Positions 1 through 64,000 of a stretch of 64,000 bases of DNA are shown in pieces (positions within the stretch are counted from its first letter, which is position 1; every line of letters begins with the position of its first letter). The notes under the pieces are model-generated. The model saw only the letters and a list, made by a program, of their open reading frames with translations, made no database searches and was not told where the DNA came from. The stretch is from Candidatus Doudnabacteria bacterium (GTDB lineage: Bacteria; Patescibacteriota; Doudnabacteria; UBA920; O2-02-FULL-48-8). Where the stretch lies: NCBI GenBank assembly GCA_023246005.1, contig JAHFJG010000007.1, forward strand, positions 7,312-71,311. Reading direction: 5' to 3'. The position numbers were made by a program, and so were the translations under genes.

Positions 1-502
1 AACAATTATTATCGTTATTGTTTTGCTTGTCGGCGGTGGATTTTATATTTATAAAAATTCCAGTAAAGTAGGCCAACCTTCACAAGGAAAAAATCTTCCA
101 GATTTGATAATTGACTCAATCTCATATAAAGTTGCGCCTCCGTCGCATGATTCATTTGACATGCCAGTTCTTGGCCCTGGAAAAACTTTGGAATTTACAG
201 TTAAGATAAAAAACATTGGTGACGTTCCTCTTACAAATCAATTTTATATCTCGAATAGCAGATCAAACTCAGACTTTACTAGCGACTATTACTCCCATAC
301 CCAAATTGTAAATGACAATAAGCAGAAAGTTGGTCCTGGCGGAACAATAGACGTAAAAATCCTAGATTCTGTTAATGAAGATACTAACAAGGTGCGTTTT
401 CTCATCGCCACCGACGGCAAGACTGGACAGAAAGATGTTCCCTTACCTAAAATTGAAGAACAAAACTATCAAAACAATACTTACGAACTCCTAGTGAAAT
501 AG
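1..502 (+). CDS. 5'-truncated secreted or membrane-anchored protein with a CARDB-like (cell-adhesion related) beta-sandwich domain
   Basis: The ORF runs off the window start. The N-terminus is a hydrophobic helix (IIIVIVLLVGGGFYIY). The CARDB-like signature PDLIIDSISY...GKTLEFTVKIKNIGDVP is present. Confidence 0.45.
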   Translation, partial: TIIIVIVLLVGGGFYIYKNSSKVGQPSQGKNLPDLIIDSISYKVAPPSHDSFDMPVLGPGKTLEFTVKIKNIGDVPLTNQFYISNSRSNSDFTSDYYSHTQIVNDNKQKVGPGGTIDVKILDSVNEDTNKVRFLIATDGKTGQKDVPLPKIEEQNYQNNTYELLVK

Positions 503-533
503 GAGAATTTGCCCCCAAAGAAAAACTTGTCAT

Positions 534-566
534 GCCAGAGGCAGATCCGCCTCTGGCGGAAAATTG
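534..566. repeat. GC-rich palindromic mini-element, family R1 (CCAGAGGCAGATCCGCCTCTGGCGGAAAA); further copies at 6333-6360, 30930-30965 and 43598-43645
   Basis: Perfect hairpin CCAGAGGC/GCCTCTGG. The same core GGC(A/G)GATCC...TC(T/C)GGCGGAAAA recurs four times in the window. Confidence 0.6.
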
Positions 567-814
567 TTAATCTTCGCTCCGGAATCTTTTTTGCCCGCCC
601 GAAACGTCAGACGTTTCCCGCCCATTCCGAGTCCGCCGGAGGCGGACGAGGAGCAAATTCCGTTCGAGCTATTTTCAGAATACACCGCCTATCCCGGGCT
701 GTACCCGGATCGTCCATTTCGTTCCCAATATTTGGCAAATGTATCTGGTCTGCCGCGGAACAAAGAAAGATACAAGTTAATTTGTTCATCACTGATCTGC
801 TGTTGCATGTAGAA

Positions 815-1867
815 TCAGTTCTTTCGGTAACGCGTGGTCCGACCTTGTCCCACGCGCTCGACTTTTTTAAGCCGGATTAGCGTTTCAAGCGCTTGGGAAA
901 CCGTGGGCCGGGCGACTTTTGCGGATTTTGCGATTTCGCCAGGTGTCGCCTCGGATACGCGTTCAAGATACTTCCAGACAGCAAGCTGTTTGGGAGACAA
1001 AAGTTTCTCAATATTTTCTTGAGAAAGAAGCTTAAGAGCGGCTTGGGCTTGGGCCAGGCAAATGTTGAGAAAAAATTCCAGCCACGGCAAGACAGTTTCG
1101 TGGTCTGTCCGGAATGTTTTTTGCGCTTGACGGAGCGAGATATAATATTCCGCTTTATTGTCTTCAATTAACTTTTCATGCGACACGTATGCTACATATT
1201 CATAACCCGTTCGCAACATTAATAAGTTTGTGAGCACGCGGGAAAGACGCCCATTACCGTCCTGGAACGGATGGATATTTAAAAATTCAACCAGAAAGTT
1301 AGCGATAATCAGCAGTGGATGCGATTCACCCGTAAGCAACGCTTCGCGCGTCCAATCAACTAACTCCTGCATGGCTTTTGGAGTAAGGTATGTCGGAGCC
1401 GTGTCAAACAGAATGCCGATTGATTCTCCGACTTCATTTATCATTTCAACTTTATTTTCGGTTTTTTTGTATTCTCCGCGATGCCGTTCGTCCTTTTCCG
1501 CGTATTTAAGTAGCTCTTTATGGAAATGTTTGATTGTGCTTTCAGAAAAATGGATGTGTTTCCAGGAATTCAAGACATTGTCCAGCAGTTCGTAGTAGCC
1601 TTTGACCTCTTGTTTGTCTCTATTCTTAAATTTTTGCATGGAAAGCCCGCGCATTAATTTTTCCACGTCTTCGTCAGTGAGTTTGGCACCTTCAATTCGA
1701 GTTGAAGCTCCAGTTGAGGTAATTAACACTGAACGTTTAAGACGCCCTAGTGCTTGCGGGTTAAGTTTAGCTCCGCCAATCCACTGGCCTTTGAGTTCGT
1801 CAATTTGATTGATCAAAAGCCAAATTTTTTGCGGTAAATTTTTGATTCGCCTGTCCATCTGGCTCAC
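815..1867 (-). CDS. Fic/DOC family protein with C-terminal winged-helix DNA-binding domain
   Basis: Fic motif HPFQDGNGRLSR. The C-terminal wHTH-like segment is GEIAKSAKVARPTVSQALETLIRLKKVERVGQGRTTRY. Confidence 0.8.
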   Translation of the reverse strand: MSQMDRRIKNLPQKIWLLINQIDELKGQWIGGAKLNPQALGRLKRSVLITSTGASTRIEGAKLTDEDVEKLMRGLSMQKFKNRDKQEVKGYYELLDNVLNSWKHIHFSESTIKHFHKELLKYAEKDERHRGEYKKTENKVEMINEVGESIGILFDTAPTYLTPKAMQELVDWTREALLTGESHPLLIIANFLVEFLNIHPFQDGNGRLSRVLTNLLMLRTGYEYVAYVSHEKLIEDNKAEYYISLRQAQKTFRTDHETVLPWLEFFLNICLAQAQAALKLLSQENIEKLLSPKQLAVWKYLERVSEATPGEIAKSAKVARPTVSQALETLIRLKKVERVGQGRTTRYRKN

Positions 1868-2000
1868 ATTGAAGAAGTTAATTTAATATATAGTATATAT
1901 GAGATTATATTAGATTTATAATGATCTGTCAACTTGATAGTCTTATAGACCGGCCCTTCAAAATCCCCATATTTTAGGGTATGATGAGAGTGGGGCGACC

Positions 2001-2030
2001 CGAGTAGTTCGAGTCGCTTGCTCTCCGCCA
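2001..2030 (+). other. tRNA 3'-half-like fragment (GTTCGAGTC...CTCTCCGCCA) resembling the 3' end of tRNA-Ser at 4014-4101; no foldable 5' half
   Basis: It shares a T-loop-like GTTCGAGTC and the acceptor/CCA tail CTCTCCGCCA with the intact tRNA-Ser 2 kb downstream. No complementary acceptor 5' strand is present. Confidence 0.35.
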
Positions 2031-2037
2031 GTTGGAA

Positions 2038-2065
2038 CACCCTTTTTTCAAGGGCTTTTTTTTAT
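2038..2065 (+). terminator. rho-independent terminator-like hairpin (CCCTTttttcAAGGG plus T8)
   Basis: 5-bp GC stem followed by TTTTTTTT, directly after the tRNA-like fragment. Confidence 0.45.
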
Positions 2066-2097
2066 AACTGCCTATTTATGGTAAAATATAGCTTACT

Positions 2098-2158
2098 TGC
2101 CCAGTAGTGTAATTCGATTTTTAAAGGCGATTAGCCTATCGAATTTCTACTACTGGGG
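2098..2158. repeat. conserved inverted-repeat element (CCCAGTAGTGTAATTCGAT...ATCGAATTTCTACTACTGGG); second copy at 39014-39130
   Basis: 19-bp imperfect inverted-repeat arms. The same arms (CCCGGTAGTGAAGTTCGAT / ATCGAACTTCTACTACTGGG) lie upstream of smpB. Confidence 0.5.
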
Positions 2159-2194
2159 CTTTGTAACAAATCTTAAAGACAAACGTCTTAGTTT

Positions 2195-2731
2195 ATGATA
2201 GAGGAAGAATTAAAACGCAATCTGCAAAAAGCCCAAAATGGCGACCAAGAAGCTTTTGGCGCAATTTATGACCATTTTGCAGATAAAATTTACAGATTCA
2301 TCTACTTCCGCGTCAGCAACAAGGAAGTGGCTGAAGATATTTTATCTGACACTTTTGTCAAAGCTTGGCAGAAAATCAATCAGATCAATTCAGCTGCTGC
2401 CCTCTCCGCCTGGATTTACCAGATTGCCAAAAATAACATCATCGATTATTACCGTCTGAAAAAGGATCTGGTTTCTCTGGATGAAGTTGAAGAAATTCTA
2501 GAAGTCGAGATCAGCCCCATCGATACGATGGAAGTTAATCTCCAACAAAAAAAAATTTTAAAAGTTTTGGATCAGCTTTCAGAAGATCAGCGACAAGTTA
2601 TCGCATACCGTTTTTTTGAAGATTTATCAATTGAAGAAATTGCTTACGTCATGAGCAAGACCCAAGGCGCGGTTCGCGTGTTACAACACAGAGCAATTGC
2701 CAGGCTCAAAGAAATATTAGGCAAAAAATAG
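2195..2731 (+). CDS. ECF-type RNA polymerase sigma factor (sigma-70 regions 2 and 4)
   Basis: Region 2-like FGAIYDHFADKIYRFIYFRVSNKEVAEDILSDTFVKAW. Region 4 HTH DLSIEEIAYVMSKTQGAVRVLQHRAIARL. Confidence 0.85.
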   Translation: MIEEELKRNLQKAQNGDQEAFGAIYDHFADKIYRFIYFRVSNKEVAEDILSDTFVKAWQKINQINSAAALSAWIYQIAKNNIIDYYRLKKDLVSLDEVEEILEVEISPIDTMEVNLQQKKILKVLDQLSEDQRQVIAYRFFEDLSIEEIAYVMSKTQGAVRVLQHRAIARLKEILGKK

Positions 2732-2732
2732 C

Positions 2733-3797
2733 ATGGAATTAGATTACCCCCGACGCAAGGTCGGGGCTCCGACTGAAACGTCGGAGGAAAAGTTAATAGA
2801 CGAGATCACCAATCGTTTAAAAACTAATGGTGATGTTTCTGTTTATAAAAAAAACCGAAAGATTACCGGCTTCGTAACTTTACTTTCAAAACTTAATGAT
2901 TTGCCAAAAACAATTATTCCCTCTGCTGACCTGTTAAGAGTCAAAAATCAAATGCTTGATCGAATAGTAGTTCCGCAGATAAAGCAGGAAACTTATAGTT
3001 GGTTCGGTTTTACTGCAACGCTTCCTCAAATCTTGAGAATTAGCGCGGGAGTCCTCGGCACCTTACTGATTGTTATCAGCTTAAGTCTAGGTACAGCTGT
3101 CGTTGCATTAAACAGTGTTCCTGGACAAGCCGTCTATCCTCTAAAGAAAATCGTTGAAAATATTGAACTGAAACTTGCTTCTCAAGACCAGCAAACAAAT
3201 CTACAACTTAAATTTGCGGATAACCGCATTGATGAACTCCAACAGGTCTTGCAACAACAGCAAAGCGGCCAATTATCGCCCCAGGATGCTCAAAAAATCG
3301 TATCTGCTACTGTCAAAGATATCCAGAAATCTACCATTGCAGCTGCCAAGTCCGCGACTGCTCAACAGCCCAAAACCGTTATCGCCACCAAACTGGCTGA
3401 CATTTCAAATAAGCTCAAGATTGCTTCAATCCAAAGCGAAGGCCAGGTCAAAATCGAACTTGAACAAGCCAGCCAAGATATTCAACAAGCTGGAATTAAA
3501 GCGCAAGGCTCGTCTACTGTCTCTGACAATTCAGTTTCCGCTCAGGGCAAATTAACGGCTGTTGCTGATACCTATGTCAGCATTGGCAGTGCGAAATTTT
3601 TGATCAATAAAGATACTAAGTATGTCGACATAACAGCCGCGGACTTAAAAATCGATCAAGTCGTGGACATTGAAGGCCAAATCGTTGAAAATAAAACGTA
3701 TGCTCAAACAATAACTTTAGTTGCTGATCTTAAAACTTCTTCTGATATTAAAACCGATTCTTCTGCCACCCAAACTATACCTCCTGTTTCACAGTAA
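2733..3797 (+). CDS. putative membrane-anchored anti-sigma factor (single TM, extracytoplasmic coiled-coil region)
   Basis: Start is translationally coupled to the sigma gene (TAG-c-ATG). One TM helix lies around aa 100-125. Assignment is by operon context only. Confidence 0.4.
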   Translation: MELDYPRRKVGAPTETSEEKLIDEITNRLKTNGDVSVYKKNRKITGFVTLLSKLNDLPKTIIPSADLLRVKNQMLDRIVVPQIKQETYSWFGFTATLPQILRISAGVLGTLLIVISLSLGTAVVALNSVPGQAVYPLKKIVENIELKLASQDQQTNLQLKFADNRIDELQQVLQQQQSGQLSPQDAQKIVSATVKDIQKSTIAAAKSATAQQPKTVIATKLADISNKLKIASIQSEGQVKIELEQASQDIQQAGIKAQGSSTVSDNSVSAQGKLTAVADTYVSIGSAKFLINKDTKYVDITAADLKIDQVVDIEGQIVENKTYAQTITLVADLKTSSDIKTDSSATQTIPPVSQ

Positions 3798-3864
3798 GCT
3801 TACTAAATTTTCTAGTTATGGGGTTAACCCATAATTTCCAAAAGGAAGAAACTCATATGCGGGA

Positions 3865-3893
3865 AGGGCCATGGTGAAAACCATGGCCTTTTC
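3865..3893 (+). terminator. rho-independent terminator (GGCCATGG tgaaaa CCATGGCC TTTTCT)
   Basis: Perfect 8-bp stem plus T-run downstream of the anti-sigma gene. Confidence 0.6.
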
Positions 3894-4013
3894 TGTTATA
3901 ATGACACCTGGAAGGAGAGGTGCATGGGTGGTTTAAACGGACAGTCTTGTCCCGCCGTTAGCGGGATCCCGCCAACGTTTAAAAATTAACAGCAGTGGCG
4001 GGAAAAACCGCAT

Positions 4014-4101
4014 GGAGAGTTGCGCCGAATGGTAAGGCACCAGTCTTGAAAACTGGGGCCCCGTAAGGGGCTTGCAGGTTCGAGTCCTGCACTCTCCGCC
4101 A
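4014..4101 (+). tRNA. tRNA-Ser (anticodon TGA), class II with long variable arm, encoded CCA
   Basis: Acceptor GGAGAGT/ACTCTCC. Anticodon stem CCAGT/ACTGG with loop CTTGAAA. Variable arm GGCCCCGTAAGGGGCT. T-arm GCAGG-TTCGAGT-CCTGC. Ends in CCA. Confidence 0.85.
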
Positions 4102-4108
4102 AAAATTC

Positions 4109-4597
4109 ATGGAAAATAAACCACACAACAAATTGCCTGAAGGCATCATCTGGAAAGCTCTAAGCCATGAGCCGCAACGCCGGCCACCTGGCTGGTATCT
4201 TGCTTTCGCCCTCATCTCTTTGGGTTTGATAATTTTTGGGCTTTATAGTCACAGTATCCTGACAGTTGTTACTTTTTGCGTCATCATATTTTCAGTCTTG
4301 CTGCTTGGCAATTTACAACCAAGCGCGGTCACGTACAAAGCCACCAAAACCGGGATTGCCTTGGGCAATACAATCTATCCTTATAAGATTATTAAAACTT
4401 TTTGGATTGTGTATAATCCGCCAGAAGTTAAAACTTTGAATTTTGAAACCACGGCCTACTTTAACAATCAGCTAACTCTACAGTTAGGAAATCAAAATCC
4501 AATGGAGTTAAAGAGGTTTTTAAACCAATATCTGCAAGAAGATTTGAACCGCGAAGAATCAATGACTGATACTCTGGCCAGACGACTGAAAATTTGA
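4109..4597 (+). CDS. hypothetical membrane protein (2 TM helices)
   Basis: ORF with hydrophobic segments LAFALISLGLIIFGLY and VVTFCVIIFSVLLLG. No recognisable family. Start is 8 nt after the tRNA CCA, so the true start may be internal. Confidence 0.35.
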   Translation: MENKPHNKLPEGIIWKALSHEPQRRPPGWYLAFALISLGLIIFGLYSHSILTVVTFCVIIFSVLLLGNLQPSAVTYKATKTGIALGNTIYPYKIIKTFWIVYNPPEVKTLNFETTAYFNNQLTLQLGNQNPMELKRFLNQYLQEDLNREESMTDTLARRLKI

Positions 4598-4617
4598 TAA
4601 GATTTAGCCTCAATAAT

Positions 4618-4692
4618 GCGCTCGTCGTTCAACGGATAGGACTCAAGCTTGCGGAGCTTGTAATCGAGGTTCGATTCCTCGCGAGCGCACCA
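4618..4692 (+). tRNA. tRNA-Arg (anticodon reads GCG from the sequence, which is unusual), encoded CCA
   Basis: Acceptor GCGCTCG/CGAGCGC. D-arm GTTC-AACGGATA-GGAC. Anticodon stem CAAGC/GCTTG with loop TTGCGGA. T-arm CGAGG-TTCGATT-CCTCG. Discriminator A then CCA. Confidence 0.7.
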
Positions 4693-4744
4693 AGAATAAA
4701 TGGCGGCACCGTTGCCGTTTTTTATTTGCTATAATTGAACAAAT

Positions 4745-6814
4745 ATGTTTGACCTTACAATTCCAATTGAACAACTTTACTTGGTCGGTCCGGCGCGCGC
4801 CAAGTTGCTGAAAAACCTTGGCATCAAGACACTGGAAGACCTGCTTTTTTATTTTCCCCGCGCCCACAATGATCTGTCCAAGTTTACCTTGATTGCCGAT
4901 CTGAAACTTGGCGATAACGCCAATGTTAAAGCCAAAATTTTGGAAGTCAAAAGTTTCCGCACCAAGATCCGCAGATTTACTCTGACCCAGGCTTTGATCG
5001 AGGACGATACTGCGAGTATTCTTTGCGTTTGGTTTAACCAACCGTTTCTGACCAGAGTTTTGAAAAAAAATGAATACTTTATTTTTTCTGGCAAAGTCAC
5101 AATTAGCAAAAATAGGCTGCAGCTGCAAAACCCAGTTTATGAACAAGAACGGGACGAGCAGATTCATACTTCCCGCCTTGTTCCTCTCTATTCTCTAACT
5201 GCCAATCTAACCCAAAAACAATTGCGCTACATTATCAAAACTTATCTTGATAAAGTTACGATTCCTGAATATTTACCCAAAGATATTTTACAGAAAGAGA
5301 AGCTATTAAATGAAAATTACGCGGTCAAAACCTTCCACTTTCCTAAAGATTATTCGGCTCTAAATCAGGCGCAGAACCGTCTGGCATTTGATGAAATCTT
5401 CCAAACCCAGGTGCGTGTCCTGCAATATAAAAAAACGCGCGAGCAAAAAAATTCTTTCAAAATTAATGTTGATGTTGATTTAGCCGACAAAATAAAATCA
5501 CTCTCATTTGAATTAACAGCGGGACAAAAACAAGCCCTAGCTGAAATTATTAATGATTTTAAAAAGCCTTTCCCGGCCAATCGCCTGCTTGAAGGCGATG
5601 TCGGATCAGGCAAAACCATCATCGCCGCTCTGGCAGCTTATTTAATGGCTCAAAATGGCCTTCAGACTGCAATTCTGTCACCTACTGAAGTCTTGGCCAA
5701 TCAGCATTATTTCAACTTTTTAAAGCTGTTTGCCCGCGATAATTTTGATATAGCGCTTCTGACTTCTTCGCAAGCCCATTTTAACGGCAATCCTGCTACT
5801 CGCGCTACAGTTATTTCTCAAATTACATCGGGCAAAGCCAAAATTATTTTAGGCACCCACGCGCTGTTGGAAAAAGAAATTAAATTTGCCCAGCTTGGTT
5901 TGGTCATAATCGATGAGCAGCACCGCTTTGGCGTGCAACAACGCTCAATCCTGAAGCAAATCAGCAATGCCCATCTCCTGACCATGAGCGCCACTCCGAT
6001 CCCCCGCACTCTGGCTCTTACTTTGTACGGCGATTTGGATTTATCGCAACTAAAAGAGTTGCCGGCAGGCCGTCAGAAAATTTTAACGAAAATCGTGGCT
6101 GAAGAAAATCGAACCAAAGCTTACGAATTTATTGCCAAACAAATCGAATCCGGTAGACAGATATTTGTCATCTGTCCTCTCATTGATGACTCGGATAAAT
6201 TAGGAGTTAAATCAGCCACAGCTGAATTCAAAAAATTAGCCAACGAAATATTTCCACAATTCGAAGTTGGGCTTCTTCACGGTAAACTCAAAACCGCTGA
6301 AAAAGAAAAAACTATGCAGCAATTTTCCGCCAAAGGCGGATCCGCCTCCGGCGGAAAAGACTCCTATATCGACATTCTGGTGTCCACATCTGTGATCGAA
6401 GTTGGCGTGGATGTGCCCAATGCATCTGTCATGATGATTGAAGGCGCCCAGCGGTTTGGCCTGGCCCAGCTTCACCAGTTCCGCGGCCGCGTGGGCAGAA
6501 GTGACCATAAATCGTATTGTTTCCTATTTTCTGATGATCCAAACAGCATCAACAATCCTAGACTACAAGCTCTGGTGGAAAGCAATAATGGCTTTGATCT
6601 GGCGGAAAAAGATCTGCAAATCCGAGGAGCCGGCGATCTTTATGGCACCAAGCAATCAGGCTATGATTTTAAAATCGCCAGCCTGAACAATCTAGATTTA
6701 GTTGAGCGGTCCCGAAACTATGCTGAAAAACTTTTGGATCAAGATATTAACTTGAACAATTATCCCCTTTTGAAACAAAAAATGGATAGTCAACCCCTTG
6801 TGCATTTGGAATAA
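4745..6814 (+). CDS. recG: ATP-dependent DNA helicase RecG
   Basis: N-terminal wedge/OB region. Walker A DVGSGKT. DEQHRFGV. The C-terminal helicase motifs VIEVGVDVPNASVMMIEGAQRFGLAQLHQFRGRVGR closely match E. coli RecG. Confidence 0.9.
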   Translation: MFDLTIPIEQLYLVGPARAKLLKNLGIKTLEDLLFYFPRAHNDLSKFTLIADLKLGDNANVKAKILEVKSFRTKIRRFTLTQALIEDDTASILCVWFNQPFLTRVLKKNEYFIFSGKVTISKNRLQLQNPVYEQERDEQIHTSRLVPLYSLTANLTQKQLRYIIKTYLDKVTIPEYLPKDILQKEKLLNENYAVKTFHFPKDYSALNQAQNRLAFDEIFQTQVRVLQYKKTREQKNSFKINVDVDLADKIKSLSFELTAGQKQALAEIINDFKKPFPANRLLEGDVGSGKTIIAALAAYLMAQNGLQTAILSPTEVLANQHYFNFLKLFARDNFDIALLTSSQAHFNGNPATRATVISQITSGKAKIILGTHALLEKEIKFAQLGLVIIDEQHRFGVQQRSILKQISNAHLLTMSATPIPRTLALTLYGDLDLSQLKELPAGRQKILTKIVAEENRTKAYEFIAKQIESGRQIFVICPLIDDSDKLGVKSATAEFKKLANEIFPQFEVGLLHGKLKTAEKEKTMQQFSAKGGSASGGKDSYIDILVSTSVIEVGVDVPNASVMMIEGAQRFGLAQLHQFRGRVGRSDHKSYCFLFSDDPNSINNPRLQALVESNNGFDLAEKDLQIRGAGDLYGTKQSGYDFKIASLNNLDLVERSRNYAEKLLDQDINLNNYPLLKQKMDSQPLVHLE
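6333..6360 (+). repeat. R1 mini-element copy inside recG, in frame (encodes GGSASGGK)
   Basis: AAAGGCGGATCCGCCTCCGGCGGAAAAG. It coincides with ~10 extra residues relative to canonical RecG, between ...MQQF and ...VIEVGVD. Confidence 0.6.
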
Positions 6815-6875
6815 TCCTGCTAAAATAATTGCGTTCATGTACTGCTAGTTCACCCCAATCAGACAGGAGGTTTCC

Positions 6876-7065
6876 TATGCCCCAAGCGGATCAGCTCGGC
6901 CGCAAGATGCGCAAGCAGGTTGCCAAGTTCCGCAGTCAATTGGCGCGAAAAAAGATCCATACGAAAACGGATCTCGACGCCATGACCCGTGACATGCACC
7001 CTGAGGACTACAAACGCATCGCAGGTCTGATTCCGCACGTTTTCCCGGCGGCACGGCCGTCGTAA
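6876..7065 (+). CDS. small basic hypothetical protein (63 aa) in a GC-rich island
   Basis: Strong SD AGGAGG 7 nt upstream of the ATG. Local GC about 55-58% against about 38% background. Confidence 0.35.
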
Positions 7066-7174
7066 GATCAACGCTTCGTTGTCGATCGGAGGTGCGTTGT
7101 GGGACACGCTCGCCCACCACCCCAAACATTGCTTCTGTCCACCCGACTATTAACGCACATCGTGGAGACAAGCA

Positions 7175-7399
7175 ATGGCAGACCAAACTTTCCCATTCGT
7201 GGTAAGAGTCAACGGAAATATCAGATTCGTTCAACCGCAGCCCTTCAAGGAAGGAGCCCAGGCCACAATCGAAGGCGCGATGCCTAACGGTCAATTCGTG
7301 CATGTAAGGGAGCACAACCGACCTTTACATATTGACCGGTTCGACTTAAACGACGAGCAGCTGGATCTCATCCGTAACAAGCACAAGAGAGACTCGTAG
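7175..7399 (+). CDS. small hypothetical protein (74 aa) in a GC-rich island
   Basis: SD GGAGA before the ATG. GC3-rich codon usage atypical for the rest of the window. Confidence 0.35.
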   Translation: MADQTFPFVVRVNGNIRFVQPQPFKEGAQATIEGAMPNGQFVHVREHNRPLHIDRFDLNDEQLDLIRNKHKRDS

Positions 7400-7590
7400 A
7401 TAAAGTTTAAAGGCCTGAAGAGCAGAAAAAGGGGTAAATGACAGTCAATTCTGTGCTTCAGACTTTTAAGCGTGTTACCTTAGCGGTGAGAGACAACCTG
7501 ACTCCCGATGACTGTCGGGAAGGCCAAACTCAACCCAAAAGGTGACAGCCAGGTGGCTCACTACCAGCGGGCCACCTGGTCTATTTTCCC

Positions 7591-7624
7591 GCCGAAACGG
7601 CTTCCGTTTCGGCTTTTTTATTTC
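7591..7624 (+). terminator. rho-independent terminator (GCCGAAACGG cttc CGTTTCGGC plus T-run)
   Basis: 9-bp stem plus TTTTTTATTT. Two GC hairpins precede it (7504-7519, 7549-7579). Confidence 0.6.
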
Positions 7625-7663
7625 GACGAAGTCGAAATACTCCGACCGCGGAGCGCGTCGGAG

Positions 7664-8692
7664 TTACTTAGTAATCGTATAAAACTTTTGATCAGATGTG
7701 TTTGTAAAATACAAAGTGTTGCCAATCATTAGCAGATTACTGGCGCGAATATTTGAATCCGGCTCGAAATAACTTTCTTGTTTGAAAGTCGTCAAATCTT
7801 CTTTCACGAACACATCTGCTTTGTTGTCTTTTTTTGGTACAACCGCATACAAATACCTTCCGTCCGGATCAAAGGCAACTTTGTCCAGGGTCGTATTCAG
7901 AGAAAGATCAGTCGCTTGATGATTAGTAAAGTCATAAACATACAACTTTGGATAGGCTGCAATCGAGCTTTGCGCAAATACAAACCGGCTGCTGTTTGGA
8001 AGCCAAGAAGCTGCGATATTTTTACCCTGTTCGACGACAGTGGTAATTTCTCCTGTATTTAAATTTGCCGAATAAATTTTATTCGTATCGCCCTGTAAAT
8101 TTGATCGGTACAGAAGCGCGGTTTTTCCATCAGATCCGGCTTTCACGATTAAATCCGGCCAAAACACATCTGCAATCTTCTGAAAACCGCTGCCATCAGC
8201 ATTGGCGATTGCTAATTGTTGGTGAACATTATCGCCTGACTGCCAAATATACGCCACGCGCCTGGAATCCGGCAACCAATCCAGACTTTTAATATTGGCG
8301 GGTAAATTGACATAAATTTTCGATATATTATTATAATAATTTTTAATTTCATTGGCGCCAAAACCAGTGATTGCGATAAAATCCGAACCAGTCTTGGGCC
8401 ACAACACGCGGGTTAATTTGCCGCTGGACAAAACCGGCAATGGAAATTCCGACAAGCCGGTACCGTCAAGATTTACTCGAAACAACCGTCCGTCTGAATT
8501 AAAATACCATATCGCAGAATTATCAAATGAAGCGATCGGCGAAATCGCCATCTCATCCAAAACTTTTTTTATTTGAGGAGCTGCGACAACCGGTTGTTTA
8601 TTTTGTTTTTTAACCGCAATGAATAATAACCCGCCAGTGCCGGCAAGGATTAAAATGCCCAATGAAATTATAATTATCAGTCGTTTATTCAT
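7664..8692 (-). CDS. membrane-anchored TolB-like beta-propeller protein (PD40/WD40-like repeats)
   Basis: N-terminal TM helix. Repeated FxPDG/WLPDS/WLPNS motifs (AFDPDGRYLY, WLPDSRRVAY, WLPNSSRFVF). Confidence 0.5.
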   Translation of the reverse strand: MNKRLIIIISLGILILAGTGGLLFIAVKKQNKQPVVAAPQIKKVLDEMAISPIASFDNSAIWYFNSDGRLFRVNLDGTGLSEFPLPVLSSGKLTRVLWPKTGSDFIAITGFGANEIKNYYNNISKIYVNLPANIKSLDWLPDSRRVAYIWQSGDNVHQQLAIANADGSGFQKIADVFWPDLIVKAGSDGKTALLYRSNLQGDTNKIYSANLNTGEITTVVEQGKNIAASWLPNSSRFVFAQSSIAAYPKLYVYDFTNHQATDLSLNTTLDKVAFDPDGRYLYAVVPKKDNKADVFVKEDLTTFKQESYFEPDSNIRASNLLMIGNTLYFTNTSDQKFYTITK

Positions 8693-8701
8693 AAATTAAA
8701 A

Positions 8702-9592
8702 TCAGCTTGGTGCCGGAGGATTCGGGTAAGGAGCACAGTAGCTGCCGTCAGCTGATATTTTGTTAAATTCAACGTGCACGTGTCCGCCTGAAGTTCTTTC
8801 TACGGGATGGTTATATTCATCTATGGTATCGCCTGGAGGCGGATTGAATCCTGCGCCTTTTGCAATCTGAACTAATTTGGCAATTTGCGGATTACTGCTC
8901 CAGGGCTGACTAGGAGGGGGGCGAATAGAAATATCTACTGCTTCACCAAAAGCGTGCCTGCTTGGAAAATCGCCGCTTCTAAACGCACTGGTTATCGTAA
9001 CCTGGACTCCTGCGCTTGCCGCTGCGCCAACAATTTGCTGAACCTTGCCCAGCATGCACTGTCTGACTCTCGGATCCGAAGTTTGCGAATCAACACTTAC
9101 TCCGCTTAGAGCCACTAAATCAGCAGGCTCCCAAGCAAACGATGCTCCTCCCCCACCACCACCGCTAGTGCCACCATTAAACGCCAGCTGCTTACAAACA
9201 TCAATAGGAAAAAATTTCGAGGCAGCTCTAGTCACTAACCCAGTCAATCCAGTCTGATTGCAGCCAACAATCATAATAACGATTACCAACAAAGCGCCGC
9301 CTAGCACAAGCACAATCGGCCCCCAAACAGGAAAAGAGGCTCCAAGAAACTCAAGCACGATTCCCGCTTTTTTATACCTTCCATACCACTTCTTGGTTTT
9401 CTTTGCTTTGTCAGCAGATCCTGCTTGTTTTTGTTTCTGAATTTCGGCCAGTCTTTGCTGTTGATTGTATTCTTCTATCTCCTGCTCTAAAATATACTGA
9501 TCGACTTCTTCTTGCGAGGGTTGTTGATCTTCTTCTTCCGCCTCTTGTTCCAATAATTCTTCATCAAGACTGTTAGGCATATATTTTCCCAT
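8702..9592 (-). CDS. membrane-anchored peptidoglycan hydrolase-like protein with M15/LAS (VanY-like) metallopeptidase fold; candidate T4SS-associated wall hydrolase
   Basis: Acidic N-terminal region, TM helix, Gly-rich linker. Then SAFRS...HAFGEAVDI...GGHVHVEF, matching the LAS/M15 pattern SxxRS, HxxGxAxD, HxH. Confidence 0.5.
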   Translation of the reverse strand: MGKYMPNSLDEELLEQEAEEEDQQPSQEEVDQYILEQEIEEYNQQQRLAEIQKQKQAGSADKAKKTKKWYGRYKKAGIVLEFLGASFPVWGPIVLVLGGALLVIVIMIVGCNQTGLTGLVTRAASKFFPIDVCKQLAFNGGTSGGGGGGASFAWEPADLVALSGVSVDSQTSDPRVRQCMLGKVQQIVGAAASAGVQVTITSAFRSGDFPSRHAFGEAVDISIRPPPSQPWSSNPQIAKLVQIAKGAGFNPPPGDTIDEYNHPVERTSGGHVHVEFNKISADGSYCAPYPNPPAPS

Positions 9593-9646
9593 CGCGAGCG
9601 ACCGCTTTTATTTCTAAGGTTTAGTTCTGGCGGTCGCGTGGCGATC

Positions 9647-9973
9647 TTAATCTAAGTCATCGTAGAGATCACACCATTGTGGATTCGTAGATTCAATAAG
9701 TTTTATCTTATCTGCTCTAGATCCGGCCTTAATCTGCTTTTCTCTTGCTAAAGATGAATCAAAGTCATTATGAGCTTCATAATAGACCAGTTTCGTCAGG
9801 TTGTATTTTTTTGTAAAGCCTTCGACTAGTTTTTGCTTATGGGACCAAACTCTTGCTTTTAGTTCTGAGGAATAGCCTGTATATAGAGTCGTATTCGTAA
9901 AGTTAGTCATAATATAAACACAAAACACCTTTTCGTCTTGGTTAAGATTGCTTCGTCCCCTTTGGTAGTTCAT
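9647..9973 (-). CDS. GIY-YIG nuclease family protein (stand-alone, about 108 aa)
   Basis: VFCVYIMTNFTNTTLYTGYSSELKARVWSHK matches the GIY-YIG core. Confidence 0.75.
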   Translation of the reverse strand: MNYQRGRSNLNQDEKVFCVYIMTNFTNTTLYTGYSSELKARVWSHKQKLVEGFTKKYNLTKLVYYEAHNDFDSSLAREKQIKAGSRADKIKLIESTNPQWCDLYDDLD

Positions 9974-9994
9974 AAGCTCCTCGCAATGGAGAAA

Positions 9995-11881
9995 CTAATT
10001 CTCTGAACTCCCCTGCGCCTGCATTTCTTTTTTGGCTTCTTCAATTTCCAACGCTCGCTTTGGATCGGTTGTGATGATCTGATCTTCCATGTATGAAGCA
10101 ATTATCTTGATGGCCACGTGCTTGATCCCAGCAAAGAAAATTCCTTCCCCCACGTCTGATTCCAACAGCAAATATTTCTCGCCTTCAGTCAAAAAGAAAG
10201 TCTCGACTATCACATCAATCGCGGCTGGTGATTGCTTAAGCAGGAGCTGCAAAGACGAGTTGGTCACAATCGGTTTGCCATATGGAGATTGCAAAAAATC
10301 CGAAACGTCTTGGGTGACGGTCGTGACTCCCAAATAATATTTGCGCGCCCGCTTGGCAATGCCAAATAGAAATTTGGCCGAATCATCATGCTGCATCATC
10401 CACCACGCTTCGTCAATCACCAAAATTCTTTTTTTCAAAGTTGAACGGACTACGTTCCAGATATAATTTAAAGTCACATAAATAGCTATTGGGCGCAGAG
10501 CGTCTTCCAGATCTCGGATCGAAAATACGACTAACTGGTTATCCAAATTAATATTCGTGGTCTGGTTGAAAATTCCAGAAAAAGTCCCTTGCGTATACTT
10601 GGTCAAGCGTTGCGCCATGCTTTCTCCGCCAACCATGCCGGTTAAAATTTCTACCAAATCCTGCATAGTCGGCGGTTCGATATTGGTAAAATCAGAATTG
10701 GCAGTAATGTCTTTTTTGGCATAAGTTTCCCAAATCGCCCGATCCATAATCGCTTCTTCAGTGGGATCCAGTTTCCCAAGCATTAAATTCATCAGCCCCA
10801 ACAAATTAACGACTGCGGAACGTAAAATATCCTCTTTGCTTTCGCCTTCAATGCCTCTTGGCAAATCAAACGGATTAACGCGGGAATCGGAGTTCAAAGA
10901 AATATTCAAAAACGAACCGCCTACAGCATTGGAAAGATGCCGATATTCGTTTTCCGGATCTATGACAATCACATCAGTTCCCAACATTAAGGATCGCAGA
11001 ATCTCCAGCTTGACCGCATAACTTTTGCCCGAGCCTGACTTTGCAAACACGACTGAATTGGCGTTTTCCATCTGAAACCGATCAAACAAAATTAAGCTGT
11101 TATTATGCCGATTAATGCCGTATAAAATTCCGTCATTGGAAGTCAGTTCCGAAGATACAAACGGAAAAGTCGTAGACAAAGGCTGGGTATTCATGTTTGT
11201 GGCAATCGCCAACTCGTCATTGCCTAAAGGCAAGGTCGAGTTGAATCCTTGTTCCATCTGCAATATCGCCGGCTTGGCCACGATTAACTTGGACCCAAGC
11301 AAGGACTCGAGAGTTGCTGAAAATTGATCCAGCTCCTTTAAGTCGTCAGCGTATAAAGTAAAGTAGATGGAAAAACGAAAATATCGCTCGGTTCCTTGCT
11401 GCAGCCTGTTGCGCAATTCTTCCACATCCTGGAAAGCCGTTTCCATCATCGGATCTCTGACATTGCCTTTTTCCTGGCCAAGCCGCATGCTGGCTTCCAG
11501 CTGGCCGACTTTGCTCTTAAGCTTTTTCATAATTTCATCCGTCGCCATGGGGTAAATAAACATGGCCATATCAATTGGCGCATCCAAACTGATGATCGGA
11601 GCTAACCAGTCGACCGAAATAAATCGCGGATAGGACATGATGAAAAAAGACCGCGCCAACCTGCCTGATACCTCGACGGAATTTTGATTGACTCGAAAAG
11701 CTGATGGCGCAATTAAATCCCGCAGAGTATTTAACCCGCTTTTATATTCGCGTTCTTTCTTAACTATCTCACGCTGTAACTCGCGCTGCGGATCAGGTTG
11801 ATTATCGGAAAATAATGCCATATTATTCGCGATCCGAATGACCCGAATTTGCATCCGAATTATCCGAATCATAGTTCGCAT
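9995..11881 (-). CDS. VirB4/TrbE/CagE-family conjugal-transfer (type IV secretion) ATPase
   Basis: Walker A FAKSGSGKSYA. Walker B VLVIDEAWWMM. C-terminal VirB4-like region. The true start is probably the internal MALFSDN at about 11821. Confidence 0.85.
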   Translation of the reverse strand: MRTMIRIIRMQIRVIRIANNMALFSDNQPDPQRELQREIVKKEREYKSGLNTLRDLIAPSAFRVNQNSVEVSGRLARSFFIMSYPRFISVDWLAPIISLDAPIDMAMFIYPMATDEIMKKLKSKVGQLEASMRLGQEKGNVRDPMMETAFQDVEELRNRLQQGTERYFRFSIYFTLYADDLKELDQFSATLESLLGSKLIVAKPAILQMEQGFNSTLPLGNDELAIATNMNTQPLSTTFPFVSSELTSNDGILYGINRHNNSLILFDRFQMENANSVVFAKSGSGKSYAVKLEILRSLMLGTDVIVIDPENEYRHLSNAVGGSFLNISLNSDSRVNPFDLPRGIEGESKEDILRSAVVNLLGLMNLMLGKLDPTEEAIMDRAIWETYAKKDITANSDFTNIEPPTMQDLVEILTGMVGGESMAQRLTKYTQGTFSGIFNQTTNINLDNQLVVFSIRDLEDALRPIAIYVTLNYIWNVVRSTLKKRILVIDEAWWMMQHDDSAKFLFGIAKRARKYYLGVTTVTQDVSDFLQSPYGKPIVTNSSLQLLLKQSPAAIDVIVETFFLTEGEKYLLLESDVGEGIFFAGIKHVAIKIIASYMEDQIITTDPKRALEIEEAKKEMQAQGSSEN

Positions 11882-12245
11882 TAAGGACTCTTTTTGGCTT
11901 CAAAAATGCTGCTCTAAAATTTACTATTAGTCCGAGTTCTAAATTAGCGGCTTTGAGGTATCTTTGCATTTGGATATAATCTTCTTTCGTTATGACCCGT
12001 TTAGCCTTAAAATCTGTTAAAATTCTGCCAAAAATCAGGAAATCTACTCTGTTGCCTTCAGGGGAATCGCTCTGTAAATTCTTAAGCTCGTATTCTCTTT
12101 CAAATGGAATTTTTAGTTTTTTAAGTTTTTCTTCAAATTTATCTGCATATTGTCTTTCTCTAGCAAATCTTCCCAGCTCGTTATGTGTCTCAAAACAAAC
12201 CCCTGTTATTTTATATGATTCATCTGCGTATAATATTCGTGGCAT
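11823..12245 (-). CDS. GxxExxY-family protein (PD-(D/E)XK nuclease-like fold)
   Basis: ITGVCFETHNELG...E motif and size typical of the GxxExxY family. Flanked by inverted repeats (see findings). Confidence 0.5.
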   Translation of the reverse strand: MPRILYADESYKITGVCFETHNELGRFARERQYADKFEEKLKKLKIPFEREYELKNLQSDSPEGNRVDFLIFGRILTDFKAKRVITKEDYIQMQRYLKAANLELGLIVNFRAAFLKPKRVLNANYDSDNSDANSGHSDRE

Positions 12246-12263
12246 TCGGATGTCATTCGTGGA

Positions 12264-12959
12264 TTAGGATCGCAATATGTCCAAATCTTCTACGGATTTA
12301 ATTCTAATTGCCGAGGCTGTGTTTAAATTATAACTATTATACATAAGTTCGATCAGCTCCTCTGTGCTTAAAACCAGGGTTTTCAAGCCCATGGCTGAAA
12401 GTCCCGACACAATCTGATTAACTCGTTTGGACAGCTCTTCGCGGGCGTTTTCAAACTCCAGGCTTTTGCCGGCAATCTGTTTGGCCGGACTAAATAAATT
12501 TGTAACCTTTGACATAAAACCAGATTTGACTCCTGCTGTAGTTAATGGAACAACTACATAAAATGTCTTGTTCATTATGCTGGCAAATTCGATAAGCTTG
12601 CCGATGTATTCGATATATTCTTGCGTCTGCATACGCAGCAATTCGTTGGTTTGTTGTTGCATAATACTCCGCAGCTTGTCCAAATAAGCATGAATGTCGA
12701 GCTTCCTTGATTGCATGAGAATTTGGATGGGAAATTCAAGACCATTGAGAAAATTCTGATAAGCTGAAATTAGAGCGTTTTGTTCTTCCACGCTCTTTAA
12801 GGAAAAATTCGTGGAAGAAACTACCATCACCGTTCGCATGGACCCGTCCCGCATAATAATCGTTCCTTCTTTTATTTCATCAATGTCCAAATAAGCCTGC
12901 GTGCTGGCAGTTGGTTTATTATTGCCTATATTCGATTGCATTTCTTGCTTAGTAGACAT
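12264..12959 (-). CDS. hypothetical protein, T4SS-locus associated
   Basis: Intact ORF co-directional with virB4. No recognisable motif. Confidence 0.3.
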   Translation of the reverse strand: MSTKQEMQSNIGNNKPTASTQAYLDIDEIKEGTIIMRDGSMRTVMVVSSTNFSLKSVEEQNALISAYQNFLNGLEFPIQILMQSRKLDIHAYLDKLRSIMQQQTNELLRMQTQEYIEYIGKLIEFASIMNKTFYVVVPLTTAGVKSGFMSKVTNLFSPAKQIAGKSLEFENAREELSKRVNQIVSGLSAMGLKTLVLSTEELIELMYNSYNLNTASAIRIKSVEDLDILRS

Positions 12960-12986
12960 AGATCAGATAACAGTGAACAGTTAACA

Positions 12987-13352
12987 TTAACTCGTTTTAG
13001 CGCTTGGGACTTTAATTGTCCAGAGCATTGCCCCGATTTCATCCGCTAACTTTGATGATTGCAAATAATCTTCTTCAGTCATATAATTTTCCTTATAGGC
13101 AAATTCAAGAAGATATTTTGATTCTTGAAGAGAACCATAAGAGATATCAAAAAAATTCTGCTGTACTTTATCCCGAATGCGCGCATATCCTTCGATAAAA
13201 TTTAAAATAACCGACAAAGCAGATCTCCTTAACTGAGAAGTAACACCGTATAATTCATCTCTCGGAAAGCTTTTCGTAATTTTATAAACCAAATGAACAT
13301 AAATATCCATCTTTGCTCTTAGTTTATCAAAATATGATTCAGTCTGATGCAT
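12987..13352 (-). CDS. four-helix-bundle protein (23S rRNA intervening-sequence protein family; HEPN clan)
   Basis: Family-typical size (about 120 aa) and motifs (TSQLRRSALSVILNFIEGY...ES.YLL). Flanked by TCAGATAACAG inverted repeats. Confidence 0.8.
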   Translation of the reverse strand: MHQTESYFDKLRAKMDIYVHLVYKITKSFPRDELYGVTSQLRRSALSVILNFIEGYARIRDKVQQNFFDISYGSLQESKYLLEFAYKENYMTEEDYLQSSKLADEIGAMLWTIKVPSAKTS

Positions 13353-13363
13353 TTTGTTATCTG

Positions 13364-13807
13364 TTATCTGATATCTGTTTTCTGACGTATCAGTTCTTTC
13401 TCTTCTTCTGTTTTCTGGTCAAGCAAATATGCTAACTTTTTCAGTCTGCTCTGATCCGGTTCCTCGATGCGCCCTATTTTTGCTGGAGCTGGTTTAGCTT
13501 TTTGGGTTCTAACAACAATATCAACTTCTTCGCGTTTAAAAATCCTAACCTGCGGCTTGGAAAAAAAGCTGACAAATGCCCCTAGGTAAGCAAACATAGG
13601 CCGGCCATTAAATTTCGCAAACCCCACGGCAACGCCGATCAAGGTTACTGGTAGAGCAAATAAGAAAAAGAACACTGAAAACTTCAATAATGAGTAAAAA
13701 AACAAATCAACTCCGCCAGTGGCCAATAAAAACAAAAACTGCTTGAGAGTCAGAGGACCGATTAGTTTATCCTCAATGTCAGTGAATTGCGGTACGGCAA
13801 ATTGCAT
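13364..13807 (-). CDS. PrgI-like small membrane protein (2 TM), putative T4SS component
   Basis: Two hydrophobic helices and a charged C-terminus, adjacent to virB4 and virB6-like genes. Call rests on size and context only. Confidence 0.35.
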   Translation of the reverse strand: MQFAVPQFTDIEDKLIGPLTLKQFLFLLATGGVDLFFYSLLKFSVFFFLFALPVTLIGVAVGFAKFNGRPMFAYLGAFVSFFSKPQVRIFKREEVDIVVRTQKAKPAPAKIGRIEEPDQSRLKKLAYLLDQKTEEEKELIRQKTDIR

Positions 13808-13842
13808 GTTGCAAAGTAAAAAGTTAAAGGTAAAAAATAAAA

Positions 13843-14256
13843 CTAATCGTTATTCTTAAGGGAAACTATGCTAGCGCCTAGTATTTTTGATAATTCTTCA
13901 GCTTCGAGCAACAATTCTTTTGCTTTGTTAGGTTCAGCTTTAGCTGAATCAATCATTAAATTAAGCCAAAATTTTGTTTCGTTCGCAGATTTTAGAGCAT
14001 ATAAGTAAAAATTGATAAAATCCTTTCTGCTGCTAGCAGCTATGGCTTCAATTATATTGGCACCAATGCTTGTTCCACAACGCAATAGCTGTCGAGCCAG
14101 AATCTGAACATTAAAGTCCTTTTTGTCTAAAGTATCAATAAATACTATAACTTCTAGGGCAAATTTATAGCTTCTCGATTTAATGTCTATTTTTATTTTA
14201 GAGTTAGTTTCAGACATTTGCAGTAACTTTTCCACAATAACTATAACATAAAACAA
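13843..14256 (-). CDS. four-helix-bundle protein (23S-IVS protein family); probable true start at ATG 14217
   Basis: SIGANIIEAIAASSRKDF...ALKSANETKFWL, a family-typical motif. The listed start is TTG. Confidence 0.75.
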   Translation of the reverse strand: MFYVIVIVEKLLQMSETNSKIKIDIKSRSYKFALEVIVFIDTLDKKDFNVQILARQLLRCGTSIGANIIEAIAASSRKDFINFYLYALKSANETKFWLNLMIDSAKAEPNKAKELLLEAEELSKILGASIVSLKNND

Positions 14257-14314
14257 TCAAATTACCAAAAAGCCAGGGCGGCTTCCCAGGCTTTTACTTT
14301 TGACTTTTTACCTT

Positions 14315-14755
14315 TTACTTCATGAAAGCTTTTATCCACTTCATCCAGCCCTCTCCTTCATCCTCGTAATTATTCCAAAATTCTTCCGGCCTGACTATTT
14401 TTGTGCCTTGGAATTTTTCAAGCTTAAGAAGATGTTGATCAGAAGTAATCAAATAATCAGCATTGCAAGTAACGGCTGATTCTAAAATTTTATTGTCCTC
14501 GTCATCCTCAACAACGTGCAAAGATTCGCCTGGGCCAATCTGGCTGACCATTTCAAAAAAATATTCCAGTTTTTTGAGATAACCTTCATCATTAATTTTC
14601 TTCTGGGCTAAGAATTTATTTTCTCGCAAAGTGCCTTTGTTGGCATAAGCCTCAACTTGTCTGGCAATAACTAAATCTATGATCCTGTTAGCATAACTGT
14701 GATCATCATTTGATGCGTCTATTAAAGCATTGGTGTCAATCACGACTTTGAGCAT
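14315..14755 (-). CDS. PIN-domain protein (VapC-like putative toxin); no adjacent canonical antitoxin ORF
   Basis: N-terminal VVIDTNALID plus conserved acidic residues downstream (ITSDQHLL). Confidence 0.7.
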   Translation of the reverse strand: MLKVVIDTNALIDASNDDHSYANRIIDLVIARQVEAYANKGTLRENKFLAQKKINDEGYLKKLEYFFEMVSQIGPGESLHVVEDDEDNKILESAVTCNADYLITSDQHLLKLEKFQGTKIVRPEEFWNNYEDEGEGWMKWIKAFMK

Positions 14756-14792
14756 AAAAAGGTTGTAGGTTATAGTTGGTAGGTTGTAGTTA
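14756..14792. repeat. left arm of a ~35-bp inverted repeat bracketing the 4HB gene 14790-15152
   Basis: AAAAAGGTTGTAGGTTATAGTTGGTAGGTTGTAGTTA. Reverse complement of 15226-15260 begins with the same 14 bp AAAAGGTTGTAGGT and shares GGTAGGTTGTAG. Confidence 0.6.
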
Positions 14793-15152
14793 GGACTTAT
14801 CTAATTCTTGGGTCATCTTATTAAGCATGCGCATTATTTCATCCAAAAGATCAACCACGATCAAACTTTTGGCATCATTCCCAAAACCAAGCTTTTTAGA
14901 AATTATCAACTGAGTTTCTAATTCTGCGCCGGATCCATAAGCTGTGAATAAAAAATGACGGTAATCTTTTTTAGTTCCACGCTTACTACCTTCAGCAATA
15001 TTTGACGGGATCGAAACCGCACATCTACGCATTTGGGAAGTCAAACCAAATTGTTCTTCTCGAGGAAAATCTTTTGTTAATCCATAGACTGCAACCACCA
15101 GGTCTAGGGATTTTTGCCAAACAATGAGATCCTTATAAGATGATAAACTCAT
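14790..15152 (-). CDS. four-helix-bundle protein (23S-IVS protein family)
   Basis: Classic motif KDLIVWQKSLDLVVAVYGLTKDFPREEQFGLTSQMRRCAVSIPSNIAEG. Confidence 0.85.
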   Translation of the reverse strand: MSLSSYKDLIVWQKSLDLVVAVYGLTKDFPREEQFGLTSQMRRCAVSIPSNIAEGSKRGTKKDYRHFLFTAYGSGAELETQLIISKKLGFGNDAKSLIVVDLLDEIMRMLNKMTQELDKS

Positions 15153-15225
15153 ATATTATTAATTAATAATACTGAAGTACTTTAGCATTATCCTGAATAA
15201 AAATAAACCCCATGAGGAGGTCTAT

Positions 15226-15260
15226 TCTACAACCTATAACCTACCACCTACAACCTTTTA
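15226..15260. repeat. right arm of the inverted repeat bracketing the 4HB gene 14790-15152
   Basis: TCTACAACCTATAACCTACCACCTACAACCTTTTA. It abuts the stop codon of the upstream gene. Confidence 0.6.
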
Positions 15261-16730
15261 TAGTCTTTCAATTTCCTTACGAAGGTCTGCGATTGCTTCA
15301 AATTCTTGCAGCGTCAAATCGCTGCCGGCTTTGTTCGCGGCATTTTTGAACACCACTGTTCTATCAGCATTATTATCATGAATCATGGCAGAGCCAATTT
15401 GCAGATAAATCTTAAACAATGGGCTTTGTTCAAAGGCATTAACGACATAATACGGCAACAGCCGGTTGGCTTGCGCCAGATAAATGATTCGAGATTGGAG
15501 ATTCGAGATTTGAGCTTGCAAAGTTCCCGCGCGCAGATAGCTTAAATCAACTTTTTTCAAATCATCAACGATTTGAATATCATTTAATGATTTCGAAGGA
15601 GTCAATTTGACTGAAGCGGGCCTGTAATAATTCTCCGGTGCGACTGAAGACGGCAGAAACTTTGTAGGTAAAGGAACGGGCTTTGAGATCCGCAATCCTG
15701 AATTCATTTCAGGATCTCTTTTTTGAGATACTGAAACCCCTGAACTTGATTCAGGGTCAGCATTGCGAGGCGGAGAAACCAATTCCGGAGTTTTCACTTC
15801 ACGCTTAATTTCTTCCGGCGTCATCTTCACAAGCGTTTGTTTGCTGCTATCTGATATCTGTTTACTGATCCCTGTTTCCCCCATTTGCCGCCGCAAAACT
15901 TCCAGGTCTTGGCCGTGAGAAGGAGTTGGTGGTCTGGGAGGAGTTCGTGGTCGTGGGGCAACTGGTATATTCTGATTTTTAACAACTTGCTGGAAATCTA
16001 CTGTTGCTTCTTCAAAGGCTGTTCCGTATTTGAGCCAATCATAAAGCTCTAGAATAATAAGCAACAACTTTCGATCGGTATTGGACAACTTCCGGACAGT
16101 TTGGTTCTGATTTATGTACGTAATCCTTTCTATAGCTCCTCTTGTTTCGAGTATAGGTCCTGCTTTTCTTGTGTTTCGATCATAATCCAATAACCAGTTG
16201 CCTATTGAGGGTGGGACATTTTTATCTGCTATTGTTAGGGGATTACTACCAACTGTAACAAAACTCCTAAGCATGATATTAGCCAATGACTCGGCAATCG
16301 CTCCTTCTTCTCTAACGTCATCATAAACATTTAAAACATCCTGAAACTTTTCTTGGATTGGTATTTTGGCCTTTATTGCATCTGTCAGATGGTTCTTGAT
16401 CAAATTTTCTATTTCTGCAAAGGGCCTTGAGGACAAACATTCAAATTTCAACAGGACTATCAATTTCTGATATTTTTCGTACAGCTCCGGGGACTCAGTT
16501 TTCAGTTCTGGGTATTTGCCAATCAATATGTCTTCCAAAAGCATCCGAGCTTTCAAGGCCTCTTCCCGGTTATCAAACTCAATGCTTCCTTCAACTATTT
16601 GCTTGAACTGCTCAAAAACCTCCGGATATGCTAACTGCTTTCTGTCCGTGATGAAAGACAATGGTGTTGTATTACCAACCACAGCGGAGTTAGATGTTGT
16701 GCTTTGCTGAATTAGAGTTTCGTCTGGCAT
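15258..16730 (-). CDS. hypothetical protein (490 aa, Pro-rich linker), T4SS-locus associated
   Basis: Intact ORF between the 4HB gene and the VirB6-like gene. PRPRTPPRPPTP linker. No recognisable catalytic motif. Confidence 0.3.
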   Translation of the reverse strand: MPDETLIQQSTTSNSAVVGNTTPLSFITDRKQLAYPEVFEQFKQIVEGSIEFDNREEALKARMLLEDILIGKYPELKTESPELYEKYQKLIVLLKFECLSSRPFAEIENLIKNHLTDAIKAKIPIQEKFQDVLNVYDDVREEGAIAESLANIMLRSFVTVGSNPLTIADKNVPPSIGNWLLDYDRNTRKAGPILETRGAIERITYINQNQTVRKLSNTDRKLLLIILELYDWLKYGTAFEEATVDFQQVVKNQNIPVAPRPRTPPRPPTPSHGQDLEVLRRQMGETGISKQISDSSKQTLVKMTPEEIKREVKTPELVSPPRNADPESSSGVSVSQKRDPEMNSGLRISKPVPLPTKFLPSSVAPENYYRPASVKLTPSKSLNDIQIVDDLKKVDLSYLRAGTLQAQISNLQSRIIYLAQANRLLPYYVVNAFEQSPLFKIYLQIGSAMIHDNNADRTVVFKNAANKAGSDLTLQEFEAIADLRKEIERL

Positions 16731-16736
16731 ATTTTT

Positions 16737-19640
16737 TTATTTTGCATGTATATAGGCTCGTTTCTCTTTTCCTGCGGAATCTTTTTCGTCAGGAATATAG
16801 CCAGAAGGCCTCCAGCTCATGTCTTCCGGTCTTGTGTCTGGAGCCGGCGCGCCAGACCCGCTAAAATGCTTGAATGCCGCATCTAATTTTGAATCTCCTG
16901 AAGCATCGGCTAATTTTGTTCTTCCAAAATCAATCAAGGCGCTCATAGTTTCTCTATACTCTTTCTGCACTTTAGGATCTTGAATCAAATTAGCCGCCTC
17001 AAATATACGTTTCACATTCTGCGGCTTAGCCGCATTCATGGCTTGGTTCGCATTCATTTCATTTCTATTCACCCGGTTTTTGATAGCCTGATAATTAGTC
17101 ATATAATAGGTCAAACCAACTTCGTTGATGATCGAATCTCTTTTACCGCTAACGCCATAATCAGCAGCAGGAACTTCGTCGTAGAATATCAAACGGTTAC
17201 CTTCTCTCGTCAGCTTGGAGTCGTCTAGTTTAGCGTTCTCAGCAGCCTGTTCATTTTTTCGATCCTGTGCACTCTTCATCTCCAGACGGCCGTGTTTCGA
17301 TTCGTACATACGCATAATCGTCCTGTGTCCGCGTTTCTCAGCCAGATCACTGACATCACTCATGATTAGCATAGAACCTTGTTCACCCATGCCTAACTTC
17401 TCTTCCAAAATTTGTTTTCTGAAATCATCCATGCCTTCTGCCGAATAAGTCATGAATTCTCCAGCTTTATGTTGCTTTCCGTCAGCACCGATCATGTCTC
17501 TAGTATATTGGGTTTTATTTACCAATTCGTTATCATTATACGTGTCTGTCAGGTGCATAAGAATTGCGTTTGCCCGAGCTTGTTTACCCTCTTCTACGGC
17601 GCTATTAAATAAATCCACTAACTCATGCCAGTTATCAGTAAGAATATTTTTCTTCTCCTCATCCATGGCATGCCGGATCTTTTTCTGGGTAAAGTAATCG
17701 TCTGGATACATCAATGATTGTCCCTTCAACTCTGTCGCCCTTGCTCGGGCGAGTATCTGTTCTCTTGACTCCGTACCAAATGCTTTTTCTGCTTCATCGG
17801 CTTGGTCCAAAAGAGCTTGGGCTTTGACGCGCTTATCGGTTATTGCCAGATCCTTAGCTGCTTTTCCGTTTACATCAATAGCTGGCAGGGCTGCCTTTTC
17901 TCTCTCCAATTGCCTTGCTTCTTCTAGAGCTTGTTGTGCTTGCTTACGCAACTCCAATGGTGCATTCGCCTTTGTTTTTAATTCTTCCGCATCATGTAAT
18001 AATTCTCTTCCAGTTTCCGATCCACCGCCACGAGCTTTTTTTATCCCGCCCTTACCAAAATACCGCTGAAAAAAAGTAACTGGCGAAGCAAGGGCAGAGC
18101 CTTTTTCATATGCTTTGGTCATTCCCGCAGTTTCTCTAGCCGCTCTATTAATCTCCCGGGATTCTTTCCAACCCTCAATCCATTTCGCAGGTCGAATTTC
18201 TCTGCCGGTTCTTGCCTTATAGACCTCCGCCCCATAATTGGCTCCAGCCTTGACTCCTGCCCAAGCCCCTTTCTTCATCAAATTCTTGGCTCCACTGACC
18301 CCGCTCATTATCATATCCCCCCCCACCATCCCCGCTTGCTTGGCCACCAATACCGCGGCTGCCAAAAATGCTATTTCAATAAAGTAAATAAATGCAGTGC
18401 CATTTCCTTGGCCATTCTTCCAACCTGTCCAACTAAATCCATCTGATATAACTAAAGTATCTAATCTAATCATAAACAAAGCCACTGGCGCCCAAATCAA
18501 ATATTTAAGAAAGTGACTCCACCATTCTTCTGCGTATTTTTTGGTCGCCGGCAGAATATTTGCCACATAAGCAATAGGTGAAAAAATAATCAAAATGTAC
18601 AAACCCACAAGCCGGATAATAAACATTCCAGCCAGAGCTATAAATACAACTGCAGATACAAGCTGATAAAAGATTTTTCCTAAACTTAAAACAAGAGCTG
18701 TTGATGATCCTCCTGTAACGATAAGTCTAAAATCTTCCGCAGGCCAAGCCTGAGCGAAAGCCGTAGAAGCAATCTGTTTTCCCATTCCATCTTGATAAAA
18801 CACCGCGGCCAAAAAATTCACGGCATTCATGATAGTAACTGCGATAACTTGACTAAAGTTAACTAAAAGAGCCGCTATTATTAAATCTCTGAGCAAGTGG
18901 CCATATTCTTGATAATTTTTCAATCGTAAAATTACACCAAAGCCAATGACTATTAATGCCAAAATAAAAAACATATTACAGATATCGCGGACGACCATCC
19001 AGCCAATATTAACCGCTCTTGGCAAAGTCGTAATATTGATTATATTCCCCACAACTTCGCTGAAAATACTACCGGCAATAGAAGTCACAATTGCCAATAC
19101 TGCTGAAATAATTGAAGCTACGAAATCTAAAATCCATCCAATCACTTGACTGATAACATTAGCGGGGTCTTGAAATTTTTTCATATCAGCTGCTGCTTCA
19201 GCTATTCCTGTTTGATTTATTCCAGTTCCATTGACTATTGACGCTCTAACTGCTTGCATCTCAATCGGTATTTTTGTAATATCTTGAGTTGATGAAATGC
19301 CATCTGATAGAACTGGCCAGCTACCTGGCGCAGTTTCACAATAAGGTTCAGGTATTCCGCCTGTAGCAATTAATCCCCAAACTGCTCTGTACTTTTTCTG
19401 AGAGGCCTGTAATAATTTATCGCTCAATGCTTTACAGCCTGCTTCATTGGTTGCATTATCATAATCAGCTTTAGTAATAGTTACATTTGTTGTTGGCGCT
19501 GGCGTGGGAGCCGGGGCTGGAGCTGGAGTTTGCCCAAACGCAAAATTGGCAAGCAGAAGATTGGCCAGTAGAATTGCTGTTAAAATTTTGGTTATGCGGT
19601 TGAATTTTTGTTTTGGTTTCACTTTTGGAAAATTAGTCAA
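16737..19640 (-). CDS. VirB6/TrbL-like polytopic membrane protein with long hydrophilic C-terminal region
   Basis: Signal peptide plus PAPAPAPTPAPTT linker, at least 6 TM helices in the central part, and a long charged coiled-coil C-terminus, next to virB4. No searches run. Confidence 0.45.
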   Translation of the reverse strand: MTNFPKVKPKQKFNRITKILTAILLANLLLANFAFGQTPAPAPAPTPAPTTNVTITKADYDNATNEAGCKALSDKLLQASQKKYRAVWGLIATGGIPEPYCETAPGSWPVLSDGISSTQDITKIPIEMQAVRASIVNGTGINQTGIAEAAADMKKFQDPANVISQVIGWILDFVASIISAVLAIVTSIAGSIFSEVVGNIINITTLPRAVNIGWMVVRDICNMFFILALIVIGFGVILRLKNYQEYGHLLRDLIIAALLVNFSQVIAVTIMNAVNFLAAVFYQDGMGKQIASTAFAQAWPAEDFRLIVTGGSSTALVLSLGKIFYQLVSAVVFIALAGMFIIRLVGLYILIIFSPIAYVANILPATKKYAEEWWSHFLKYLIWAPVALFMIRLDTLVISDGFSWTGWKNGQGNGTAFIYFIEIAFLAAAVLVAKQAGMVGGDMIMSGVSGAKNLMKKGAWAGVKAGANYGAEVYKARTGREIRPAKWIEGWKESREINRAARETAGMTKAYEKGSALASPVTFFQRYFGKGGIKKARGGGSETGRELLHDAEELKTKANAPLELRKQAQQALEEARQLEREKAALPAIDVNGKAAKDLAITDKRVKAQALLDQADEAEKAFGTESREQILARARATELKGQSLMYPDDYFTQKKIRHAMDEEKKNILTDNWHELVDLFNSAVEEGKQARANAILMHLTDTYNDNELVNKTQYTRDMIGADGKQHKAGEFMTYSAEGMDDFRKQILEEKLGMGEQGSMLIMSDVSDLAEKRGHRTIMRMYESKHGRLEMKSAQDRKNEQAAENAKLDDSKLTREGNRLIFYDEVPAADYGVSGKRDSIINEVGLTYYMTNYQAIKNRVNRNEMNANQAMNAAKPQNVKRIFEAANLIQDPKVQKEYRETMSALIDFGRTKLADASGDSKLDAAFKHFSGSGAPAPDTRPEDMSWRPSGYIPDEKDSAGKEKRAYIHAK

Positions 19641-19669
19641 AAGGTAAAGGGTTACGATGCCCGGGTCGT

Positions 19670-20080
19670 TTAGGGGTTACGATTAGGGTTCTTAAACTTA
19701 CTCCATGCAGAGCCTAGGTTATAGAGCTGCCGACCTGTTTTATCATATATATCGACTAGTTCGGTGACTAAGGCAGGATTTATATCATAAATATCACGAC
19801 ATTGTTCAAGACTTACTATTGTTTCATTGCATTCTGCCATCGCATCATCGATATATTTTTGAAAACCTAGTTTTTGATGTCTTTTAGCATAACCTTCCGC
19901 AATTAATCTCGGGGATGCTTTACAAGAACGTCTCAATTGATCCTTTAGATCATACTTTTCTTCTTGAGGAATCTTGGGCAGAATTTCTTTCATTACCCGC
20001 AGCATTGCAGCGTAACTATTCTGATATACTTCTAGGTCTCGAAAGCTTTTAATTGGTTTCTTGTTTTCATCGTTGTTCAT
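19670..20080 (-). CDS. four-helix-bundle protein (23S-IVS protein family; HEPN clan)
   Basis: FRDLEVYQNSYAAMLRV...LKDQLRRSCKASPRLIAEGY, family-typical. Flanked by repeated palindromic motif ACGATGCCCGGGTCGT. Confidence 0.75.
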   Translation of the reverse strand: MNNDENKKPIKSFRDLEVYQNSYAAMLRVMKEILPKIPQEEKYDLKDQLRRSCKASPRLIAEGYAKRHQKLGFQKYIDDAMAECNETIVSLEQCRDIYDINPALVTELVDIYDKTGRQLYNLGSAWSKFKNPNRNP

Positions 20081-20257
20081 GACGTTACCTTTGACCGCCT
20101 TACGATACGGGCCTCGTTGCCGCTTTGAATTCGTTAATGGTTTAATGGTTATGATGCCCGGGTCGTCTAAAGGTGACGTCGAGGGCCTAAAAAACCGTTA
20201 CCTCTCAACTCCTCACCATACGGGCCTCGTTACCTCTTAACGCTAACCGATTTATAC

Positions 20258-20584
20258 TTAAATAACTTGTCTCTGTCCATAAAAAACTATTAGATCTTTC
20301 ATGACATCCTCTTTGATATACGGACTAACAGAAGCTTCAGTCAATAGATCGACTTTACTGTTTAGTCGTTCTGACAATTTTCTTTGTAAAGCGACTAAAT
20401 CCAGTAAACTTTTTTGCTTCTGCTGAGCATATCTAATAAGCAAGTCGATATCGCTCTCTTCCTTGGCTTCACCGCGAGCATACGAGCCAAAAACACCCGC
20501 AAACTCAACGTCATTGCTTTGAAGTATCGGGATGACTTTAGTTTTTAATTCATCAATTGTGGTTTTCATGAGTTCATTATGCAA
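20258..20584 (-). CDS. nucleotidyltransferase (MNT/antitoxin-type minimal NTase)
   Basis: GVFGSYARGEAKEESDIDLLI (the GSxxRGx...DxD NTase motif). Likely ATG start at 20569; the listed start is TTG. Confidence 0.75.
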   Translation of the reverse strand: MHNELMKTTIDELKTKVIPILQSNDVEFAGVFGSYARGEAKEESDIDLLIRYAQQKQKSLLDLVALQRKLSERLNSKVDLLTEASVSPYIKEDVMKDLIVFYGQRQVI

Positions 20585-20587
20585 TTT

Positions 20588-20698
20588 TTAGGACTTTTTG
20601 TCTATTGGAACAAACGCAAAATTGGCAATCAAAAGATTGGCCAGCAGAATCAGGGCTATTATTTTAACTATTTTATTCTGGGAAATCAGGCTTGACAT
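20588..20698 (-). pseudogene. orphan 36-aa ORF encoding only a signal peptide, paralogous to the VirB6-like N-terminus (R5 repeat)
   Basis: MSSLISQNKIVKIIALILLANLLIANFAFVPIDKKS* against the VirB6-like N-terminus ...ITKILTAILLANLLLANFAFGQ. Nucleotide repeat AAACGCAAAATTGGCAA.CA.AAGATTGGCCAG.AGAAT. Confidence 0.5.
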
Positions 20699-20761
20699 GA
20701 TTCTATGAATATGATAAGATGTAAATAGTTTACAGAACTGGCCCGAAAGAGCCGGGTTTTT

Positions 20762-21298
20762 TTATTTAAAGCCAATGTCGCCCCTAGGTTTTTCTTCAAA
20801 TGCCAACAGCTTTTTGATGGCCTGGAATACGACTTTAAATTGCTGATCATATTTCTTTTCTAATTTTTCTATCTTTTCTCGCAACTCTCTATTTGTCGCC
20901 AACATTTCCCTTATCTTGGTAAACGTTCTCATTATCTGGATATTTACCTGTACTGCTCGTTTGCTGTGTAGAACGCTGGACAGCATAGCCACTCCATGTT
21001 CAGTAAACACCAAAGGCGCTTTGCGTAATCCCATCTTTTCGCGATTGGAAGTGCCAAATTGGAACTTCCAAATTTCCATTTCTTTTTTACTCATTTGAAA
21101 CATAAAGTCATCAGGAAACCTGTCTAGATTGCGCCTGACCGCGCGGTTAAGTATTTTGGTTTCTACTTGATAAAGTTCAGCTAGATCCTTGTCAATCATC
21201 ACTTTTTTGCCACGAATAAAATAAATTTTACTTTCTAATCTTTTTTCAGGTAAAACAATTTTATAATTTTCTTTATTCATATGTTTCCGCAAAAGCAA
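20762..21298 (-). CDS. ORF6N/KilA-N-like domain protein (phage antirepressor-type DNA-binding domain)
   Basis: FIRGKKVMIDKDLAELYQVETKILNRAVRRNLDRFPDDFMFQMS matches the ORF6N family. Probable ATG start at 21280. Confidence 0.65.
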   Translation of the reverse strand: MLLRKHMNKENYKIVLPEKRLESKIYFIRGKKVMIDKDLAELYQVETKILNRAVRRNLDRFPDDFMFQMSKKEMEIWKFQFGTSNREKMGLRKAPLVFTEHGVAMLSSVLHSKRAVQVNIQIMRTFTKIREMLATNRELREKIEKLEKKYDQQFKVVFQAIKKLLAFEEKPRGDIGFK

Positions 21299-21377
21299 AA
21301 TTAGTCAGGAAAAGATTGGCCGGCAGAATCAGGGCGAGGAGTTTAGTTATGTGATTGTGTTTTTGTTTTGGTGTCAT
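21275..21377 (-). pseudogene. second orphan signal-peptide mini-ORF (R5 repeat copy), 34 aa
   Basis: MTPKQKHNHITKLLALILPANLFLTNFAFAETYE*. Third copy of the 5'-end module. Confidence 0.5.
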
Positions 21378-21575
21378 GAAACGAAAATGCTTACATTTGT
21401 TTATTTTTGTGCATTATGCGTTTTTTAAAAAGATTTTCTCGAAAACCGCCCTCTCGGACAAACTTCTCTTCCAGTGATGCTCCGGACACTGATTTTATAT
21501 ACCAGCAAATATTCATAACCGGCGTGCTTTTTGTATACTTCGTCTTTGTCCATATTGTTATATGATTCATGACCC

Positions 21576-23339
21576 CTAAGGGTTGCAGCTATTGCTAAAA
21601 TAACACGCCGTGTCTGGATCGCCAGGGTTGGTTGCCGGACCTGCATATTTCACACTTGCTTCTGTGGATGGCGGGCCTCCCAGCCATTGCGGGTTGTTGG
21701 CTCCTCCACTATCGCCCAAAATATCCGCACCCGAATTATCCGGATACGCAACAATGTCAGTTGCCAACCCATCGCATTGACCGGAGTGCCAAGTGGTCAG
21801 CGCCCCTGCGCCTTCGCCGCGCAATACCCAGGCCACGCGTTTGGTAATTTCAAACGCGCCGCAGTTGCCGCTTAAGTTTACGCCTTCGTCAACCAGATAT
21901 TTTTTCACCTGCCTGACTACTTCCGTATGATCCGGCATAGTGCAGGCGATTGCGGTGGGAACATCAACGCAGGTTGGCCCGGTGCCCGGGGTTGGCGGCG
22001 GAGTAATGGTCATAGCCGTCTTAGAGCCCTGGCATGGAGGACCGGTGGTCACTGTTGTCGAGCCATCGGGATTGGTTACCGGAAGCCCGCCATAAATACA
22101 AATATCCGGCTGGCCGTCGCCGTTGGTGTCATAACCGTCAATGATGCCATCGCCGTCGATATCAATCCCATTACTGCCAGGGGTAAACTCCCCGTACGTG
22201 GCGTCTGGATTATATTGTCCATTATAATCCGGCAAAGCCTGGCCTGATTTATTATCTGAACTATCCAAGGTTAATTGATTGAAGATGAAATTGCCGAACA
22301 GGGAACCGATAATCGCCCAAAAATTATTGGGATTAAAATTAGCATCGAGCTTGGTTAAAATCGAACCGCTTAAATATTTATCAACTGTTGCCGTGGGATT
22401 GTCGATAAATGACCTGGCTGTATCCAGCGCGGACGCATTCCATTTGCCTCCGCCAGCGGCACAGCTGACCGGATCCCAAAACCCGTCGCCATTGGTTTTC
22501 CCCCAATCAACGTTATCGGTTTGGTTGCTGCAAAAGCCGCCAATCACGCGGCCGGCTTTCAAACCGTAACCAGCCGCGACTTCAAGCTGTGCCGCTGTGG
22601 TAGCAGATGATTGGAATGCCCCAAATTGTCCCTGCAAATTTTGTTCGGTAAAGCTCCGCGGATTGGCAAAATAGGCTTGAGACATGGCAAAATAATCCCG
22701 ATCCGACATATTGGCCGGCGGATAGTAGACTTTATTCGGGTCAATGCCGCCTTGTTTAATATAATAATCAGCCATGGCTTTTTTAAGCTGTGGGATCAAG
22801 GCCTTCCTTGGATCCGGCGCGTTGGGATCCTTGGGATTAGCGCCGGTGGGCTGGCCTGTGACGTAACCGCGATACATCATGGTGTAAATTCCGCGCAAAT
22901 CAGGATCAGAAATCTTATCCGCTAAAAACTGATACAAATAATAGTCAGACAGATACTTGTCATAATAGAGAAAGTTCCTAATCCGATATTTGTCTTGCAG
23001 CTTATTGGTTAATCTGGTTAAATATTTATTAGAGATATTTAAGGCAACCGCCCTTAAAGCTCCTAGCGCGAGGTCTTTGCCTATTTGATATAAATCGCCG
23101 ATTTTTATCACAAGATCGGGCAGCCCGGGAATTAAACCTGCTTCCGCAGGTTTTGGCAGAAATAAACCAATGGAGACAATGGCAAACTGGCTGATTATGA
23201 AAATCGTCAAAACTAATGCTGCTGATGATTTTACTAGTCTGCTATTTGGCATTTTGGTATTTATTTTGAAGCCGGTTGGTTTCCAAAGTAATTTTTTGGA
23301 ATAAGCTGAATGTTGCCTGCGTTTTATCATACCAGGCAT
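21576..23339 (-). CDS. secreted or membrane-anchored hypothetical protein with thrombospondin-type-3-like Ca-binding motifs; C-terminal half GC-rich
   Basis: TM or signal at MPNSRLVKSSAALVLTIFIISQFAIV. Motifs DIDGDGIIDGYDTNGDGQPD. Gly/Pro/Thr-rich C-terminus. Confidence 0.4.
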   Translation of the reverse strand: MPGMIKRRQHSAYSKKLLWKPTGFKINTKMPNSRLVKSSAALVLTIFIISQFAIVSIGLFLPKPAEAGLIPGLPDLVIKIGDLYQIGKDLALGALRAVALNISNKYLTRLTNKLQDKYRIRNFLYYDKYLSDYYLYQFLADKISDPDLRGIYTMMYRGYVTGQPTGANPKDPNAPDPRKALIPQLKKAMADYYIKQGGIDPNKVYYPPANMSDRDYFAMSQAYFANPRSFTEQNLQGQFGAFQSSATTAAQLEVAAGYGLKAGRVIGGFCSNQTDNVDWGKTNGDGFWDPVSCAAGGGKWNASALDTARSFIDNPTATVDKYLSGSILTKLDANFNPNNFWAIIGSLFGNFIFNQLTLDSSDNKSGQALPDYNGQYNPDATYGEFTPGSNGIDIDGDGIIDGYDTNGDGQPDICIYGGLPVTNPDGSTTVTTGPPCQGSKTAMTITPPPTPGTGPTCVDVPTAIACTMPDHTEVVRQVKKYLVDEGVNLSGNCGAFEITKRVAWVLRGEGAGALTTWHSGQCDGLATDIVAYPDNSGADILGDSGGANNPQWLGGPPSTEASVKYAGPATNPGDPDTACYFSNSCNP

Positions 23340-24267
23340 TTCCTATTGGGTTATTGTCATCAAGCAGAATATCTTGGGGCGGAACTGTCAGAACGCCTGG
23401 CAACATTTGCAAAAATCCGATTGTGTATTTATGGAGTTGCACAAAATCCGGAGGCACTGGGAGTTTTTTTAATTCAGCCGCAGCTTTTAGCAAATTGACG
23501 CTGATTGAAGCCGTAGAGGACGCATCCTGATACTTGACCGCATTTTCTATTTGCGCTCCGAGATCTTTTGGCAAATATTTATTTAAAATCTCCTTAGTGC
23601 CTGCCAAATAAGTTGCGGCTGCTTGTTGGGAATTGTCTTTGCTCAAATTAAGTTCTGCGTCACTGATTTGAGGTACATCAATTTTGGTTAGATCACTGGA
23701 TTCGTTAATTAATTTTTTTATGTCGTAATTAAACACCAGGCTGTCGCCCAAAATAGTGTCGGGATTGGTAACCTGATCAAAGGTCATGTGACCCGACCGG
23801 CTCGGATCAAATCCTAATGCCACGAGCTGGCCATCGTTTAATTTATCTTTAACAGTATAAGCATTGAGCGGGTCAGTATGATAAAAAAATTCTTGCTGAT
23901 TCGAAAGACCGTCTTTGTCCGGATCGGCGTCCGGTTTGCAATTATCCTTGTCGCAAACGGATGATCCAAAATACTGCTGATACCACCAGCCAGGAATCGA
24001 ATTTGAAAACGCTTGAACCACAGCTTGTTTCTTTACCGGCTTGTTCTTAAACAAAACGATTCCAATTCCCAAAACAAAAATCACGACCATTAAAGCCGTA
24101 ATTAAAAGACGGATATTTTTCTTGTACCCCAGTCCCTCAATATGAAAGGTTCCGAACTGATTTGTATTTTTGTTTTTACTCATCTTTCTCTCAAACAAGC
24201 AAAAAATAGGCCTCTCTCTTAAACCTTTAGATCCGTTGTTTTGCTTTATTTTTGGTTTTTGTGTCAA
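23242..24267 (-). CDS. membrane-anchored hypothetical protein with a TSP3-like motif
   Basis: TM helix LLITALMVVIFVLGIGIVLF. Motif DADPDKDGLSNQQE. Probable start MSKNKN at about 24183. Confidence 0.35.
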   Translation of the reverse strand: MTQKPKIKQNNGSKGLRERPIFCLFERKMSKNKNTNQFGTFHIEGLGYKKNIRLLITALMVVIFVLGIGIVLFKNKPVKKQAVVQAFSNSIPGWWYQQYFGSSVCDKDNCKPDADPDKDGLSNQQEFFYHTDPLNAYTVKDKLNDGQLVALGFDPSRSGHMTFDQVTNPDTILGDSLVFNYDIKKLINESSDLTKIDVPQISDAELNLSKDNSQQAAATYLAGTKEILNKYLPKDLGAQIENAVKYQDASSTASISVNLLKAAAELKKLPVPPDFVQLHKYTIGFLQMLPGVLTVPPQDILLDDNNPIGNAWYDKTQATFSLFQKITLETNRLQNKYQNAK

Positions 24268-24399
24268 AACCTAACTTAACTTACTACTATTATAGCACAT
24301 ATTACTCCGACGCGCAAGCCCCGCGTAATGAGATTTTTTGTAATAAGCTCGCGGATCGGAGCCCCGACTTCAATTTAATATTAATAGTAGACGTCGGGG

Positions 24400-24432
24400 T
24401 AGCATAGAAAAAGCCGCTTGTCCAGCGGCTTT
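24400..24432 (-). terminator. rho-independent terminator (AAAAGCCGCTggacaAGCGGCTTTTT), functional on the minus strand
   Basis: Perfect GC stem plus U-run downstream of 24441-24680. Confidence 0.55.
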
Positions 24433-24440
24433 TGATTTTT

Positions 24441-24680
24441 CTAAGGATTATAGTCTAATCCAAGTTTGATAGAAGCTTTTTTGATCCAATCTTCCATACT
24501 GTTAACTTTGTGCTTGTAAACAGCGAGTTCTTGATGATAGGTATCAGTTTTCTTAGAATAATTATCTACGGACGTTTGCGAGGTTCTAAAATCCTTCCGA
24601 AGATCCTCAAAATCTTCCTTTGTGGGAAAAACTTCTTTTTCAGCCTTAATAATCAATTTTATATCATCAAGAGTTAACAT
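24441..24680 (-). CDS. small hypothetical protein (79 aa)
   Basis: Intact ORF upstream of rsmA followed by a terminator. No recognisable motif. Confidence 0.3.
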   Translation of the reverse strand: MLTLDDIKLIIKAEKEVFPTKEDFEDLRKDFRTSQTSVDNYSKKTDTYHQELAVYKHKVNSMEDWIKKASIKLGLDYNP

Positions 24681-24701
24681 AGTAAATCAATTTTAAACCA
24701 G

Positions 24702-25565
24702 CTATAAAAACTTGTCAAAGACTTGATAGAGTCGGATCCAATCCTCAATACTTAAATCTTGCGGTCTTAAAGTTGGGTCAATGCCTGCTTTTTGCAAAGC
24801 TTGAACATCAGTGATTGTATTTTTGATTTGTTTTCGTTTGCCGGCAAAAGCTGTTTTGATAATTCTGAAGAATAATTTTTTGTCTTCGATTTCTGGATAT
24901 TTGTTTTTTGGTTCAATTCTTAAAATTACAGAATCTACTTTGGGCATTGGCCAAAAACTGGTTTTGGGAATAATCAAAGGTGGAGTCTTCTCCCCAAAAC
25001 CATCCCGGACTTGATCCGGGATCTTAACTGTCGCAATCTCAACGTCCGCGTAAATCTGCACGGAAATTCCGAGGATGGATAATTCACCGGGTGCAGCCAC
25101 TACTCTCTCCCCAACTTCTTTCTGAACCATCAACACCAGTAACTTTGGCTGGTGTTCGCGCTCAAGAAATATTTGAAAAAGTTTGGAAGTCAAATAATAA
25201 GGAATATTGGCCACAACTTTATAATCGCCTTGAATAAATTTCTCAACATGGAATTTTAAAATGTCTTCGTTAATAATATTAAGATTCGGAATACTTTTAA
25301 ATTGTTTCTTCAAAAAAGCAACTAGATTAAAATCTTTTTCAATCGCATAAACTTGTTTGGCATATTTGATTAATTCCGAAGTTAGTACACCCAAGCCAGG
25401 GCCGACTTCCAAAACAACATCAGTCGATTTCAAATCAGCTGCGGCAACAATTGCGTGCAGTGCAGCTTTATCAACCAAAAAATTCTGGCCCAAATAATCT
25501 TTGGGTTTAAAGCCTGCGGTTCTTAGTAAATTTTTTATCTGTTCACTATCGGAAAGGTCTACCAT
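24702..25565 (-). CDS. rsmA: 16S rRNA (adenine1518/1519-N6)-dimethyltransferase RsmA/KsgA
   Basis: GQNFLVD...VLEVGPGLGVLTSEL SAM-binding motif. Typical length. Confidence 0.85.
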   Translation of the reverse strand: MVDLSDSEQIKNLLRTAGFKPKDYLGQNFLVDKAALHAIVAAADLKSTDVVLEVGPGLGVLTSELIKYAKQVYAIEKDFNLVAFLKKQFKSIPNLNIINEDILKFHVEKFIQGDYKVVANIPYYLTSKLFQIFLEREHQPKLLVLMVQKEVGERVVAAPGELSILGISVQIYADVEIATVKIPDQVRDGFGEKTPPLIIPKTSFWPMPKVDSVILRIEPKNKYPEIEDKKLFFRIIKTAFAGKRKQIKNTITDVQALQKAGIDPTLRPQDLSIEDWIRLYQVFDKFL

Positions 25566-27580
25566 GACAGGCTTCCTTGTTGAATTTCCAGCAATTCTTC
25601 GGGAATGGCTTTTAAAATTCTGGATGGAATCGAAATATTTCGCGTGCCGTATTGCTTGCGAGATGTCGCATAAACCAAATATAAATGCTTCCTAGCTCGC
25701 GTCACGCCGACATAAGCCAGCCGGATTTCTTCAGCGATTTCTTTTGGCTCAAGCAGAGATCGCGAATGCGGCAACAGTCCTTCTTCTAAACCTACCAAAA
25801 AAACCGTATCGAATTCCAGTCCTTTGGCTTGATGCAAAGTCATGAGTGTCACTTTCGGGGAATTCAGATCGACTTCATCGGCCTGCGTCATGAGCGCCAC
25901 CTCTTCCAAAAATTTGTTCAAGCCTTCTTTCCAATTCATGGCACGGAAGCTTCCCGCGACATTGAACAGTTCCTGAATATTTTCCCAGCGACTCTCCCCT
26001 TCTTCCGATCCATCGCGCAAAAAAGTCTCATAGCCTGAAAGTTTAAGAGTCTGGCGCAGCAAATCCAGAAGATTGGCGGTTTCATTAAGTTTGCTTAACA
26101 AATCCTGCATTTCAAAAAAATTCTTAATTGCTGGCCTAGCCGCGAACAATTCGGCAAGCTCTTGTTCTTTCTTTTCAAGCAACGCGTCTTTCAACAAATC
26201 AAAAGTCTTGGGTCCAATCCCCCGAGGCGGCGTATTTATTACGCGTTTTAAGCTGACTAAATCATTTCGATTAACCAACAAACGAAGATAGCTTAAGATA
26301 TCTTTAATTTCTTTTCGCTCATAAAATTTGAGTCCTCCGACAATTTGGTATGGAATACTAGCTTCAATCATAACTTCTTCCAGCACGCGCGACTGGGCAT
26401 GAGTCCGATATAGCACCGCCATGTGGTTCAGGCCGATTCGGTTTTTCAGTTTTGGCAAAATTTTTGATTTGGCTTGACGCATGATCCGACCCAAGATTGT
26501 TTCGTCATCCTCTGCCACATATTGGATTTCTTCTGTTTTTCCATCCTGATGTTCAATTATCTTGCTGGCAACAAAATAGGCTTCGGCTAATTCGTCTTCA
26601 GCCGCAAATAACAGAGGGATTTGCCCTTGTTCATTTTCAGTCCATAACCGCTTTTTGTGCTGGCGCGGGCTTAATTCAATGATTTTTTCAGCAATCGCAA
26701 GAATCGGGGCAGTAGATCGGTAATTTTGCTCTAATCTGATGATTTGGGCTGAAGGGTAGTCATCTTCAAAATCCAAAATATTCTGCAAATTAGCTCCGCG
26801 AAAACCATAAATTGCCTGGGCGTCATCCCCAACCACAAAAATATTTTTATGGGTGGCGACGAGCAATTTGGTAAACATGTATTGAACGTGGTTGGTATCC
26901 TGGTATTCATCCACCAGCAAATATTTCCAAAGCTCCTGGTATTTTTTCAAAATTTCCGGATGTGTCTGGAAAATCGTTACGGGCAAAACCAAAAGATCGC
27001 CGAAATCCACGGCATTGTTTTTTCGCAATTCGTCTTGATATTGCTCGTAGACTTGTTTAACGGTTTTTCTGAAGCGGTCGTCGTCATTGTCATAATCATC
27101 TGGTCCTTGTAAGTTATTCTTCGCCCGATCAATGATAGCCGCAAATAGCGATGGTTTGAATTTGGTCGGGTCAATTTTTAACCGCAACAAAATATCTTTC
27201 AGCAGACTTTCCTGGTCATTGTCATCATAAATTACAAAGTTGGACGCCAGTCCGGCGAGTTTCCCTTCCGCTCTCAAAATACGAACCCCGATCGAATGAA
27301 ATGTTCCCATGACTGGCATGGATGGAGACCTCTCTGTCCCTTGGTGTCGAAATCCCATTAGTTTGAAAATTCTCTGTTTCATCTCCCCGGCCGCTTTATT
27401 GGTAAAAGTCACGGCTAAAATATTTTCAGGCCTAAAGTTTAATTTTTTAATCAAATAAACTATGCGCATTGTCAACGCGCGCGTCTTGCCGCTGCCTGCG
27501 CCGGCCAAAATCAAAACCGGCCCCATGGGAGCTGTGACCGCTTCGATCTGCGCTTGATTAAGACCAAGGTTTTCTTTCAT
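25559..27580 (-). CDS. ATP-dependent DNA helicase UvrD/PcrA family
   Basis: Walker A AGAGSGKTRALT. DEYQDTN. Superfamily 1 helicase motifs throughout. Confidence 0.85.
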   Translation of the reverse strand: MKENLGLNQAQIEAVTAPMGPVLILAGAGSGKTRALTMRIVYLIKKLNFRPENILAVTFTNKAAGEMKQRIFKLMGFRHQGTERSPSMPVMGTFHSIGVRILRAEGKLAGLASNFVIYDDNDQESLLKDILLRLKIDPTKFKPSLFAAIIDRAKNNLQGPDDYDNDDDRFRKTVKQVYEQYQDELRKNNAVDFGDLLVLPVTIFQTHPEILKKYQELWKYLLVDEYQDTNHVQYMFTKLLVATHKNIFVVGDDAQAIYGFRGANLQNILDFEDDYPSAQIIRLEQNYRSTAPILAIAEKIIELSPRQHKKRLWTENEQGQIPLLFAAEDELAEAYFVASKIIEHQDGKTEEIQYVAEDDETILGRIMRQAKSKILPKLKNRIGLNHMAVLYRTHAQSRVLEEVMIEASIPYQIVGGLKFYERKEIKDILSYLRLLVNRNDLVSLKRVINTPPRGIGPKTFDLLKDALLEKKEQELAELFAARPAIKNFFEMQDLLSKLNETANLLDLLRQTLKLSGYETFLRDGSEEGESRWENIQELFNVAGSFRAMNWKEGLNKFLEEVALMTQADEVDLNSPKVTLMTLHQAKGLEFDTVFLVGLEEGLLPHSRSLLEPKEIAEEIRLAYVGVTRARKHLYLVYATSRKQYGTRNISIPSRILKAIPEELLEIQQGSLSW

Positions 27581-27843
27581 AAGCGCTTGTATTATAGCTT
27601 GTTGTTCGAATTATGAATAATGAATAAGGGATGAGGACCAGTTTCCTAATTCCTTATTCCAAATTCCTAATTCCTTTCTTGTGGATAAAGCTATTGACCA
27701 AATTAGCCTTTTTTGATAGGATTGATTGAGCGATTTATTGATGTACTGGATAGAATAGTTAAATCCAAAATTTACTTATTTACAGGAATTAAGTAGAAAT
27801 TGGCTGCATAGGAGCTCTTATTTTATCATTCAAAAAGAAGAGC

Positions 27844-29121
27844 ATGATTCAAAATTCAGATCAGCGTTCTTCTGTCTCTTTCTTCAAAAAACTTTCGGAA
27901 ATTTGGAAAACAAACAGCAAATTCACAATCCATCCTTTCAAATCCCTGCACTCACGACACCTTCTGCCTCTGTCCGTTCCTGACTATGCCGCGCGTTTTA
28001 GTTTTGAACTTGTCATATTGACAATCGCAATCTTCGCAGTAATCGTAAATTTTTCTCTTAATAATCACGCTAACCACATCTCCTCTTCTGATCAAAGCGT
28101 GATTTTTTCATTTTTAAAAAATAATCCAAACCTCAATCGCAACCTTTTAACAAATTCCGACACAACCACTATTCTTGCTCAAACCGACCAATTAATTGCC
28201 AAAGCTCAAGCTCAATCAACATTGGGAGTGGTGCTCACTTCAACTCAAATTCTAAACTCAAGACCTAACCCGACTACCATTCAAGAAGATGTAATTTTGA
28301 AAACCAATCCGGCTGATACCCAAAATACTAATCGACAAGGACTGACCAAATATGATGTTGCTCCAGGCGATACCATTACTGGCATTGCTTCAAGTTTCGG
28401 CATTTCGCCCCAAACAATCATGATGGAAAATAAGCTGAATGAAAACACAGTCTTGAAGCCAGGACAAGAACTGACCATCCTGCCGACCACAGGCATTACC
28501 TACACGCTCAAACCAAGTGACACGCTGGAATCAATTTTGAACAAATACAAAATTTCTGAAAATGATTTTCTTGATGCTAACAACATTGAATCATTCAATG
28601 ACTTGGATATCGGCAGTATTGTCGTCATCCCAATGCAGAATGTAAGTTTGCCCCAGGCGCCAAAGCCCCGATCTAAATTCGTTCTTGATGAAACTAACAA
28701 AGTAGCCTTGAAACAAGCTCTGGCGCCGGATAATCTGATTACAGGCCCAATTAGTTTTATTTGGCCAACTTCAGTTAAAAGCATTACTCAAGGATTTTCT
28801 CGCCGCCATTCTGGCATAGACATCTCTGACAGTAAAATGGAGCCAATTTACGCAGCAGCCGACGGTTTTGTCGAGATTTCAGGATATCAGGCCAATGGTT
28901 ACGGCAATACCATAGTCATTAACCATGGTGGCGGGTTTAAGACGCGTTATGGGCATGCTTCCGAGCTTTATGTCCAAGCCGGAGATTTCGTCAAAGCTGG
29001 CCAGCTGATTGCCAAACAAGGCCGCACAGGACGCGTCCGTGGAGCGACTGGAATTCACTTGCATTTTGAAATCATAAAAAATGGGATACATGTTAACCCC
29101 CTGGAATACGTCAAGCCATAA
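27844..29121 (+). CDS. LysM-domain M23 family metallopeptidase (peptidoglycan endopeptidase)
   Basis: Two LysM-like segments (YDVAPGDTITGIASSFG..., YTLKPSDTLESILNKYKIS...). M23 motifs HSGIDI...GYGNTIVINHGGGFKTRYGH...HLHFEI. Confidence 0.8.
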   Translation: MIQNSDQRSSVSFFKKLSEIWKTNSKFTIHPFKSLHSRHLLPLSVPDYAARFSFELVILTIAIFAVIVNFSLNNHANHISSSDQSVIFSFLKNNPNLNRNLLTNSDTTTILAQTDQLIAKAQAQSTLGVVLTSTQILNSRPNPTTIQEDVILKTNPADTQNTNRQGLTKYDVAPGDTITGIASSFGISPQTIMMENKLNENTVLKPGQELTILPTTGITYTLKPSDTLESILNKYKISENDFLDANNIESFNDLDIGSIVVIPMQNVSLPQAPKPRSKFVLDETNKVALKQALAPDNLITGPISFIWPTSVKSITQGFSRRHSGIDISDSKMEPIYAAADGFVEISGYQANGYGNTIVINHGGGFKTRYGHASELYVQAGDFVKAGQLIAKQGRTGRVRGATGIHLHFEIIKNGIHVNPLEYVKP

Positions 29122-29222
29122 ATCAGATAACAGTTAACAGTAAACAGATAACAGAAAACAAACCCAACATCGCATTGCTGGGTTTTATGTTATCTGATAT
29201 CTGATTTTTGTTATCTGACTCT
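29122..29222. terminator. extended imperfect palindrome with central terminator-like hairpin in a convergent gene junction; carries CAGATAACAG / CTGTTATCTG motif copies
   Basis: ATCAGATAACAGTTAACAGTAAACAGATAACAG...AACCCAACatcgcattGCTGGGTT...TGTTATCTGATATCTGATTTTTGTTATCTG. Confidence 0.5.
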
Positions 29223-29224
29223 TG

Positions 29225-31027
29225 CTACTGCACTGCTGTTCCGCGAGCATTCATGACATCATCATCAATATCACTGGTGGAGACAGAATTGATCATGTTA
29301 GTTTGAATCGGTAAATTGACAAAGGTATCAGTACCGGTTGCCTGAACATTGCCAAGTAAATTAATAAGCTTACCGCGATCTGCTTCGTTTGGCGTGACTT
29401 CAATTTGGAAACTAACTTTCAACGCAGGAATAAATTTGCCGGTAAAAGCGCCGAGAGTTCCGATGTTCCAGCGGATTTTGCCAGAATTAGGATCATAACT
29501 TAGCCGGTTTTTTTCTGAATCTGGAACAATCGCGTTTTTCCAAGCTAAAGGAGAAAGCGGCATTGAGGCCGTAACTAAAGTGTCTGACAAATCATTGCTT
29601 AAATTAGTCAAAAGAAAAGTCATTTCAAACAAAGTCGATTTCCCAACCTGCATCGGAGCAGCGCCTGACAAATAGTTGCCATTAACCGTTAAACCTAAAC
29701 TGGAAATTAATTTCAATTCTGAATTGGCGGCTTTGGTCGGCGTGGCAATTTCATCAGAAAAAATTGATCCCGAAGCGGTAATTGTTTGATTTTTAAGATT
29801 AGTCGATAAATCGCTTTTGACTGGTACTGTAAAATTAATTTCTCCTTTTTCGGTTGGAGACAAAACTGTCAGATTGCTCAATGTCGCCGATTTCCAAGTC
29901 AGAATATTGCCAGTAATAATCGCATTCTGGGCTTGAATGTGGGTTAAGTCTAACGCTGGCCCATCCAATTTGATGGTAATCACCAAATTGCTCAATCCAA
30001 TATTGCCTTGATTGGCATATTGCAAGGTATAATTAATCGTATCTCCAAGCTTCACAAAATTATTTTGTTGGGTTTTGATAATCAAAGCGACCGAAGACGG
30101 AATTATTTTAAATGTCGCGGTCGCGGCAATTTGCGGCGCAAAAGTATTATTAATCAGCTGTCCTAAATCAGCGCGCACAAGAGCGTCTTGCGATGAATCG
30201 CCGGTGAAGCTGCCTGTAATGTCAATGCTAGCTGTATTGTTAGCGCCAAGCTTGCTAATATTCCAGATATTTTTGTTTTTAGTCGGAGGTGGATTAGAAG
30301 AAGTAAAACTAAAGCCTGCTGGATAAGTCAATTGAACCGCTAAATTATCAAAATCCTGGGACGAAACGTTTGTAAAACTAACTATGAAAGTAGCGTCTTG
30401 GCCATTTACAACATCAACCGGCCCATTAACGTCCATAGTCAGATTGGGAGGTAAAATATTGGTTATCAGGCTTTGTTCTGCCAAAAATTCCGAATTAAAA
30501 TTTGATAATTTATAATGCAAACGGGCTTTAATTTCCTTACCCTCGCCAGTTGAACCTGAAAGTTTGCCGCGAATCATCACCTCGCCGTCTTGGCCTTGCT
30601 TTAAAATCGGCAAATTAAAAGTCTGGCCGGAAGAAGAAACGGCTGTCGGAGTTGCTGATTTAAATTTAAAACCAGTTGGATAAAACATTTCCAGAGAAAT
30701 TCCGACTAAGTCGGCATTTTCACCATTGCGGTAGACGATATGATACTCGGCTTCATTGTCTGAAGTTAACTGGGTTGGGCCTTTAACAAAAATCAAAACA
30801 TTAGTCGAGGTTGGGCTGGGCTGCGCGTTTGAGCGAAACAAAAAATACCAAAAAATACCAAATATAAGGATCAGCAATCCGATTGTTCCAAAAATCAATT
30901 TTGGATTTTTAAAAAATTTCTTTCCGCCAGAGACGCCCGCCTGCCCGGCCGGCAGGGATCCGCCTTCCGCGGACCAACCAGTGGGAAATTCGGCTCTAGT
31001 TTTGTCGTCTAATATTTGGTCGTTCAT
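29225..31027 (-). CDS. membrane-anchored surface protein with tandem Ig-like (DUF11/CARDB-like) repeats
   Basis: The N-terminus carries an R1-type motif (GGSLPAGQAGVSGGKK) and a TM helix, followed by several roughly 100-aa beta-rich repeats. Confidence 0.4.
   Translation of the reverse strand: MNDQILDDKTRAEFPTGWSAEGGSLPAGQAGVSGGKKFFKNPKLIFGTIGLLILIFGIFWYFLFRSNAQPSPTSTNVLIFVKGPTQLTSDNEAEYHIVYRNGENADLVGISLEMFYPTGFKFKSATPTAVSSSGQTFNLPILKQGQDGEVMIRGKLSGSTGEGKEIKARLHYKLSNFNSEFLAEQSLITNILPPNLTMDVNGPVDVVNGQDATFIVSFTNVSSQDFDNLAVQLTYPAGFSFTSSNPPPTKNKNIWNISKLGANNTASIDITGSFTGDSSQDALVRADLGQLINNTFAPQIAATATFKIIPSSVALIIKTQQNNFVKLGDTINYTLQYANQGNIGLSNLVITIKLDGPALDLTHIQAQNAIITGNILTWKSATLSNLTVLSPTEKGEINFTVPVKSDLSTNLKNQTITASGSIFSDEIATPTKAANSELKLISSLGLTVNGNYLSGAAPMQVGKSTLFEMTFLLTNLSNDLSDTLVTASMPLSPLAWKNAIVPDSEKNRLSYDPNSGKIRWNIGTLGAFTGKFIPALKVSFQIEVTPNEADRGKLINLLGNVQATGTDTFVNLPIQTNMINSVSTSDIDDDVMNARGTAVQ
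30930..30965. repeat. R1 mini-element copy (long variant) in the 5' coding region of 29225-31027
   Basis: Minus strand GGCGGATCCCTGCCGGCCGGGCAGGCGGGCGTCTCTGGCGGAAA. Confidence 0.55.
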
Positions 31028-31602
31028 CAGATTGAAATTAAGAATAATTCGGATTTAATGTTTCGCTCTAAAATATACTCAATAAACTTATTGATGGTAT
31101 GATGATTAAGCTGATCAACATCCTTCGGGATTTTAAAACCTAAGATCTCAAGTAATTCTACACAGAAGGAGTCCAGTAATCTAAAATACTGTTCCGAGTA
31201 ATTCTGACGGTCAAGGTTATAAAAAAAATCTGTCAATAAATTATAAGCCTCCGGATTCGGATGTTCGTCTGCTGTCATCTTCAGCATCAATTCTGCGGCA
31301 TAAAACGCAATCGCGGTTTTTTTAAGGTCTGTACGCAAGCTATTGAATTGCCGTACAGGCTTGGCTCCAATCAATGTTGGCAAATGCTTGCCAGCCAGAT
31401 ACAGTTCAACTTGGGCCAAATCCTGACACGCGTAATTAAGCTTGCTGGCCGGCTTGCGCAATGATTTGGCTAAAATGCGGACTTTGCCAGCTTCTTGGGT
31501 CCAGCAGCTAACTATTTGATCGGCTTCCCTGTAGTTTTGTTTCTTGAGGATTATGCCTGTGAGTTTTTTGTATTTCATCGTAAAATTTCTAACGGGATTC
31601 AT
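31027..31602 (-). CDS. recO: DNA repair protein RecO-like
   Basis: N-terminal OB-fold region KLTGIILKKQNYREADQIVSCWTQEAGKVRILAKSLRKPASKL. Length and context fit. Start overlaps the ileS stop. Confidence 0.55.
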   Translation of the reverse strand: MNPVRNFTMKYKKLTGIILKKQNYREADQIVSCWTQEAGKVRILAKSLRKPASKLNYACQDLAQVELYLAGKHLPTLIGAKPVRQFNSLRTDLKKTAIAFYAAELMLKMTADEHPNPEAYNLLTDFFYNLDRQNYSEQYFRLLDSFCVELLEILGFKIPKDVDQLNHHTINKFIEYILERNIKSELFLISI

Positions 31603-34600
31603 TATTTCTTTAAAGCAATGGTCACTTTTTTGTCGCCGATCATAATCTCTTCCCCGCCACTTAACCCCGTTTCTCCATTTATTCCCTTTATGTACGTCTT
31701 TTTTGTATCAAACAGTTCAAATGCAGCTCTTAATTCCGCGTCATCTGTATCATACGATAAATTGACCGATTCGCCAACCTTAAGTCCCGATTTTTTGCGC
31801 ATCTCTTGCACTGCTCGTTCCAGCTCGCGAGCCAGGCCTTCTTTTTTCAACTCTGGAGTAATTTCTAAATCAAATTCAAGCTTGTCCCCCAACTTAACTG
31901 CCTTAACATTCAACTCATCAGCTAAAATTTCCTCAAATTCTTTTGCTAATTTTTCTTTAGCATTATAAACAACTGACGCCAGTGGCTGTCGCAATTTTAG
32001 ATTCGAGGACTTTCTCAACGCATGACCTTGCTCGACGAGATTTCTGACTAACCGCATTTGATCCAAAACTGTTTTTTGTTCCTTGCTCAATTCTTTCTTT
32101 TCTGGCCAAGAAGCTAAATGGACTGATACCGTTTCTGTCTTATGATTCAAATTCAGGTAAATCATTTCCGACATATAAGGCATAACTGGCGCAGAGACTT
32201 TAGACAAAACCAAAAGTGCGTGCCGCAGAGTTCCAAAAAAATGGCTGTCTTTGCGGCCTCTGCTTCTTCGCAAATACCATGTTGAAAGTTCATTGATGTA
32301 ATCTTCTATCGCTCTTGTGGCTTTAACCGTGTTATACCCGTCAAGCTGATCGGTTACCTCGTTTACCAATTTTTGTATCTTAGCAACAATCCATAAATCC
32401 AAAACATTCGTTAAGTCAGGCTTGTATCCGGCCGGTTTCGGTTCCCATCCGGCTTCGTTGGCGTATGTTACGAAGTAGTTAAAGATGTTCCAAAGAATCA
32501 AAATATTTTTGCGATAAACAATTCCTAATTCTCTTTCGTTGAAATCTAAATTCTCGGCTTGCATTACTGGCGAGCTCATCAAATAGAATCTCAACGCATC
32601 AATTCCGTACTTTTCAATCACTTCCCACGGATCCGGATAATTATTTTTTGACTTGCTCATCTTGGAACCATCTTCAGCCTGAATCGTACCTGTCGTCACG
32701 ACATTTTCAAACGGCGCTTTGCCGAACAAATTGTAAGACACCACGTGCATGACATAAAACCATGCTCTGGTTTGCGCTATGTATTCGGCCACAAACTGCG
32801 CAGGAAAACGGCTTTCAAACACCTCTTTCTGGTCAAACGGATAGTGATACTCGGCAAACGGCATGCTGCCAGCCTCGACCCAAGAATCAAAGATTTCGCT
32901 GATTCTATGGGCATCTTTGCCGCATTGCTTGCACTTAATCACAATTTCATCAATGTACGGCCGGTGCAAATCAACAATGCTGACGTCCATTTCATAGGCT
33001 TCGCCGAGTTTTGGGTATTCCAGTTCTGACCCAAAATATTTCTGCAAAATAAACAATGGGTCGCCGTGGCCGACAACTAAAATCTTTTTTCCTTCATATT
33101 TTTGATTGATTTCTTGCACAAATTCAAGCATGCGCTTTTGCACATCCAGATTACTCTCCCCACCATCTGGTCCTTTTTCCCATCGGGCTTCAAACGGAAA
33201 TGCTTTCCAAAGTTCGTCGTAACTTTTGCCGTTGTAAACGCCGGTATTAAATTCGTGTAGACGGGCATCAAACTGCACTTCGACTGCCAATGCTTGGCCA
33301 ATCAACTCGGCCGTTTCTTTGGTGCGAGTGATGTCAGAAGCAAAAATTAAATCAATTCCTGCTTGTTTCAATCTACTACTTGCAGCTTCGGCTTCTTTTG
33401 TTCCCGTCGCGGTCAAAGAATACTTCTTTTTTCTCTCCGGAAAACAATCATTGATTCCAAGGATGTTGTTCTCGGCTTCGCCATGGCGAGCAAAATAAAA
33501 AGTATTTCGACTCAAACCTAATTCCTTGATCGAACCAACCACAGTGACGTGTCCATCTTCACATTTCCAAACCGGAATTGGATTACCCCAATAACGGTTG
33601 CGGGAAATGTTCCAGTCGGGCGCGGCTTCGACTGACTTTTGGTAGCGGCCGTGTTTGAGGTGGTCTGGAAACCAATTGATTTCTTTTTCATTAGTTTTCA
33701 GAAGTCCTGGCTTGATTTTTTGAATATTCATAAACCATGCGGGAATCGCATTGTAATAAAGTGTCGTGCCGCAGCGCCAACAATGCGGATAAGAATGTTT
33801 GTGCTGTTGCTTGGCAAACAATAATCCCCTGCTTTCCAAATCTTTCTTAATGACTTTTTCTGAATCTTTAAAATACATCCCGCGGATCAACTCTGGAGCC
33901 TTGTCATTGAACTTCCCTTTTTCATCAAGCAAAGGAACCACGGGCAAACCAACTTTTAAGCCCAAATTATAGTCATCTTCGCCATAAACTACGGCAGCAT
34001 GAACAATTCCTGTGCCCTCTTCTGTGTTCACAAAATCAGCAGCGTAAACTTTAAAAGATTTGTCAGTTATAACATCAGGAACTTCAAATAACGGCTCGTA
34101 TTCTAAGCCGACCAAATCCTTGCCTTTTAACTTCTCAAGCACCTCAAAACCATCGCGAGCCTGCGAAGCAGGCGTGGCGATCTTGTCTTGGATTGCCGCG
34201 TCGCCGCCATGACTTATACTTTGAGAAAAGCGGCTCCTCGCAATGGTTTCTGCAAGCCTTTCTTTTGCCAAAATATAAAACTCGTCACCAACTTTCACTT
34301 TCACATAATCAATATCTTCACCAACCGCTAGCGCCACATTGCCCGGTAAAGTCCAGGGCGTTGTTGTCCAGGCCAATAGATAAGTATTGGCGAATTGCGG
34401 ATTACGAATTGCGAATTTCACTGTCACGGTTTCTTCGGTCACTTCCTGATAACTGTTGTCCATAGCCACTTCAAAGTTGCTGATCGGCGTTTCGCACCGC
34501 GGGCAGTACAATAGCACACGCCGGCCTTCGTAAACCAATCCTTTATCGTAAATTTGTTTGAACGCCCACCAGACCGATTCCATATAGTCGCGGTCCATGG

Positions 34601-35057
34601 TTTTGTAAGAATTATCAAAATCAACCCAGCGGGCAATTCGCCGCACGGTTTTCTTCCACTCCGTGACATACTCCAAAACCATGCTCCGACAAGTTTCATT
34701 AAATTTTTTTATTCCCAGTTTTTCAATGTCTTTTTTGCCGGAAATTCCAAGTTTGCGCTCCACAATTTCTTCAATCGGCAGACCATGACAATCCCAGCCC
34801 CATCTGCGCCGGACAAACCGGCCTTTCATAGTCTGATAGCGCGGAAATAAATCTTTGACTGTGGAGCCTAAAATGTGTCCGTAGTGCGGCGTGCCGGTGG
34901 CAAACGGCGGGCCATCATAAAAAGTGTACGGTTTGCCGTTTTTGGTTTGCTCCAAAGATTTGTGAAAAATCTGATTATCTTCCCAAAACTTCAAAACCTC
35001 TTCCTCAAGCTTTGGAAAATCTGGCTTAGGATCGATTGGTTTGAATGTATTGCTCAT
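31602..35057 (-). CDS. ileS: isoleucyl-tRNA synthetase with an inserted histidine-phosphatase (PGAM-like) domain
   Basis: HIGH motif PHYGHIL and KMSKS motif KMSKSKNNY. Also WNISRNRYWGNPIPVW and a zinc-finger CxxC. About 170 extra residues (aa about 518-690) carry RHGEAENN and VVGHGDP motifs. Confidence 0.9.
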   Translation of the reverse strand: MSNTFKPIDPKPDFPKLEEEVLKFWEDNQIFHKSLEQTKNGKPYTFYDGPPFATGTPHYGHILGSTVKDLFPRYQTMKGRFVRRRWGWDCHGLPIEEIVERKLGISGKKDIEKLGIKKFNETCRSMVLEYVTEWKKTVRRIARWVDFDNSYKTMDRDYMESVWWAFKQIYDKGLVYEGRRVLLYCPRCETPISNFEVAMDNSYQEVTEETVTVKFAIRNPQFANTYLLAWTTTPWTLPGNVALAVGEDIDYVKVKVGDEFYILAKERLAETIARSRFSQSISHGGDAAIQDKIATPASQARDGFEVLEKLKGKDLVGLEYEPLFEVPDVITDKSFKVYAADFVNTEEGTGIVHAAVVYGEDDYNLGLKVGLPVVPLLDEKGKFNDKAPELIRGMYFKDSEKVIKKDLESRGLLFAKQQHKHSYPHCWRCGTTLYYNAIPAWFMNIQKIKPGLLKTNEKEINWFPDHLKHGRYQKSVEAAPDWNISRNRYWGNPIPVWKCEDGHVTVVGSIKELGLSRNTFYFARHGEAENNILGINDCFPERKKKYSLTATGTKEAEAASSRLKQAGIDLIFASDITRTKETAELIGQALAVEVQFDARLHEFNTGVYNGKSYDELWKAFPFEARWEKGPDGGESNLDVQKRMLEFVQEINQKYEGKKILVVGHGDPLFILQKYFGSELEYPKLGEAYEMDVSIVDLHRPYIDEIVIKCKQCGKDAHRISEIFDSWVEAGSMPFAEYHYPFDQKEVFESRFPAQFVAEYIAQTRAWFYVMHVVSYNLFGKAPFENVVTTGTIQAEDGSKMSKSKNNYPDPWEVIEKYGIDALRFYLMSSPVMQAENLDFNERELGIVYRKNILILWNIFNYFVTYANEAGWEPKPAGYKPDLTNVLDLWIVAKIQKLVNEVTDQLDGYNTVKATRAIEDYINELSTWYLRRSRGRKDSHFFGTLRHALLVLSKVSAPVMPYMSEMIYLNLNHKTETVSVHLASWPEKKELSKEQKTVLDQMRLVRNLVEQGHALRKSSNLKLRQPLASVVYNAKEKLAKEFEEILADELNVKAVKLGDKLEFDLEITPELKKEGLARELERAVQEMRKKSGLKVGESVNLSYDTDDAELRAAFELFDTKKTYIKGINGETGLSGGEEIMIGDKKVTIALKK

Positions 35058-35671
35058 ATTTTATTAATTTCCCAGAAACCGCCCGTTTGGTTTGGGTGAG
35101 CTCTCATTGCTTCATACATCTTCTTCATCGTAGCAATCTTCCATTTAGGCCCGCGTGTTGGATCAACAAAACGCATTGTTCCTTTTGACGGATATATTCT
35201 ATCTAAAACTACCACGTGCCCGTTATCTTTTGTCGGATCATCAGCAAGCGTTCCGTGATGAAAACACAGTAAGACATCAAAATCTTTCTTAGAAAGTTCC
35301 GATAAATATTTTTTAAAACCTGAGAAATTTTTAAAACTTCGGATTGATCTTAATTTCATCGTTAATGGAATGCCAAGTTTTTTGAAAATTTTGTCCGGCT
35401 CATATTTTTTCTCAAAAACTCTTGTGCCGTATCCTGCAATTGGACGAAAAGAATTAGCTCGTCGTTTGCCTGTACGCATTCGCCAAAAAAATCCAGCAAC
35501 TTTTTTAGGTACTGTAAGTCCTAGATAATAACCTAGTTCTTCAGCTGGAATAAGTGGAATTCCATGACGATACATTATTATTTGAATGGAAGTAGGCACA
35601 CAACAATAGGGCTGTTGCGTGAACGGAATGTATCTGCTATTTTTTGGAACTATGTCTTTCATAAAAAACAA
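35054..35671 (-). CDS. putative papain-like cysteine peptidase (C39-like fold)
   Basis: Q...C...H arrangement (FTQQPYCCVPTS ... CFHHG ... GHVVVLD). Weak call. Confidence 0.3.
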   Translation of the reverse strand: MFFMKDIVPKNSRYIPFTQQPYCCVPTSIQIIMYRHGIPLIPAEELGYYLGLTVPKKVAGFFWRMRTGKRRANSFRPIAGYGTRVFEKKYEPDKIFKKLGIPLTMKLRSIRSFKNFSGFKKYLSELSKKDFDVLLCFHHGTLADDPTKDNGHVVVLDRIYPSKGTMRFVDPTRGPKWKIATMKKMYEAMRAHPNQTGGFWEINKI

Positions 35672-36009
35672 AAGCCACTCATGCGATCCAGCTCCAGTTT
35701 TTCAAACTGGGGCTGGAGGTACCATCGCAATTCCTTTTGGCTCTTAATTAACTGGATTACGGCCAGCGCCGGGCGGTTCTCATCGCAATCCTGAATTTAT
35801 TTCAGGATCTCGTAATAGATTCCGAACCGAGTTCGGAATTACGAATTTTCCGCCAGCTCATCGGTTGATTGCCGATTCAACGCTTCTGAAATTCTTGCCT
35901 TAATTATAACAAATTTGTCGCAAAAACAAAAACGCCTCGGTCAAAGCTAAGGCGTTTTGTTGTCTGATTACGGATTAGTCCCGGTTGGTGCTGGTGTAGT
36001 CGCGCTAGC

Positions 36010-36795
36010 TCACCACGCAGCTTTCAGAGCTTGTCTGGCCGCTTCTACCGCTTGCCTAAAGGCTTGATTCGCAGCTTGGATCGCCTGGTCGCGGGTCTTA
36101 GCCAACTGGATCAGGGTTCCATCCGGCAAAGCAATCACGACTTGGCGGAAGGCCTCATTGGCTTTTCGAATACCGTTATACATTGTTTGCCTGGCAGTTA
36201 CTGGAGCAACCTTGTTGGCGCAATCGGTTTTGGCTTGAGCAATGGCTGCATTGACTGCGTTCTGGAACGCTGTTGCGGCATTTTTAACTTTATTTTCGCG
36301 GTCAGTGATCGTTTGCTGGGCCGCTGTCTGGTAAGCGCTCACTGCGGCATCCACGGCTTGTTTGCGAGTGGCTTGCGCCGCCAGCACTGCGACTTTGAAA
36401 GCCGCAATCGCGGCTTTCTGCGCGTCAGTCGTAGCTTTCGAACCGAGCGAATTTATATGATCTGCAAACTTCGTTCTGGCTGCATCGCGCAAACTTTGCA
36501 CTTCCGCTGCCCGCTTGGTTTTGCGATCCGACAAATTTTGCAGCATGGTCGTTCTGATCTTGCCGCGATTGTCTGCCAATTTGGTCAGCAAATTGTTCAA
36601 CTGGCTGGAAGTGTCGTTGATCTTCGTGCAGAAATTGTTCGTGGGCATTCGACCTTGGGAAGTTGAACTGTTCCCGCCAGTAGTAGTATTCGTAGCCAAA
36701 GATACGAACGGACTAATCATTAAACCAATTGTCGCCGCGCTAACGGCTAATTTTTTAATAGTTTGCATTGGAAACTTCGTTTGAATCATTGACAA
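36010..36795 (-). CDS. secreted alpha-helical/coiled-coil hypothetical protein
   Basis: Signal peptide KKLAVSAATIGLMISPFVSLA. Ala/Gln-rich helical repeats. Confidence 0.35.
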   Translation of the reverse strand: MSMIQTKFPMQTIKKLAVSAATIGLMISPFVSLATNTTTGGNSSTSQGRMPTNNFCTKINDTSSQLNNLLTKLADNRGKIRTTMLQNLSDRKTKRAAEVQSLRDAARTKFADHINSLGSKATTDAQKAAIAAFKVAVLAAQATRKQAVDAAVSAYQTAAQQTITDRENKVKNAATAFQNAVNAAIAQAKTDCANKVAPVTARQTMYNGIRKANEAFRQVVIALPDGTLIQLAKTRDQAIQAANQAFRQAVEAARQALKAAW

Positions 36796-37087
36796 CTGCT
36801 TGATCTGCTTTCAACAAATCAGTGTCTGATTGCGAATTAGTAATTGCTTCGCTATTAACGCTCGACTGCAAATCGTTAACAGCTGCGTCAACTTGGCCAG
36901 AGGCTGAACTGGGGTTTGCCGCCTGCTGGTTTGATTGCGCGTTGCCTGTTTGGGCAGATTGGCCGGACTGCTGATTGCTCGCTGTCCCGCCTGGGCCGGT
37001 TTGGGTCGGCTGCTTGCTCGCCTGCTGGCTGTTGCATGCCGCGGCAAACAAAACCACCGCTCCCGCCACTAGTAATACTTTCCTCAT
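36755..37087 (-). CDS. small lipoprotein (signal peptide with lipobox LFAAAC), low-complexity Gln/Ser-rich
   Basis: MRKVLLVAGAVVLFAAAC followed by a Q/S/N-rich mature region. Confidence 0.4.
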   Translation of the reverse strand: MRKVLLVAGAVVLFAAACNSQQASKQPTQTGPGGTASNQQSGQSAQTGNAQSNQQAANPSSASGQVDAAVNDLQSSVNSEAITNSQSDTDLLKADQAVVNDSNEVSNANY

Positions 37088-37133
37088 TAGTTTAGGGGTT
37101 AATTATATTAATATTGATACAAATTTATCGAAA

Positions 37134-37245
37134 ACGCAAGTCCCGCACCACTTTTAAATAATCAGTAATTTGTTGTACTAATTCCGGAAATTTCAACTTC
37201 AAAAATTATCAAATCAAACTATAATTCGGCTAAAGTGGTGCGGGA
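37134..37245. repeat. MITE-like element: perfect 14-15-bp terminal inverted repeats (TCCCGCACCACTTT / AAAGTGGTGCGGGA) around about 80 nt of AT-rich DNA, directly downstream of the argS stop
   Basis: gcaagTCCCGCACCACTTTt ... AAAGTGGTGCGGGAttac. Confidence 0.45.
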
Positions 37246-38925
37246 TTACATCTCGTCCAATGGCTCAATCCCCAACAACTTTAATCCTTGGCCCAGAACA
37301 TTTTTGGCGGATGAGATCAGAGCCAGCCGAAAATCTTTTACCTTCTCGTCTTTCTCTTGGGTCACTGGGCTCTCGTGATAAAACTTATTCAACAGTGTAG
37401 CAAAGTTAAATAAATAATTTGCTAAAATGTTTGGCAGATAATCTTTCAGGCTCTCTTGTACGACCTCGGCTAATATTGATGATTTGAACAGCACTTCACG
37501 CTCGGTTGCCGAAATAGCGACATCTGTAAACTTTCCGTCTAATCCGGCTTTTCGAAGAATGCTGCTCAACCTGGCATAAGCATATTGCAAATACGGCCCG
37601 CTATCGCCTTCAAAGTCCAAAACTTTGTCCCAGTCAAATTCAATGTCGCTGTGGCGATTGCGAGAGAGGTCAAAATATTTCAAAGCGCCAACGCTCACCG
37701 CATGAATCACTTTTTCTTTATTTTTCAAATCCGGATTTTTTTCAGCAATAATCTTGGCCACTCTTTTGTTTGCTTCAGCCAGCACATCTTCAGCCAAAAC
37801 CATATTTCCTTTGCGAGTGGAGAGCACTTCACCTTTGAAACTAATGAAACCATAATCAATATGAACTCCTTCGCCTTCTTTTATTTCTCCCAACGTTTTC
37901 AAAATTGCAAAAAGTTGTTTGTAATGATGCGACTGGCGATTGTCCACCACATAAAGATGTTTGGCAAATCCTTGTTTTTTTCCGAAAATAAATGTCGCTA
38001 GATCCCGTAAAAGATAAGTTGTGCCGCCATCAGACTTGATGATTACGGCAATTCCCAAATTTTTGGTGTCTTCTCCGCCTACGGCGGACAGATTAACAAT
38101 CTGCGCTCCTTGCGATTCAACCAAAAGTTTTTTCTTTTTCAATTCTTGCAAAACCACCGGCATCTTGTCTTCATAAAAACTTTCCGGCCAGTGGTGGTCA
38201 AACGGCAAAATGTCTAAAGTTTCATTGATTTGCAAAAACTGCTTCTTGCTTTCATCAACCAGGTTTTGCCAAATCTTTCTATTTTCAGTGTCATGCTTTT
38301 CAAGCTTTACGAACTCCTGTTTGGCTTGTTCGTGGATCGATTTATCATTTTCGGCCTCCGAGTTCAATTGGGCATACAGTTTGTCATTGACTTCTCCGTA
38401 CTTCTTGTAAGCCAAAATCAAATAGCCAAACTGGGTGCCCCAATCCCCCATGTGAGTGTCTGATTCAACCTTGTAGCCCAAATACAAAAACATGCGCTTA
38501 AGAACATCACCAATAATCGCGGTGCGCAAATGGCCCATGTGCAAAGGCTTGGCAATGTTTGGCTGAAAGTACTCAAGCAAAATTTTTTCTTTCTTGTTTA
38601 TTTCTGGCTTAGGCGGTTTTTCAATCGCTTGAATTAGAACTTCATTTTTCAAAGTAAAATTTATAAAGCCCGGACCAGCGACTTCGACTGTTTCAAATAT
38701 TGTCTGGTCTAAATTTTCGATAATTTTTTTAGCCAGGTCAGCGGGCTTGATCTTCAGCAGTTTGCTGCCAACAAGAGGAATATTGCTAGCATAATCACCA
38801 AACTTCGGATCTGAAGAGTAACCAACATCAAAAACCAAATCAGAAGTTAAGCCTGATTTGGAACCCGCATCAACCAGCAATTGCTTGATCTTTTCCTTCA
38901 TCCCGTTTAGAAATTTATCTGACAT
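37246..38925 (-). CDS. argS: arginyl-tRNA synthetase
   Basis: HIGH-type motif PNIAKPLHMGHLRTAIIGD. Class I ArgS architecture and length. Confidence 0.9.
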   Translation of the reverse strand: MSDKFLNGMKEKIKQLLVDAGSKSGLTSDLVFDVGYSSDPKFGDYASNIPLVGSKLLKIKPADLAKKIIENLDQTIFETVEVAGPGFINFTLKNEVLIQAIEKPPKPEINKKEKILLEYFQPNIAKPLHMGHLRTAIIGDVLKRMFLYLGYKVESDTHMGDWGTQFGYLILAYKKYGEVNDKLYAQLNSEAENDKSIHEQAKQEFVKLEKHDTENRKIWQNLVDESKKQFLQINETLDILPFDHHWPESFYEDKMPVVLQELKKKKLLVESQGAQIVNLSAVGGEDTKNLGIAVIIKSDGGTTYLLRDLATFIFGKKQGFAKHLYVVDNRQSHHYKQLFAILKTLGEIKEGEGVHIDYGFISFKGEVLSTRKGNMVLAEDVLAEANKRVAKIIAEKNPDLKNKEKVIHAVSVGALKYFDLSRNRHSDIEFDWDKVLDFEGDSGPYLQYAYARLSSILRKAGLDGKFTDVAISATEREVLFKSSILAEVVQESLKDYLPNILANYLFNFATLLNKFYHESPVTQEKDEKVKDFRLALISSAKNVLGQGLKLLGIEPLDEM

Positions 38926-38965
38926 TGTTTAGTGAAAATTGAATATTAATCCTACTGACCCATCT

Positions 38966-39006
38966 TTAGCGATAATTCAGGTTCCCGAAATTTCTAACGG
39001 GATTCA
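38966..39006 (-). other. 13-codon orphan mini-ORF (MNPVRNFGNLNYR*) duplicating the 5' end of recO, 38 nt upstream of argS
   Basis: AAATTTCTAACGGGATTCATTA is shared with 31583-31604, the recO start. RecO begins MNPVRNF. Confidence 0.45.
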
Positions 39007-39013
39007 TTAATTT

Positions 39014-39130
39014 ACCCGGTAGTGAAGTTCGATTATTTTATAAAAAATTCGGCCTTTAATATCTGCTCAAAAAGTAAAATTTCGATATACTTTATTTTTT
39101 AACCTCTATCGAACTTCTACTACTGGGCAT
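39014..39130. repeat. second copy of the inverted-repeat element seen at 2098-2158, with a longer loop
   Basis: CCCGGTAGTGAAGTTCGAT ... ATCGAACTTCTACTACTGGG. Confidence 0.5.
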
Positions 39131-39159
39131 AAGCACATTATATCTGATAATATTAGGGT

Positions 39160-39609
39160 ATGCCAACCTATGCTTCCAACCGCAAAGCTTTTCATGATTA
39201 CTCAATCGAAGACACAGTTGAGGCCGGTTTGGTTTTGGAAGGCCACGAAGTCAAAAGCGCCAAGACTGGCCAAGCTACACTCACGGGCGCTTACGTCACA
39301 ATTCGGGCCGGAGAAGCCTATCTTCGCAATGCCTATATTGGCCGCTATAAACAATCAGCTGGCCTGGAAACCCATGATGAAATACGCGAACGAAAACTCT
39401 TGCTCCATAAAAATGAAATTATCCGCTTGCAAAACAAAACCAAGGATAAAGGCCTAACCTTGATTCCTCTGGAACTCTACTCTCATAAAGGTTTAATCAA
39501 ATTGAAAATCGGCGTGGCCAAAGGCAAAAAACAATTCGACAAAAGAGAATCAATCAAGAAAAAAGAATTAAAACGAAAAATCGATCGTACCATTAGAACT
39601 AAAATTTAA
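39160..39609 (+). CDS. smpB: SsrA-binding protein SmpB
   Basis: KAFHDYSIEDTVEAGLVLEGHEVKS...LLLHKNEI...ELYSHKGLIKLKIGVAKGKK, typical SmpB. Basic C-terminal tail. Confidence 0.9.
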   Translation: MPTYASNRKAFHDYSIEDTVEAGLVLEGHEVKSAKTGQATLTGAYVTIRAGEAYLRNAYIGRYKQSAGLETHDEIRERKLLLHKNEIIRLQNKTKDKGLTLIPLELYSHKGLIKLKIGVAKGKKQFDKRESIKKKELKRKIDRTIRTKI

Positions 39610-39649
39610 AAACCGCCCATCATTATAGGGCGGTTTATTAGTTTTTTCT

Positions 39650-42600
39650 TTAATAATCAGTCGATCGATAGCCGGATAATACAGAGCTGTCCACAACTTT
39701 TATCTGGCTAAACTTATAGCCTTGAGTGATGAAATCTTCCATGGATCTAAACGGTCTAATTTCAACGCTCCTAACCACTACATAAACCGTATTGTTGTCA
39801 GCAGTCTTAAGCAATGTCCCGCTAGGATACCTGCTGATTGACACGCCTTTAATCCGAGGGCCAACAGGCGCCCCAATAGGCACTGCCAGGTCAGCCAGGT
39901 TAGCGGAAACTATCTGTCTGAACTTATTGCCCCAAGAAAAGAAAATGCTTGAGGATGGAAAAGCGTATCGGTAGCTGCGACCCATGAAATAGATTGTCCC
40001 GTTGTCATTAACTAACGTGCCTCTGGGATGTCTATGGACAATGTCTGTGACGTCAGAGCCTTGGGCAATGCTGGATATATCTGCATCTATGATATTGGAG
40101 AGTTTGTAGCCGAGACCATAGAAGACACCCATGGAACTAAAAGCTCGCTTCAGTCCATTTTCAATCACATAGATCACGCCATTATCCTTAACCAAGGATC
40201 CATCATCATATTTGGTTGTTGGAGCTGGATTAGGCGTGGGTGTGGGAGTAGGAATCGGTGTTGGCGGTGGTGGAGGTGGTGTGGGTGTCGGTGTTGGAGT
40301 GGGCGTCGGAGTAGGAGTAGGAGTCGGAGTCGGAGTCGTGGTAATGGTCAGAAAATCTTCTGCGGACCAGCCGTCCACGCCGGAATCGTAATTGATCTGC
40401 CACCAGTTGTATCCTCCCGAAGCGATAGAACCGGCAATAACCGTTCCCAAGGCGCCCGTCGGCTGCGTCCCCAAAAGTGTCCCGGTCATGGATGCCGTAG
40501 CGCGGACATTAAGAGGCCCGGAGGAAACCTGCACGCGATTGCTGATGGTGAATTTTGTGGAAGGAGTAGGTGTCGGCGGAGTATTAACTGTCACCGTCAC
40601 GGACTGACTCGTGCTCCCTCCTGCACCGGAACAGGTCAGCGTGTAGGTCGTCGTCGCCGTGGGGAACGCCGTCGAATTTCCGAAGACTGCTTGTGTTCCC
40701 GCCCATCCGCCCGAAGCGGTACACGCCGTCGCGTTCGTTGATGACCATCCGAGCGTCACGGATGCGCCCGCGGTTATGGCGTTGCTCGAAATCGAGAACG
40801 ATAAAGTGGGAACTGGTGTAGGAGTAGGAGTAGGAGATATTGTCCAACATGCGGTCATTGGCGCATCAAGATTCAGATTCTTTTTAATAGAGCTGAATCG
40901 CATACTGTTCATGACAGGACAGAAAGTCGCGGTGTTCCCGGAATATTCGGCGTTGAACACGGCCTTACCCGCATTAATGAAAGGCACAAGCGTACTGCAT
41001 TCGTTGTACTGGTTACACTGCTCATCAAGAGCCCAATCGAAATCACCAACCAGGCTCGTGACCTGACCGACGTCATTTTTGAGTCCGATGGACAACCCTT
41101 TACCGTGCGCCGTCGTGGCGAGGAAGCGATTATAAGTGATCTGGTCATTTGCGGTCAGAGGAAATCCGGTGCTGTTCGAGTAGCCATCGATATTATCGGG
41201 CTCTATGGCATCGCAACCTTTCTGCACTGCAAGGTCCATCCGCGCGTTCATGATCGGGCCCAGGATGCTCGTCTGGCGAATGTCCAGCCAATTTTCGCCC
41301 GGCCAACCGTTGCCATTGCCTTTGACCGACGCAGGGAAGCTTGCCGCGTCAGTGCGCCAGTTCTCGTAGGTTCCGGCGCTGATATAACAGATGACCTTCC
41401 TGCCTGCCGCATGGAGCGAAGTAATGGTTGTTGCGGAGTTGTCGAAAAGATCGATGTCGTAGGCCTGCGCGTTGAAACTCTGATCAACGGTCCCCGTAAG
41501 TTGCCACTGCCAAGTCGTCATCGGAGCGGGGTACCAAATATTTGCGGCGGGTGTTGGAGTCGGTGTTGGAGTCGGTGCGGGCGTCGTCGTCTTTACGAGA
41601 TAATCTTCTGCGGACCACCCGTCCACGCCGGAATCGTAATTGATCTGCCACCAGTTATATCCTCCCGAAGCGATAGGGCCGGCAACGACCGTTCCTAGGG
41701 CGCCCGTCGGCTGCGTTCCCAAAAGCGTTCCAGTCGTGGATGCCGTAGCGCGGACATTAAGAGGTCCGGAGGAAACCTGTACGCGGTCACCGATAACGAA
41801 TTTTATGGAAGGAGTAGGTGTCGGCGTTGGGGTTGGGGTTGGCGTTGGCGTGTTGCTATACAAATTAGCAGGCATAGCATTGCCGGCAGCTTCCCAGATG
41901 TACTGGGTCAACGAGGGCGAAGAGCAGAAACCCCGGGTGACGCCGGCATCCGTGCACATTTCTTTTTTAATCCTAGCTTCATTCGGCCAGCTCCAGAGCG
42001 GATTCGAAGTCAACGTATTGAATCCCGCATCACCCCAAAAAGTCCCGTCTTGCCCGTAAGCGTACATCACGTTTGCCCCATAATCCGCTCCCCCGTTCCC
42101 CGTACCCTTGAGTGACGATCCATTTTCTATCCGGGTAATGTATTTAAGCGAACCATCCGTTAAAGGATTCGTAGTTTTACAACCCACGCTGCAGGTGGCG
42201 TCACCATAAGCGGGCGTAACATTATTATCTATATAAGTTGGAGTAACCGCTCCGAAATAGCCATAGCGTCCGGATCCCGCAGCAATGAGGTTTTTCGCCG
42301 AAGAGCTACCGGCATAGTGGACATTGATAACATCTCCATTATTATTAGAAGAACTCTTATACGCCGTCAGATTCTGAAGGACCGCCTGTTGGTCGGTGCA
42401 ACCCTGGCACTGGGAGTTAAAGCCGGTCCCCCGGGGGTTCCATGCGACGTCATCCTTATAGATCGCAGCTGGATTAGTAACTCCCGAGGTATTGTCGGTA
42501 TCGGTGGTAAACGCGCTGTATTGGCTGTTAAGCGAAATACTGCCTAGCCATTCGTTGCCGCCAAAAGGATGAGTTCCGGCATTCGTGTGCCACGCCGTCC

Positions 42601-43537
42601 AAAAATCCGCGCCGCCGCCGAATCCCGCGGGCCCCAGAATATTGTCCAAAGCCATAACGTTTTGCAGCGAGGCCTGACTGGTGTTATAGATGGTGGTCGC
42701 GCTCATGTAATTGCCGGAGTTGCTCCCGCAATAATCTGCGGAGGAGTTGCAACCGTCGTTTCTTAAAATGACTCGGCGCAGAACGATATGGTCCGCATTG
42801 AGTGGAGCAAATGCCTTGCGATCGTTGCCCCAAAGCCAACTATCTTCGAGTGTGATATAAGAAGAAACAAGATTTCCATTATTATCGTTTGTGCCGATAT
42901 TGAAGACCCCGTTACCTCCGCTATTGTCCGTCACCCCTATGTTTTTGAAAAAGAGGTGGTCGCCATGATAGATGCCGACGGCGTGAGCAATTTTAAAACC
43001 TTGAAATTTAATGAACTTCTTCGTGATAGGGATCGTGCCAAGCTGGATCGTATCGATAGTCACTGCGCCATCGTTCAATGCGATGATTTTCGTCATGGCG
43101 CCGACGGCCGTACCATCTTGCGGCACACCGGAAGGCGCACCCGAATTCTGATTGATCGCACCGTTCACGGCCGAGGTATACGCTCCATCCATTAAGTACA
43201 ACGTGCCGCTGGCAGGCAGAGCCGAGAACGCCTTGGCAAACGTCTTGAAAGAAGTAGATTGAGAAGCGCCGTTATTCGAATCAGAGCCAGTCGGGGAAAT
43301 ATAATAGATTGACCCGGTGCCGGCCGCGCTGGCCACGTTTGGAGTTAAAATAACATCGGCGCCAGAAATTTGATTAAACAAAACCGTGCCAACTAATAAA
43401 GAGATGAAAATAAAAATAACCCAGTGAAAGAGAGGATATGTCTTGTGCATATGCCATTTGGAATAGCCTTTGTATTTTTGTTCCAGCATCTCGTGCAATT
43501 TTTGCATATTCTGTTTTGCTTGGTAAGCAATCTTCAA
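39650..43537 (-). CDS. giant secreted multidomain surface protein: beta-helix region, two SH3b domains, GH114-like glycoside hydrolase domain, Pro-Thr linkers, C-terminal tandem ~60-aa repeats
   Basis: N-terminal TM or signal. GH114-like YDIDLFD...VICYISAGTYENWR. Duplicated SH3b module. (PT)n linkers. C-terminal repeats TVYVIENGLKRAF...GYKLS. The central 3 kb is GC-rich. Confidence 0.55.
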   Translation of the reverse strand: MKIAYQAKQNMQKLHEMLEQKYKGYSKWHMHKTYPLFHWVIFIFISLLVGTVLFNQISGADVILTPNVASAAGTGSIYYISPTGSDSNNGASQSTSFKTFAKAFSALPASGTLYLMDGAYTSAVNGAINQNSGAPSGVPQDGTAVGAMTKIIALNDGAVTIDTIQLGTIPITKKFIKFQGFKIAHAVGIYHGDHLFFKNIGVTDNSGGNGVFNIGTNDNNGNLVSSYITLEDSWLWGNDRKAFAPLNADHIVLRRVILRNDGCNSSADYCGSNSGNYMSATTIYNTSQASLQNVMALDNILGPAGFGGGADFWTAWHTNAGTHPFGGNEWLGSISLNSQYSAFTTDTDNTSGVTNPAAIYKDDVAWNPRGTGFNSQCQGCTDQQAVLQNLTAYKSSSNNNGDVINVHYAGSSSAKNLIAAGSGRYGYFGAVTPTYIDNNVTPAYGDATCSVGCKTTNPLTDGSLKYITRIENGSSLKGTGNGGADYGANVMYAYGQDGTFWGDAGFNTLTSNPLWSWPNEARIKKEMCTDAGVTRGFCSSPSLTQYIWEAAGNAMPANLYSNTPTPTPTPTPTPTPSIKFVIGDRVQVSSGPLNVRATASTTGTLLGTQPTGALGTVVAGPIASGGYNWWQINYDSGVDGWSAEDYLVKTTTPAPTPTPTPTPAANIWYPAPMTTWQWQLTGTVDQSFNAQAYDIDLFDNSATTITSLHAAGRKVICYISAGTYENWRTDAASFPASVKGNGNGWPGENWLDIRQTSILGPIMNARMDLAVQKGCDAIEPDNIDGYSNSTGFPLTANDQITYNRFLATTAHGKGLSIGLKNDVGQVTSLVGDFDWALDEQCNQYNECSTLVPFINAGKAVFNAEYSGNTATFCPVMNSMRFSSIKKNLNLDAPMTACWTISPTPTPTPVPTLSFSISSNAITAGASVTLGWSSTNATACTASGGWAGTQAVFGNSTAFPTATTTYTLTCSGAGGSTSQSVTVTVNTPPTPTPSTKFTISNRVQVSSGPLNVRATASMTGTLLGTQPTGALGTVIAGSIASGGYNWWQINYDSGVDGWSAEDFLTITTTPTPTPTPTPTPTPTPTPTPPPPPPTPIPTPTPTPNPAPTTKYDDGSLVKDNGVIYVIENGLKRAFSSMGVFYGLGYKLSNIIDADISSIAQGSDVTDIVHRHPRGTLVNDNGTIYFMGRSYRYAFPSSSIFFSWGNKFRQIVSANLADLAVPIGAPVGPRIKGVSISRYPSGTLLKTADNNTVYVVVRSVEIRPFRSMEDFITQGYKFSQIKVVDSSVLSGYRSTDY

Positions 43538-43597
43538 AAGCTTCCAAAAAATAAAGCTTAAAGAAGCCCCAATAATTGCTCTATTTAATTGTTTTTT

Positions 43598-43645
43598 CCG
43601 CCAGAGGCGCCTGCCTGCCCGACCGACAGGGATCCGCCCGATTTG
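43598..43645. repeat. R1 mini-element copy (long variant) just upstream of the giant surface-protein gene
   Basis: Minus strand GGCGGATCCCTGTCGGTCGGGCAGGCAGGCGCCTCTGGCGGAAAAAAC. It encodes GGSLSVGQAGASGGK followed by a stop codon. Confidence 0.55.
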
Positions 43646-43936
43646 GTTTTGAATTGTGGCAAAGTTTTACCTTTTGTTTCTGTAGAGTTATTTACTCTAT
43701 ATAATATATGATAGCATATATTTTAGAATATTGCAACAAAATAAAATACGGGATTTTAACTCTCAATACCCTAAACCTTTACATTTAAGCAAAAATCTGA
43801 TAAGCTATGTTTCGTCGCAGTTGGTCGACACTTCGTGATCCCGCAATAAGTAGGATGCGCTACGGTCGACATAGCTGTTCCTCTCAAATTGAAATACAAT
43901 AGCTGATTCTTATCGGCATTTCAATTTGTAAAAATT

Positions 43937-44319
43937 GGGGCTGTTTAGATTCGACAAAAGTTCTTTGATAAATACTGCAAGTCCGATTAGCCTAATTTCT
44001 CGGTTAAAAAAATAAGGCAAATCATAAATGCCAATTCTTTGGTAAGCAAGATTAAGAACGCTTTTGCGTTCTCTCCTGCTTTGGCAGTCGCTTAAACAGT
44101 TACTGCCCATCTGTCCTGCAAAGTCTGTGCGCAGATCACAGGTGTTATATTATCGGACTTACTTTAGTTGACGCCTGACAGCTAAAGGACACTTAAGGCT
44201 GACCTTAAGGCGCTTTGGTCTGCTTCTATGTCTTAAGGGAAATTTTAAAGCAGTCTAAGCTTGTAGAAGTATTTGTTAAAATCTTTTGGACGGGAGTGCA
44301 AATCTCCCCAGCTCCACCA
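43937..44319 (+). ncRNA. ssrA: tmRNA (ssrA)
   Basis: 5' end GGGGCTGTTTAGATTCGAC. 3' end has T-arm GGGAG-TGCAAAT-CTCCC, acceptor CAGCTCC, then ACCA. G3-U70 pair. Candidate tag reading frame ends ...AFAFSPALAVA*. Confidence 0.7.
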
Positions 44320-44481
44320 TTCGACTCCGTAATGCTTCGCATTACTTCGCTCATGGTCTCCGTTTTCGTTTTAAACGAAAACTTCGACCACATTGTTGAG
44401 TCGAATGGTGGAGTCCCGAGTGAGGAGTATAACGACGAATCGAGGGACTAACGAAGTGAGGAGTCGAGGGACTAATTTTAT

Positions 44482-44733
44482 ATGTCATTTTATTTTTATA
44501 TTGCTAAATGTCAGAATCAAAGTTTGTACTGTGGATCTACAAACAACATTGATCAAAGAATAATCCGCCATAACTCAGGCCAAGGCGCTAGATGGTTTAA
44601 ACAGCACGGTCCAGGCGAAATTGTCTATTCTGAAAACTTTGATACACTAGGCGAAGCCAGAAAAAGAGAAACCCAAATTAAAAAATGGTCGCGAATAAAA
44701 AAAGAAAATCTCATTAAAGGACTAAAACCATAA
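44482..44733 (+). CDS. GIY-YIG nuclease family protein (stand-alone, 83 aa)
   Basis: MSFYFYIAKCQNQSLYCGSTNNIDQRIIRHNSG matches the GIY...YxG...R...H core. Confidence 0.7.
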   Translation: MSFYFYIAKCQNQSLYCGSTNNIDQRIIRHNSGQGARWFKQHGPGEIVYSENFDTLGEARKRETQIKKWSRIKKENLIKGLKP

Positions 44734-44910
44734 CGGCTTTCATTGGCCGTTTCTCGTCCGACGTAGCCTTGCGCGAAGTCGGATTTAGTTTTCCATTTTT
44801 GATACCTGAAGGGTTTGGAAAACTAAATTGAGCAAAATTAGGCTCTTTTTGATCAATCTAGTAAATGGTATACTTAACTTAGGCATTAAACTGATTTTTG
44901 AAACAAAAAT

Positions 44911-46524
44911 ATGGTTACCCCAGAACTTATCGAGTATATTAAATCGCGATTGGCGGCAGGTGAAAATGTAGAGACAATTCGAACAAGTCTAAAACAAGCA
45001 AATTGGGCTGACCAAGATATAGAGGAAGCATTAAAAAACGAAGCTGGTCTTATTAACAACGAAATTCAGGCTATTGTAGCACCTAAGACTAATTGGTTTT
45101 TAAGGCATAATGTTTTATATTCTTTAATAGGCGTTTTGCTTTTGGTTGTGATTGTGGGATCGGTATACTGGTGGCAGCAAATCAAAAAGACTAACGAGTT
45201 GCACCAAGCAGTTACAGATCAGTTTGCTGATCTGGATATCAATGGCTCGGCTGAATATAAAACCTATGTTGAATCTATCGATAAAATTGGCGACCAATGG
45301 GCAGCAACTGAAGCTCAAATGAAAGCAAAGGGCTCAAGCCCTGAAGATATTGAATTGGCGAAAAGAGAATTTTTTCAATTTTTTGCTTCGACTCTTCTGC
45401 TGAAAATAAAGTTTGAGGGAACAACAATGAGTAACAGAGAAAAAGAAGCTGTCGCAAGTAAACTGCAACAATTGTCAAAGGATATAAACATTAATTTATC
45501 AGTTGATACAGGCTGCGAATACACAGAACAAAAATTAACTCTCCAAAATTTCTTTGTTGGTGCTACACTTAAATTTAAGAAGCCAATGGTCTATGTAGAC
45601 TGGAAAGAAGAGCAAGCAAAATATTGCTCTCCAAGTTATGCTTCAGCCAAATATTATTCTTTGGAATCAGCTAGTCAGTGGAACAGTACAATCTTTGATA
45701 AAGAAGGTAGAGGGATAAAGGATTATAAAATTGATCCTTCGGTTACTTTTAAAGTAGAAGGCAGATTCAAACTACATAGCCGAAGCCTATTTAGCGAAGG
45801 TAATCGGGATCACTATATCATCAAGGATAGCAATGGTGTAATTAGTATAGTTCCATTTTTCGATATTTTTGATCAATATTATAAAACTGATACTGTAGAC
45901 GATGGCGAAGCTGGTGCTGAATTATACAAAAACGGCCAGTACATCGGATATGTTGTTTCTGATATACATAGCGGCGGCGTTTGGATCCATGGTGCTCCAA
46001 TCCCGCAGGATGTAATAGATGCAAATACTCCAGAAATACCGACCAGCTTTACTGGCCCCACATCAAAACGAACGGAATTTATGCAGCGAGTAGCTGTAGC
46101 CATTGGTGATGGGAAGATTGTGAATTACACTAGTCAAGAAATAATCAACTCGGATCTAGGTAAGGATTTATATACCTATAAAGACGGAGAAGTCATTAAC
46201 GACTTTGGAGGTAAAATAACGATTAAAAAGAATGGCGATAAGGTATCCGTCATATTTGATAAAATTCCCAAGGGAGAAGACTGTTATGAATTTTATTACA
46301 TAAATGATCCAGAAACTTATGGTTTCAAAGAGAGTTATATTGATGGAGTTCTTGAAGAGTATGATTTTACGAATTCCAAGAATTGGAATCCGATTATTGA
46401 TGCATTTAAACAAAAAGTGTGTTTTCCTGCTAATGGAACAACTACGATAGAATTTCGTGGCAACATTAATGATATTAAAAATGCCGCGCTTTGGATTAAG
46501 AAACGATATGATCCAAAATATTAG
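44911..46524 (+). CDS. hypothetical membrane-anchored protein (537 aa)
   Basis: One TM helix LYSLIGVLLLVVIVGSVYWW. No recognisable domain. Confidence 0.3.
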   Translation: MVTPELIEYIKSRLAAGENVETIRTSLKQANWADQDIEEALKNEAGLINNEIQAIVAPKTNWFLRHNVLYSLIGVLLLVVIVGSVYWWQQIKKTNELHQAVTDQFADLDINGSAEYKTYVESIDKIGDQWAATEAQMKAKGSSPEDIELAKREFFQFFASTLLLKIKFEGTTMSNREKEAVASKLQQLSKDININLSVDTGCEYTEQKLTLQNFFVGATLKFKKPMVYVDWKEEQAKYCSPSYASAKYYSLESASQWNSTIFDKEGRGIKDYKIDPSVTFKVEGRFKLHSRSLFSEGNRDHYIIKDSNGVISIVPFFDIFDQYYKTDTVDDGEAGAELYKNGQYIGYVVSDIHSGGVWIHGAPIPQDVIDANTPEIPTSFTGPTSKRTEFMQRVAVAIGDGKIVNYTSQEIINSDLGKDLYTYKDGEVINDFGGKITIKKNGDKVSVIFDKIPKGEDCYEFYYINDPETYGFKESYIDGVLEEYDFTNSKNWNPIIDAFKQKVCFPANGTTTIEFRGNINDIKNAALWIKKRYDPKY

Positions 46525-46762
46525 CTATTGATTATTAATAGCCTTACTCAGAGGTAGAGAACTGCTAGAATTGACCAAAGCCTTGTATATCTGGCTAACT
46601 AAAGCCATCCACCTTCGCTGAAACTTCGGTGGACAAGAAGCAGTTTGCCGCCCCGACTTCGTTATAGACTTCGTCGGGCAGGCTGATCAGTCCTGCTCCA
46701 CCAGTTGACCAAAAGACTTTAAAAATCTATAATTTACTTGGTTTAACATTTAAGTTACCTCG

Positions 46763-47275
46763 ATAGCACTAAGAACCAGAATCAACAATCAAATACGCGT
46801 CCCGGAAGTGCGGGTCATTGATGCTGATGGCAAGATGGTCGGCATTATGAAAATCGAAGAAGCCTTAGCTTTAGCGCGAGAAAAAGAAGTTGATTTAGTC
46901 GAGATTTCGCCCCAAGCCAAGCCGCCAGTGGTGAAACTGCTCAACTATGACAAGTACCGTTACCAGCAAGAAAAAGCCGCCCAGGAAGCTAAAAAAAAGG
47001 TTAAGAAGGTGACTATTAAGGGTGTTCGCCTATCAGTAAGGATTGGCGAACACGATCTAAACTTTAAAGCTAAACAAACCGGTGAGTTTCTGACCGAAGG
47101 CAACAAAGTCAAAATAGATGTAGTCATGCGCGGTCGAGAACAAGCTCATCCAGAATTAGCCTTTGATCTCATCAGAAAATTTCAGACTTTGATCACTATC
47201 CCCTTTATGAAAGAAGCTGGTCCGACCAGAATGGGCAACACTGTTTCTATCATTGTTGCTCCCCCACTTAAATAA
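46763..47275 (+). CDS. infC: translation initiation factor IF-3, probably starting at a non-AUG (AUA/AUU-type) codon
   Basis: RINNQIRVPEVRVIDADGKMVGI...VDLVEISPQAKPPVVKLLNYDKYRY matches the IF3 N-terminus. The conserved N-terminus extends upstream of the first ATG (46808), in frame to a stop at 46751. Confidence 0.75.
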   Translation: MALRTRINNQIRVPEVRVIDADGKMVGIMKIEEALALAREKEVDLVEISPQAKPPVVKLLNYDKYRYQQEKAAQEAKKKVKKVTIKGVRLSVRIGEHDLNFKAKQTGEFLTEGNKVKIDVVMRGREQAHPELAFDLIRKFQTLITIPFMKEAGPTRMGNTVSIIVAPPLK

Positions 47276-47276
47276 T

Positions 47277-47468
47277 ATGGCTAAACAGAAGACCAATAAA
47301 CGCGTTGCGAAAACATTCTGGAAAACGGGCAGCGGCAAACTCATGCGCCGCAAATCCGGCCAAGCTCATTTTAATTCCAGAGAATCAGGCAATACGACTA
47401 AGAACAAACGCCGAGATTTGGCAGTTCACAAAACGAATCTAAAGATTAAACTATTAATGCGAGGATAA
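47277..47468 (+). CDS. rpmI: 50S ribosomal protein L35
   Basis: MAKQKTNKRVAKTFWKTGSGKLMRRKSGQAH. The infC-rpmI-rplT order is conserved. Confidence 0.8.
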   Translation: MAKQKTNKRVAKTFWKTGSGKLMRRKSGQAHFNSRESGNTTKNKRRDLAVHKTNLKIKLLMRG

Positions 47469-47470
47469 TT

Positions 47471-47815
47471 ATGACTAGAGTTAAACGCGGAGTTGCCGCA
47501 CACAAACGAAGAAAATACGTATTAGCCAGAACCAAAGGCTTTACCAATCGTCGTCGAACCAATGCCATTGCAGCCAAGGAAGCCTTGCTTCATGCTGACT
47601 CTTATGCCTATGGCCACAGACGACTGCGCAAGCGAGACTTTAAAAAACTTTGGACAATCAGGATTAATGCTGCCAGCCGCGGACAAGGTTTAACCTATAG
47701 CAAACTGATGGATAAGCTTAATAAAAATAAAGTCTTGCTCAATCGCAAAATGCTGGCGGAACTCGCTGTCAGAAACCCCAAAGCTTTCGAATCAATCATA
47801 GCGGCGGTAAAATAA
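47471..47815 (+). CDS. rplT: 50S ribosomal protein L20
   Basis: MTRVKRGVAAHKRRKYVLARTKGF... Confidence 0.9.
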   Translation: MTRVKRGVAAHKRRKYVLARTKGFTNRRRTNAIAAKEALLHADSYAYGHRRLRKRDFKKLWTIRINAASRGQGLTYSKLMDKLNKNKVLLNRKMLAELAVRNPKAFESIIAAVK

Positions 47816-48510
47816 TGCCTTCCAAAAAAATAAGAGCCATTTCACGTGGCTCTTTAATTATCGACCAAATTTTCCTCGAGATCGTCAAACTGCTGAAAAG
47901 TCAAAAAACCGGTTTGACGGAAATTAAAATTGCCAATTTGATCAGGCGCAGAGCGAAAAAATTGGGAGCCAGCGGTATGGCCTTCCCACCAATTGTTTCA
48001 TTCGGCCAAAGCTCGGCAGAGATCCACCACTCCCCTTCCTCCAAAAAAATCGGCAAAAATAATTTTCTAATGCTCGATTTCGGGGTCAAGACCCAAGGAT
48101 ATTGTTCAGATTTCACTCGTACGCTATTTTTGGGCCGGCCAAAAAAATTCCACGAACAAATCTATAATATTGTTTTGAAGGCGCAGCTGACCGCAATTAA
48201 AAAAGTTTCAATTGGCCGGCATAGTGACGAAATCGACTTTACCGCTCGCCACATCATCAATCACTCTGGCTACGGAAAATTTTATGTCCACGGCACAGGC
48301 CACGGCGTGGGCAAAAAAATCCATGAAACACCGAACTTTAAGTCCAACTCCGGAGATTCGATAGCCAAAAATGACATCGTCACTATTGAACCCGGAATTT
48401 ATCTGCCGAAGAAATTTGGCGTCAGAATAGAAGATATGATTTTAGTCTCCAGCAAACCGAAAATCTTTTCCAAAGTTGGAAAAGATTTTCGAAATATGAT
48501 AATCAGCTGA
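47815..48510 (+). CDS. M24-family metallopeptidase (Xaa-Pro aminopeptidase/creatinase-type catalytic domain)
   Basis: HGTGHGVG, IEPGIY, RIED motifs. Overlaps the rplT stop (ATGA). Confidence 0.7.
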   Translation: MPSKKIRAISRGSLIIDQIFLEIVKLLKSQKTGLTEIKIANLIRRRAKKLGASGMAFPPIVSFGQSSAEIHHSPSSKKIGKNNFLMLDFGVKTQGYCSDFTRTLFLGRPKKFHEQIYNIVLKAQLTAIKKVSIGRHSDEIDFTARHIINHSGYGKFYVHGTGHGVGKKIHETPNFKSNSGDSIAKNDIVTIEPGIYLPKKFGVRIEDMILVSSKPKIFSKVGKDFRNMIIS

Positions 48511-48513
48511 CGA

Positions 48514-51153
48514 TTACTTTTTTAACGAATCGATTTGCTGTTGTAATTGAGGATTATTTAAACCAATAATCTGCTGGACTTTTTCAAACTCAGCTAATGC
48601 TTTCTCCTTATCCCCTCTTTGCGCATAAATCAGCCCTAAAGAATAAAGCGCATTAGCGTGGTTTGGAACCAAGACAAGAACTCGATTAAAGATTTTTTCG
48701 GCAGTCGCATAATCCTTTTGATTGAAAGTAATTCTACCTTGCTCAAACAAAACATCAGAGTTGTTAGGTAACAACTGCACAGCGATGCCAATTTCTTTTT
48801 TCGCATCATCAACTTTGTTATCGCGCTCATAGATGCGGGCTAATTGAATATAAAATTCGGACAAATCTGACTTTAGTTCAATTGCCTTATTTAATTCGTC
48901 CTCGGCCTGCTTCATCACTACAGGATCAATCTTAGTTATAGCTGCTATCTGATCAGAAGTAAGAGACCCGGATCCTGCCGGATTCAAACCGGATTTAACC
49001 TCATCTCCATCTGAAATGCCATTCTTGTTAGTATCCGGATTATTCGGATCAGATCCAAGCTTAGCTTCCAGCGCATCCGGCAAGCCATCTTTGTCAGTAT
49101 CAGGACCAGTAAACAGGGACGTGTCGGTTACTTGAGCAGAAGTAGAATATGCCTGGCCTAGTTGATAATACAAAGCTGGATTATGCGGATCTCGATCAAT
49201 GGCTTTTTGCAACGCATCAATGATAAACTTGTCTGAACCCGTAACCAAGGGTCGGATGTTGCTGTAGAATCTAGCTAAAGTCAACCAGTTGGAAGCTTTT
49301 GTTGGTGAAATTTGCACAGCTTGCTGGCCTGCTGTTATTAAGCTTGCCATCCAGGATTTAATCAAATTTGTATTTGGCTGTGGTTTGGCGAATTCTTGCG
49401 AGGCTTGATAAATCAAACTCTGTCCATAACCTAAATAGTAAACATCACGATAAGGATTTAAACTAATTGCCCGAGAAAAATCATTGGAAACTTTAGCATA
49501 ATTTGGATTAGTTTGAGCTGATTCTTTAAGGCCCAAATTATAATACGCCTCTCCCCCGTACACTGCGACCTCGAAAAATAAGCCCAACAATAATACTGCC
49601 AAAATCAACAAACTGGCAAATGTCCAAGAAAGAGTCGAACGCGGAGACGAAATCAATGATAGATTTCGATCTTGAGCCTCTGGTCCTTCGTTCCAATGCG
49701 CTATCGCCATAAACATGGCGATTGACAACCAAAACAGGAAATAGAAAGTCGTGTTAAAAAAATAAAAGAAATGAGTAACATACAAAGTAAACCATAAAAT
49801 AAAAAATCCTAGAGCATAAATCCAACCATTGTGTTGGATTTTTTTAAGGATGAAAAACAAAGCATAAATCAGGAATAAAATGGAGGTGAGTTCAAAGGCT
49901 AATAATCCCAATAGTCCAGTTTCAATCGCAATGTTTGCCAGTTCGCTTGTTGCTCGATCAAAATTCAAACTCCAGGCAATCGTTTTATTTAATTCTACGG
50001 GCTTAAAATCGCCAAAAATAACACCGATTGTACCAGGACCAGAGCCTAGGATGGCTTGTTTGACATTACTAGTTAAAGAATTCTTGGCCAAAGTCCAAAT
50101 AGTAGAATTAGAAAGTTGAATCTCTGCTGGCAATTTAAGATTAACCAATTTGCTCGGATTGATGATTTGCGGCAGAAACTGCAAAGCAACAAATAATATA
50201 GCAAGAACTAAAATAATCATTGGTTTCCAAAACCAGGCTTGGGAATTTTGGGCCTGATTGCCTAAAGTCATAGTCAAAGCCAAAAATACTACCATACCTA
50301 AGGCTAGGACTAACCAAGCAACAAAAGCATTAAGTAAAAACAAAACCGCAAAAGCAACTAAGCTTAATAAAACCAAAATGCCCTTCCGAATTTTACTGGG
50401 CTTAAGGTTGTTTAACATCAACCACTGGAAAAAAATTAAACTGAGAGATGCAAAGATTGCTAAACCAGCCAAACTACCGATTGGGTTGAATGAACGATTA
50501 TGAGTGAGTGCCAGAGGTAAAATAAATAAACCTAAAATTTGCAATAAACTATAAACCAAAACAAGTCCAGAGCTAACTAACAAACAATCCAAAAGCCGTT
50601 TTACGGTTTTTTCTGATCTGACATTATTTACGATCAGAAAATATAAAACGATAAAAGTTGCGACTGAAATAAAACTTCCGATAAATCGGCCATAATAACC
50701 CAAAAAAGAAGAAGCCTTATCTACTGAAACAAAACTTGTTATAAAATAAATAGCCAGATATGCCAACAAGATATAATCGAGAGAAGTTTTAACCCAAGAA
50801 ACTCTGCGCGTCGTGAGAATTTTGATCACCCAAACTCCCAGCATTATCACCATAACTAAAAATAGCAAGGCTTGTTTGTTAAATTCTCTTACTTCTGAAG
50901 TAATAGAAATAAACAACAATGGGGTCAATAATACCGCGGCGTATAAACAATAATCAATAATTCTATTAAAAAAACTTGTTCCTGGAGTTGTAGTTATAGG
51001 AGTCAAGATCGGGGTAGCTTGGGTCGCTTGCTGGGGCTTAATTTCTCTAATCTCCCTAACCGATTCCCGAGCCATGTCCATACCAGTAGCTTTGGCTTGG
51101 TGGTGTACGCGTTGGTCGCCTGGAGTCGGCTTTTTCTTTAAAAATTCGAACAT
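48514..51153 (-). CDS. polytopic membrane protein (O-antigen ligase/Wzy-like) fused to C-terminal TPR repeats
   Basis: At least 10 TM helices N-terminally. C-terminal TPR-like repeats (...ALYYQLGQAYS..., ...ALYSLGLIYAQRGD...). TSP3-like DTDKDGLPD motif. Confidence 0.45.
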   Translation of the reverse strand: MFEFLKKKPTPGDQRVHHQAKATGMDMARESVREIREIKPQQATQATPILTPITTTPGTSFFNRIIDYCLYAAVLLTPLLFISITSEVREFNKQALLFLVMVIMLGVWVIKILTTRRVSWVKTSLDYILLAYLAIYFITSFVSVDKASSFLGYYGRFIGSFISVATFIVLYFLIVNNVRSEKTVKRLLDCLLVSSGLVLVYSLLQILGLFILPLALTHNRSFNPIGSLAGLAIFASLSLIFFQWLMLNNLKPSKIRKGILVLLSLVAFAVLFLLNAFVAWLVLALGMVVFLALTMTLGNQAQNSQAWFWKPMIILVLAILFVALQFLPQIINPSKLVNLKLPAEIQLSNSTIWTLAKNSLTSNVKQAILGSGPGTIGVIFGDFKPVELNKTIAWSLNFDRATSELANIAIETGLLGLLAFELTSILFLIYALFFILKKIQHNGWIYALGFFILWFTLYVTHFFYFFNTTFYFLFWLSIAMFMAIAHWNEGPEAQDRNLSLISSPRSTLSWTFASLLILAVLLLGLFFEVAVYGGEAYYNLGLKESAQTNPNYAKVSNDFSRAISLNPYRDVYYLGYGQSLIYQASQEFAKPQPNTNLIKSWMASLITAGQQAVQISPTKASNWLTLARFYSNIRPLVTGSDKFIIDALQKAIDRDPHNPALYYQLGQAYSTSAQVTDTSLFTGPDTDKDGLPDALEAKLGSDPNNPDTNKNGISDGDEVKSGLNPAGSGSLTSDQIAAITKIDPVVMKQAEDELNKAIELKSDLSEFYIQLARIYERDNKVDDAKKEIGIAVQLLPNNSDVLFEQGRITFNQKDYATAEKIFNRVLVLVPNHANALYSLGLIYAQRGDKEKALAEFEKVQQIIGLNNPQLQQQIDSLKK

Positions 51154-51649
51154 TGTTGTTTCCTCTCTTTTATCAAATTGACCTATCTATTATACCACAA
51201 GGTTTAAAAAACATAATAACCAGGTGAGAGAGCCTGGTTATTATGTGTATTGAAAGACAGTATTTGTGAGGAAAGCTACTATTTTGGTAACCCCTCACCA
51301 CTGACCTTCAATTTGGTATTCCCTGTCCAGAACAAATCTTCGGTGGTTAAGCCTAATGATTGTGTTCCAGGCCGGAAATAAGCGAATTTAAAAGGTGCGA
51401 TCTTTGAGTTTCTTGAATTTCTGTTTTTGTTTCAAACTAGGCGAACAAACCTAAACCATCCTTCATATGTTAGGATCGTTTAGTTTGCTTAGCGCCCGAT
51501 TTGGAAAACCATATTGTTATTTTGTCTTGATTTCTACTTGAGTATTTTTTATACTATAAATAGTATAGCAAATTTTTCGGTTCTTGTAAAGAGCGATTTG
51601 ACAATAATTAGCCATAAGAATACAATTTATTTACTTTAACAATTATTAA

Positions 51650-51775
51650 TTGACAGTTCCATTAAGGTCGGTTGGGGAAGTGGGCGTAAATCCCACACTG
51701 TGCCGCAACTGTAATTGTTACGTGTTACATGATAAATGTTACGTGACTTAAGTCAGAGTACCAACCAACTGTCAA
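51650..51775 (+). promoter_or_regulatory. candidate cobalamin (AdoCbl-type, short variant) riboswitch aptamer
   Basis: P1 TTGACAGTT/AACTGTCAA encloses GGGGAAG..GGGCGTAAATCCCAC..CTGTGCCGCAACTGTAA (compare consensus AGGGAA..GGTGnAAnTCC..CCCGCnACTGT.A) and a B12-box-like AAGTCAGAGTACCAACC. Confidence 0.45.
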
Positions 51776-51790
51776 ACTACAAATATGACA

Positions 51791-51819
51791 CCTCTTCGAG
51801 CAAAGAGGAGCGCTTTTTT
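51791..51819 (+). terminator. terminator-like hairpin (CCTCTTcgagcaAAGAGG...TTTTTT) forming a putative expression platform; a second hairpin at 51832-51856 could sequester a GGAGG
   Basis: Hairpin plus T6 between the aptamer and the ATG at 51874. Confidence 0.4.
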
Positions 51820-51873
51820 AAATCATAAAAGGCCGCTTCCTTCTTGGAGGCGGTCTTATTTAGAAAGGCGTAT

Positions 51874-53487
51874 ATGAGAAGACTCGTTGTCTTACTCAGT
51901 TTTGGCGCGATTCTGTTCGGCCCCTTGACGGTGTTTGCTAGTTACAACCAAACATCTGCAGAAAGTTATTTAACGGCGCATGCGAGTAATCCCTGGAGTA
52001 CCATGGCCCTGGCCATGCTCAATTCCAGTTCTATCCCATCAGATTATCTCAAAACGATTAATGGGACAACTGCCATCGAATATGCAGCTCCCATCCTTGC
52101 CATCACAGCCTTGGGTCAGGACCCGCGAACTTTTGGCGATAAAGATCTTATCGCAGAACTAGAAAAATTTCACACAAGTAATCAAATCGGCGATACAGCT
52201 ACAATTAATGATGATATCTTCGGCCTGTTCGCCTTGCTCTCTGCAGGAGTTCCGAACAATGATCCAACAATTATAGATGCTGAAAATTTTATCCTCGCGC
52301 ACCAGCAAGCCAATGGCGGCTGGGGCTTTGCTACCAGCGGCGGTACTGACAGCAATATGACCTCTGCGGCAATTGTCGCACTCATCGCGGACGGAGTTTT
52401 GGCAACAGATACTAAAATTCAAAACGCCTTAGATTATCTGAAGACTGCGCAAAATGCCGACGGCGGGTTTACCTATGACCCGCAAAGTCAATTTGGAACA
52501 GATTCGGATTCTTCTTCCACTGCCTGGGTCCTCTGGGCGCTTAATGCCGCAAAAATTAATCCTGACGACTGGACCAAACCTAACGGCTCCCCGACTTCGT
52601 ATTTGGAATCTAACCAAGTTGCAACTGGTTTCTTCAAATATCAAAGCATTTCCACTGAAGATTCTTTTTCAGCGACAACCACAGCTTATGCCGTGATGGC
52701 GCTAAACGGAAAAACTCTGCCTCTCAATATCTTTACTGCTCCAATTCCGACTTTTACACTGACCTATATTGCGGGGCCAAACGGCAGTCTAACGGGATCG
52801 GCTTCCCAAACAGTAAGTTTGGGTGCTGATGGGACAGCGGTCACTGCGGTAGCCGTAGACGGCTTTCATTTCAGTAATTGGAGCGATGGCGTGCTTGCTG
52901 CTGCCCGCACTGACACGAATGTCTCAACAAATATCTCTGCCACGGCAAACTTTGTAGTTGACCTTAAAGGCGGAGGCGGATGGGGCGGAGGGGGAATCTT
53001 CTGCTTAGACTGCAGCACTTTTGTGCCAAGCACAACTGTAACTTCAGCCCCAACTCCGAACCCAACCCCACCAAGCCATATTCCTATACCAACAAATCCG
53101 CCTGGGCAGGTTTTGGGAACGACCGCTTTCGCTTCGGGCACTTTAGTCAAAACAACAAATGATGCCACTGTCTATATCGTAGAAAACGAGAAATACCGAC
53201 CGTTTAGCAATGAGCTGACATTCCTTACCCGCGGGTTAAGATTTTCGGATGTTCAAATTATTGATTCTAATCTCATAAGCACAAATAACTTTGGAAAGAT
53301 TATGGGCTTTGCTGACGGCATTTTGATCAAAGGAAGTTCAGCAACAGTGTACATGATTTTAAAAAACACCAAACTCGGCTTTGTATCCATGGGCGTTTTA
53401 TCGCGGATGAAATTGTCTTTAGACAACGTTGTCGAAATCAGCGATGCAGATTTGGCTAGTTATGACGATGGCGAGATAATGCAATAA
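51874..53487 (+). CDS. secreted alpha/alpha-toroid protein (prenyltransferase/squalene-cyclase-type repeats) with C-terminal ~60-aa surface repeats; candidate extracellular cobalamin-binding protein
   Basis: Signal peptide MRRLVVLLSFGAILFGPLTVFA. Repeats HQQANGGWGF and AQNADGGFTY. C-terminal modules TVYIVENEKYRPF...GLRFSDV are homologous to the C-terminus of 39650-43537. Confidence 0.45.
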   Translation: MRRLVVLLSFGAILFGPLTVFASYNQTSAESYLTAHASNPWSTMALAMLNSSSIPSDYLKTINGTTAIEYAAPILAITALGQDPRTFGDKDLIAELEKFHTSNQIGDTATINDDIFGLFALLSAGVPNNDPTIIDAENFILAHQQANGGWGFATSGGTDSNMTSAAIVALIADGVLATDTKIQNALDYLKTAQNADGGFTYDPQSQFGTDSDSSSTAWVLWALNAAKINPDDWTKPNGSPTSYLESNQVATGFFKYQSISTEDSFSATTTAYAVMALNGKTLPLNIFTAPIPTFTLTYIAGPNGSLTGSASQTVSLGADGTAVTAVAVDGFHFSNWSDGVLAAARTDTNVSTNISATANFVVDLKGGGGWGGGGIFCLDCSTFVPSTTVTSAPTPNPTPPSHIPIPTNPPGQVLGTTAFASGTLVKTTNDATVYIVENEKYRPFSNELTFLTRGLRFSDVQIIDSNLISTNNFGKIMGFADGILIKGSSATVYMILKNTKLGFVSMGVLSRMKLSLDNVVEISDADLASYDDGEIMQ

Positions 53488-53493
53488 TTTTTA

Positions 53494-54789
53494 CTACTTC
53501 CCAAAAGCTATCGCGTCTGGGGCAAAATCGACGGTTTTCGCCAGTAGTCCCGATCGAATCGTGAATTCGCCGTATTTGTTATTAATCCTGTCGAGTGTAT
53601 TCGTCAGATTTAAAAACTTATCTGAAAATAAAGTCAGTTGATTGATTTTGCGATTCAAATAAATAAAACCCACAGCAATGTGCATAACCTCACTGGCAAA
53701 ATTCCAGCTTTTCGAAATGTTCATAGCTTGCTCATATAATTGCAAACCAGTTTCAATTTGAAATTGAAGCTTTTTCGACCAGTGAAGCCGGGTACCATCC
53801 ACAAGGCTTATGGATAAATATAAACCCGAAGCCACAAAGCCCTTATGCCGCATCCGCCGTGAGGCTTTTTCTGCCAGACGCAAGATGACAATTTTTAAAC
53901 GCTCCTTGTTAACCGTGCGGAAATTCAAAACCCAGGAATGGCCAAATGATTTAGGTTCGTCCCCATCATTACTGATTTCATCTTCTTCCAATCCATTCAC
54001 CCTCTGCCAAATATAAAACCCAGGCTTGCCAAACATAGCCATCAAATTTTCTACTGGATAATCAAGCAGCTGCAAAGGACTTGTAATATTCAGCTTTGCC
54101 AACCTTGTCTGCCAGCCCTTGCCGATCCCCCATAAATCCGACAACTCCTTGTGCTTATAAATTTCCGACAAATTTTCGCGCCAAACTATACCGATGTCAT
54201 CGTTTCTGTACACCCCCACACCAAAATTTTGGTGTGGGGGTAAATCAGCCGCGAGTTTGGCCATAAATTTGTTTGGGGCAATGCCCACAGAGCATGTTAG
54301 CCATTCGCCAACTTCTTTCTTAATACGCTCTTTGATTAGAGAACCAATAATTAAAGGGTTTGTAGCGTGCCGATTTATCGGCTCATGCAAATCCAAAAAT
54401 GATTCATCCACACTATAAGTCTCAATTCTATTGGCATAATCAGCAAATATTCGATTAATCTGCCTATTGACCTCGCGATATTTTTCCGGCTCTGAATCCA
54501 CAACTAAAATTTTCGGATAAATTTTTCGGGCCTTGTATAATGGTAAACCGTTTTTGATTCCCAAGGCCTTGGCTTCTTTGGATGTCCCAATCAAACAGGA
54601 TGCCTCGAGCCGGCTATTCGAGACACCCAAAGGCTTGCCTCGCAAAAATGGATTAGCCTGTTGTTCGACAGAAGCAAAAAACGAATTCATGTCCACAAGC
54701 ATGATTCTGGGAAATTGACGAATTGCGGATTTCGAATTTCGAATTAATCCGTAATCCGTTAATTCATAATTCGTTAATTTATTCTGCAT
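53494..54789 (-). CDS. dinB: Y-family DNA polymerase IV (DinB/ImpB family); true start probably M at about 54702
   Basis: MLVDMNSFFASVEQ...; SVDESFLD; Y-family little-finger region. The listed N-terminal 29 aa are probably not translated. Confidence 0.85.
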   Translation of the reverse strand: MQNKLTNYELTDYGLIRNSKSAIRQFPRIMLVDMNSFFASVEQQANPFLRGKPLGVSNSRLEASCLIGTSKEAKALGIKNGLPLYKARKIYPKILVVDSEPEKYREVNRQINRIFADYANRIETYSVDESFLDLHEPINRHATNPLIIGSLIKERIKKEVGEWLTCSVGIAPNKFMAKLAADLPPHQNFGVGVYRNDDIGIVWRENLSEIYKHKELSDLWGIGKGWQTRLAKLNITSPLQLLDYPVENLMAMFGKPGFYIWQRVNGLEEDEISNDGDEPKSFGHSWVLNFRTVNKERLKIVILRLAEKASRRMRHKGFVASGLYLSISLVDGTRLHWSKKLQFQIETGLQLYEQAMNISKSWNFASEVMHIAVGFIYLNRKINQLTLFSDKFLNLTNTLDRINNKYGEFTIRSGLLAKTVDFAPDAIAFGK

Positions 54790-55036
54790 AACTTTCTAAT
54801 AATGTCCAGGTTAAATTTTCCGAATTAAACTGTAGTTTAAAGTAATTCGTACTATCTGAAACTGCAAAAAAATAAAACTTGGCCCGGCCTTGCCAGCTGG
54901 TGTAAACCAAGTTAATTTTTTTGATCACAACTTCTCGGTCTTGCCACAAAAACTTCATTGGTAAAAGTTTACCTGCAGAAAATTTTGCCACAACTTCGAT
55001 TGGTTCGTTGATTTGATTAAACATAAAAGACGGCAT
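54779..55036 (-). CDS. small hypothetical protein (85 aa) upstream of dinB
   Basis: Intact ORF. No recognisable motif. Confidence 0.3.
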   Translation of the reverse strand: MPSFMFNQINEPIEVVAKFSAGKLLPMKFLWQDREVVIKKINLVYTSWQGRAKFYFFAVSDSTNYFKLQFNSENLTWTLLESYAE

Positions 55037-55128
55037 TTCTGCCGCCTCTTATTTTTGATATTAGTGTCCCAACATGATTATGTTGTTAATACTAACAACA
55101 GTATTCTATCAGATACAAAATTTATTTG

Positions 55129-55518
55129 TCAATCATCTTTTTTCAGCATTAAGCAAGCGGAATTGATGCAATAGCGCTTGCCGCCTTTATCCGACGGCCC
55201 ATCGTCAAAAACGTGGCCTAGGTGCGAACCGCAATTTTTGCAAATGACTTCAGTCCGGATCATCCCGTGGTCATTATCTTCACGGAGCTCAACATTTTTT
55301 AGGTTAGCAGGTTCGGTAAAGCTGGGCCAGCCTGTGCCGGAATCAAACTTGGTGTCTGACGAAAATAATTGATTGCCGCACGCCGCGCAAACAAACATGC
55401 CTTTCTCATGATTATCCACATACTTTCCGCTGAAAGGCGCCTCGGTTCCCTTTTCCCTCATTATCTTATACTGATCCGGAGTCAACTTCTGCTTTATTTC
55501 TTCTTCTGTCATAGTCAT
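55129..55518 (-). CDS. msrB: peptide-methionine (R)-S-oxide reductase MsrB
   Basis: CAACGNQLFSS...GWPSF...CKNCGSHLGHVFDDGP (two CxxC pairs plus catalytic region). Confidence 0.85.
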   Translation of the reverse strand: MTMTEEEIKQKLTPDQYKIMREKGTEAPFSGKYVDNHEKGMFVCAACGNQLFSSDTKFDSGTGWPSFTEPANLKNVELREDNDHGMIRTEVICKNCGSHLGHVFDDGPSDKGGKRYCINSACLMLKKDD

Positions 55519-55544
55519 ATATTAATAATGCCAAAAACTGCTAT

Positions 55545-56270
55545 TCAAATAAATCGAGTAATTAAAAAAATAAATACAACACCTAGAACTGTAAGCCCGA
55601 TTAATTTCGCTGAACTTTGTTTGCTATGGGCTTCCGGTAAAATATCGCTGGCGCCAATATATAACAGGAAACCGGCAAAAAATCCTAAGTATAAAACCAA
55701 AAAATGGGACGAGACTTTAAAAAACAAAGTTGATAATGCTCCTAATACTGGCGTAACTGCGTCTAATACTAAAAACATTTTCGATTTCCTCGGGGTATTA
55801 TTATTGATTAACATTAAAGCGACCGTATTCATGCCATCAGTAAAATCGTGGGAAATTACCGCAATCGCCACTAGCAAACCAACTGCTGGGTTAACTTGAA
55901 AACCTAAACCAATACCCACTCCATCCATAAAACTATGTCCAGCTAATGCTAAGGCCGAAAGAATTCCGACTTGCGGATGCCTATGATCGGCATAATCTCC
56001 TTCATGCAAATGGTGGATGACTAAAAATTTTTCTAGGACATGAAACAAAAGAAATCCAATAACTAGTGCAATCATGACCTCGGTAGAGCTAAAATGATTT
56101 TCTTTTATTTGATTGATTATCTCTGGAAAAATATCAAAACTCACCACTCCCAAAAGCACGCCAGCAGTGAAACCCATTATCAAATGGAGTTTATCTTTGA
56201 ATTTCACCGCAAATAATCCACCTAGCAAGGTCGAAAAAAAAGTAAAGATTGTTAGAATAATAGCTTGCAT
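55545..56270 (-). CDS. ZIP-family divalent metal transporter (ZupT-like)
   Basis: Eight TM helices. His-rich loop HHLHEGDYADHRH. Motif HSFMDGVGIGLGF. Confidence 0.7.
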   Translation of the reverse strand: MQAIILTIFTFFSTLLGGLFAVKFKDKLHLIMGFTAGVLLGVVSFDIFPEIINQIKENHFSSTEVMIALVIGFLLFHVLEKFLVIHHLHEGDYADHRHPQVGILSALALAGHSFMDGVGIGLGFQVNPAVGLLVAIAVISHDFTDGMNTVALMLINNNTPRKSKMFLVLDAVTPVLGALSTLFFKVSSHFLVLYLGFFAGFLLYIGASDILPEAHSKQSSAKLIGLTVLGVVFIFLITRFI

Positions 56271-56358
56271 TGTTTAATCATAACAAAAAATCGCCGAAAT
56301 GGCGATTTTTTACAAGGCCTTGAAATATTAATCAAAATCTGATAAAATTTCTTTACGT

Positions 56359-56433
56359 TCGGGCGTAGCTCAGCGGTAGAGCAGCTGACTGTTAATCAGC
56401 GGGTCGCTGGTTCGAATCCAGCCGCCCGAGCCA
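56359..56433 (+). tRNA. tRNA-Asn (anticodon GTT), encoded CCA
   Basis: Acceptor TCGGGCG/CGCCCGA. D-arm GCTC-AGCGGTA-GAGC. Anticodon stem GCTGA/TCAGC with loop CTGTTAA. T-arm GCTGG-TTCGAAT-CCAGC. Ends G-CCA. Confidence 0.85.
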
Positions 56434-56449
56434 AATTAAGCGATATATT

Positions 56450-56758
56450 ATGATACTTGAAGAAGTTAAGAAAAAAATCATGCCCATTCTGCATGCCAAC
56501 GGAGTAGAATATGCGGCGATTTTTGGATCCGCGGCACGCGGACAGACGACTCCGAATAGTGATGTCGATATTTTAGTTCGGTTCAATAAGCCGATTTCTC
56601 TTCTAGACCATATTGGAGTTGCTCAAGAACTTGAAGATATCTTACGGCAGAAGGTTGATTTAATTACCGAACAAAGCTTGAACAAATATGTAGTCCCAAA
56701 TGTAAAAAAAGATTTAATTGTTTTATATGGACAAGGCCAACGATCAGATTTACAGTAA
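56450..56758 (+). CDS. nucleotidyltransferase (MNT-type antitoxin)
   Basis: AIFGSAARGQTTPNSDVDILV NTase motif. Confidence 0.75.
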   Translation: MILEEVKKKIMPILHANGVEYAAIFGSAARGQTTPNSDVDILVRFNKPISLLDHIGVAQELEDILRQKVDLITEQSLNKYVVPNVKKDLIVLYGQGQRSDLQ

Positions 56759-57056
56759 ACACATTTTGAAAGCGATTGAAGGAATCGAAGCTTTTGTTTT
56801 GGCTATGAACTTTGATCATTTTAAAGCAGATATTAAGACGCAGATGGCTGTTACCCGGGAATTAGAAATTATCGGGGAAGCGGCTAAACGCTTGTCAGAA
56901 GAATTTAAAACCAATCACGAGAGTATCCCTTGGCGTAGAATAGCCGGCATGAGAGATTTTCTTATCCATGATTATATGGATGTAGATATAAAAGAAGTTT
57001 GGAAAGCGGCAACGGAAGATATACAAGAGCTGAAGAAAGTAATAGAAAACCTTTAA
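56727..57056 (+). CDS. HepT-like HEPN toxin (DUF86)
   Basis: R-x4-HxY motif RDFLIHDY. Overlaps the 3' end of the MNT gene. Confidence 0.7.
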   Translation: MDKANDQIYSKHILKAIEGIEAFVLAMNFDHFKADIKTQMAVTRELEIIGEAAKRLSEEFKTNHESIPWRRIAGMRDFLIHDYMDVDIKEVWKAATEDIQELKKVIENL

Positions 57057-57202
57057 AGCACATTAGCGAAGGCTAGTGTTTTTTATTGACACTTGCCAGG
57101 ATTCGAACTTGAAAATTTAAGCACTGACAAGGATCATAAATTTTATTAAACTATAATGTTCTTAGAATTGGTCCGCAATAACACACAGGAGGTAGTTCCG
57201 AC

Positions 57203-57466
57203 ATGGAACCGTCAGGTTCGGATAAACGCAAGGGCAGAAAGAGTCGTATTCCAAACACGGCAGAACTGACTGATGAAGAAGTGGTGAGAGTGGCGCTGAG
57301 TCCGTTCAGAGATGCTGTAGAGGAGCAAGCACGGTTACAAAACCAAAAGGGACGGATGGGCCCAAGAAGCTTGCTCCACCGCTTCCATCAGTTCCTGCGT
57401 CATGCGTCACGCAAGAATTCGAAATATCTCTTTCTGATTCAGATCCAAAAACGTTCCCAAAGCTAA
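57203..57466 (+). CDS. small basic hypothetical protein (87 aa), moderately GC-rich
   Basis: SD AGGAGG before the ATG. Local GC about 50%. Confidence 0.3.
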   Translation: MEPSGSDKRKGRKSRIPNTAELTDEEVVRVALSPFRDAVEEQARLQNQKGRMGPRSLLHRFHQFLRHASRKNSKYLFLIQIQKRSQS

Positions 57467-57509
57467 TGTTTTTTGTTAAACTAAAGCCAGCAAAAATTAA
57501 CCTATTTAT

Positions 57510-58661
57510 ATGCCCAAAGGCGAAGTTTTGGAATTTAGTGAGGGCTTGGAAGAACAGAACAAAACAATCGAACGAGAAGAAATTTTGAAAAAGTTGAACG
57601 TTCCTAATATTATTGAAGTTTATGCCAATTTAAGCTTAATTTGGCGAGCTGATAAGCGACTGGCTTTAGCAGTGATAATAAGAGATGGATTGGCTTTGCA
57701 TTACGCTTCCGCGGAATTACAGAATGATCCGGAAGTGGTCGAAGCAGCAGTTGCTAATACCGAACTAGCATGGCCATTTGCTTCCAATGACATGCAGGCT
57801 CGCCGTTTCGAAATTATGGCGCGGATTGAAAGCAAACTAAAAAGTGGCCGAGCAGAAAGAATTACGGAACTTCAAAGAGAAACTCAGAGAGAAATGGAAG
57901 CCAGTCACGAATACAGTCGCGAGTTAGAAAGGATTAAGGCTATAATAACAAAAAATTTTTGGAAGTCTCCCGACCCGGAAAAGAATATTAGGATTATGGC
58001 CAAAGAGTTAGCCATGGACCCCAAAGAGGTCTGGAAAGTTATCGAAGAAGCCCATACTCCGGAAATTCTGGTCAAAGTTTCAAACAAACCACTGGTGGAA
58101 GCCCTGGATCAGAAAAAAATTGAAATGTATTGTTTATTGGAGGCTTTGAAAGAAGCAGGGTTTACTCCTGCTGTGTGGACTTTGGGCAATAAGAAATGGC
58201 AATTAAAAAAACTTGAGCTCACAGGAGCTAAGAAATATTTTGACGAAGAACATATATTCGTGGCAGAAAACGAGAAAACAGATGAGAAAACTTCTGAACT
58301 TCGTAGAATCTTTGATAAAATTTTAGAAGACAAATCCAGAGGCAGACCGATTCATGTTTACATTGTGGATGACAAACAGAAAGAAATAGATGCGGCTATG
58401 GGTTTATCCCAAGTTTATGAACAACAAGGAATTATAATCCACAATTTTAGGTTTGATCTGAAGAATAGCCAGGCAGATGGCACCAAATTTTATGGATGGA
58501 TATTGGAAGAACGCGAAAAGCATTCTAATTTAGTTTTAGTCTTGGATTTCGATCAAGTGATCGCGGATACCAATGGAGCGCTAGATCAGGCCTGCAAAAA
58601 TATTTTAATACGAAAGTCAAAACAAGAAAAGCAAGAATCTGATCACGCCATGGCCGCATGA
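57510..58661 (+). CDS. hypothetical protein with N-terminal DUF4116-like repeats (ALHYASAELQNDPEVV) and C-terminal alpha/beta domain
   Basis: Repeat motif ...ALHYASAELQNDPEVVEAAV.... C-terminal IHVYIVDD...VLVLDFDQVIADTNG, possibly HAD-like. Confidence 0.3.
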   Translation: MPKGEVLEFSEGLEEQNKTIEREEILKKLNVPNIIEVYANLSLIWRADKRLALAVIIRDGLALHYASAELQNDPEVVEAAVANTELAWPFASNDMQARRFEIMARIESKLKSGRAERITELQRETQREMEASHEYSRELERIKAIITKNFWKSPDPEKNIRIMAKELAMDPKEVWKVIEEAHTPEILVKVSNKPLVEALDQKKIEMYCLLEALKEAGFTPAVWTLGNKKWQLKKLELTGAKKYFDEEHIFVAENEKTDEKTSELRRIFDKILEDKSRGRPIHVYIVDDKQKEIDAAMGLSQVYEQQGIIIHNFRFDLKNSQADGTKFYGWILEEREKHSNLVLVLDFDQVIADTNGALDQACKNILIRKSKQEKQESDHAMAA

Positions 58662-58686
58662 GAAGCAGATTCGGGATTCCAGAACA

Positions 58687-60087
58687 TTAGTTGGATATTT
58701 TCTGGGTTTTAGTCAGATCAAACGTGCTGTTTTCGAGATTATTTTTGATTGGAATCGAAAAAGCGAAAGTTGAACCCTTGCCCTCGCCTTGCGATTCGAC
58801 CCAAATCTTGCCATTGTGCTGTTCAATCACGATTTTGGCAACATATAAACCAAGGCCTAAGCCAGCTGAATTTTTAGATTTTTCTTTGCCTCGATCAAAT
58901 TTTTCAAAAATACTTTTTTCTTGTTCCACCGTAACCCCCTTACCTGTATCAGTAACTTTGATTATCAAATCCTGATCTGTTTCTGACAATTCGACTACAA
59001 CCCGGCCTTGTTTGGTGTATTTTATAGCATTGTCAATTAAATTATTAATTACTTGACGCAATTTTTCTTTGTCAGCAATAATTTGGGGAAGAGTTGTTTC
59101 TGGCTGATTAAAAATCAGCTGAATTTTTTTATTTTCAGCTTGTGGCAGCAGTTGATCAACTGTAAGTTGAGTAATGGCTAACAGATCAATTGGTTCAAAA
59201 TTAAACTCCAATTTGCCGCGTTCAATCCTAGAAACATTAAGCAAATCGTCAATTAAAGATATCATGGAATTATTAGTCAGTTGAGTTTTTTGTAATTGCT
59301 TTTTCACTTCCTCTGGCAACTGACCAAAATCGTTAGCCAAAATTGATGCTAAATACCACTTAATGGTCGTAGGCGGTGTGCGCAGCTGGTGGCTGGCGAT
59401 AGTGATAAATTCTGCCCGGGCTTGATCCAAAATTTTCAGTTGTTCATTAGCCTCTCTTAATTGCTCGTATAAGAAAGCTTTGTCTAAAGCAACGGCTACT
59501 ACATCAACCAAGCTATTAATCGAATCCTTTTCGTGTTCATTTAAGACGCTGTAGTCGCGATTAAGTCCCAGAAAAAGAGCGCCAATTACTCGATTTTGCG
59601 TCACCAAAGGATATAAAAGAATCGTCTTGATGTGTGATTGATCCGAAATCGTTTTCAGTTTTATTGACGGAATTGTTCCACCCCAAATTACGTCCAAATT
59701 ATTTGGCTGGGCTGGAGCTTTTTCATAAAAAACTTGCTTAAGAATTGGTTTTTTTGAAACTTCAGTGATTTGTAAATCTTTAAATAAAAAACCGAGTTTG
59801 TTCATTATATTCTTCAAACGTTCTGATTTGGAAAACATAAAAGAAGTCAGTGTGTCGGTTTTATCGTCAAAATGCATCACGCCCACAGCTTCCATATTTA
59901 AATCAACCCTAACTGTTTCTGAAATCTTTTCAGAAAGCGAGGGCGGGTCTAGAGTTAACAAGCTGATTTGATAAAGCTTTCGCAGAAGCGAAAGCGTTTT
60001 ATTGACAATTGCAAGTTCTAAGTTGCGCTTATAGATTTCCTCGTTGATCTCTTGCAAGTGTCCGTCGTTGGAATCAGTATTTGACAT
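58687..60087 (-). CDS. sensor histidine kinase (GAF-like sensor, HisKA, HATPase_c)
   Basis: H-box FITIASHQLRTPPTTI. N-box NLIDNAIKYT. G-boxes DTGKGV and GLGLGLYVAK. Confidence 0.8.
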   Translation of the reverse strand: MSNTDSNDGHLQEINEEIYKRNLELAIVNKTLSLLRKLYQISLLTLDPPSLSEKISETVRVDLNMEAVGVMHFDDKTDTLTSFMFSKSERLKNIMNKLGFLFKDLQITEVSKKPILKQVFYEKAPAQPNNLDVIWGGTIPSIKLKTISDQSHIKTILLYPLVTQNRVIGALFLGLNRDYSVLNEHEKDSINSLVDVVAVALDKAFLYEQLREANEQLKILDQARAEFITIASHQLRTPPTTIKWYLASILANDFGQLPEEVKKQLQKTQLTNNSMISLIDDLLNVSRIERGKLEFNFEPIDLLAITQLTVDQLLPQAENKKIQLIFNQPETTLPQIIADKEKLRQVINNLIDNAIKYTKQGRVVVELSETDQDLIIKVTDTGKGVTVEQEKSIFEKFDRGKEKSKNSAGLGLGLYVAKIVIEQHNGKIWVESQGEGKGSTFAFSIPIKNNLENSTFDLTKTQKISN

Positions 60088-60089
60088 AT

Positions 60090-60395
60090 TTATTTCAGAC
60101 TCGTGGGCACTTGGTCTTTCGGCAATTCGACGATCAGATCCTGGACCGCATCTTTACAGACTTCGGTTGAAGCTCGTCCAAACAATCGTGTGTATTGAGC
60201 CACTAGTTTATTCAGGACTTCTTTAGCATCGCCATCAAAGGAAACTTGGCCTTTGGATTGGTCAACGATATGGAATCCAGAAACTTTTTTCGCTTCTTCC
60301 CAAGCCACTGGTCCGATGATCAGTTCTTGTTCTTTGATAATCCGCAATGATATTTGATCAAAGATACTTGCGCTGGTTGTGGCTGTCGCAATCAT
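60090..60395 (-). CDS. small hypothetical protein (101 aa) downstream of the kinase gene
   Basis: Intact ORF 3 nt after the HK stop. No confident family. Confidence 0.3.
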   Translation of the reverse strand: MIATATTSASIFDQISLRIIKEQELIIGPVAWEEAKKVSGFHIVDQSKGQVSFDGDAKEVLNKLVAQYTRLFGRASTEVCKDAVQDLIVELPKDQVPTSLK

Positions 60396-60399
60396 AAAA

Positions 60400-61224
60400 T
60401 TAACTATTTTTTATCTTATAAAAAGTCGAGCCTAGTTTTATAAGACTAAGGGTCATCATAAAGTAAGCGAGTAAATATAAAAGATCACTAAAAATTATAT
60501 TGCTCCCTATATAAAAATTTCTATTTGATAAAAACAAAAAAACATAATCTGCAACAAATTGAGCAAATAACGCGACGATAAAAAATAAAACGGGTTTTTT
60601 CATGATGCCCCCAAGAAAACGTGATGAGGTAATAAAAGTAATAATGGCCATTGAAACATAAATGGCTTGTCCGAGCGGATAACCAAAGTCAAAAAAAATG
60701 GTAAGAGGATGACTCCAGTCGAATTGATAGCCTTTCAAGAAAATATTGTATGAAAACCCTAAAATACAAACGGGTATTAACAAAGCCAAAATTCTTATAG
60801 ACCAAGAGCTGAAAAAATTCCGTGATCGTAGTGCCTTATATAAAAAATAAATACCACATATATACAAAGGAATGCTCCCAAAAAAACCAATGTCAGCAAT
60901 GGAAGGATAAAGTACTTCAACTTGCTTATAAGTAAAATAGCTAAAGACGAATTGGCCAAAAGATTGAGCAAGAAGTCCTGAAGCAAAGGCTAAATTAGCT
61001 CGACCGATTTGACTCTTCCAACCGCCCCATAAATTTGAAAAATAAATGCCATAGAAAACGCCAAACCAAGCAATTATCTGGTATATCGCGGACCAGAATT
61101 GCGCATTATAGCTATTTGGGTCTGATTTAGTAAAAACAAAGAAAAGACCCCAAATCATCAAGATAATAAAAACGATAACTGGTATAAATATTGTTCTTTT
61201 CGCTATATTCTCTTTGAGTTCCAT
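60400..61224 (-). CDS. polytopic membrane protein (about 8 TM), hypothetical
   Basis: Hydrophobic throughout. Follows the DUF2156-like gene. Confidence 0.35.
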   Translation of the reverse strand: MELKENIAKRTIFIPVIVFIILMIWGLFFVFTKSDPNSYNAQFWSAIYQIIAWFGVFYGIYFSNLWGGWKSQIGRANLAFASGLLAQSFGQFVFSYFTYKQVEVLYPSIADIGFFGSIPLYICGIYFLYKALRSRNFFSSWSIRILALLIPVCILGFSYNIFLKGYQFDWSHPLTIFFDFGYPLGQAIYVSMAIITFITSSRFLGGIMKKPVLFFIVALFAQFVADYVFLFLSNRNFYIGSNIIFSDLLYLLAYFMMTLSLIKLGSTFYKIKNS

Positions 61225-61231
61225 AAAGCAA

Positions 61232-62215
61232 TTATATTACAAAATCATCCAAATAAGCAATTGAGTATTTTTTTAGGAAATGTGCTGGTCTATAGGAATT
61301 TTTAGAGAACCGCAAATTCGGTAATCCTAAATCTTGCTCATCATTATGATAGTCAATTCCCATATCCAAAAAAAATTTTGCGTGACTTTGCATTAAAAAT
61401 TGTGAAATACCTTCATAACCTATATTCGATTTTCCAAAATGCGAAAGGCAATAATCGTCCATTATTCTCTCACTAACAATGAAGCTCGCTAATTTATCTT
61501 CAATAAAAATAGAAAAGCATATTAATGATTTCAAAAAATCGTCAGGTGATGATAATAATTTTTTAAAAGCAATTGATTCGTTTTTAAAATCTTCTAATTC
61601 TTTATAATTTTTTGTATTGTCTATTTTATCTTTTTTCTTTTTTGTCCATAAGTCAACTAAATCTTGTAATATTTTTTTATTCTTTTCCTCTGTAAGGTTC
61701 ATGAATTTGACTTCAAATTTGTGTATTTCCTTGAAGCGACGAGTATTTTTTCTATGCTTTTTATATTCCGAGCCAACATATGCGGCAAGGTTTTTTATTG
61801 AGTAGATATAATCAAAATGATTTCGTTCTTCTATAATATTAAATTTATTTTGATCCATTTTTACTACAGAATTCTCGGGTACTAATTTAAGTACTGGTCT
61901 TATTTTCTCTTTCTTTGATAATTCTAGTAAGGCTTCAGCGGTTTCATTCGTTTTTTCACGTCCTAAAAACGAATAGAACGATTCTTCAGACAAATAGTCT
62001 GAAAATTTAACCAGTAAATTACCATTCAACTGAGAGATACGAATCGCATTCTTAATATCCCAAACCCACAGAGAAACAAAATTAAAATCCGAATACGGCG
62101 GGTACTGCAACGTAATTTCTTCTATATCGGCCTTGTCAGTTATTTCAAGTTTTTTAAATTGTGGAAACTTTGGAAGCATAATAAATTGAGGTTTTTCACC
62201 CTCTGCGGATAACAT
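61232..62215 (-). CDS. DUF2156-like protein (aminoacyl-phosphatidylglycerol synthase MprF C-terminal-domain-like), tentative
   Basis: About 330 aa, soluble. Motif YSDFNFVSLWVWD near the N-terminus resembles the MprF synthase domain. Very AT-rich. Recognised by eye only. Confidence 0.35.
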   Translation of the reverse strand: MLSAEGEKPQFIMLPKFPQFKKLEITDKADIEEITLQYPPYSDFNFVSLWVWDIKNAIRISQLNGNLLVKFSDYLSEESFYSFLGREKTNETAEALLELSKKEKIRPVLKLVPENSVVKMDQNKFNIIEERNHFDYIYSIKNLAAYVGSEYKKHRKNTRRFKEIHKFEVKFMNLTEEKNKKILQDLVDLWTKKKKDKIDNTKNYKELEDFKNESIAFKKLLSSPDDFLKSLICFSIFIEDKLASFIVSERIMDDYCLSHFGKSNIGYEGISQFLMQSHAKFFLDMGIDYHNDEQDLGLPNLRFSKNSYRPAHFLKKYSIAYLDDFVI

Positions 62216-62256
62216 TATTGTAGCATGGTCGTGTTGTTTTCCAAAAGAATTTAGGA

Positions 62257-63711
62257 TTGACTAAAGATGAAATAAATGCTAAGTTATTAAGTCAAGGATG
62301 GCTTTTGCCTCTTTGCGATCTTGAACAATCAGCAGGAGGCAAAAGCATACGAAATTACAGCGTTGAGTCTGTTTTTCCAGGAGGGAGTTCCATCATGAAA
62401 AAGCAGTACGTTTCAGACCTCCATCAGAGACTCGACGTTGACCAAAACGTCGTTCTCTACGGATGGGTTAAGGCCAGGCGGATACATGGACGCATCGTCT
62501 TTATCGATGTCGTCGATTCGACTGGAACTATACAGGCGGTGTTTGAGAAAGGTCAGTGTCCCGATGTCGTGTTCGTAATGGCCAAAGGCTTAACTCTTGA
62601 GTCGAGCGTTAAGGTACAAGGTCAGCTGCGGGCTCGGGGGATACAACGCGAGATCGTGGCGTGTTGTCTCGATGTAATCAGCCAAGCCAGTATCGCAGTT
62701 GATCCTCATGTCCGCGATCCCATCGACATCTTCGACCCCGCGATTCAGGAACAGCTTTTAGGCCATCGTCATTTCTATCTTCGCAATGAGAAGGTAATGG
62801 CGATCCTCAAGTTCCGTCACTTGCTGATGGGTTTGGTTCATCAGTGGTTCCGAAGTCAGGGCTATACCGAGATCACGGCTCCAGTTCTGACTGCAGTTCC
62901 ACTCTACGACGATCGCTCCGCTATCGGGCTGACAGTCGACAACCAGTCAATCTTCCTCACACAGTGCGTTGGCTTCTACCTAGAATGGGCCGTGCACGCC
63001 TTTGAGAAGGTCTACAACATCGGCCCGAGTTTCCGGGGAGAAGAAAGTCGCAGCAAGCGTCACCTTATGGAGTATTGGCACATCAAGGCCGAGATGGCAT
63101 TTGCGGATCTGGAGGACGTTATCGCTACGGTCGAAAGCCTGATCAGTTTCGTTTCGGTGGCCTGCCACGAACAAGGGGGCGACCTGGCGAAAACATTAGG
63201 CCGATCGATTTGCCGCGACGGCGTCAGCACTCCATACCCGCGGATCACTTACGCGGAAGCGGTCGAAAGCCTCAAGCGCGATGGTGTCGATTTTCAGTTC
63301 GGCAAAAGCCTCGGCTCTGACGAGGAAGAACTGCTCTCCAGGCAATTCAAACAGCCCTTCTGGATCGTCGGTGTTCCGCGCACGATCGAACCGTTTCCGT
63401 ATGTTGTCGATCCGAACGACCCGCGCGTCACGCGCACAGCCGATCTGATCGCGACCAACGGTTATGGCGAACTGCTCGGCGTTGCTGAAAAAATTCAGGA
63501 TCTCTCGATGCTGGACGAACGGCTCGCTGAGAAGGGCAAGCTTGGCAATCCGCTCTATGAATGGATGCGTGACCTCCGGAAGTTCGGCTGCGTTCCCCAT
63601 GTCGGTTTCGGCTTGGGGGTCGAACGTTTTATCCGGTGGCTGATCGACATCCCGCACGTCCGCGATACCATTCCTTTCCCGAGAACTTTTCGGCGAAAGA
63701 TTTTCCCTTAG
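62257..63711 (+). CDS. class IIb aminoacyl-tRNA synthetase, AsnRS-like (GC-rich, likely horizontally acquired)
   Basis: N-terminal OB anticodon-binding fold. Motif 2 FRGEESRSKRHLMEYWHIKAEMAF. Motif 3 GFGLGVERFIRWL...RDTIPFPRT closely resembles the AsnRS C-terminus. GC about 57%. Confidence 0.7.
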   Translation: MTKDEINAKLLSQGWLLPLCDLEQSAGGKSIRNYSVESVFPGGSSIMKKQYVSDLHQRLDVDQNVVLYGWVKARRIHGRIVFIDVVDSTGTIQAVFEKGQCPDVVFVMAKGLTLESSVKVQGQLRARGIQREIVACCLDVISQASIAVDPHVRDPIDIFDPAIQEQLLGHRHFYLRNEKVMAILKFRHLLMGLVHQWFRSQGYTEITAPVLTAVPLYDDRSAIGLTVDNQSIFLTQCVGFYLEWAVHAFEKVYNIGPSFRGEESRSKRHLMEYWHIKAEMAFADLEDVIATVESLISFVSVACHEQGGDLAKTLGRSICRDGVSTPYPRITYAEAVESLKRDGVDFQFGKSLGSDEEELLSRQFKQPFWIVGVPRTIEPFPYVVDPNDPRVTRTADLIATNGYGELLGVAEKIQDLSMLDERLAEKGKLGNPLYEWMRDLRKFGCVPHVGFGLGVERFIRWLIDIPHVRDTIPFPRTFRRKIFP

Positions 63712-63724
63712 TGAGGTAAACTAC

Positions 63725-64000
63725 AATGCTGAGAATTCTCGTTTCCCAGCTTGGCAACTACATCGGCCAGACCGTCACGATCGCCGGTTGGGTTGAAAAC
63801 GCCAGGCTCCTCAAGCGCATGCAGTTTCTCGTCGTGCGCGACCACAGCGGTTCGTTGCAGGCGATTCACGAGCGATCGGTTGACGAAGCGTTGGCCGCGG
63901 TAATTGACAGCATTAGCAACGAGTCGGCGGTCACGGTGACCGGCGTGGTCGTTGAAAATGCGCAGGTTAAACTCGGTGGCTTGGAGCTTCAGATCAAGGC
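63725..64000 (+). CDS. second class IIb aaRS-like gene (AspRS/AsnRS-type N-terminal OB fold), 3'-truncated by window end
   Basis: TIAGWVENARLLKRMQFLVVRDHSGSLQAI is a typical OB-fold anticodon-binding domain start. GC-rich. Confidence 0.5.

Follow-up and report, generated by a model that had tools for sequence, protein, structure and literature searches.

The T4SS-like operon in the window (the whole 64,000-nucleotide stretch of Candidatus Doudnabacteria DNA analysed here) holds small genes at the junctions of its core genes, which raises the question of whether these genes carry their own inverted repeats and, if so, what such units are. An earlier note had claimed that each of four small genes is bracketed by its own inverted repeat, with arms that abut or overlap the neighbouring stop and start codons. 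All genes of the locus lie on the minus strand, and the four units are laid out as follows.

15227-15260, minus strand: 4HB_c 5' arm, heptamers GGTTGTA/GGTGGTA/GGTTATA, abutting the p490 stop codon (15258-15260).
15153-15226, minus strand: 4HB_c spacer, with a hairpin and U-run (about 15192-15227) and the -10-like AATGCTAAAGT.
14790-15152, minus strand: 4HB_c gene, PF05635 (128.8 bits).
14756-14789, minus strand: 4HB_c 3' arm, ending immediately ahead of the PIN start codon (14753-14755).
14292-14326, minus strand: 4HB_b 5' arm, heptamers AAGTAAA/AAGGTAA, overlapping the PIN stop codon (14315-14317).
14240-14289, minus strand: 4HB_b terminator-like hairpin (14265-14289) and TG-extended -10 promoter-like site (14240-14268).
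13843-14256, minus strand: 4HB_b gene, PF05635.
13808-13842, minus strand: 4HB_b 3' arm, whose paired core (13814-13842) stops 6 nt ahead of the PrgI start codon (13805-13807).
13353-13390, minus strand: 4HB_a 5' arm, heptamers CAGATAA/CAGATAT, overlapping the PrgI stop codon (13364-13366).
12987-13352, minus strand: 4HB_a gene, PF05635 23S_rRNA_IVP, TIGR02436.
12951-12986, minus strand: 4HB_a 3' arm, overlapping the p231 start codon (12957-12959).
12232-12277, minus strand: GxxExxY 5' arm, CGAAT-core repeats, including the stop of p231 (12264-12266) and the start of GxxExxY (12243-12245).
11823-12245, minus strand: GxxExxY / PD-(D/E)XK gene, PF13366, TIGR04256.
11824-11869, minus strand: GxxExxY 3' arm, ATTCG repeats, ending 2 nt ahead of the probable VirB4 start (ATG 11819-11821).

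The placement against neighbouring codons is correct in all four cases. PrgI gains four C-terminal residues (TDIR) encoded by the 4HB_a 5' arm, and the GxxExxY protein has its domain up to residue 114 and a C-terminal tail encoded within its 3' arm. The true start of 4HB_b is probably the ATG at 14215-14217, and the terminator-like hairpin and promoter-like site of this cassette lie inside it, in the interval from 5' arm to ORF.

A window-wide repeat finder recovered inverted repeats at 14757-14789/15227-15259 (33 nt, 85%), 13814-13842/14292-14320 (29 nt, 83%) and 12951-12979/13355-13383 (29 nt, 79%), all three 4HB pairs ranking among the longest in the window, together with one of 17 nt (88%) around GxxExxY at 11832-11848/12235-12251. 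In a targeted test, each 160-nt flank was aligned (gapped, local) with the reverse complement of the opposite flank and compared with 300 shuffles. All four pairs exceeded the shuffled controls, with scores of 20.5, 16.5 and 14.0 for 4HB genes 14790-15152, 13843-14256 and 12987-13352 (p<0.004 each) and of 12.5 for the GxxExxY arms 11824-11860/12244-12277 (p=0.003), whereas the flanks of the core genes PrgI, p231, p490, p967, p296 and p342 were not significant (p 0.30-0.93). In an ungapped scan of the whole window, which has lower power, the 20.5 pair alone beats all 30 dinucleotide shuffles. As RNA duplexes, the four pairs have energies of -40.5, -23.4, -18.9 and -38.7 kcal/mol (z = -7.4, -5.0, -3.7 and -7.2), and in the minimum free energy fold of each whole cassette the first 60 nt are paired to the last 60 nt by 26-40 base pairs. 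The inverted repeats described in the earlier note are thus real, with similarity beyond chance and ends that pair in predicted folds. The arm strings given in the earlier note were largely right (TCAGATAACAG at 12963-12973, CTGTTATCTG at 13361-13370, GTAAAAAGTTAAAGGTAAAA at 13817-13836). ATCCGAATGAC exists as well, at 11832-11842, slightly beyond the range reported for it, but the exact string GTCATTCGGAT is not present, the actual letters being GGCATTCGGAT (12241-12251) and GTCATTCGTGGAT (12252-12264).

Around the three 4HB genes, each arm consists of 4-5 tandem heptamers (TRF period 7, 4.1-4.3 copies), the two arms being inverted to each other; the unit count is partly set by the detection threshold. 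In 4HB arms the autocorrelation at lag 7 is 0.65, versus about 0.3 at the remaining lags. Each GxxExxY flank contains 1.6-2.1 copies of CGAAT/ATTCG against 0.09 expected. The type of arm is specific to the protein family: 4HB genes have tandem heptamers, GxxExxY genes CGAAT-core repeats and GIY-YIG genes CCATTGCGAGG-type hairpins. The window also holds one more 4HB unit and two hairpins devoid of ORFs.

19643-20120, minus strand: fifth cassette, with the 4HB_d gene at 19670-20080 and non-heptamer arms of core ACGAGGCCCGTATCGT / ACGACCCGGGCATCGT.
29117-29222, no strand assigned: ORF-less hairpin with arms as in the 4HB_a cassette and a 22-nt loop.
27608-27673, no strand assigned: inverted heptamers GAATAAT / TTCCTAA forming a hairpin around a 6-nt loop, no ORF.

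The heptamer-array nature of the 4HB arms and this fifth 4HB gene had been overlooked in the earlier note. The 4HB_d arm pair is weaker, of another type and not significant in the targeted shuffle test. Its arms and ORF are conserved at three different sites, in the window and in relatives L007 and L012, and homology stops just beyond the arms. The hairpin at 29117-29222, located between convergent genes, has a 16-mer and a 13-mer in common with 4HB_a, never found in shuffles; that at 27608-27673 is located in a divergent intergenic region.

The core genes keep the order p967-p490-(PIN)-PrgI-p231-VirB4 in 80 related loci from Doudnabacteria, and the 4HB, GxxExxY and GIY-YIG genes occupy spacers that differ from genome to genome. 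Inserts are missing altogether from L027, the nearest relative compared (88% identity in VirB4): 9 nt separate PrgI from p231, p231 and VirB4 overlap, and the heptamer hairpin is absent at all four junctions. The small genes have thus been inserted into an otherwise conserved operon, with occupancy that is patchy among close relatives. In relatives, too, the genes keep their own repeats: the flanking inverted repeat is significant for 26 of 30 4HB, 7 of 9 GxxExxY and 6 of 13 GIY-YIG genes versus 1 of 13 PIN genes; an earlier tblastn-based pass had given 24/25 positives for 4HB versus 5/73 for PrgI and 8/74 for p231. The cassette ORFs are under purifying selection, with dN/dS of 0.06-0.13 where dS is computable.

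Arms and ORF pass to descendants and to new sites as one unit. This is seen for 4HB_c, to which 2gsc (XCC0516) is the solved structure nearest in sequence. Genes of 65-79% amino-acid identity to 4HB_c have TAG[G/C]TT[G/A/T] heptamer arms in seven contexts: p490-PIN, CorA-CysS, a pilin operon, a POR operon (Bipolaricaulota), DegV-thiolase, downstream of RNase Y, and a T2SSF operon. Between the window and L094, dS has reached saturation and third codon positions agree in 42% of cases, yet the 3' arm is identical at 30 of 31 positions and the core of the 5' arm across 22 nt. Arms are thus far more conserved than synonymous codon positions, and the imperfect order of their units is likewise conserved in cassettes at different loci. 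Within a 4HB subfamily, arm conservation goes far past the neutral expectation, and the arm sequence itself is constrained, beyond mere complementarity. Protein identity and arm similarity are correlated (Mantel rho 0.19, reached by 0 of 2000 permutations), a comparison confounded by conserved flanking genes at shared sites. Arms are also retained by ORF-less derivatives, and the loop lengths of inverted heptamer pairs are bimodal (14-142 nt and 350-450 nt). In L013, 4HB_c arms stand at the identical site around an ORF reduced to its 3' end, so that this 'empty' hairpin arose by deletion and does not represent an uninvaded target.

The design agrees with that of ORF-bearing intervening sequences (IVSs) of 23S rRNA, known from Coxiella burnetii, Leptospira and Azospirillum lipoferum, in which a PF05635/S23p ORF is looped by an imperfect stem of about 28-35 bp that terminal inverted repeats form and that contains tandem heptamers, sporadic in relatives and with ORF-less versions. 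Indeed, an A. lipoferum locus within LSU rRNA (Rfam, 908 bits) has a 4HB ORF flanked by inverted CAGAGGA/CGGAGGA heptamer arrays, and cyanobacterial and Gemmatimonadota 4HB genes share this heptamer-arm design. The Coxiella IVS stem contains GACAGAT heptamers and is cleaved by RNase III at the first repeat, and its excision by this enzyme was shown experimentally (PMC4990558). Unlike these IVSs, found at helix 25 or 45, the present cassettes occupy protein-gene junctions of a T4SS-like operon, two have their own terminator-like hairpin and promoter, and sister cassettes of analogous architecture carry PD-(D/E)XK or GIY-YIG genes.

Patchy occupancy, joint movement of arms and ORF, conservation of the arms, ORF-less derivatives and the rRNA IVS design together support the reading that the small genes are the cargo of self-contained, horizontally mobile stem-loop cassettes (arm - ORF - inverted arm), kin of the ORF-bearing IVSs, which landed exactly at junctions of protein-coding genes. 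This we consider probable, in a joint judgement that includes the recognition of the arms proposed below. The earlier proposal of IVS-like mobile cassettes bounded by inverted repeats is supported, given that arms and ORF reach unrelated sites together, other phyla included. The excision from the transcript that it also proposed is partly contradicted, by the internal terminator and promoter of two cassettes, by stem mismatches without a G:U excess and by the constraint on arm sequence. Several observations count against the cassette reading: a recombinase, transposase or reverse transcriptase is not encoded by the cassettes, duplications of the target were not seen at their sites, GxxExxY genes outside CPR have weak or absent arms, the heptamer arrays flanking a Pseudanabaena 4HB gene are direct and not inverted, and 4HB_a homologues of 51-63% identity have different heptamers, the arms not always tracking the protein.

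Correia/NEMIS elements of Neisseria and other MITEs are also small, intergenic and bounded by inverted repeats, are co-transcribed with neighbours, form hairpins that are RNase III substrates and may carry promoters. Correia elements have one common terminal-repeat sequence, a TA target duplication and no ORF, whereas here arms differ per cassette lineage, duplications were not observed and an ORF is present in most copies. Next to the ORF-bearing cassettes, the ORF-less hairpins of the window look like non-autonomous copies. The MITE analogy of the earlier note is a loose one: a common terminal repeat and a transposase are absent, and target-site duplications were not observed. Integron cassettes likewise have small, mostly promoterless ORFs and imperfect inverted repeats with conserved structure and cassette-specific sequence. 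Their attC, recombined by IntI at attI, forms one compact hairpin at just one end of the cassette, unlike the present arms on either side of the ORF in cassettes dispersed among operons.

The 4HB proteins match PF22296 bAvd and NF033474, with scores under the Avd family cut-off, and share a homologous four-helix-bundle fold with Avd, a pentamer that binds nucleic acids and partners a mobile-element enzyme in diversity-generating retroelements. Unlike in Avd systems, reverse transcriptase, template repeat and variable repeat are absent beside these 4HB genes, and we know of no catalytic activity of 4HB proteins. 4HB/S23p/Avd-like proteins are pentameric, which may be set beside the 4-5 heptamers per arm.

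An alternative, which we regard as unlikely, is that the stem is selected only as RNA, for RNase III excision from the operon transcript or for restored translational coupling, its arms having no sequence information and no role in mobility. Long sense-strand stems are predicted for every cassette, the stem base sets upstream stop and downstream start 6 nt or less apart, in insert-free relatives the genes at the 4HB_a and GxxExxY junctions overlap or have 5-9 nt between them, arm sequence differs per cassette as expected of a structure-only signal, and the homologous Coxiella IVS is excised by RNase III (PMC4990558). Such a role does not account for the conservation of arm sequence and unit order at different loci, for arm type differing with protein family, or for stem mismatches with no G:U excess (28 G:U versus 22 A:C on the sense strand). 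Nostoc and Calothrix cassettes, moreover, are antisense to host genes. The loops of 4HB_b and 4HB_c also hold the terminator-like hairpin and promoter; among homologues of 4HB_c the position of this module is kept and the hairpin stems covary. Given that the promoter-like site lies between 5' arm and ORF, the cassette's own transcript would be without the 5' arm.

It is more doubtful still that the hairpins came first, with heptamer arrays being ordinary host terminators or regulator sites in whose loops selfish genes land, so that the arms belong to the site. Among tandem repeats in 1.37 Mb of Doudnabacteria DNA, period 7 is the most frequent, many inverted heptamer pairs there have short, empty loops, and the empty hairpin between convergent genes is terminator-like. 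rRNA IVSs, too, are located in loops of pre-existing helices. The natural 3' ends of host genes look like the adjacent heptamer, which could reflect local seeding of arrays and not imported arms, and in L001 the same 5' arm is retained with a GIY-YIG gene inside and the 3' arm absent; both observations also count against mobile cassettes. Geobacter inverted pairs of five heptamers have been read as regulator sites (PMC2700814). Against this stand the homologous ORFs that have the same arms at unrelated sites and in different phyla, the deletion product in L013 and the lack of any heptamer hairpin in L027. It is hardly credible that chance or base composition produced the arms: the spacers are AT-rich and repetitive and a single pair stands out window-wide, but the idea is refuted by the shuffle and non-cassette controls, the replication in independent 4HB versus PIN genes, the duplex energies (z down to -7.4) and the occurrence in further phyla, GC-rich Gemmatirosa and Azospirillum among them.

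Arrays of about 4-5 tandem heptamers between genes, frequently paired in convergent, inverted orientation as here, are found as STRR in cyanobacteria, GGGAATC in Xanthomonas, TAACTGA in Beggiatoaceae and the Geobacter sites, in phyla that are also rich in 4HB genes. Such arrays flank 4HB genes of Nostoc, Calothrix, Geminocystis and Picosynechococcus. Three surveys read the repeats as G-quadruplex, translational or regulator sites without linking them to 4HB/S23p genes (PMC4692102, PMC4679880, PMC2700814), and our literature search found no such link; here it is drawn from a small sample.

For the mobile cassettes, the arms would be cis-acting sites of sequence-specific recognition, most plausibly by the cassette's own protein, and this recognition would serve the mobility or maintenance of the element. 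Where a cassette is co-transcribed with its host genes, as may hold for 4HB_a and GxxExxY in their formerly overlapping or tightly coupled junctions, the stem of about 30 bp would juxtapose the upstream stop and downstream start codons. It could plausibly be cut by RNase III, as such stems are in rRNA, and this would limit the harm to the operon.

The comparisons show that the small genes inserted in the T4SS-like module of the window belong to mobile, self-contained elements of the type of the intervening sequences (IVSs) of 23S rRNA, in which an ORF is enclosed by the two arms of an inverted repeat (a cassette), placed precisely in gene junctions. The minus strand carries every gene between 7.6 and 20.1 kb of the window, and the nearest relatives of the window are Candidatus Doudnabacteria (CPR/Patescibacteria). 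In 5' to 3' order, the module reads:

19670-20080, minus strand: four-helix-bundle (4HB) gene, 4HB_d
minus strand: p967, TrbL-like
minus strand: p490
14790-15152, minus strand: 4HB gene, 4HB_c
14315-14755, minus strand: PIN gene
13843-14256, minus strand: 4HB gene, 4HB_b
13364-13807, minus strand: PrgI
12987-13352, minus strand: 4HB gene, 4HB_a
12264-12959, minus strand: p231
11823-12245, minus strand: GxxExxY/PD-(D/E)XK gene
9995-11881, minus strand: VirB4-like ATPase, actual start probably 11821
9647-9973, minus strand: GIY-YIG gene
minus strand: p296, followed by p342

Four ORFs of the window match PF05635, the S23p family (E 1e-37 to 6e-18), as well as TIGR02436, and the closest solved homologue by sequence is XCC0516 (structure 2gsc, E 4e-23). 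The protein of the GxxExxY cassette differs from this family and is assigned to PF13366. An Rfam search found no rRNA in the window, and the arms and cassettes matched no Rfam family at either the gathering or the E<=1 threshold.

The earlier note had claimed that 4HB_a, 4HB_b, 4HB_c and the GxxExxY gene are each bracketed by an inverted repeat, and this is borne out by gapped local alignment of each 160-nt flank with the reverse complement of the opposite flank, where all four pairs beat 300 shuffles (p<=0.003). The flanks of PrgI, p231, p490, p967, p296, and p342 fail to beat their own shuffles in the same test. This targeted test was used in place of a window-wide ungapped scan, given that the latter found nothing with a harsh mismatch penalty and, with a milder one, only the best pair exceeded all shuffles. 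In a generic repeat search of the whole 64-kb window, the arm pairs of 4HB_a, 4HB_b, and 4HB_c rank with the longest inverted repeats. The arm sequences and positions first reported are correct within a few bases, but GTCATTCGGAT is present only approximately; the claim that the arms abut or overlap the stop and start codons of the neighbouring genes is true of all four cassettes. The stems that had been proposed are also predicted by folding, with duplex energies of -18.9 to -40.5 kcal/mol (z -3.7 to -7.4), and the predicted minimum-free-energy fold of each entire cassette joins both of its ends.

Each class of small gene has its own kind of arm. The arms of 4HB_a, 4HB_b, and 4HB_c, six in all, consist of 4.1-4.3 tandem heptamers (TRF period 7) of the CAGATAA, AAGTAAA, and GGTTGTA types. 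Among the 4HB arms of the Doudnabacteria loci, the lag-7 autocorrelation is 0.65 versus approximately 0.3 at other lags. GxxExxY arms are built of CGAAT-core repeats spaced by 8-12 nt, and the flanks of these genes contain 1.6-2.1 copies of CGAAT (5') and ATTCG (3') per gene versus 0.09 expected, while GIY-YIG arms are hairpins of the CCATTGCGAGG type. In 48 of 58 cases a paired heptamer array has 4-5 units. The first arm is always the purine-rich one (322 A:T versus 193 T:A pairs), and the natural 3' end of the host gene resembles the adjoining heptamer. A role of the heptamer arms as an all-frame stop barrier was rejected, since only 6 of 20 5' arms stop all three frames and shuffled sequences do equally well (P=0.27). 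The case for CGAAT-type arms beyond CPR bacteria is weak: the inverted repeat at the GxxExxY gene of Treponema spans no more than 11 bp (p=0.03), and none is present in Persicobacter.

The arms also contribute coding sequence. The GxxExxY ORF owes its final 20-odd codons to its arm, and PrgI of the window has four extra C-terminal residues (TDIR) from the heptamer array, where its relatives end in ...QK*. The mechanically called starts of VirB4 (11819-11881) and 4HB_b (14215-14256) are probably too long. VirB4 homologues align only from residue 21 of the window ORF and, therefore, the real start is probably the ATG at 11819-11821, the extra N-terminal codons being probably read-through of the GxxExxY 3' arm. 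For 4HB_b the start is probably the ATG at 14215-14217, downstream of an internal promoter.

The core order p967-p490-(PIN)-PrgI-p231-VirB4-p296-p342 is constant in 80 related loci, with 4HB, GxxExxY, and GIY-YIG genes occupying differing spacers in different genomes; even relatives that are 88% identical in VirB4 have different contents at each junction. Empty sites, which the proposal of mobile cassettes calls for in relatives, do exist: in one locus (L027) that lacks any insert, the PrgI-to-p231 gap is 9 nt and p231 overlaps VirB4. Across 1.37 Mb of Doudnabacteria DNA, significant flanking repeats were found for 26 of 30 4HB, 7 of 9 GxxExxY, and 6 of 13 GIY-YIG genes. The GxxExxY set was restricted to phmmer matches shorter than 220 residues; an iterative HMM search drifted to proteins of 700-870 residues and missed the gene of the window itself. 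The PIN gene is stably present in the module and is without an inverted repeat (significant in 1 of 13).

The p490-to-PIN spacer of L027 measures 61 nt, and in it are a terminator and an extended -10 promoter. Spacers of the module in L027 (1223-1290), L001, L013, and L003 contain hairpins of intrinsic terminators with TG-extended -10 promoters (TGTGGTATAAT type) after them. In L027 just 6 nt separate the -10 of the PIN gene from its ATG, a spacing suggestive of a leaderless mRNA. In another related locus the p490-to-PIN spacer reaches 1072 nt (L016:7165-8238), and both of its ends are very long purine-rich heptamer arrays of the GATAGGA, AATAGGA, and GATAAGA types.

That arms and ORF move as one unit is seen when homologous cassettes are compared at different sites. 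The 4HB_d cassette, with non-heptamer arms, is kept at three of them (upstream of p967 in the window, between p490 and PrgI in L007, and between VirB4 and p296 in L012), and homology ends just beyond the arms. Members of the 4HB_c subfamily (65-79% protein identity) carry TAG[G/C]TT[G/A/T] heptamer arms in seven settings, namely the p490-PIN site of several Doudnabacteria, between CorA and CysS, a pilin operon of Collierbacteria, a pyruvate:ferredoxin oxidoreductase operon of Bipolaricaulota, between DegV and a thiolase, a site in one Portnoybacteria genome downstream of RNase Y, and a site adjoining T2SSF in one Vogelbacteria genome. Between the 4HB_c cassettes of the window and of the CorA-CysS site, third-codon identity is 42% and dS is saturated; the 3' arms are identical at 30 of 31 positions, the 5' arms have a core identical over 22 nt, and the imperfect order of variant units is also shared. 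This arm identity despite saturated dS, together with the conserved unit order, indicates from alignment that the arms are constrained in sequence, beyond mere complementarity. The cassette ORFs are under purifying selection (dN/dS 0.06-0.13 for pairs with computable dS). A Mantel test of protein identity against arm similarity was positive, but cassettes at shared sites also have conserved coding sequence beside them, which confounds the test; for this reason, specific pairs at different sites are relied on instead. Extra forward and reverse 4HB_d arm motifs (GGTAACGAGGCCCGTATGG / GACGACCCGGGCATCATAACC) occur upstream of 4HB_d at 20150-20237, and this candidate ORF-less copy was rejected because its predicted fold is no better than that of shuffles (z -0.56).

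Arms are also found with no ORF between them, in two hairpins of the window:

29117-29222: ORF-less hairpin with arms homologous to those of 4HB_a, between the stop codons of convergent genes
27608-27673: ORF-less inverted heptamer hairpin (GAATTAT GAATAAT GAATAAG... / TTCCTAA...) with a 6-nt loop

The first shares a 16-mer (CAGATATCAGATAACA) and a 13-mer with the 4HB_a arms, with zero chance expectation, and aligns to them with approximately 80% column identity; its 22-nt loop is itself a small hairpin, and it sits exactly between genes 27844-29121 (plus strand) and 29225-31027 (minus strand). The second is placed between divergent genes, 27 nt upstream of where gene 25559-27580 (minus strand) starts. 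In the related locus L013, 4HB_c arms occupy the identical site and enclose a 142-nt loop that keeps only the last 4HB codons (...LLDEVMRMLTKMTQ...), indicating, from the retained ORF end, that at least some of the empty hairpins are deletion products. In the window and the 80 loci (1.37 Mb), 7 is the most frequent tandem-repeat period, with 215 TRF rows; periods 9 and 12 have 159 and 114. Of 208 heptamer arrays, at least 81 are paired with an inverted array no more than 700 nt away (0 in shuffled controls), and the loop lengths of inverted heptamer pairs are bimodal, at 14-142 nt (empty) and 350-450 nt (with a 4HB gene).

The window contains further repeats. A palindromic array with CGAAT/ATTCG cores, of the GxxExxY arm type and without an ORF, is found at 54719-54779, at the junction of genes 54779-55036 and 53494-54789 (both minus strand). 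The hairpin CCATCGCGAGCGACCGC...GCGGTCGCGTGGCGAT at 9593-9645 separates the GIY-YIG gene (9647-9973) from p296; its CCATTGCGAGG-type motif flanks the GIY-YIG genes of relatives and is ORF-less in the spacers of L001 and L024. A second small GIY-YIG gene (44482-44733, plus strand) lies directly downstream of the tmRNA gene (43937-44319), and an inverted copy of the tmRNA 3' end occurs 56 nt further on (arms 44312-44334 and 44391-44413, 87% complementary). Within the p490 coding sequence there are a one-mismatch copy of the 4HB_a arm 16-mer (15845-15860; zero chance expectation) and a four-unit GATTCGA array (15486-15514).

ORF-bearing rRNA IVSs have been known since the early 1990s; to our knowledge, it is not understood how they spread or what S23p/4HB proteins do. 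The 4HB cassettes resemble 23S rRNA IVSs in their S23p-family ORF, in the terminal inverted repeats that form a long predicted stem around it, and in the tandem heptamers of this stem, as described for the Coxiella IVS, where they lie beside the ORF start (PMC4990558). Insertions in CPR rRNA are known to encode GIY-YIG and 23S_rRNA_IVP proteins (PMC11270868). A replicon of Azospirillum lipoferum has a 4HB homologue within an LSU rRNA gene (Rfam RF02541, 908 bits), with inverted heptamer arrays of the CAGAGGA/CGGAGGA type on either side of it. Inverted tandem units of approximately 6-8 nt flank the 4HB genes of five further taxa, several of them between operon genes: Nostoc edaphicum (within an RNR operon, on the opposite strand), Calothrix, Picosynechococcus (between cas10 and cmr3), Geminocystis, and Gemmatirosa. 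On a plasmid of Pseudanabaena galeata (L085:450-1100), the arrays around a 4HB gene between cas6 and cas4 are direct and not inverted (about 15 copies of AAAGCTA upstream and about 10 of AAAGCCA downstream). Published descriptions report inverted heptamer pairs for Xanthomonas and Geobacter, a few such pairs for Nostoc, and tandem heptamer repeats for Beggiatoaceae (PMC4692102, PMC4679880, PMC2700814), with no link to 4HB genes drawn in them.

The cassettes differ from IVSs in location, between protein-coding genes instead of in helix 25 or 45 of 23S rRNA. They share with MITEs the existence of ORF-less copies with the same ends (29117-29222 versus the 4HB_a arms, and the internal deletion in L013), but MITE terminal repeats are common to all copies and served by one transposase, whereas the cassette arms differ from each other and a domain search of the cassette ORFs found no transposase. 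No target-site duplication is evident between occupied and empty junctions, where the arms overlap host stop and start codons and boundaries are not sharp. A nuclease fold, as in homing endonucleases, is found in the GxxExxY and GIY-YIG genes, but not in the 4HB cassettes, which are the majority; moreover, homing endonucleases have one conserved target site, whereas homologous cassettes occur here at many unrelated junctions. Integron cassettes have an attC hairpin at the 3' end, with IntI and attI nearby, whereas here arms lie on both sides of the ORF.

The earlier note read these genes as IVS-like cassettes that could be excised from the transcript, or as mobile cassettes bounded by inverted repeats; the reading as mobile IVS-like cassettes holds, while RNA excision is not established. 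RNase III excises IVSs from the rRNA precursor; the stems of the cassettes are predicted ones. An action at the RNA level, either through such excision or through translational coupling kept by the juxtaposed stop and start codons, would be plausible for 4HB_a and GxxExxY, whose cassettes have no internal signals and interrupt junctions at which the genes once overlapped or were tightly coupled. The 4HB_b and 4HB_c cassettes, in contrast, contain a terminator-like hairpin, which covaries across homologues, and an extended -10 promoter, which argues against an obligatory co-transcript. Selection at the RNA level was also sought in the stem mismatches on the sense strand, where G:U is not in excess (28 G:U versus 22 A:C and 93 other); this absence of signal is weak negative evidence because RNase III tolerates mismatches. 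Together with the conservation of the arms at the sequence level, these observations weaken the RNA-level explanation as a general one.

The arms would be cis sites recognized by their sequence, and the protein of the cassette itself is their most plausible partner. The description of XCC0516 as a pentamer in the literature, set beside the 4-5 units of most paired arrays, is suggestive of this role. A wider scheme, which we offer tentatively and consider rather doubtful, is that 4HB/S23p proteins, a very large orphan family in terms of function, bind their own heptamer arrays in a sequence-specific way, with one pentamer per 4-5-unit arm, and that proteins and arms form a vast and so far unrecognized class of autonomous mobile mini-elements in rRNA helices and gene junctions. 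The enigmatic STRR-like repeats of cyanobacteria, Xanthomonas, Geobacter, and CPR bacteria would then be what is left of such elements after decay and loss of the ORF, and nuclease-fold variants, either convergent or related, would be represented by the GxxExxY and GIY-YIG cassettes.

The literature searched yielded no description of IVS-type 4HB cassettes with cognate heptamer arms in protein-coding operons, and the search for 4HB/S23p genes with heptamer repeats outside rRNA returned nothing but the Coxiella IVS paper. A search with the 4HB protein gave at least 8000 significant matches and, among the matches listed, clusters of 1-4 members each. If routine siting between genes, subfamily-specific and strongly conserved arms, and decay to ORF-less hairpins are true, three puzzles, namely where IVSs come from, what the swarms of 4HB, GxxExxY, and small GIY-YIG genes do in CPR bacteria, cyanobacteria, and Bacteroidota, and how bacterial heptanucleotide repeats arose, would merge into a single testable problem. 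When CPR genomes are annotated, such inserts affect the spacers of operons, the extended C-termini of host proteins, and the calling of start codons, and the finding bears on the tolerance of selfish DNA within essential operons of minimal genomes.

Follow-up and report, generated by a model that had tools for sequence, protein, structure and literature searches.

A predicted PhoE-like histidine phosphatase inserted in the type-2 isoleucyl-tRNA synthetase of Patescibacteria

Introduction

PhoE (YhfR) of Bacillus stearothermophilus (PDB 1EBB, 1H2E) is, at about 30% identity (E=3e-16), the best sequence match of the domain that we describe here. The two have the same R-H-R-E-H catalytic set and a similar compact size of about 180-200 aa. 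PhoE is free-standing, whereas our domain lies within an isoleucyl-tRNA synthetase (IleRS) and belongs to a CPR-specific subfamily linked to ileS. The body of the host enzyme is closest to the IleRS2 of Priestia megaterium (8C8V) and the enzymes of T. thermophilus (1ILE) and yeast (8WND), with TM scores of 0.80-0.90 and 30-34% identity. Like other type-2 IleRSs (the eukaryote-like, mupirocin-resistant type), the host has HIGH-type and KMSKS motifs, CP1 editing motifs, a zinc-knuckle CP3, and a DUF5915 domain. In the three solved structures CP3 has no catalytic domain, while in our protein it holds an additional 181 aa.

Several described proteins combine related parts in other ways. The NCBIfam family ileS_w_GNAT (NF040702) likewise joins IleRS to an extra small-molecule-modifying enzyme domain, but there it is an N-acetyltransferase; our protein has no GNAT match in Pfam and scores 289.9 bits with that family, for which the cut-off is 1999. 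The Rv2228c-type bifunctional RNase H/CobC-like acid phosphatase (NF005567, 74-90 bits here) pairs a branch-1 histidine phosphatase with a nucleic-acid enzyme, but it is an end-to-end fusion with another partner enzyme and its cut-off of 326 bits was not reached. The CP1 editing domain of Ile/Val/LeuRS and the leucine-specific domain of LeuRS are likewise catalytic or auxiliary domains, spliced into loops (connective polypeptides) that interrupt the class Ia Rossmann fold. These canonical modules work on aminoacyl-adenylate or aminoacyl-tRNA, are universal, and are essential for fidelity or activity, in contrast to the phosphatase insert, which is from an unrelated superfamily, is lineage-restricted, and has been lost repeatedly.

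A complete IleRS with a split profile match

The window, that is, the whole stretch of DNA that we analysed, comprises 64,000 nucleotides of a Candidatus Doudnabacteria contig (JAHFJG010000007.1, positions 7,312 to 71,311). The host gene and its landmarks, all on the minus strand and with domain names as in PMC7191050 and PMC7955072, are as follows.

31602..35057 (-): ileS ORF, type-2 isoleucyl-tRNA synthetase with an internal phosphatase domain, 1151 aa plus stop
33516..35057 (-): IleRS N-terminal part, aa 1-514 (first half of the Rossmann fold, CP1 editing domain, CP2)
34875..34886 (-): HYGH, the HIGH motif, aa 58-61, in the first half of the Rossmann fold
34350..34370 (-): WTTTPWT, CP1 editing motif, aa 230-236
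33999..34016 (-): GTGIVH, CP1 editing motif, aa 348-353
33585..33614 (-): WNISRNRYWG, CP2-3 linker, in the N-terminal part
33549..33566 (-): KCEDGH, first CP3 knuckle, in the N-terminal part
31605..32972 (-): IleRS C-terminal part, aa 696-1151 (second half of the Rossmann fold, anticodon-binding domain, DUF5915 C-terminal domain)
32946..32972 (-): DLHRPYIDE, start of the C-terminal part
32919..32933 (-): CKQCG, second CP3 knuckle, in the C-terminal part
32649..32663 (-): KMSKS, aa 799-803, in the C-terminal part

The ileS frame is unbroken from its ATG to the stop, and an identical protein is already recorded in NCBI/ENA (P0162), so it is not an artefact of the window. An earlier note on this DNA, made from the letters alone, had proposed a histidine phosphatase domain inside IleS, and the profiles agree: TIGR00392 (ileS) scores 802.3 bits against a cut-off of 621.4 with two matched stretches that flank the insert, and the Pfam tRNA-synt_1 match is likewise split, with His_Phos_1 in between. 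The top PDB folds are 8C8V, 8WND, and 1ILE (E 1e-72 to 1e-86), while type-1 IleRS structures score lower and have 19-22% identity with the window protein. Pfam finds the DUF5915 domain, and the class I and CP1 editing motifs (HYGH, KMSKS, WTTTPWT, and GTGIVH) are invariant or near-invariant in 101 homologues. The full-length AF2 model has a pLDDT of 90.3 and a pTM of 0.84. The protein is neither MupA nor MupB (NF000257 and NF000258, 683 and 693 bits against an exception cut-off of 1900). The best explanation is that the window encodes a complete, predicted editing-competent type-2 IleRS.

The insert and its catalytic residues

32973..33515 (-): inserted segment, aa 515-695, 181 aa, delimited by comparison with insert-less relatives
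33009..33497 (-): Pfam His_Phos_1 (PF00300), aa 521-683
33465..33488 (-): RHGEAENN, aa 524-531, with R524, the predicted nucleophile H525, and N531
33309..33329 (-): TRTKETA (within SDITRTKETA), with R578, the second phosphate-pocket arginine
33240..33260 (-): LHEFNTG, with the predicted general acid E602, aligned with the RLRE glutamate of PhoE
33057..33071 (-): GHGDP (in VVGHGDP), with the second catalytic histidine H664

We set the limits of the insert against the insert-less relatives P0002, P0207, P0209, P0216, and P0260 and against non-CPR IleRSs. It takes the place of a CP3 linker that is 4-13 aa long in insert-less relatives; P0002, for example, reads GSVKELG-QDLQ-DLHRPYIDE across the insertion point. 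The earlier note had given about 170 residues at 32990-33506, which correspond to aa 518-690 and fall inside our limits, and the motifs that it quoted are found at aa 482-497 (WNISRNRYWGNPIPVW), aa 524-531 (RHGEAENN), and aa 661-667 (VVGHGDP). The insert is indeed located between WNISRNRYWG on one side and the second zinc knuckle and KMSKS on the other. At the DNA level the insert junctions have only a weak G(G/A)TTTG similarity, which is unconvincing as a target duplication, and we therefore rejected an insertion in the manner of a mobile element. CP3 topology differs among IleRSs (PMC7191050).

With 116.9 bits (E=1.1e-33) against a gathering threshold of 21.7, the insert is a clear match to branch 1 of the histidine phosphatase superfamily (PF00300). 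Beyond the two signatures quoted in the earlier note, R578 and E602 are also present, and the catalytic core of the superfamily is complete (R524, H525, R578, E602, and H664). Across 264 copies of the IleRS-linked phosphatase domain, R524 and H525 are conserved in 99%, R578 in 99.6%, E602 in 94%, and H664 in 100%, which points to purifying selection on the catalytic residues. The insert is also confidently folded in AF2 models, with a pLDDT of 88-98 within the full-length protein and 91.1 when modelled alone. The model has the alpha/beta fold of the superfamily, and its top Foldseek match is PhoE 1H2E (E=4.5e-14, TM 0.83); the nearest solved folds are small-molecule phosphatases (PhoE, GpgP, PspA, and CobC). 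The Pfam, NCBIfam, and fold results rule out that the segment is an ordinary CP-type insertion of IleRS that lacks a phosphatase signal.

Which phosphatase family?

The best NCBIfam similarities of the phosphatase are to archaeal small dPGM, CobC, and PspA, all below cut-off. For dPGM we used the curated equivalog families NF038349, TIGR01258, and PRK01295. The insert scores 75.7 bits against a required 225 for dPGM_arch and 37 against 316 for PRK01295, and free-standing orthologues of the domain (see below) score 85-107 against 225 for dPGM_arch and 27-35 against 81.7 for pgm_1. With the alpha-ribazole phosphatase CobC (TIGR03162, cut-off 162.9) the insert scores 88.1 bits and the free-standing orthologues score 79-99; with the phosphoserine phosphatase PspA (NF045917, cut-off 350) the scores are 60 and 68-89, respectively. 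The phosphohistidine phosphatase SixA (TIGR00249) is absent among the 25 families listed for the insert; of the three free-standing orthologues tested, two match it with 37-38 bits where 74.5 are required, and the similarity is confined to their N-terminal half. The phosphoglycerate-mutase-like label of the earlier note thus holds for the superfamily and no further. Since the cut-offs of dPGM, CobC, PspA, and SixA are all missed, we regard the insert as a predicted PhoE-like phosphatase and not a demonstrable phosphoglycerate mutase.

The insert had zero matches to the PADLOC-DB anti-phage defence models at E<=0.01, and on that ground we ruled out a component of a defence system. A phage origin was also rejected; a scan of viral contigs gave only three distant generic histidine phosphatases.

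Distribution, gene order, and loss

The earlier note knew of no such insertion in IleS. Our full-text literature searches likewise found no description of an IleRS with an inserted histidine phosphatase, but in sequence data the architecture is widespread in the ultra-small Patescibacteria (CPR), with over 200 cluster representatives and about 36 species genomes. The insert is at the CP3 site (site A) in 219 cluster representatives, as it is in genomes of about 36 CPR species; the phosphatase is found after aa ~747 in 7 more and after aa ~880 in 4. P0094 and P0107 are variants with the insert at the other two sites (B and C). There are thus three different insertion sites in IleRS, and the number of phosphatase copies per IleRS ranges from one to four. 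In the proteins with two to four copies, both arginines and both histidines are intact in every complete copy. All of the long proteins among the 150 nearest relatives (142/142) are IleRS, and no other host protein for this phosphatase subfamily was found among these 150 representatives, a biased and not exhaustive sample because the query included IleRS flanks. The name that databases give to the phosphatase-bearing proteins is no more specific than "class I tRNA ligase family protein," and there is no curated family for them equivalent to NF040702.

Other CPR lineages encode the orthologous phosphatase in a separate gene of 188 aa that is tightly packed against an insert-less ileS on its upstream side, in the order argS-hisphos-ileS-recO. 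The corresponding genes in the window are the following.

37246..38925 (-): argS, upstream member of the CPR block argS-[hisphos]-ileS-recO, in the same order in L054-L058 and L060
35054..35662 (-): 202-aa ORF, family unassigned, overlapping the ileS start by 4 nt
31027..31602 (-): recO, directly downstream of ileS as in related loci

The 202-aa ORF, which has no match in Pfam or PADLOC, sits in the slot that the free-standing phosphatase gene uses in other CPR lineages. In 7 of 7 look-ups the free-standing orthologue was immediately upstream of an insert-less ileS, and in three loci the two genes are separated by a 1-nt gap or overlap by 4 nt. In another locus (L034) the free-standing phosphatase is at most 1.8 kb from ileS, and in L041 argS-hisphos is kept with no ileS nearby. 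The conserved adjacency could be a relic of an ancestral order SmpB..argS-hisphos-ileS-recO and not a sign of function. Among the relatives the phosphatase was not seen fused end to end with the N-terminus of IleRS or with ArgRS, although argS is equally adjacent. We show here that the domain is a member of a Patescibacteria-specific phosphatase family that is passed on together with ileS, either as a separate gene packed just upstream of it or as an in-frame insertion at one of three sites in IleRS.

In a rough NJ tree (all trees here are NJ), syntenic orthologues of the window IleRS that have no insert (65-78% identity) are spread over at least five separate positions, and no phosphatase gene was found within 13-15 kb of these ileS genes. 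Close relatives have lost the insert several times, and because it has been lost repeatedly it is dispensable for IleRS. The divergence of the insert is correlated with that of its host (r=0.58), which is consistent with co-inheritance. With a mean identity of 49%, against 69% for the host, the insert evolves faster than IleRS.

The phosphatase is not the only domain found in CPR IleRSs, which also have GNAT, NUDIX, P-loop-kinase, and even IS200-transposase-like inserts, and because of these inserts IleRS may simply be an insertion-tolerant scaffold. GNAT and phosphatase occur together in some CPR IleRSs (P0152 and P0131), and one phosphatase-bearing variant (P0128) also carries a P-loop kinase-like insert. 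The P-loop kinase is of the AAA_33/zeta type, and a HIT protein was seen as a neighbour.

Possible roles of the phosphatase

The earlier note had suggested an editing or regulatory appendage, for example a nucleotide or alarmone phosphatase, or else an insertion tolerated at a surface loop. To these candidate roles our results add a genomic link with IleRS, together with the dispensability of the insert. We currently favour the interpretation that the insert is a predicted active PhoE-like phosphomonoesterase and a dedicated, co-inherited partner of IleRS, with a probability of roughly 40%. The CP3 zinc-knuckle subdomain would then carry an autonomously folding and catalytically competent histidine phosphatase, giving one polypeptide with two independent active sites. 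The IleRS body would charge tRNA-Ile as usual, and the insert would hydrolyse phosphomonoesters via a phospho-His525 intermediate, with R524, R578, and H664 as the putative phosphate pocket and E602 as the probable acid. What the fusion would ensure is obligatory 1:1 co-expression and co-localisation with IleRS and not a shared active site; one of the insertion sites is at the junction of the anticodon-binding domain, expected to be far from the catalytic pocket, and the phosphatase also has free-standing versions. If we had to guess a substrate class, we would choose a small, diffusible compound with a phosphate group, of a nucleotide or sugar-phosphate kind and linked to aminoacylation and the AMP economy.

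A doubtful but possible alternative is that the domain is a metabolic passenger, a housekeeping enzyme mechanistically unrelated to IleRS (for example the divergent "missing" Parcubacteria phosphoglycerate mutase, or a phosphoserine or sugar phosphatase) that became embedded because its gene adjoined ileS and CP3 tolerates insertions. A position within an essential gene would shelter it from deletion in shrinking genomes, and the conserved argS-hisphos-ileS order, the several unrelated domains hosted by IleRS, and the repeated loss of the insert would all fit. Phosphoglycerate mutase is reported to be patchy or undetected in shallow Parcubacteria clades, where it is possibly too divergent (PMC7304191), and aaRSs are known preferred hosts for insertions (PMC13114784). 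The NCBIfam similarities, greatest to archaeal small dPGM, CobC, and PspA, point the same way, but all three scores fall short of the curated cut-offs, by a factor of 2 to 5. The bisphosphate-binding motifs of dPGM (ERHYG, WRRS, and HGN) are not evident in the alignment, and two to four active-looking copies of a glycolytic enzyme per IleRS are hard to rationalise. It would also be trivially easy for a passenger to be fused end to end with ArgRS or the IleRS N-terminus, yet such fusions are unseen and internal insertions arose at three sites. It is less probable that the phosphatase acts in cis on a ligand of the synthetic site of IleRS, as a new aaRS accessory activity within a CPR habit of decorating IleRS with conflict and repair domains. 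Such a guard of the tRNA-Ile CCA end would remove a 3'-phosphate, a 2',3'-cyclic-derived phosphate, or a toxSAS-type 3'-pyrophosphate to leave a chargeable tRNA; otherwise it would destroy an inhibitor, a phosphorylated antibiotic that mimics an aminoacyl-adenylate. For each of the GNAT, NUDIX, P-loop kinase, and HIT domains inside or beside CPR IleRSs there are paralogues whose substrates are RNA ends, aminoacyl-tRNA, or aminoacyl-nucleotide antibiotics, and among the 150 nearest representatives (retrieved with IleRS flanks in the query) IleRS is the only partner of the phosphatase. To our knowledge, however, no member of the histidine phosphatase superfamily works on RNA 3' ends, and the nearest folds are small-molecule phosphatases. 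Site A comes directly after the CP2-3 linker, which in yeast IleRS lines the pocket for the tRNA CCA end and forms the CCA/reveromycin pocket (PMC7955072), but the two other insertion sites (B and C) and the free-standing forms speak against a fixed geometry. Why tRNA-Ile alone would need repair is unexplained, and the missing PADLOC match also speaks against a guard.

We consider a regulatory module very unlikely. It would be either a SixA/PGAM5-like protein phosphatase that keeps IleRS unphosphorylated (e.g. against HipA-type kinases) or a sensor of a phospho-metabolite that tunes IleRS allosterically. The superfamily does contain protein phosphatases, there are weak SixA matches, and P0128 has its kinase-like insert, but the SixA matches reach only about half of the cut-off (37 vs 74.5 bits) and we know of no kinase that targets IleRS. 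The linkers at both junctions of the insert in the window IleRS are short and therefore suggest rigid mounting, as a regulator might have, but free-standing orthologues and multi-copy arrays suit an enzyme better than a sensor, and the IleRSs of close relatives are functional without the insert. Decay or splitting is seen in some relatives, with only an 18-position remnant left in L047 and with L029 split into two ORFs. A misassembly, a frameshift chimera, or a decaying non-functional remnant in the window is nevertheless already effectively refuted: the frame is continuous and publicly recorded in identical form, the architecture is common to hundreds of independent assemblies, the catalytic residues are conserved, and the fold is confidently predicted. 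The same continuous ORF, public record, and hundreds of homologues rule out chance.

Implications for the CPR and for aminoacyl-tRNA synthetases

Few enzymes have been studied as well as the aaRSs, whose accessory domains, such as editing domains and tRNA-binding appendages, have often revealed new biology. We rate an aaRS with an accessory catalytic domain as a known kind of protein and the phosphatase-bearing IleRS as a new form of it. In this case a second, unrelated predicted catalytic activity is hard-wired into IleRS across a lineage, and the association has been re-invented at three sites, in up to four-fold copies, and also retained as an operon partner. Both IleRS and the phosphatase may be miscounted in CPR genomes because annotation pipelines apply only the generic class I label to the fused protein. 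If the target were tRNA ends, adenylate analogues, or by-products of aminoacylation, the dedicated phosphatase partner of IleRS would represent a new class of aaRS-coupled quality control or defence. If the domain is instead a sheltered metabolic enzyme, it may account for "missing" steps in CPR metabolism such as phosphoglycerate mutase, and it would be an example of how shrinking genomes nest genes in essential ones for protection.

Domain architecture and structure of the IleRS

The features of the ileS region referred to below are:

31602..35057 (-): ileS, an unbroken ORF for a 1151-aa IleRS
32973..33515 (-): insert, aa 515-695
33549..33566 (-): first CP3 zinc knuckle, aa 498-503
35054..35662 (-): 202-aa ORF overlapping the ileS start codon by 4 nt

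The IleRS encoded in the window is an intact type-2 enzyme with an inserted, well-folded histidine phosphatase. By Pfam, the class I synthetase catalytic domain (PF00133, E=5.8e-132) is split by a branch-1 histidine-phosphatase domain at aa 521-683 (PF00300, E=1.1e-33) and is followed by an anticodon-binding domain and then the DUF5915 C-terminal domain, while the curated IleRS model TIGR00392 scores the protein at 802 bits, above its cut-off of 621. This confirms the earlier note, which had placed such a domain inside IleS at 32990-33506, corresponding to aa 518-690 of the uninterrupted ORF, and had cited motifs that we found where it put them. In the comparison with relatives that it proposed, the insert stands in for the 4-13-residue linker of insert-less IleRS, with GSIKELG before it and DLHRPYIDE after it. 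Its catalytic set is complete (R524 and H525 of RHG, R578, E602, and H664 of GHG), an identical protein (P0162) is on record in NCBI/ENA, and it is extremely improbable that the insert is an artefact or a dead relic.

Modelling with AlphaFold2 from 101 homologues gave a pLDDT of 90.3 and a pTM of 0.84, and the insert appears folded, at a pLDDT of 88-98 within the full-length model and 91 when modelled by itself. The IleRS body superposes on the type-2 structures of P. megaterium IleRS2 (8C8V), the yeast IleRS-tRNA complex (8WND) and T. thermophilus IleRS (1ILE, TM 0.90). Conservation of the HIGH-type, KMSKS and CP1 editing motifs makes the host look, from its sequence, like a functional IleRS that is able to edit. 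The site of insertion is in CP3, a zinc-knuckle element whose topology varies between IleRSs (PMC7191050), after the CP2-3 linker (..DWN[IV]SRNRYWG). The first CP3 knuckle reads KCEDGH, where most CPR relatives have CxxCG; the CEDGH variant is also found in Actinomycetota and Clostridia IleRS2 that lack an insert (loci L045-L049) and so has no connection with the insertion.

By both fold and sequence, the insert is nearest to the broad-specificity phosphatase PhoE (1H2E, TM 0.83, ~30% identity), with GpgP, PspA and CobC next. The insert and its free-standing orthologues miss the curated cut-offs for dPGM, CobC, PspA and SixA by wide margins, and we therefore place them in an unassigned branch-1 subfamily. 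The phosphoglycerate-mutase-like label of the earlier note holds at the level of the superfamily, but given the dPGM score, identity as a phosphoglycerate mutase is not demonstrable.

Distribution, insertion sites and copy number

In a scan of one genome per species, about 36 Patescibacteria MAGs had the same architecture at 33-76% identity, with labels including Doudna-, Nomura-, Campbell-, Kaiser- and Moraniibacteriota, Paceibacterota, Microgenomates, Peribacteria and "Saccharibacteria". When 1.84 billion cluster representatives were searched exhaustively with HMMER, 135 matched at E<=1e-30; every one of the 142 long proteins among the top 150 matches, from a query that included IleRS flanks, was IleRS, and PF00300 is present in about five in six of the 120 closest full-length IleRS clusters. 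The phosphatase domain occurs at three sites:

Insertion sites of the phosphatase domain, by mapping onto an insert-less IleRS profile
CP3 (the window's site): 219 proteins
After aa ~747, HYPF...FPAQF loop: 7 proteins
After aa ~880, junction to the anticodon-binding domain: 4 proteins

Eight proteins carry two copies, a 1655-aa Peribacteria IleRS (L040:3568-8532) has three, all catalytically intact, and P0127, truncated by a contig end at 1161 aa, has four in tandem. Conservation of the catalytic residues is 94-100% over 264 domain copies, and in multi-copy proteins every complete copy retains both arginines and both histidines; purifying selection thus acts on these residues. The insert has diverged more quickly than its host (mean identity to the window 49%, versus 69% for the host IleRS and 80% for the catalytic core), and its divergence follows that of the host (r=0.58).

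Two loci come from MAGs labelled outside the CPR: L032 (JASGCN010000001.1, Alphaproteobacteria, locus GC 36%, order IF3..IleRS+insert..DUF11) and L041 (CAZQWS010000015.1, Bdellovibrionales, order rhodanese-argS-hisphos-AOX, where hisphos is a free-standing phosphatase gene). Both have CPR-type gene order and proteins, so the labels or bins are probably wrong.

IleRS can do without the insert, and losses have occurred repeatedly. Doudnabacteria-type IleRS without it are 65-78% identical to the window protein and share the context ileS-recO-DUF11-LysM/M23, with no phosphatase gene within 13-15 kb of ileS. In a neighbor-joining tree of the IleRS body, insert-less sequences occupy at least 5 separate positions among insert-bearing ones, and four singletons have ELG-V[ED]L[KD]-DLHRPY junctions that look like clean deletions retaining the final few insert residues. 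The phosphatase has been inserted at three sites, multiplied and lost. In one Paceibacterota locus (L047:4600-7624), ileS lies in two overlapping ORFs with only the first ~18 phosphatase profile positions left, which reflects either ongoing decay of the insert or a frameshift in the assembly.

Free-standing phosphatase and gene neighborhood

The closest relatives of the insert are a large set of ~188-aa free-standing proteins, mainly from Moranbacteria with some from other Patescibacteria, which share its RHGEAENNI motif. In 7/7 genomic look-ups this gene was on the same strand and immediately upstream of an insert-less ileS (with a 1-nt gap or 4-nt overlap in three), although one or two variable genes (hemerythrin, AOX, HIT) sometimes intervene; locus L034 is arranged similarly. 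The usual order is SmpB..IF3-L35-L20..argS-hisphos-ileS-recO-DUF11. L059 retains hisphos-ileS and lacks argS, and L041 retains argS-hisphos with no ileS nearby. The window shares this backbone (SmpB, argS, ileS, recO, DUF11, LysM-M23), with the phosphatase within ileS instead of ahead of it. In a rough neighbor-joining tree of the domain, free-standing forms make three clades nested among inserted ones. The subfamily has been inherited with ileS, as neighbor or insert, across Patescibacteria.

In the window, the slot used elsewhere in CPR by the free-standing gene holds the 202-aa ORF, which had no match in Pfam or PADLOC; by eye, its Q..CC..PTS / GHVVV pattern is reminiscent of papain-like or C39-like peptidases. 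At L054-L057 the short hisphos-to-ileS interval is a variable slot for hemerythrin (two copies), an AOX-like protein or a HIT-family hydrolase, and at L054 ileS is followed by a NUDIX gene. Aminoacyl-adenylates and dinucleoside polyphosphates are substrates of HIT and NUDIX enzymes, and the presence of these enzymes here may or may not be meaningful. At L034:4104-5836 (Moraniibacteriota), the phosphatase gene lies ~150 bp downstream of two ORFs resembling, by eye, an MtnA/ribose-1,5-bisphosphate-isomerase-like and a class II aldolase-like protein, a likeness that would assign them to the CPR nucleoside/AMP salvage route; the other loci we looked at do not have this arrangement.

Possible functions

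We infer that the phosphatase is active and that its association with IleRS is functional, not merely historical. The chief reason to favor a functional link is that, although the free-standing gene lies only a few nucleotides from both argS and ileS, end-to-end fusions with either product, though trivially easy, were not seen among the best 150 relatives, whereas internal insertions, into IleRS alone, arose repeatedly. The same pattern weighs against a purely historical metabolic passenger, possibly a divergent form of the phosphoglycerate mutase reported missing in some Parcubacteria (PMC7304191), which we consider unlikely, if still a serious competitor. Since the insertion sites are scattered along IleRS and free-standing forms exist, precise active-site coupling is disfavored and an autonomous tethered phosphomonoesterase is favored. 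It is accordingly rather improbable that the domain acts in cis to guard the tRNA-Ile CCA end or to counter adenylate-mimic inhibitors, even with the insert following the CP2-3 linker, which in yeast IleRS lines the tRNA-CCA/reveromycin pocket (PMC7955072). A role as a regulatory protein phosphatase or as a sensor seems more doubtful again.

Our tentative preference, at a probability of about 0.4, is for an autonomous small-molecule phosphomonoesterase. Tethering to IleRS would ensure co-expression and co-localization, and the substrate may be a nucleotide or sugar-phosphate-type compound connected with aminoacylation and the AMP economy.

Other features of the window

9995..19259 (-): conjugation- or type-IV-secretion-like stretch by appearance, with interspersed small ORFs
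9995..11881 (-): TraG/VirB4-type P-loop ATPase
15258..16730 and 16737..19259 (-): large ORFs adjoining the ATPase stretch, no Pfam match
39160..39609: SmpB
39650..43507 (-): 1285-aa protein with GH114 glycoside-hydrolase and SH3 domains, adjoining the tmRNA gene
43937..44319 (+): tmRNA gene, tag ANSLVSKIKNAFAFSPALAVA

Novelty and implications

Domain insertion into the connective polypeptides of aminoacyl-tRNA synthetases is a known theme (PMC13114784), and both component superfamilies are well known; what is new, as far as our literature searches show, is their combination in IleRS. No account of an IleRS that bears a phosphatase, from CPR or from any other group, turned up in full-text searches, in keeping with the earlier note's remark that no such insertion was known, although the ~36 MAGs and many public sequences share it. 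Phosphatase-bearing CPR IleRS also carry other domains:

Other domains embedded in phosphatase-bearing CPR IleRS
GNAT domains (one or two): P0152, P0131, P0035
NUDIX domain in CP1: P0114
P-loop kinase-like domain (AAA_18/AAA_33/zeta-toxin-like), HYPF loop: P0128
IS200 Y1-transposase-like segment: P0035

NCBIfam already has an IleRS-with-GNAT family, to which the window protein does not belong. Across the CPR radiation, IleRS looks like a hotspot for the embedding of accessory enzymes. The curiosity value of the phosphatase is high because of its recurrence, copy-number expansion and operon/fusion duality. Insert-bearing proteins are named "class I tRNA ligase family protein" by NCBI and "isoleucyl-tRNA synthetase" by JGI, and insert-less close relatives are "isoleucine--tRNA ligase" at NCBI; with the NCBI naming, automated surveys could count many CPR genomes as lacking IleRS.

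Follow-up and report, generated by a model that had tools for sequence, protein, structure and literature searches.

Introduction

Ega3 of Aspergillus fumigatus is a GH114 endo-alpha-1,4-galactosaminidase (6OJ1/6OJB), a single-domain, extracellular, and envelope-tethered enzyme encoded within the galactosaminogalactan (GAG) biosynthetic cluster. Asp189 and Glu247 are its verified nucleophile and acid/base, and characterised GH114, GH135, and GH166 enzymes are encoded within biosynthetic clusters; bacterial GH114 enzymes are numerous and biochemically elusive, and have resisted soluble expression (PMC12054363). Among carbohydrate-active enzymes with a beta-helix fold, Pel9A (PL9 pectate lyase, 1RU4) and the PL6 lyases (chondroitinase B and alginate lyases) share an N-terminal cap motif. 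EccB, a core component of type VII secretion, carries in the cell envelope a tandem series of repeats (R1-R4) of ~55-60 aa each, whose small fold combines a beta-sheet with a helix. They weakly resemble the wall-binding protein PlyCB, and peptidoglycan binding by EccB is a proposal (PMC4769845). Classical wall-binding modules (SH3b, LysM, PG_binding_1, CWB2, and SLH) are tandem terminal repeats joined by linkers to peptidoglycan hydrolases or other surface enzymes, and giant Pro/Thr-linked metagenomic proteins (L021, L028-L035) carry SH3b domains together with multiple carbohydrate-active modules.

Here we describe a gene in a 64,000-nt stretch of DNA from a Candidatus Doudnabacteria bacterium (hereafter the window). 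The encoded protein has a catalytic domain homologous to that of Ega3, with the same Asp/Glu pair, and by its inferred topology would likewise be extracellular and envelope-tethered; unlike Ega3, it is bacterial, combines the catalytic domain with a beta-helix, two SH3b domains, and putative wall-anchor repeats, and is encoded between smpB and ssrA. Its beta-helix has the fold and N-terminal cap motif of Pel9A and the PL6 lyases, but identity is only ~17%, the sequence match covers approximately the first third only, and no Pfam beta-helix model is reached. Its C-terminal repeats correspond to those of EccB in unit length, fold, and tandem arrangement, but they occur at the ends of many secreted enzymes of unrelated kinds, without a secretion machine or central core domain; they are deployed in the manner of the classical wall-binding modules, but belong to a different sequence family that has no Pfam or NCBIfam model. 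The giant metagenomic proteins have the same SH3b subfamily (70-79% protein identity), the same linkers, and multiple carbohydrate-active modules, but differ in their end modules (LamG, PG_binding_1, polysaccharide lyase, or CEMIP/G8), and the C-terminal repeat was absent from all of those fetched. We consider it probable that the protein is a wall-tethered, secreted, two-enzyme exopolysaccharide depolymerase, in which a passenger region, apparently acquired, is flanked by a signal and an anchor of native origin.

Results and Discussion

Gene structure and assembly integrity

The minus strand carries a single ORF at 39650-43537 (TTG start at 43537; 1,295 aa); the giant, multidomain, GC-rich surface-enzyme gene recognised in an initial annotation of the window is real. 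The likely start codon is the ATG at 43507, from which an independent gene call gives 39650-43507 (minus strand) and a 1,285-aa product; all amino acid positions are numbered here in the 1,295-aa frame. From the N- to the C-terminus, the modules are a signal or anchor helix, a beta-helix (490 aa), SH3b, GH114, an Ig-like spacer, SH3b, a long Pro/Thr stalk, and the C-terminal repeats (3 x ~60 aa):

39650..43507, minus strand: coding sequence of the multidomain protein (gene call; the same 1,285-aa product on a contig of ENA assembly ERZ27297570)
43328..43507, minus strand: N-terminal export signal (hydropathy, sequence, composition)
41855..43327, minus strand: right-handed parallel beta-helix, aa 71-561 (AF2, Foldseek, family profile)
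41591..41809, minus strand: SH3b copy 1, aa 577-649 (Pfam SH3_3, DNA repeat, alignment)
40841..41545, minus strand: GH114 endo-alpha-1,4-polygalactosaminidase domain, aa 665-899 (Pfam PF03537, Ega3 alignment)
40580..40804, minus strand: putative Ig-like spacer of ~75 aa, aa 912-986 (assigned from its sequence pattern only)
40343..40561, minus strand: SH3b copy 2, paralogue of copy 1, aa 993-1065 (Pfam SH3_3, DNA repeat, alignment)
40217..40342, minus strand: long Pro/Thr/Pro-rich stalk, aa 1066-1107 (translation; DNA repeat family)
39653..40216, minus strand: three tandem ~60-aa repeats, R1 40043-40213, R2 39860-40033, and R3 39674-39832 (hmmsearch, AF2, Foldseek)
39610..39636, no strand assigned: GC-rich hairpin AAACCGCCC...GGGCGGTTT (sequence; folding energy)

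The hairpin (folding energy -15.4 kcal/mol, z = -4.1) separates the convergent smpB from the multidomain gene and is a probable bidirectional terminator.

Sharp GC steps inside the gene, and fragmentation of the region in other assemblies of the source organism, could point to an assembly chimera or to an SH3b duplication created by assembly. However, the single reading frame stays open through both changes in composition, and a separate 4.5-kb contig (ENA assembly ERZ27297570), which spans both flanks, gave exactly the same 1,285-aa product. A second sample reproduces the junction between smpB and the 3' end of the gene, at two differences in 1,404 nt, and a paralogue of the 3' repeat lies elsewhere in the window, at a distance of 12 kb. 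Between the SH3b copies, 24 of the 210 core positions differ, and the longest identical run is 38 nt. A chimeric gene is thus highly improbable, and the SH3b duplication is not an assembly artefact. In ERZ27297570 the contig ends on either side of the gene, which was considered as a sign of a strain-variable island; since contigs of the source organism measure 1-5 kb everywhere in those assemblies, these breaks are uninformative.

N-terminal signal and beta-helix domain

In the export signal, a Lys/His-rich N-region precedes a hydrophobic helix (aa 36-54, LFHWVIFIFISLLVGTVLF), with a possible signal-peptidase site between VASA and AG at which the protein may be cleaved. For the domain that follows, the AF2 model (pLDDT 95.2, pTM 0.94) is a right-handed parallel beta-helix, and the top Foldseek matches are all beta-helix carbohydrate enzymes (best, Pel9A 1ru4, E = 1.7e-8; also GH136, PL9, AlgE, and PL6), which agrees with the beta-helix first proposed for this region. 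A Pfam search with the domain gave no match even at E <= 10, and among PDB sequences the family profile matched 1ru4, a match (1e-15) confined to the N-terminal third, the alignment ending at profile position 168. Sequence membership of PL9 (PF22842 or related) was not found, the homologues matching the N-terminal cap only, near or below the cutoff. The domain lies outside every curated family, with the PL9/PL6 lyases and GH136 as its nearest neighbours.

The beta-helix has 86 homologues (best, 68% identity), and its family consists mostly of stand-alone secreted proteins of ~520 aa. Residues E160/D161, R183/R184, N222, and D227 (domain numbering, residue 1 = aa 71) are invariant in the family and are candidates for catalytic or Ca2+-binding residues. 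The module may act on polysaccharides, as a lyase or a hydrolase, and comes from a family without a characterised member; both activities are retained because the likeness to lyases covers the N-terminal third only, and the module could also be non-catalytic.

GH114 domain

Pfam PF03537 matches aa 675-892 (E = 1.5e-85; 286.5 bits against a cutoff of 27; model positions 1-229 of 231), and by this match the assignment to GH114 made in the initial annotation is certain. In the phmmer alignment with Ega3 (6oj1, E = 1.1e-58), Asp189 and Glu247 correspond to D781 (EPDNIDGY) and E839 (LDEQC), both conserved and at a consistent offset of 41; Asp781 and Glu839 are the predicted catalytic residues. Given the strength of the Ega3 match and the retention of this pair, a GalN/GalNAc polymer is a reasonable candidate substrate, in keeping with the galactosaminogalactan-type polysaccharide originally suggested. 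GH114 domains with 75-78% identity to this one occur in MAGs of Terriglobia, Patescibacteria, and Elusimicrobiales and in metagenome contigs, and fusion of GH114 to a beta-helix was seen in two other lineages with another domain order (L002; L004, the same as L025). A literature search found no description of GH114 in Patescibacteria.

SH3b domains, linkers, and spacer

SH3_3 (PF08239) matches two stretches of the protein (37.1 bits against a cutoff of 27), corresponding to the two SH3b domains annotated at the outset. The duplicated DNA (40294-40578 and 41542-41826; 285 nt, linkers included) is 85% identical, and the 210-nt SH3b cores (40352-40561 and 41600-41809) are 88.6% identical, close to the earlier figure of about 90%. 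The two copies agree at 51 of 70 codons, and the remainder comprise 11 synonymous and 8 non-synonymous differences (dN ~0.06, dS ~0.35). At the protein level they are 86% identical to each other, and 70-79% identical to SH3b copies of unrelated metagenomic proteins. The intragenic duplication is genuine, but to call it recent, as was done initially, is an overstatement at a dS of ~0.35. The SH3b-GH114-SH3b cassette is also present in protein L021, and the SH3b subfamily recurs in other giant Pro/Thr-linked proteins with lyase, beta-helix, CEMIP/G8, or LamG modules.

Pro/Thr linkers border SH3b copy 1 at 41810-41854 and 41546-41590, and the repetition of linker DNA that had been noted amounts to 15 copies at five sites. 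The pattern of aa 912-986 suggests an Ig-like spacer, for which Pfam gives a weak hint (Ig_ADGRF3, E = 0.03); a homologue follows an SH3b domain in L033/L034 (phmmer E = 3.8e-16).

Composition and module origin

GC content at 40001-43000 is 53.1% (500-nt maximum 59%) against 41.3% in the rest of the window; the central 3 kb is elevated in GC as first described, but below the 58% then given. GC3 is 0.587 in the passenger region (aa 71-1065) against a mean of 0.397 (sd 0.076) in the other 47 ORFs of the window, a moderate contrast (z = 2.5), and the ORF at 62257-63711 also reaches 0.60. The signal region (0.44) and the C-terminal repeats (0.47) are window-typical in GC3, and their contrast with the high-GC3 passenger suggests acquired modules on a native scaffold. 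In other genomes, the GC of GH114 matches the local GC.

This composition also bears on whether the protein processes its producer's own exopolysaccharide in synthesis or dispersal, like Ega3, Sph3, and PelA. Such a role would accord with the biosynthetic-cluster setting of the characterised GH114, GH135, and GH166 enzymes (PMC12054363) and with the close stand-alone beta-helix homologues, which adjoin glycosyltransferase, AsnB, and UDP-GlcNAc 2-epimerase genes. The gene neighbours here, however, are argS, smpB, ssrA, infC, and rplT, no synthase, deacetylase, or glycosyltransferase is encoded near the gene in the 64,000-nt window, and the passenger region is foreign in composition; we regard this role as quite improbable, and retain the reading of a wall-tethered depolymerase with acquired modules.

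C-terminal repeats

The AF2 model of the C-terminal repeats (pLDDT 91.7) has EccB1/3/5 as all eleven of its best Foldseek matches (E = 2.8e-6 to 7e-4; probability 0.85-1.0), after which the next match drops to E = 0.37. There was no Pfam match to EccB (PF05108), and a profile search of PDB sequences with the repeats gave no EccB chain at E <= 10; as modelled, the repeats are EccB-repeat-like by fold only, with no sequence likeness detected.

No model for the repeat family exists in Pfam-A or NCBIfam, and a literature search found no description of the repeat. In PHROGs, the repeat matches the unannotated phrog_9616. An exhaustive HMMER search, from which family size is taken, gave at least 5,558 representatives or clusters at 50% identity, whereas a word-index homology search gave 3 to 4 proteins. 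The repeats are C-terminal in 94 of the 148 top family members, four being the commonest copy number, and among 79 members scanned the partner domains are SpoIID (7), M23 (3), Polysacc_deac_1 (3), Amidase_2 (2), and glucosaminidase (2). Actinophage proteins also carry the repeat; viral collections queried with one family member gave no match. Support from phage lysin wall-binding domains was sought and discounted, PHROGs and BFVD yielding uncharacterised phage proteins and weak lysin or amidase matches (E > 0.03). With no match at the C-terminus in either Pfam or NCBIfam, the known anchors considered (SLH, CWB2, LPXTG-type sortase signal, LysM, choline-binding repeats) were rejected.

From the EccB-repeat-like fold and the fusions mostly with peptidoglycan-acting enzymes, we infer that the repeats bind the cell wall, which favours the surface-anchoring module envisaged in the initial annotation; they could, instead of the producer's own wall, bind a target surface.

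Second repeat-bearing protein

The repeat recurs in one further protein of the window (51844-53487), which has a signal peptide:

51649..51818, plus strand: AdoCbl (cobalamin) riboswitch-like element directly upstream of the 51844/51874 ORF (Rfam RF01482)
53128..53484, plus strand: two copies of the C-terminal repeat (53128-53304 and 53308-53484) at the C-terminus of the 51844-53487 protein (BLASTP, hmmsearch)

The sharing of repeats between the two proteins had been claimed, and holds with three copies in the putative depolymerase and two here (best pair, BLASTP E = 3e-12, 39% identity); hmmsearch found none in other ORFs of the window. The description of the second protein as riboswitch-regulated goes too far: an RF01482-like element is present upstream (E = 8e-7, full model length, AAGUCAG core included), but at 44.7 bits it falls short of the gathering score of 50 and is unreported at that threshold.

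An alternative with the same biochemistry is that of an episymbiont enzyme that clears a host Pel- or GAG-type matrix for attachment or feeding, its SH3b domains and repeats binding the host wall. It would be in keeping with the Patescibacteria MAG origin of one of the closest GH114 relatives (L003, 75% identity), with a window in which the genes scanned include none for metabolism but do include a VirB4/TraG-like ATPase and LysM-M23 wall enzymes, and with the clustering of even conserved window proteins in one to three sequences at 90% identity. Yet Terriglobia and Elusimicrobiales contain GH114 relatives that are just as close, and the same anchor is borne by a putative B12-related protein, which points to the surface of the producer itself as the site of attachment; we consider a host-directed role unlikely.

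More tentatively, the repeat may constitute a very large, uncurated wall-binding family (extending to actinophage) that is evolutionarily related to the EccB repeat domains and acts as the lineage's common anchor, shared by enzyme cassettes gained through horizontal transfer and a cobalamin-capture protein under riboswitch control.

Proposed function

The initial interpretation stands for the domains and the shared repeat, is supported for the anchoring, is reasonable for the substrate, and was overstated for the age of the duplication, the GC content, and the riboswitch. As a wall-tethered exopolysaccharide depolymerase, the protein would be exported by a Sec-type N-terminal signal or anchor. 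The GH114 module would hydrolyse alpha-1,4-linked galactosamine-rich matrix polymers (Pel- or galactosaminogalactan-type), and the beta-helix module may cut the same polymer or an accompanying one. The two SH3b copies and the Ig-like spacer would serve as binding or spacing modules, the Pro/Thr linkers would provide reach, and the three EccB-repeat-like C-terminal units would tether the enzyme to the wall of the cell that makes it, the same anchor presumably being employed by the neighbouring cobalamin-riboswitch-associated protein. The passenger region may have been acquired, or built from mobile modules, and inserted between the native signal and the native anchor.

Significance

The enzyme parts of this protein are ordinary; its anchor is a very large protein family without a description in the domain libraries searched, and understanding what the repeat binds would annotate thousands of surface proteins. 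The modular, surface-displayed combination of GH114 with a beta-helix partner suggests which enzymes co-act on Pel- or GAG-type biofilm matrices. The fold link between the repeat and EccB bears on a long-standing guess about wall attachment of the type VII secretion system; if the repeat is a wall-binding family related to EccB, the proposal of peptidoglycan binding by EccB would gain support from comparative evidence for the first time. The native ends and foreign middle of the gene may represent a small genome equipping a conserved anchor with imported catalytic modules, by domain accretion.

Gene Structure and Genomic Setting

The giant gene is encoded on the minus strand as a single unbroken ORF running from a TTG at 43537 to 39650 (1,295-aa frame, used here for residue numbering). 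An independent gene call on the ENA assembly ERZ27297570 begins at the ATG at 43507 and gives exactly the same 1,285-aa product. The parts of the protein and its 3' terminator are as follows:

N-terminus: Lys/His-rich stretch leading into a hydrophobic helix (aa 36-54), and a VASA|AG motif
After the N-terminus: 490-aa beta-helix, Pro/Thr linker, SH3b copy 1, linker, GH114, linker
C-terminal part: Ig-like segment of ~75 aa, SH3b copy 2, 42-aa Pro/Thr/Pro stalk, three repeats
39610-39636: GC-rich hairpin between the giant gene and convergent smpB, a probable bidirectional terminator common to both

A DNA repeat finder places the codons of the Pro/Thr linkers in a 15-copy DNA family. Its immediate neighbors, in a segment spanning 39160-44319, are smpB on one side and, 400 nt upstream and on the opposite strand, the tmRNA gene (43937-44319); the giant gene is oriented opposite to both. 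In ERZ27297570, the region from ~39569 to 44076 is a separate 4.5-kb contig. A variable insert is one possible cause, but contigs are broken up throughout ERZ27297570. Even conserved proteins of this organism form clusters of 1-3 sequences at 90% identity. The full architecture of the giant protein appears unique so far, because identities in the word-index database go no higher than 68% for the beta-helix and 53% for the repeat region.

Predicted Catalytic Modules

The domains named in the initial annotation were recovered: Pfam places GH114 at aa 675-892 (E = 1.5e-85) and detects SH3_3 in two stretches, and the beta-helix emerges from AlphaFold2 and Foldseek. The sequence of the Ega3 crystal structure, a GH114 endo-alpha-1,4-galactosaminidase of Aspergillus fumigatus, matches the GH114 module at E = 1.1e-58. 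The catalytic residues of Ega3, Asp189 and Glu247, have been verified by experiment (PMC12054363), and align with D781 and E839 at a single consistent offset. The module would be expected to act on cationic GalN/GalNAc polymers. Its nearest genomic relatives (75% identity) occur in Terriglobia, Patescibacteria, and Elusimicrobiales MAGs, and metagenome contigs hold relatives of up to 77-78% identity. The Terriglobia and Elusimicrobiales proteins also carry a beta-helix, in reversed order relative to the giant protein; because the pairing recurs in other lineages, it suggests that the two modules work jointly. A Patescibacteria MAG locus (L003, 4905-5891) encodes a short secreted GH114 protein (328 aa, 75% identical) ending in a repeat pair that is dockerin-like as judged by eye, and which looks like a different tether for the same catalytic module.

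The 490-aa N-terminal domain (aa 71-561) had no match in a Pfam search. It has 86 homologues, mostly stand-alone proteins of ~520 aa from varied bacteria, with a top identity of 68%. AlphaFold2 (62-sequence alignment) models it as an all-beta coil (pLDDT 95.2, pTM 0.94), and its Foldseek matches in the PDB are exclusively right-handed beta-helix carbohydrate enzymes, led by the PL9 pectate lyase Pel9A (1RU4; 1.7e-8) and followed by GH136 lacto-N-biosidases, a PL9 rhamnogalacturonan lyase, AlgE epimerases, and PL6 lyases. The Pel9A sequence matches the family profile of the domain at 1e-15, confined to about the first third, and homologues of the domain give near-threshold matches to the Pfam Pel9A-like, chondroitinase B, and DUF1565 models. 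The right-handed beta-helix fold of the domain is thus established, and its family is unassigned. The module is a putative polysaccharide-cutting enzyme, either lyase or hydrolase. The closest homologue (P0004; 68% identity, stand-alone, 528 aa) is encoded on a 5.9-kb contig of ERZ27297570, which shares its metagenome sample with the organism studied here, and adjoins asparagine-synthase and GT4 glycosyltransferase genes; a second close stand-alone homologue adjoins a UDP-GlcNAc 2-epimerase gene. Such neighborhoods are the usual gene setting of polysaccharide-processing enzymes.

SH3b Copies

The intragenic duplication proposed in the initial annotation is real, but "recent" overstates it. The DNA repeat finder delimits a 285-nt unit (40294-40578 vs. 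41542-41826; 85% identity), within which the SH3b cores (40352-40561 vs. 41600-41809; 210 nt) are 88.6% identical. Of the 70 aligned codons, 51 agree between the copies, 11 show synonymous and 8 non-synonymous differences, and the copies are 86% identical as protein. The resulting dN of 0.06 against a dS of 0.35 indicates purifying selection on both copies and a duplication that is not very recent. An assembly artefact, against which the initial annotation had advised a check, is rejected: the longest identical run between the copies is 38 nt, the independent assembly yields the same 1,285-aa product, and the junction between smpB and the 3' end of the giant gene is reproduced in a second sample.

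A 1,434-aa protein on a metagenome contig (L021, 1024-5328) has the order fn3, SH3b, GH114, SH3b, LamG; thus, the SH3b-GH114-SH3b cassette is not unique to the giant gene. Further giant Pro/Thr-linked metagenome proteins (L028-L035; 950 to >2,500 aa) carry two to three copies of the same SH3b subfamily, 70-79% identical to those in the window, alongside polysaccharide-lyase, beta-helix, CEMIP/G8, LamG, PG_binding_1, and GH127-like modules. In several of them the copies within one protein are 82-86% identical, the range in which the giant protein also falls. The likeness of the copies thus reflects a strongly conserved, often re-used module; duplication or gene conversion may keep the copies alike within proteins.

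Composition and Origin

The central 3 kb was initially put at about 58% GC; the anomaly holds, but that value is too high, with 53.1% over 40001-43000, a 500-nt maximum of 59%, and 41.3% in the remainder of the window. Third-position GC (GC3) varies along the protein.

GC3 of the segments of the giant gene
Signal region: 0.44
Beta-helix: 0.57
SH3b copies: 0.58 and 0.64
GH114: 0.63
Ig-like segment: 0.67
C-terminal repeats: 0.47

Over the passenger block (aa 71-1065), from the beta-helix through SH3b copy 2, GC3 is 0.587 (z = 2.5), against a mean of 0.397 (sd 0.076) for the other 47 ORFs of the window. The GC of GH114 equals local GC in the genomes of its relatives, and departs from its surroundings here. 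The GC3 contrast, together with the cross-phylum identity of GH114 (75%), speaks for modules that were imported or shuffled and now sit between a signal and an anchor that are both native. This composition signal is moderate, because the sole other strong outlier in the window, a class II aminoacyl-tRNA-synthetase-like ORF (62257-63711, plus strand; 484 aa, GC 0.53, GC3 0.60), equals the passenger block in GC3; it may be another acquired gene.

Other loci on the minus strand were also recorded:

9995-11881 (-): VirB4/TraG-like P-loop ATPase, then a run of small ORFs
9995-19640 (-): the cluster as a whole, with two large ORFs (490 and 967 aa) lacking a Pfam match; possibly type IV secretion or conjugation-like
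21576-23339 (-): GC-elevated secreted protein, 587 aa, Gly/Cys/Pro-rich, no Pfam match
31602-35057 (-): isoleucyl-tRNA synthetase with His_Phos_1 inserted mid-catalytic domain (aa 521-683, E = 1.1e-33)
36010-36795 (-): GC-elevated secreted protein, 261 aa, Ala/Gln-rich, apparently coiled-coil, with signal peptide, no Pfam match

C-Terminal Repeats and the Second Protein

The ~60-aa repeats occur three times at the C-terminus of the giant protein and twice at the end of the product of 51844-53487 (plus strand), and are absent from all other ORFs in the window. The best pair between the two proteins (BLASTP E = 3e-12, 39% identity) bears out the shared module proposed initially, there with the second gene starting at 51874. 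This second protein combines a canonical signal peptide, a prenyltransferase/squalene-cyclase-like alpha-toroid domain, an InlB B-repeat, and the two repeats; its nearest NCBIfam model, the SCO2321 family, falls below cutoff. A full-length AdoCbl riboswitch match precedes the gene (51649-51818; E = 8e-7), sub-threshold at 44.7 bits vs. a gathering value of 50. The protein is a candidate surface corrinoid-capture protein. Since a nutrient-capture protein must remain on its producer, this favors, as an inferred step, repeats that anchor the protein to the producer's own surface.

Pfam and NCBIfam hold no model for the repeats, the sole trace being a sub-threshold DUF6799 match in two relatives. 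An exhaustive search of 1.84 billion representatives with a 12-repeat profile retrieved 5,558 proteins at E <= 0.001 (2,957 at E <= 1e-10). Among the best 148 of the 5,558, four copies are commonest (84/148); 94 proteins carry the array at the C-terminus and 27 at the N-terminus. The family extends to phage proteins (phrog_9616; uncharacterised Rhodococcus and Streptomyces phage proteins).

AlphaFold2 (21-sequence alignment, pLDDT 91.7) predicts a unit of a small beta-sheet with short helices. The top eleven Foldseek matches in the PDB all come from mycobacterial type VII secretion systems, each being EccB1, EccB3, or EccB5 (E = 2.8e-6 to 7e-4), and the twelfth drops to E = 0.37. EccB1 contains four repeat domains of ~55 aa with weak likeness to the wall-binding phage protein PlyCB, and peptidoglycan binding by EccB1 was proposed, without demonstration, in the structure paper (PMC4769845). 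The likeness is structural, as no sequence method links EccB to the repeats. Independently of the fold, the commonest Pfam partners among 79 family members are SpoIID (7), Peptidase_M23 (3), polysaccharide deacetylase (3), Amidase_2 (2), and glucosaminidase (2); other members carry proteases, CAP, or spacers of the Ig/fn3 type. Partnering with peptidoglycan-acting enzymes is what marks wall-binding modules, and on these fusions the family probably consists of such modules.

Predicted Role of the Giant Protein

The best-supported reading of the giant protein is a surface-retained two-enzyme depolymerase of extracellular matrix polysaccharide. A role in polysaccharide biosynthesis is argued against by the neighbors of the gene, which are argS, smpB, ssrA, infC-rpmI-rplT, and map. 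For the predicted depolymerase, candidate targets are environmental biofilm, the matrix of a host, and the producer's own polymer. The second of these would fit the initial suggestion that the enzyme may serve host interaction in an episymbiont. The most interesting part of the giant protein is its repeat family, which is uncurated, EccB-like, and probably wall-binding.
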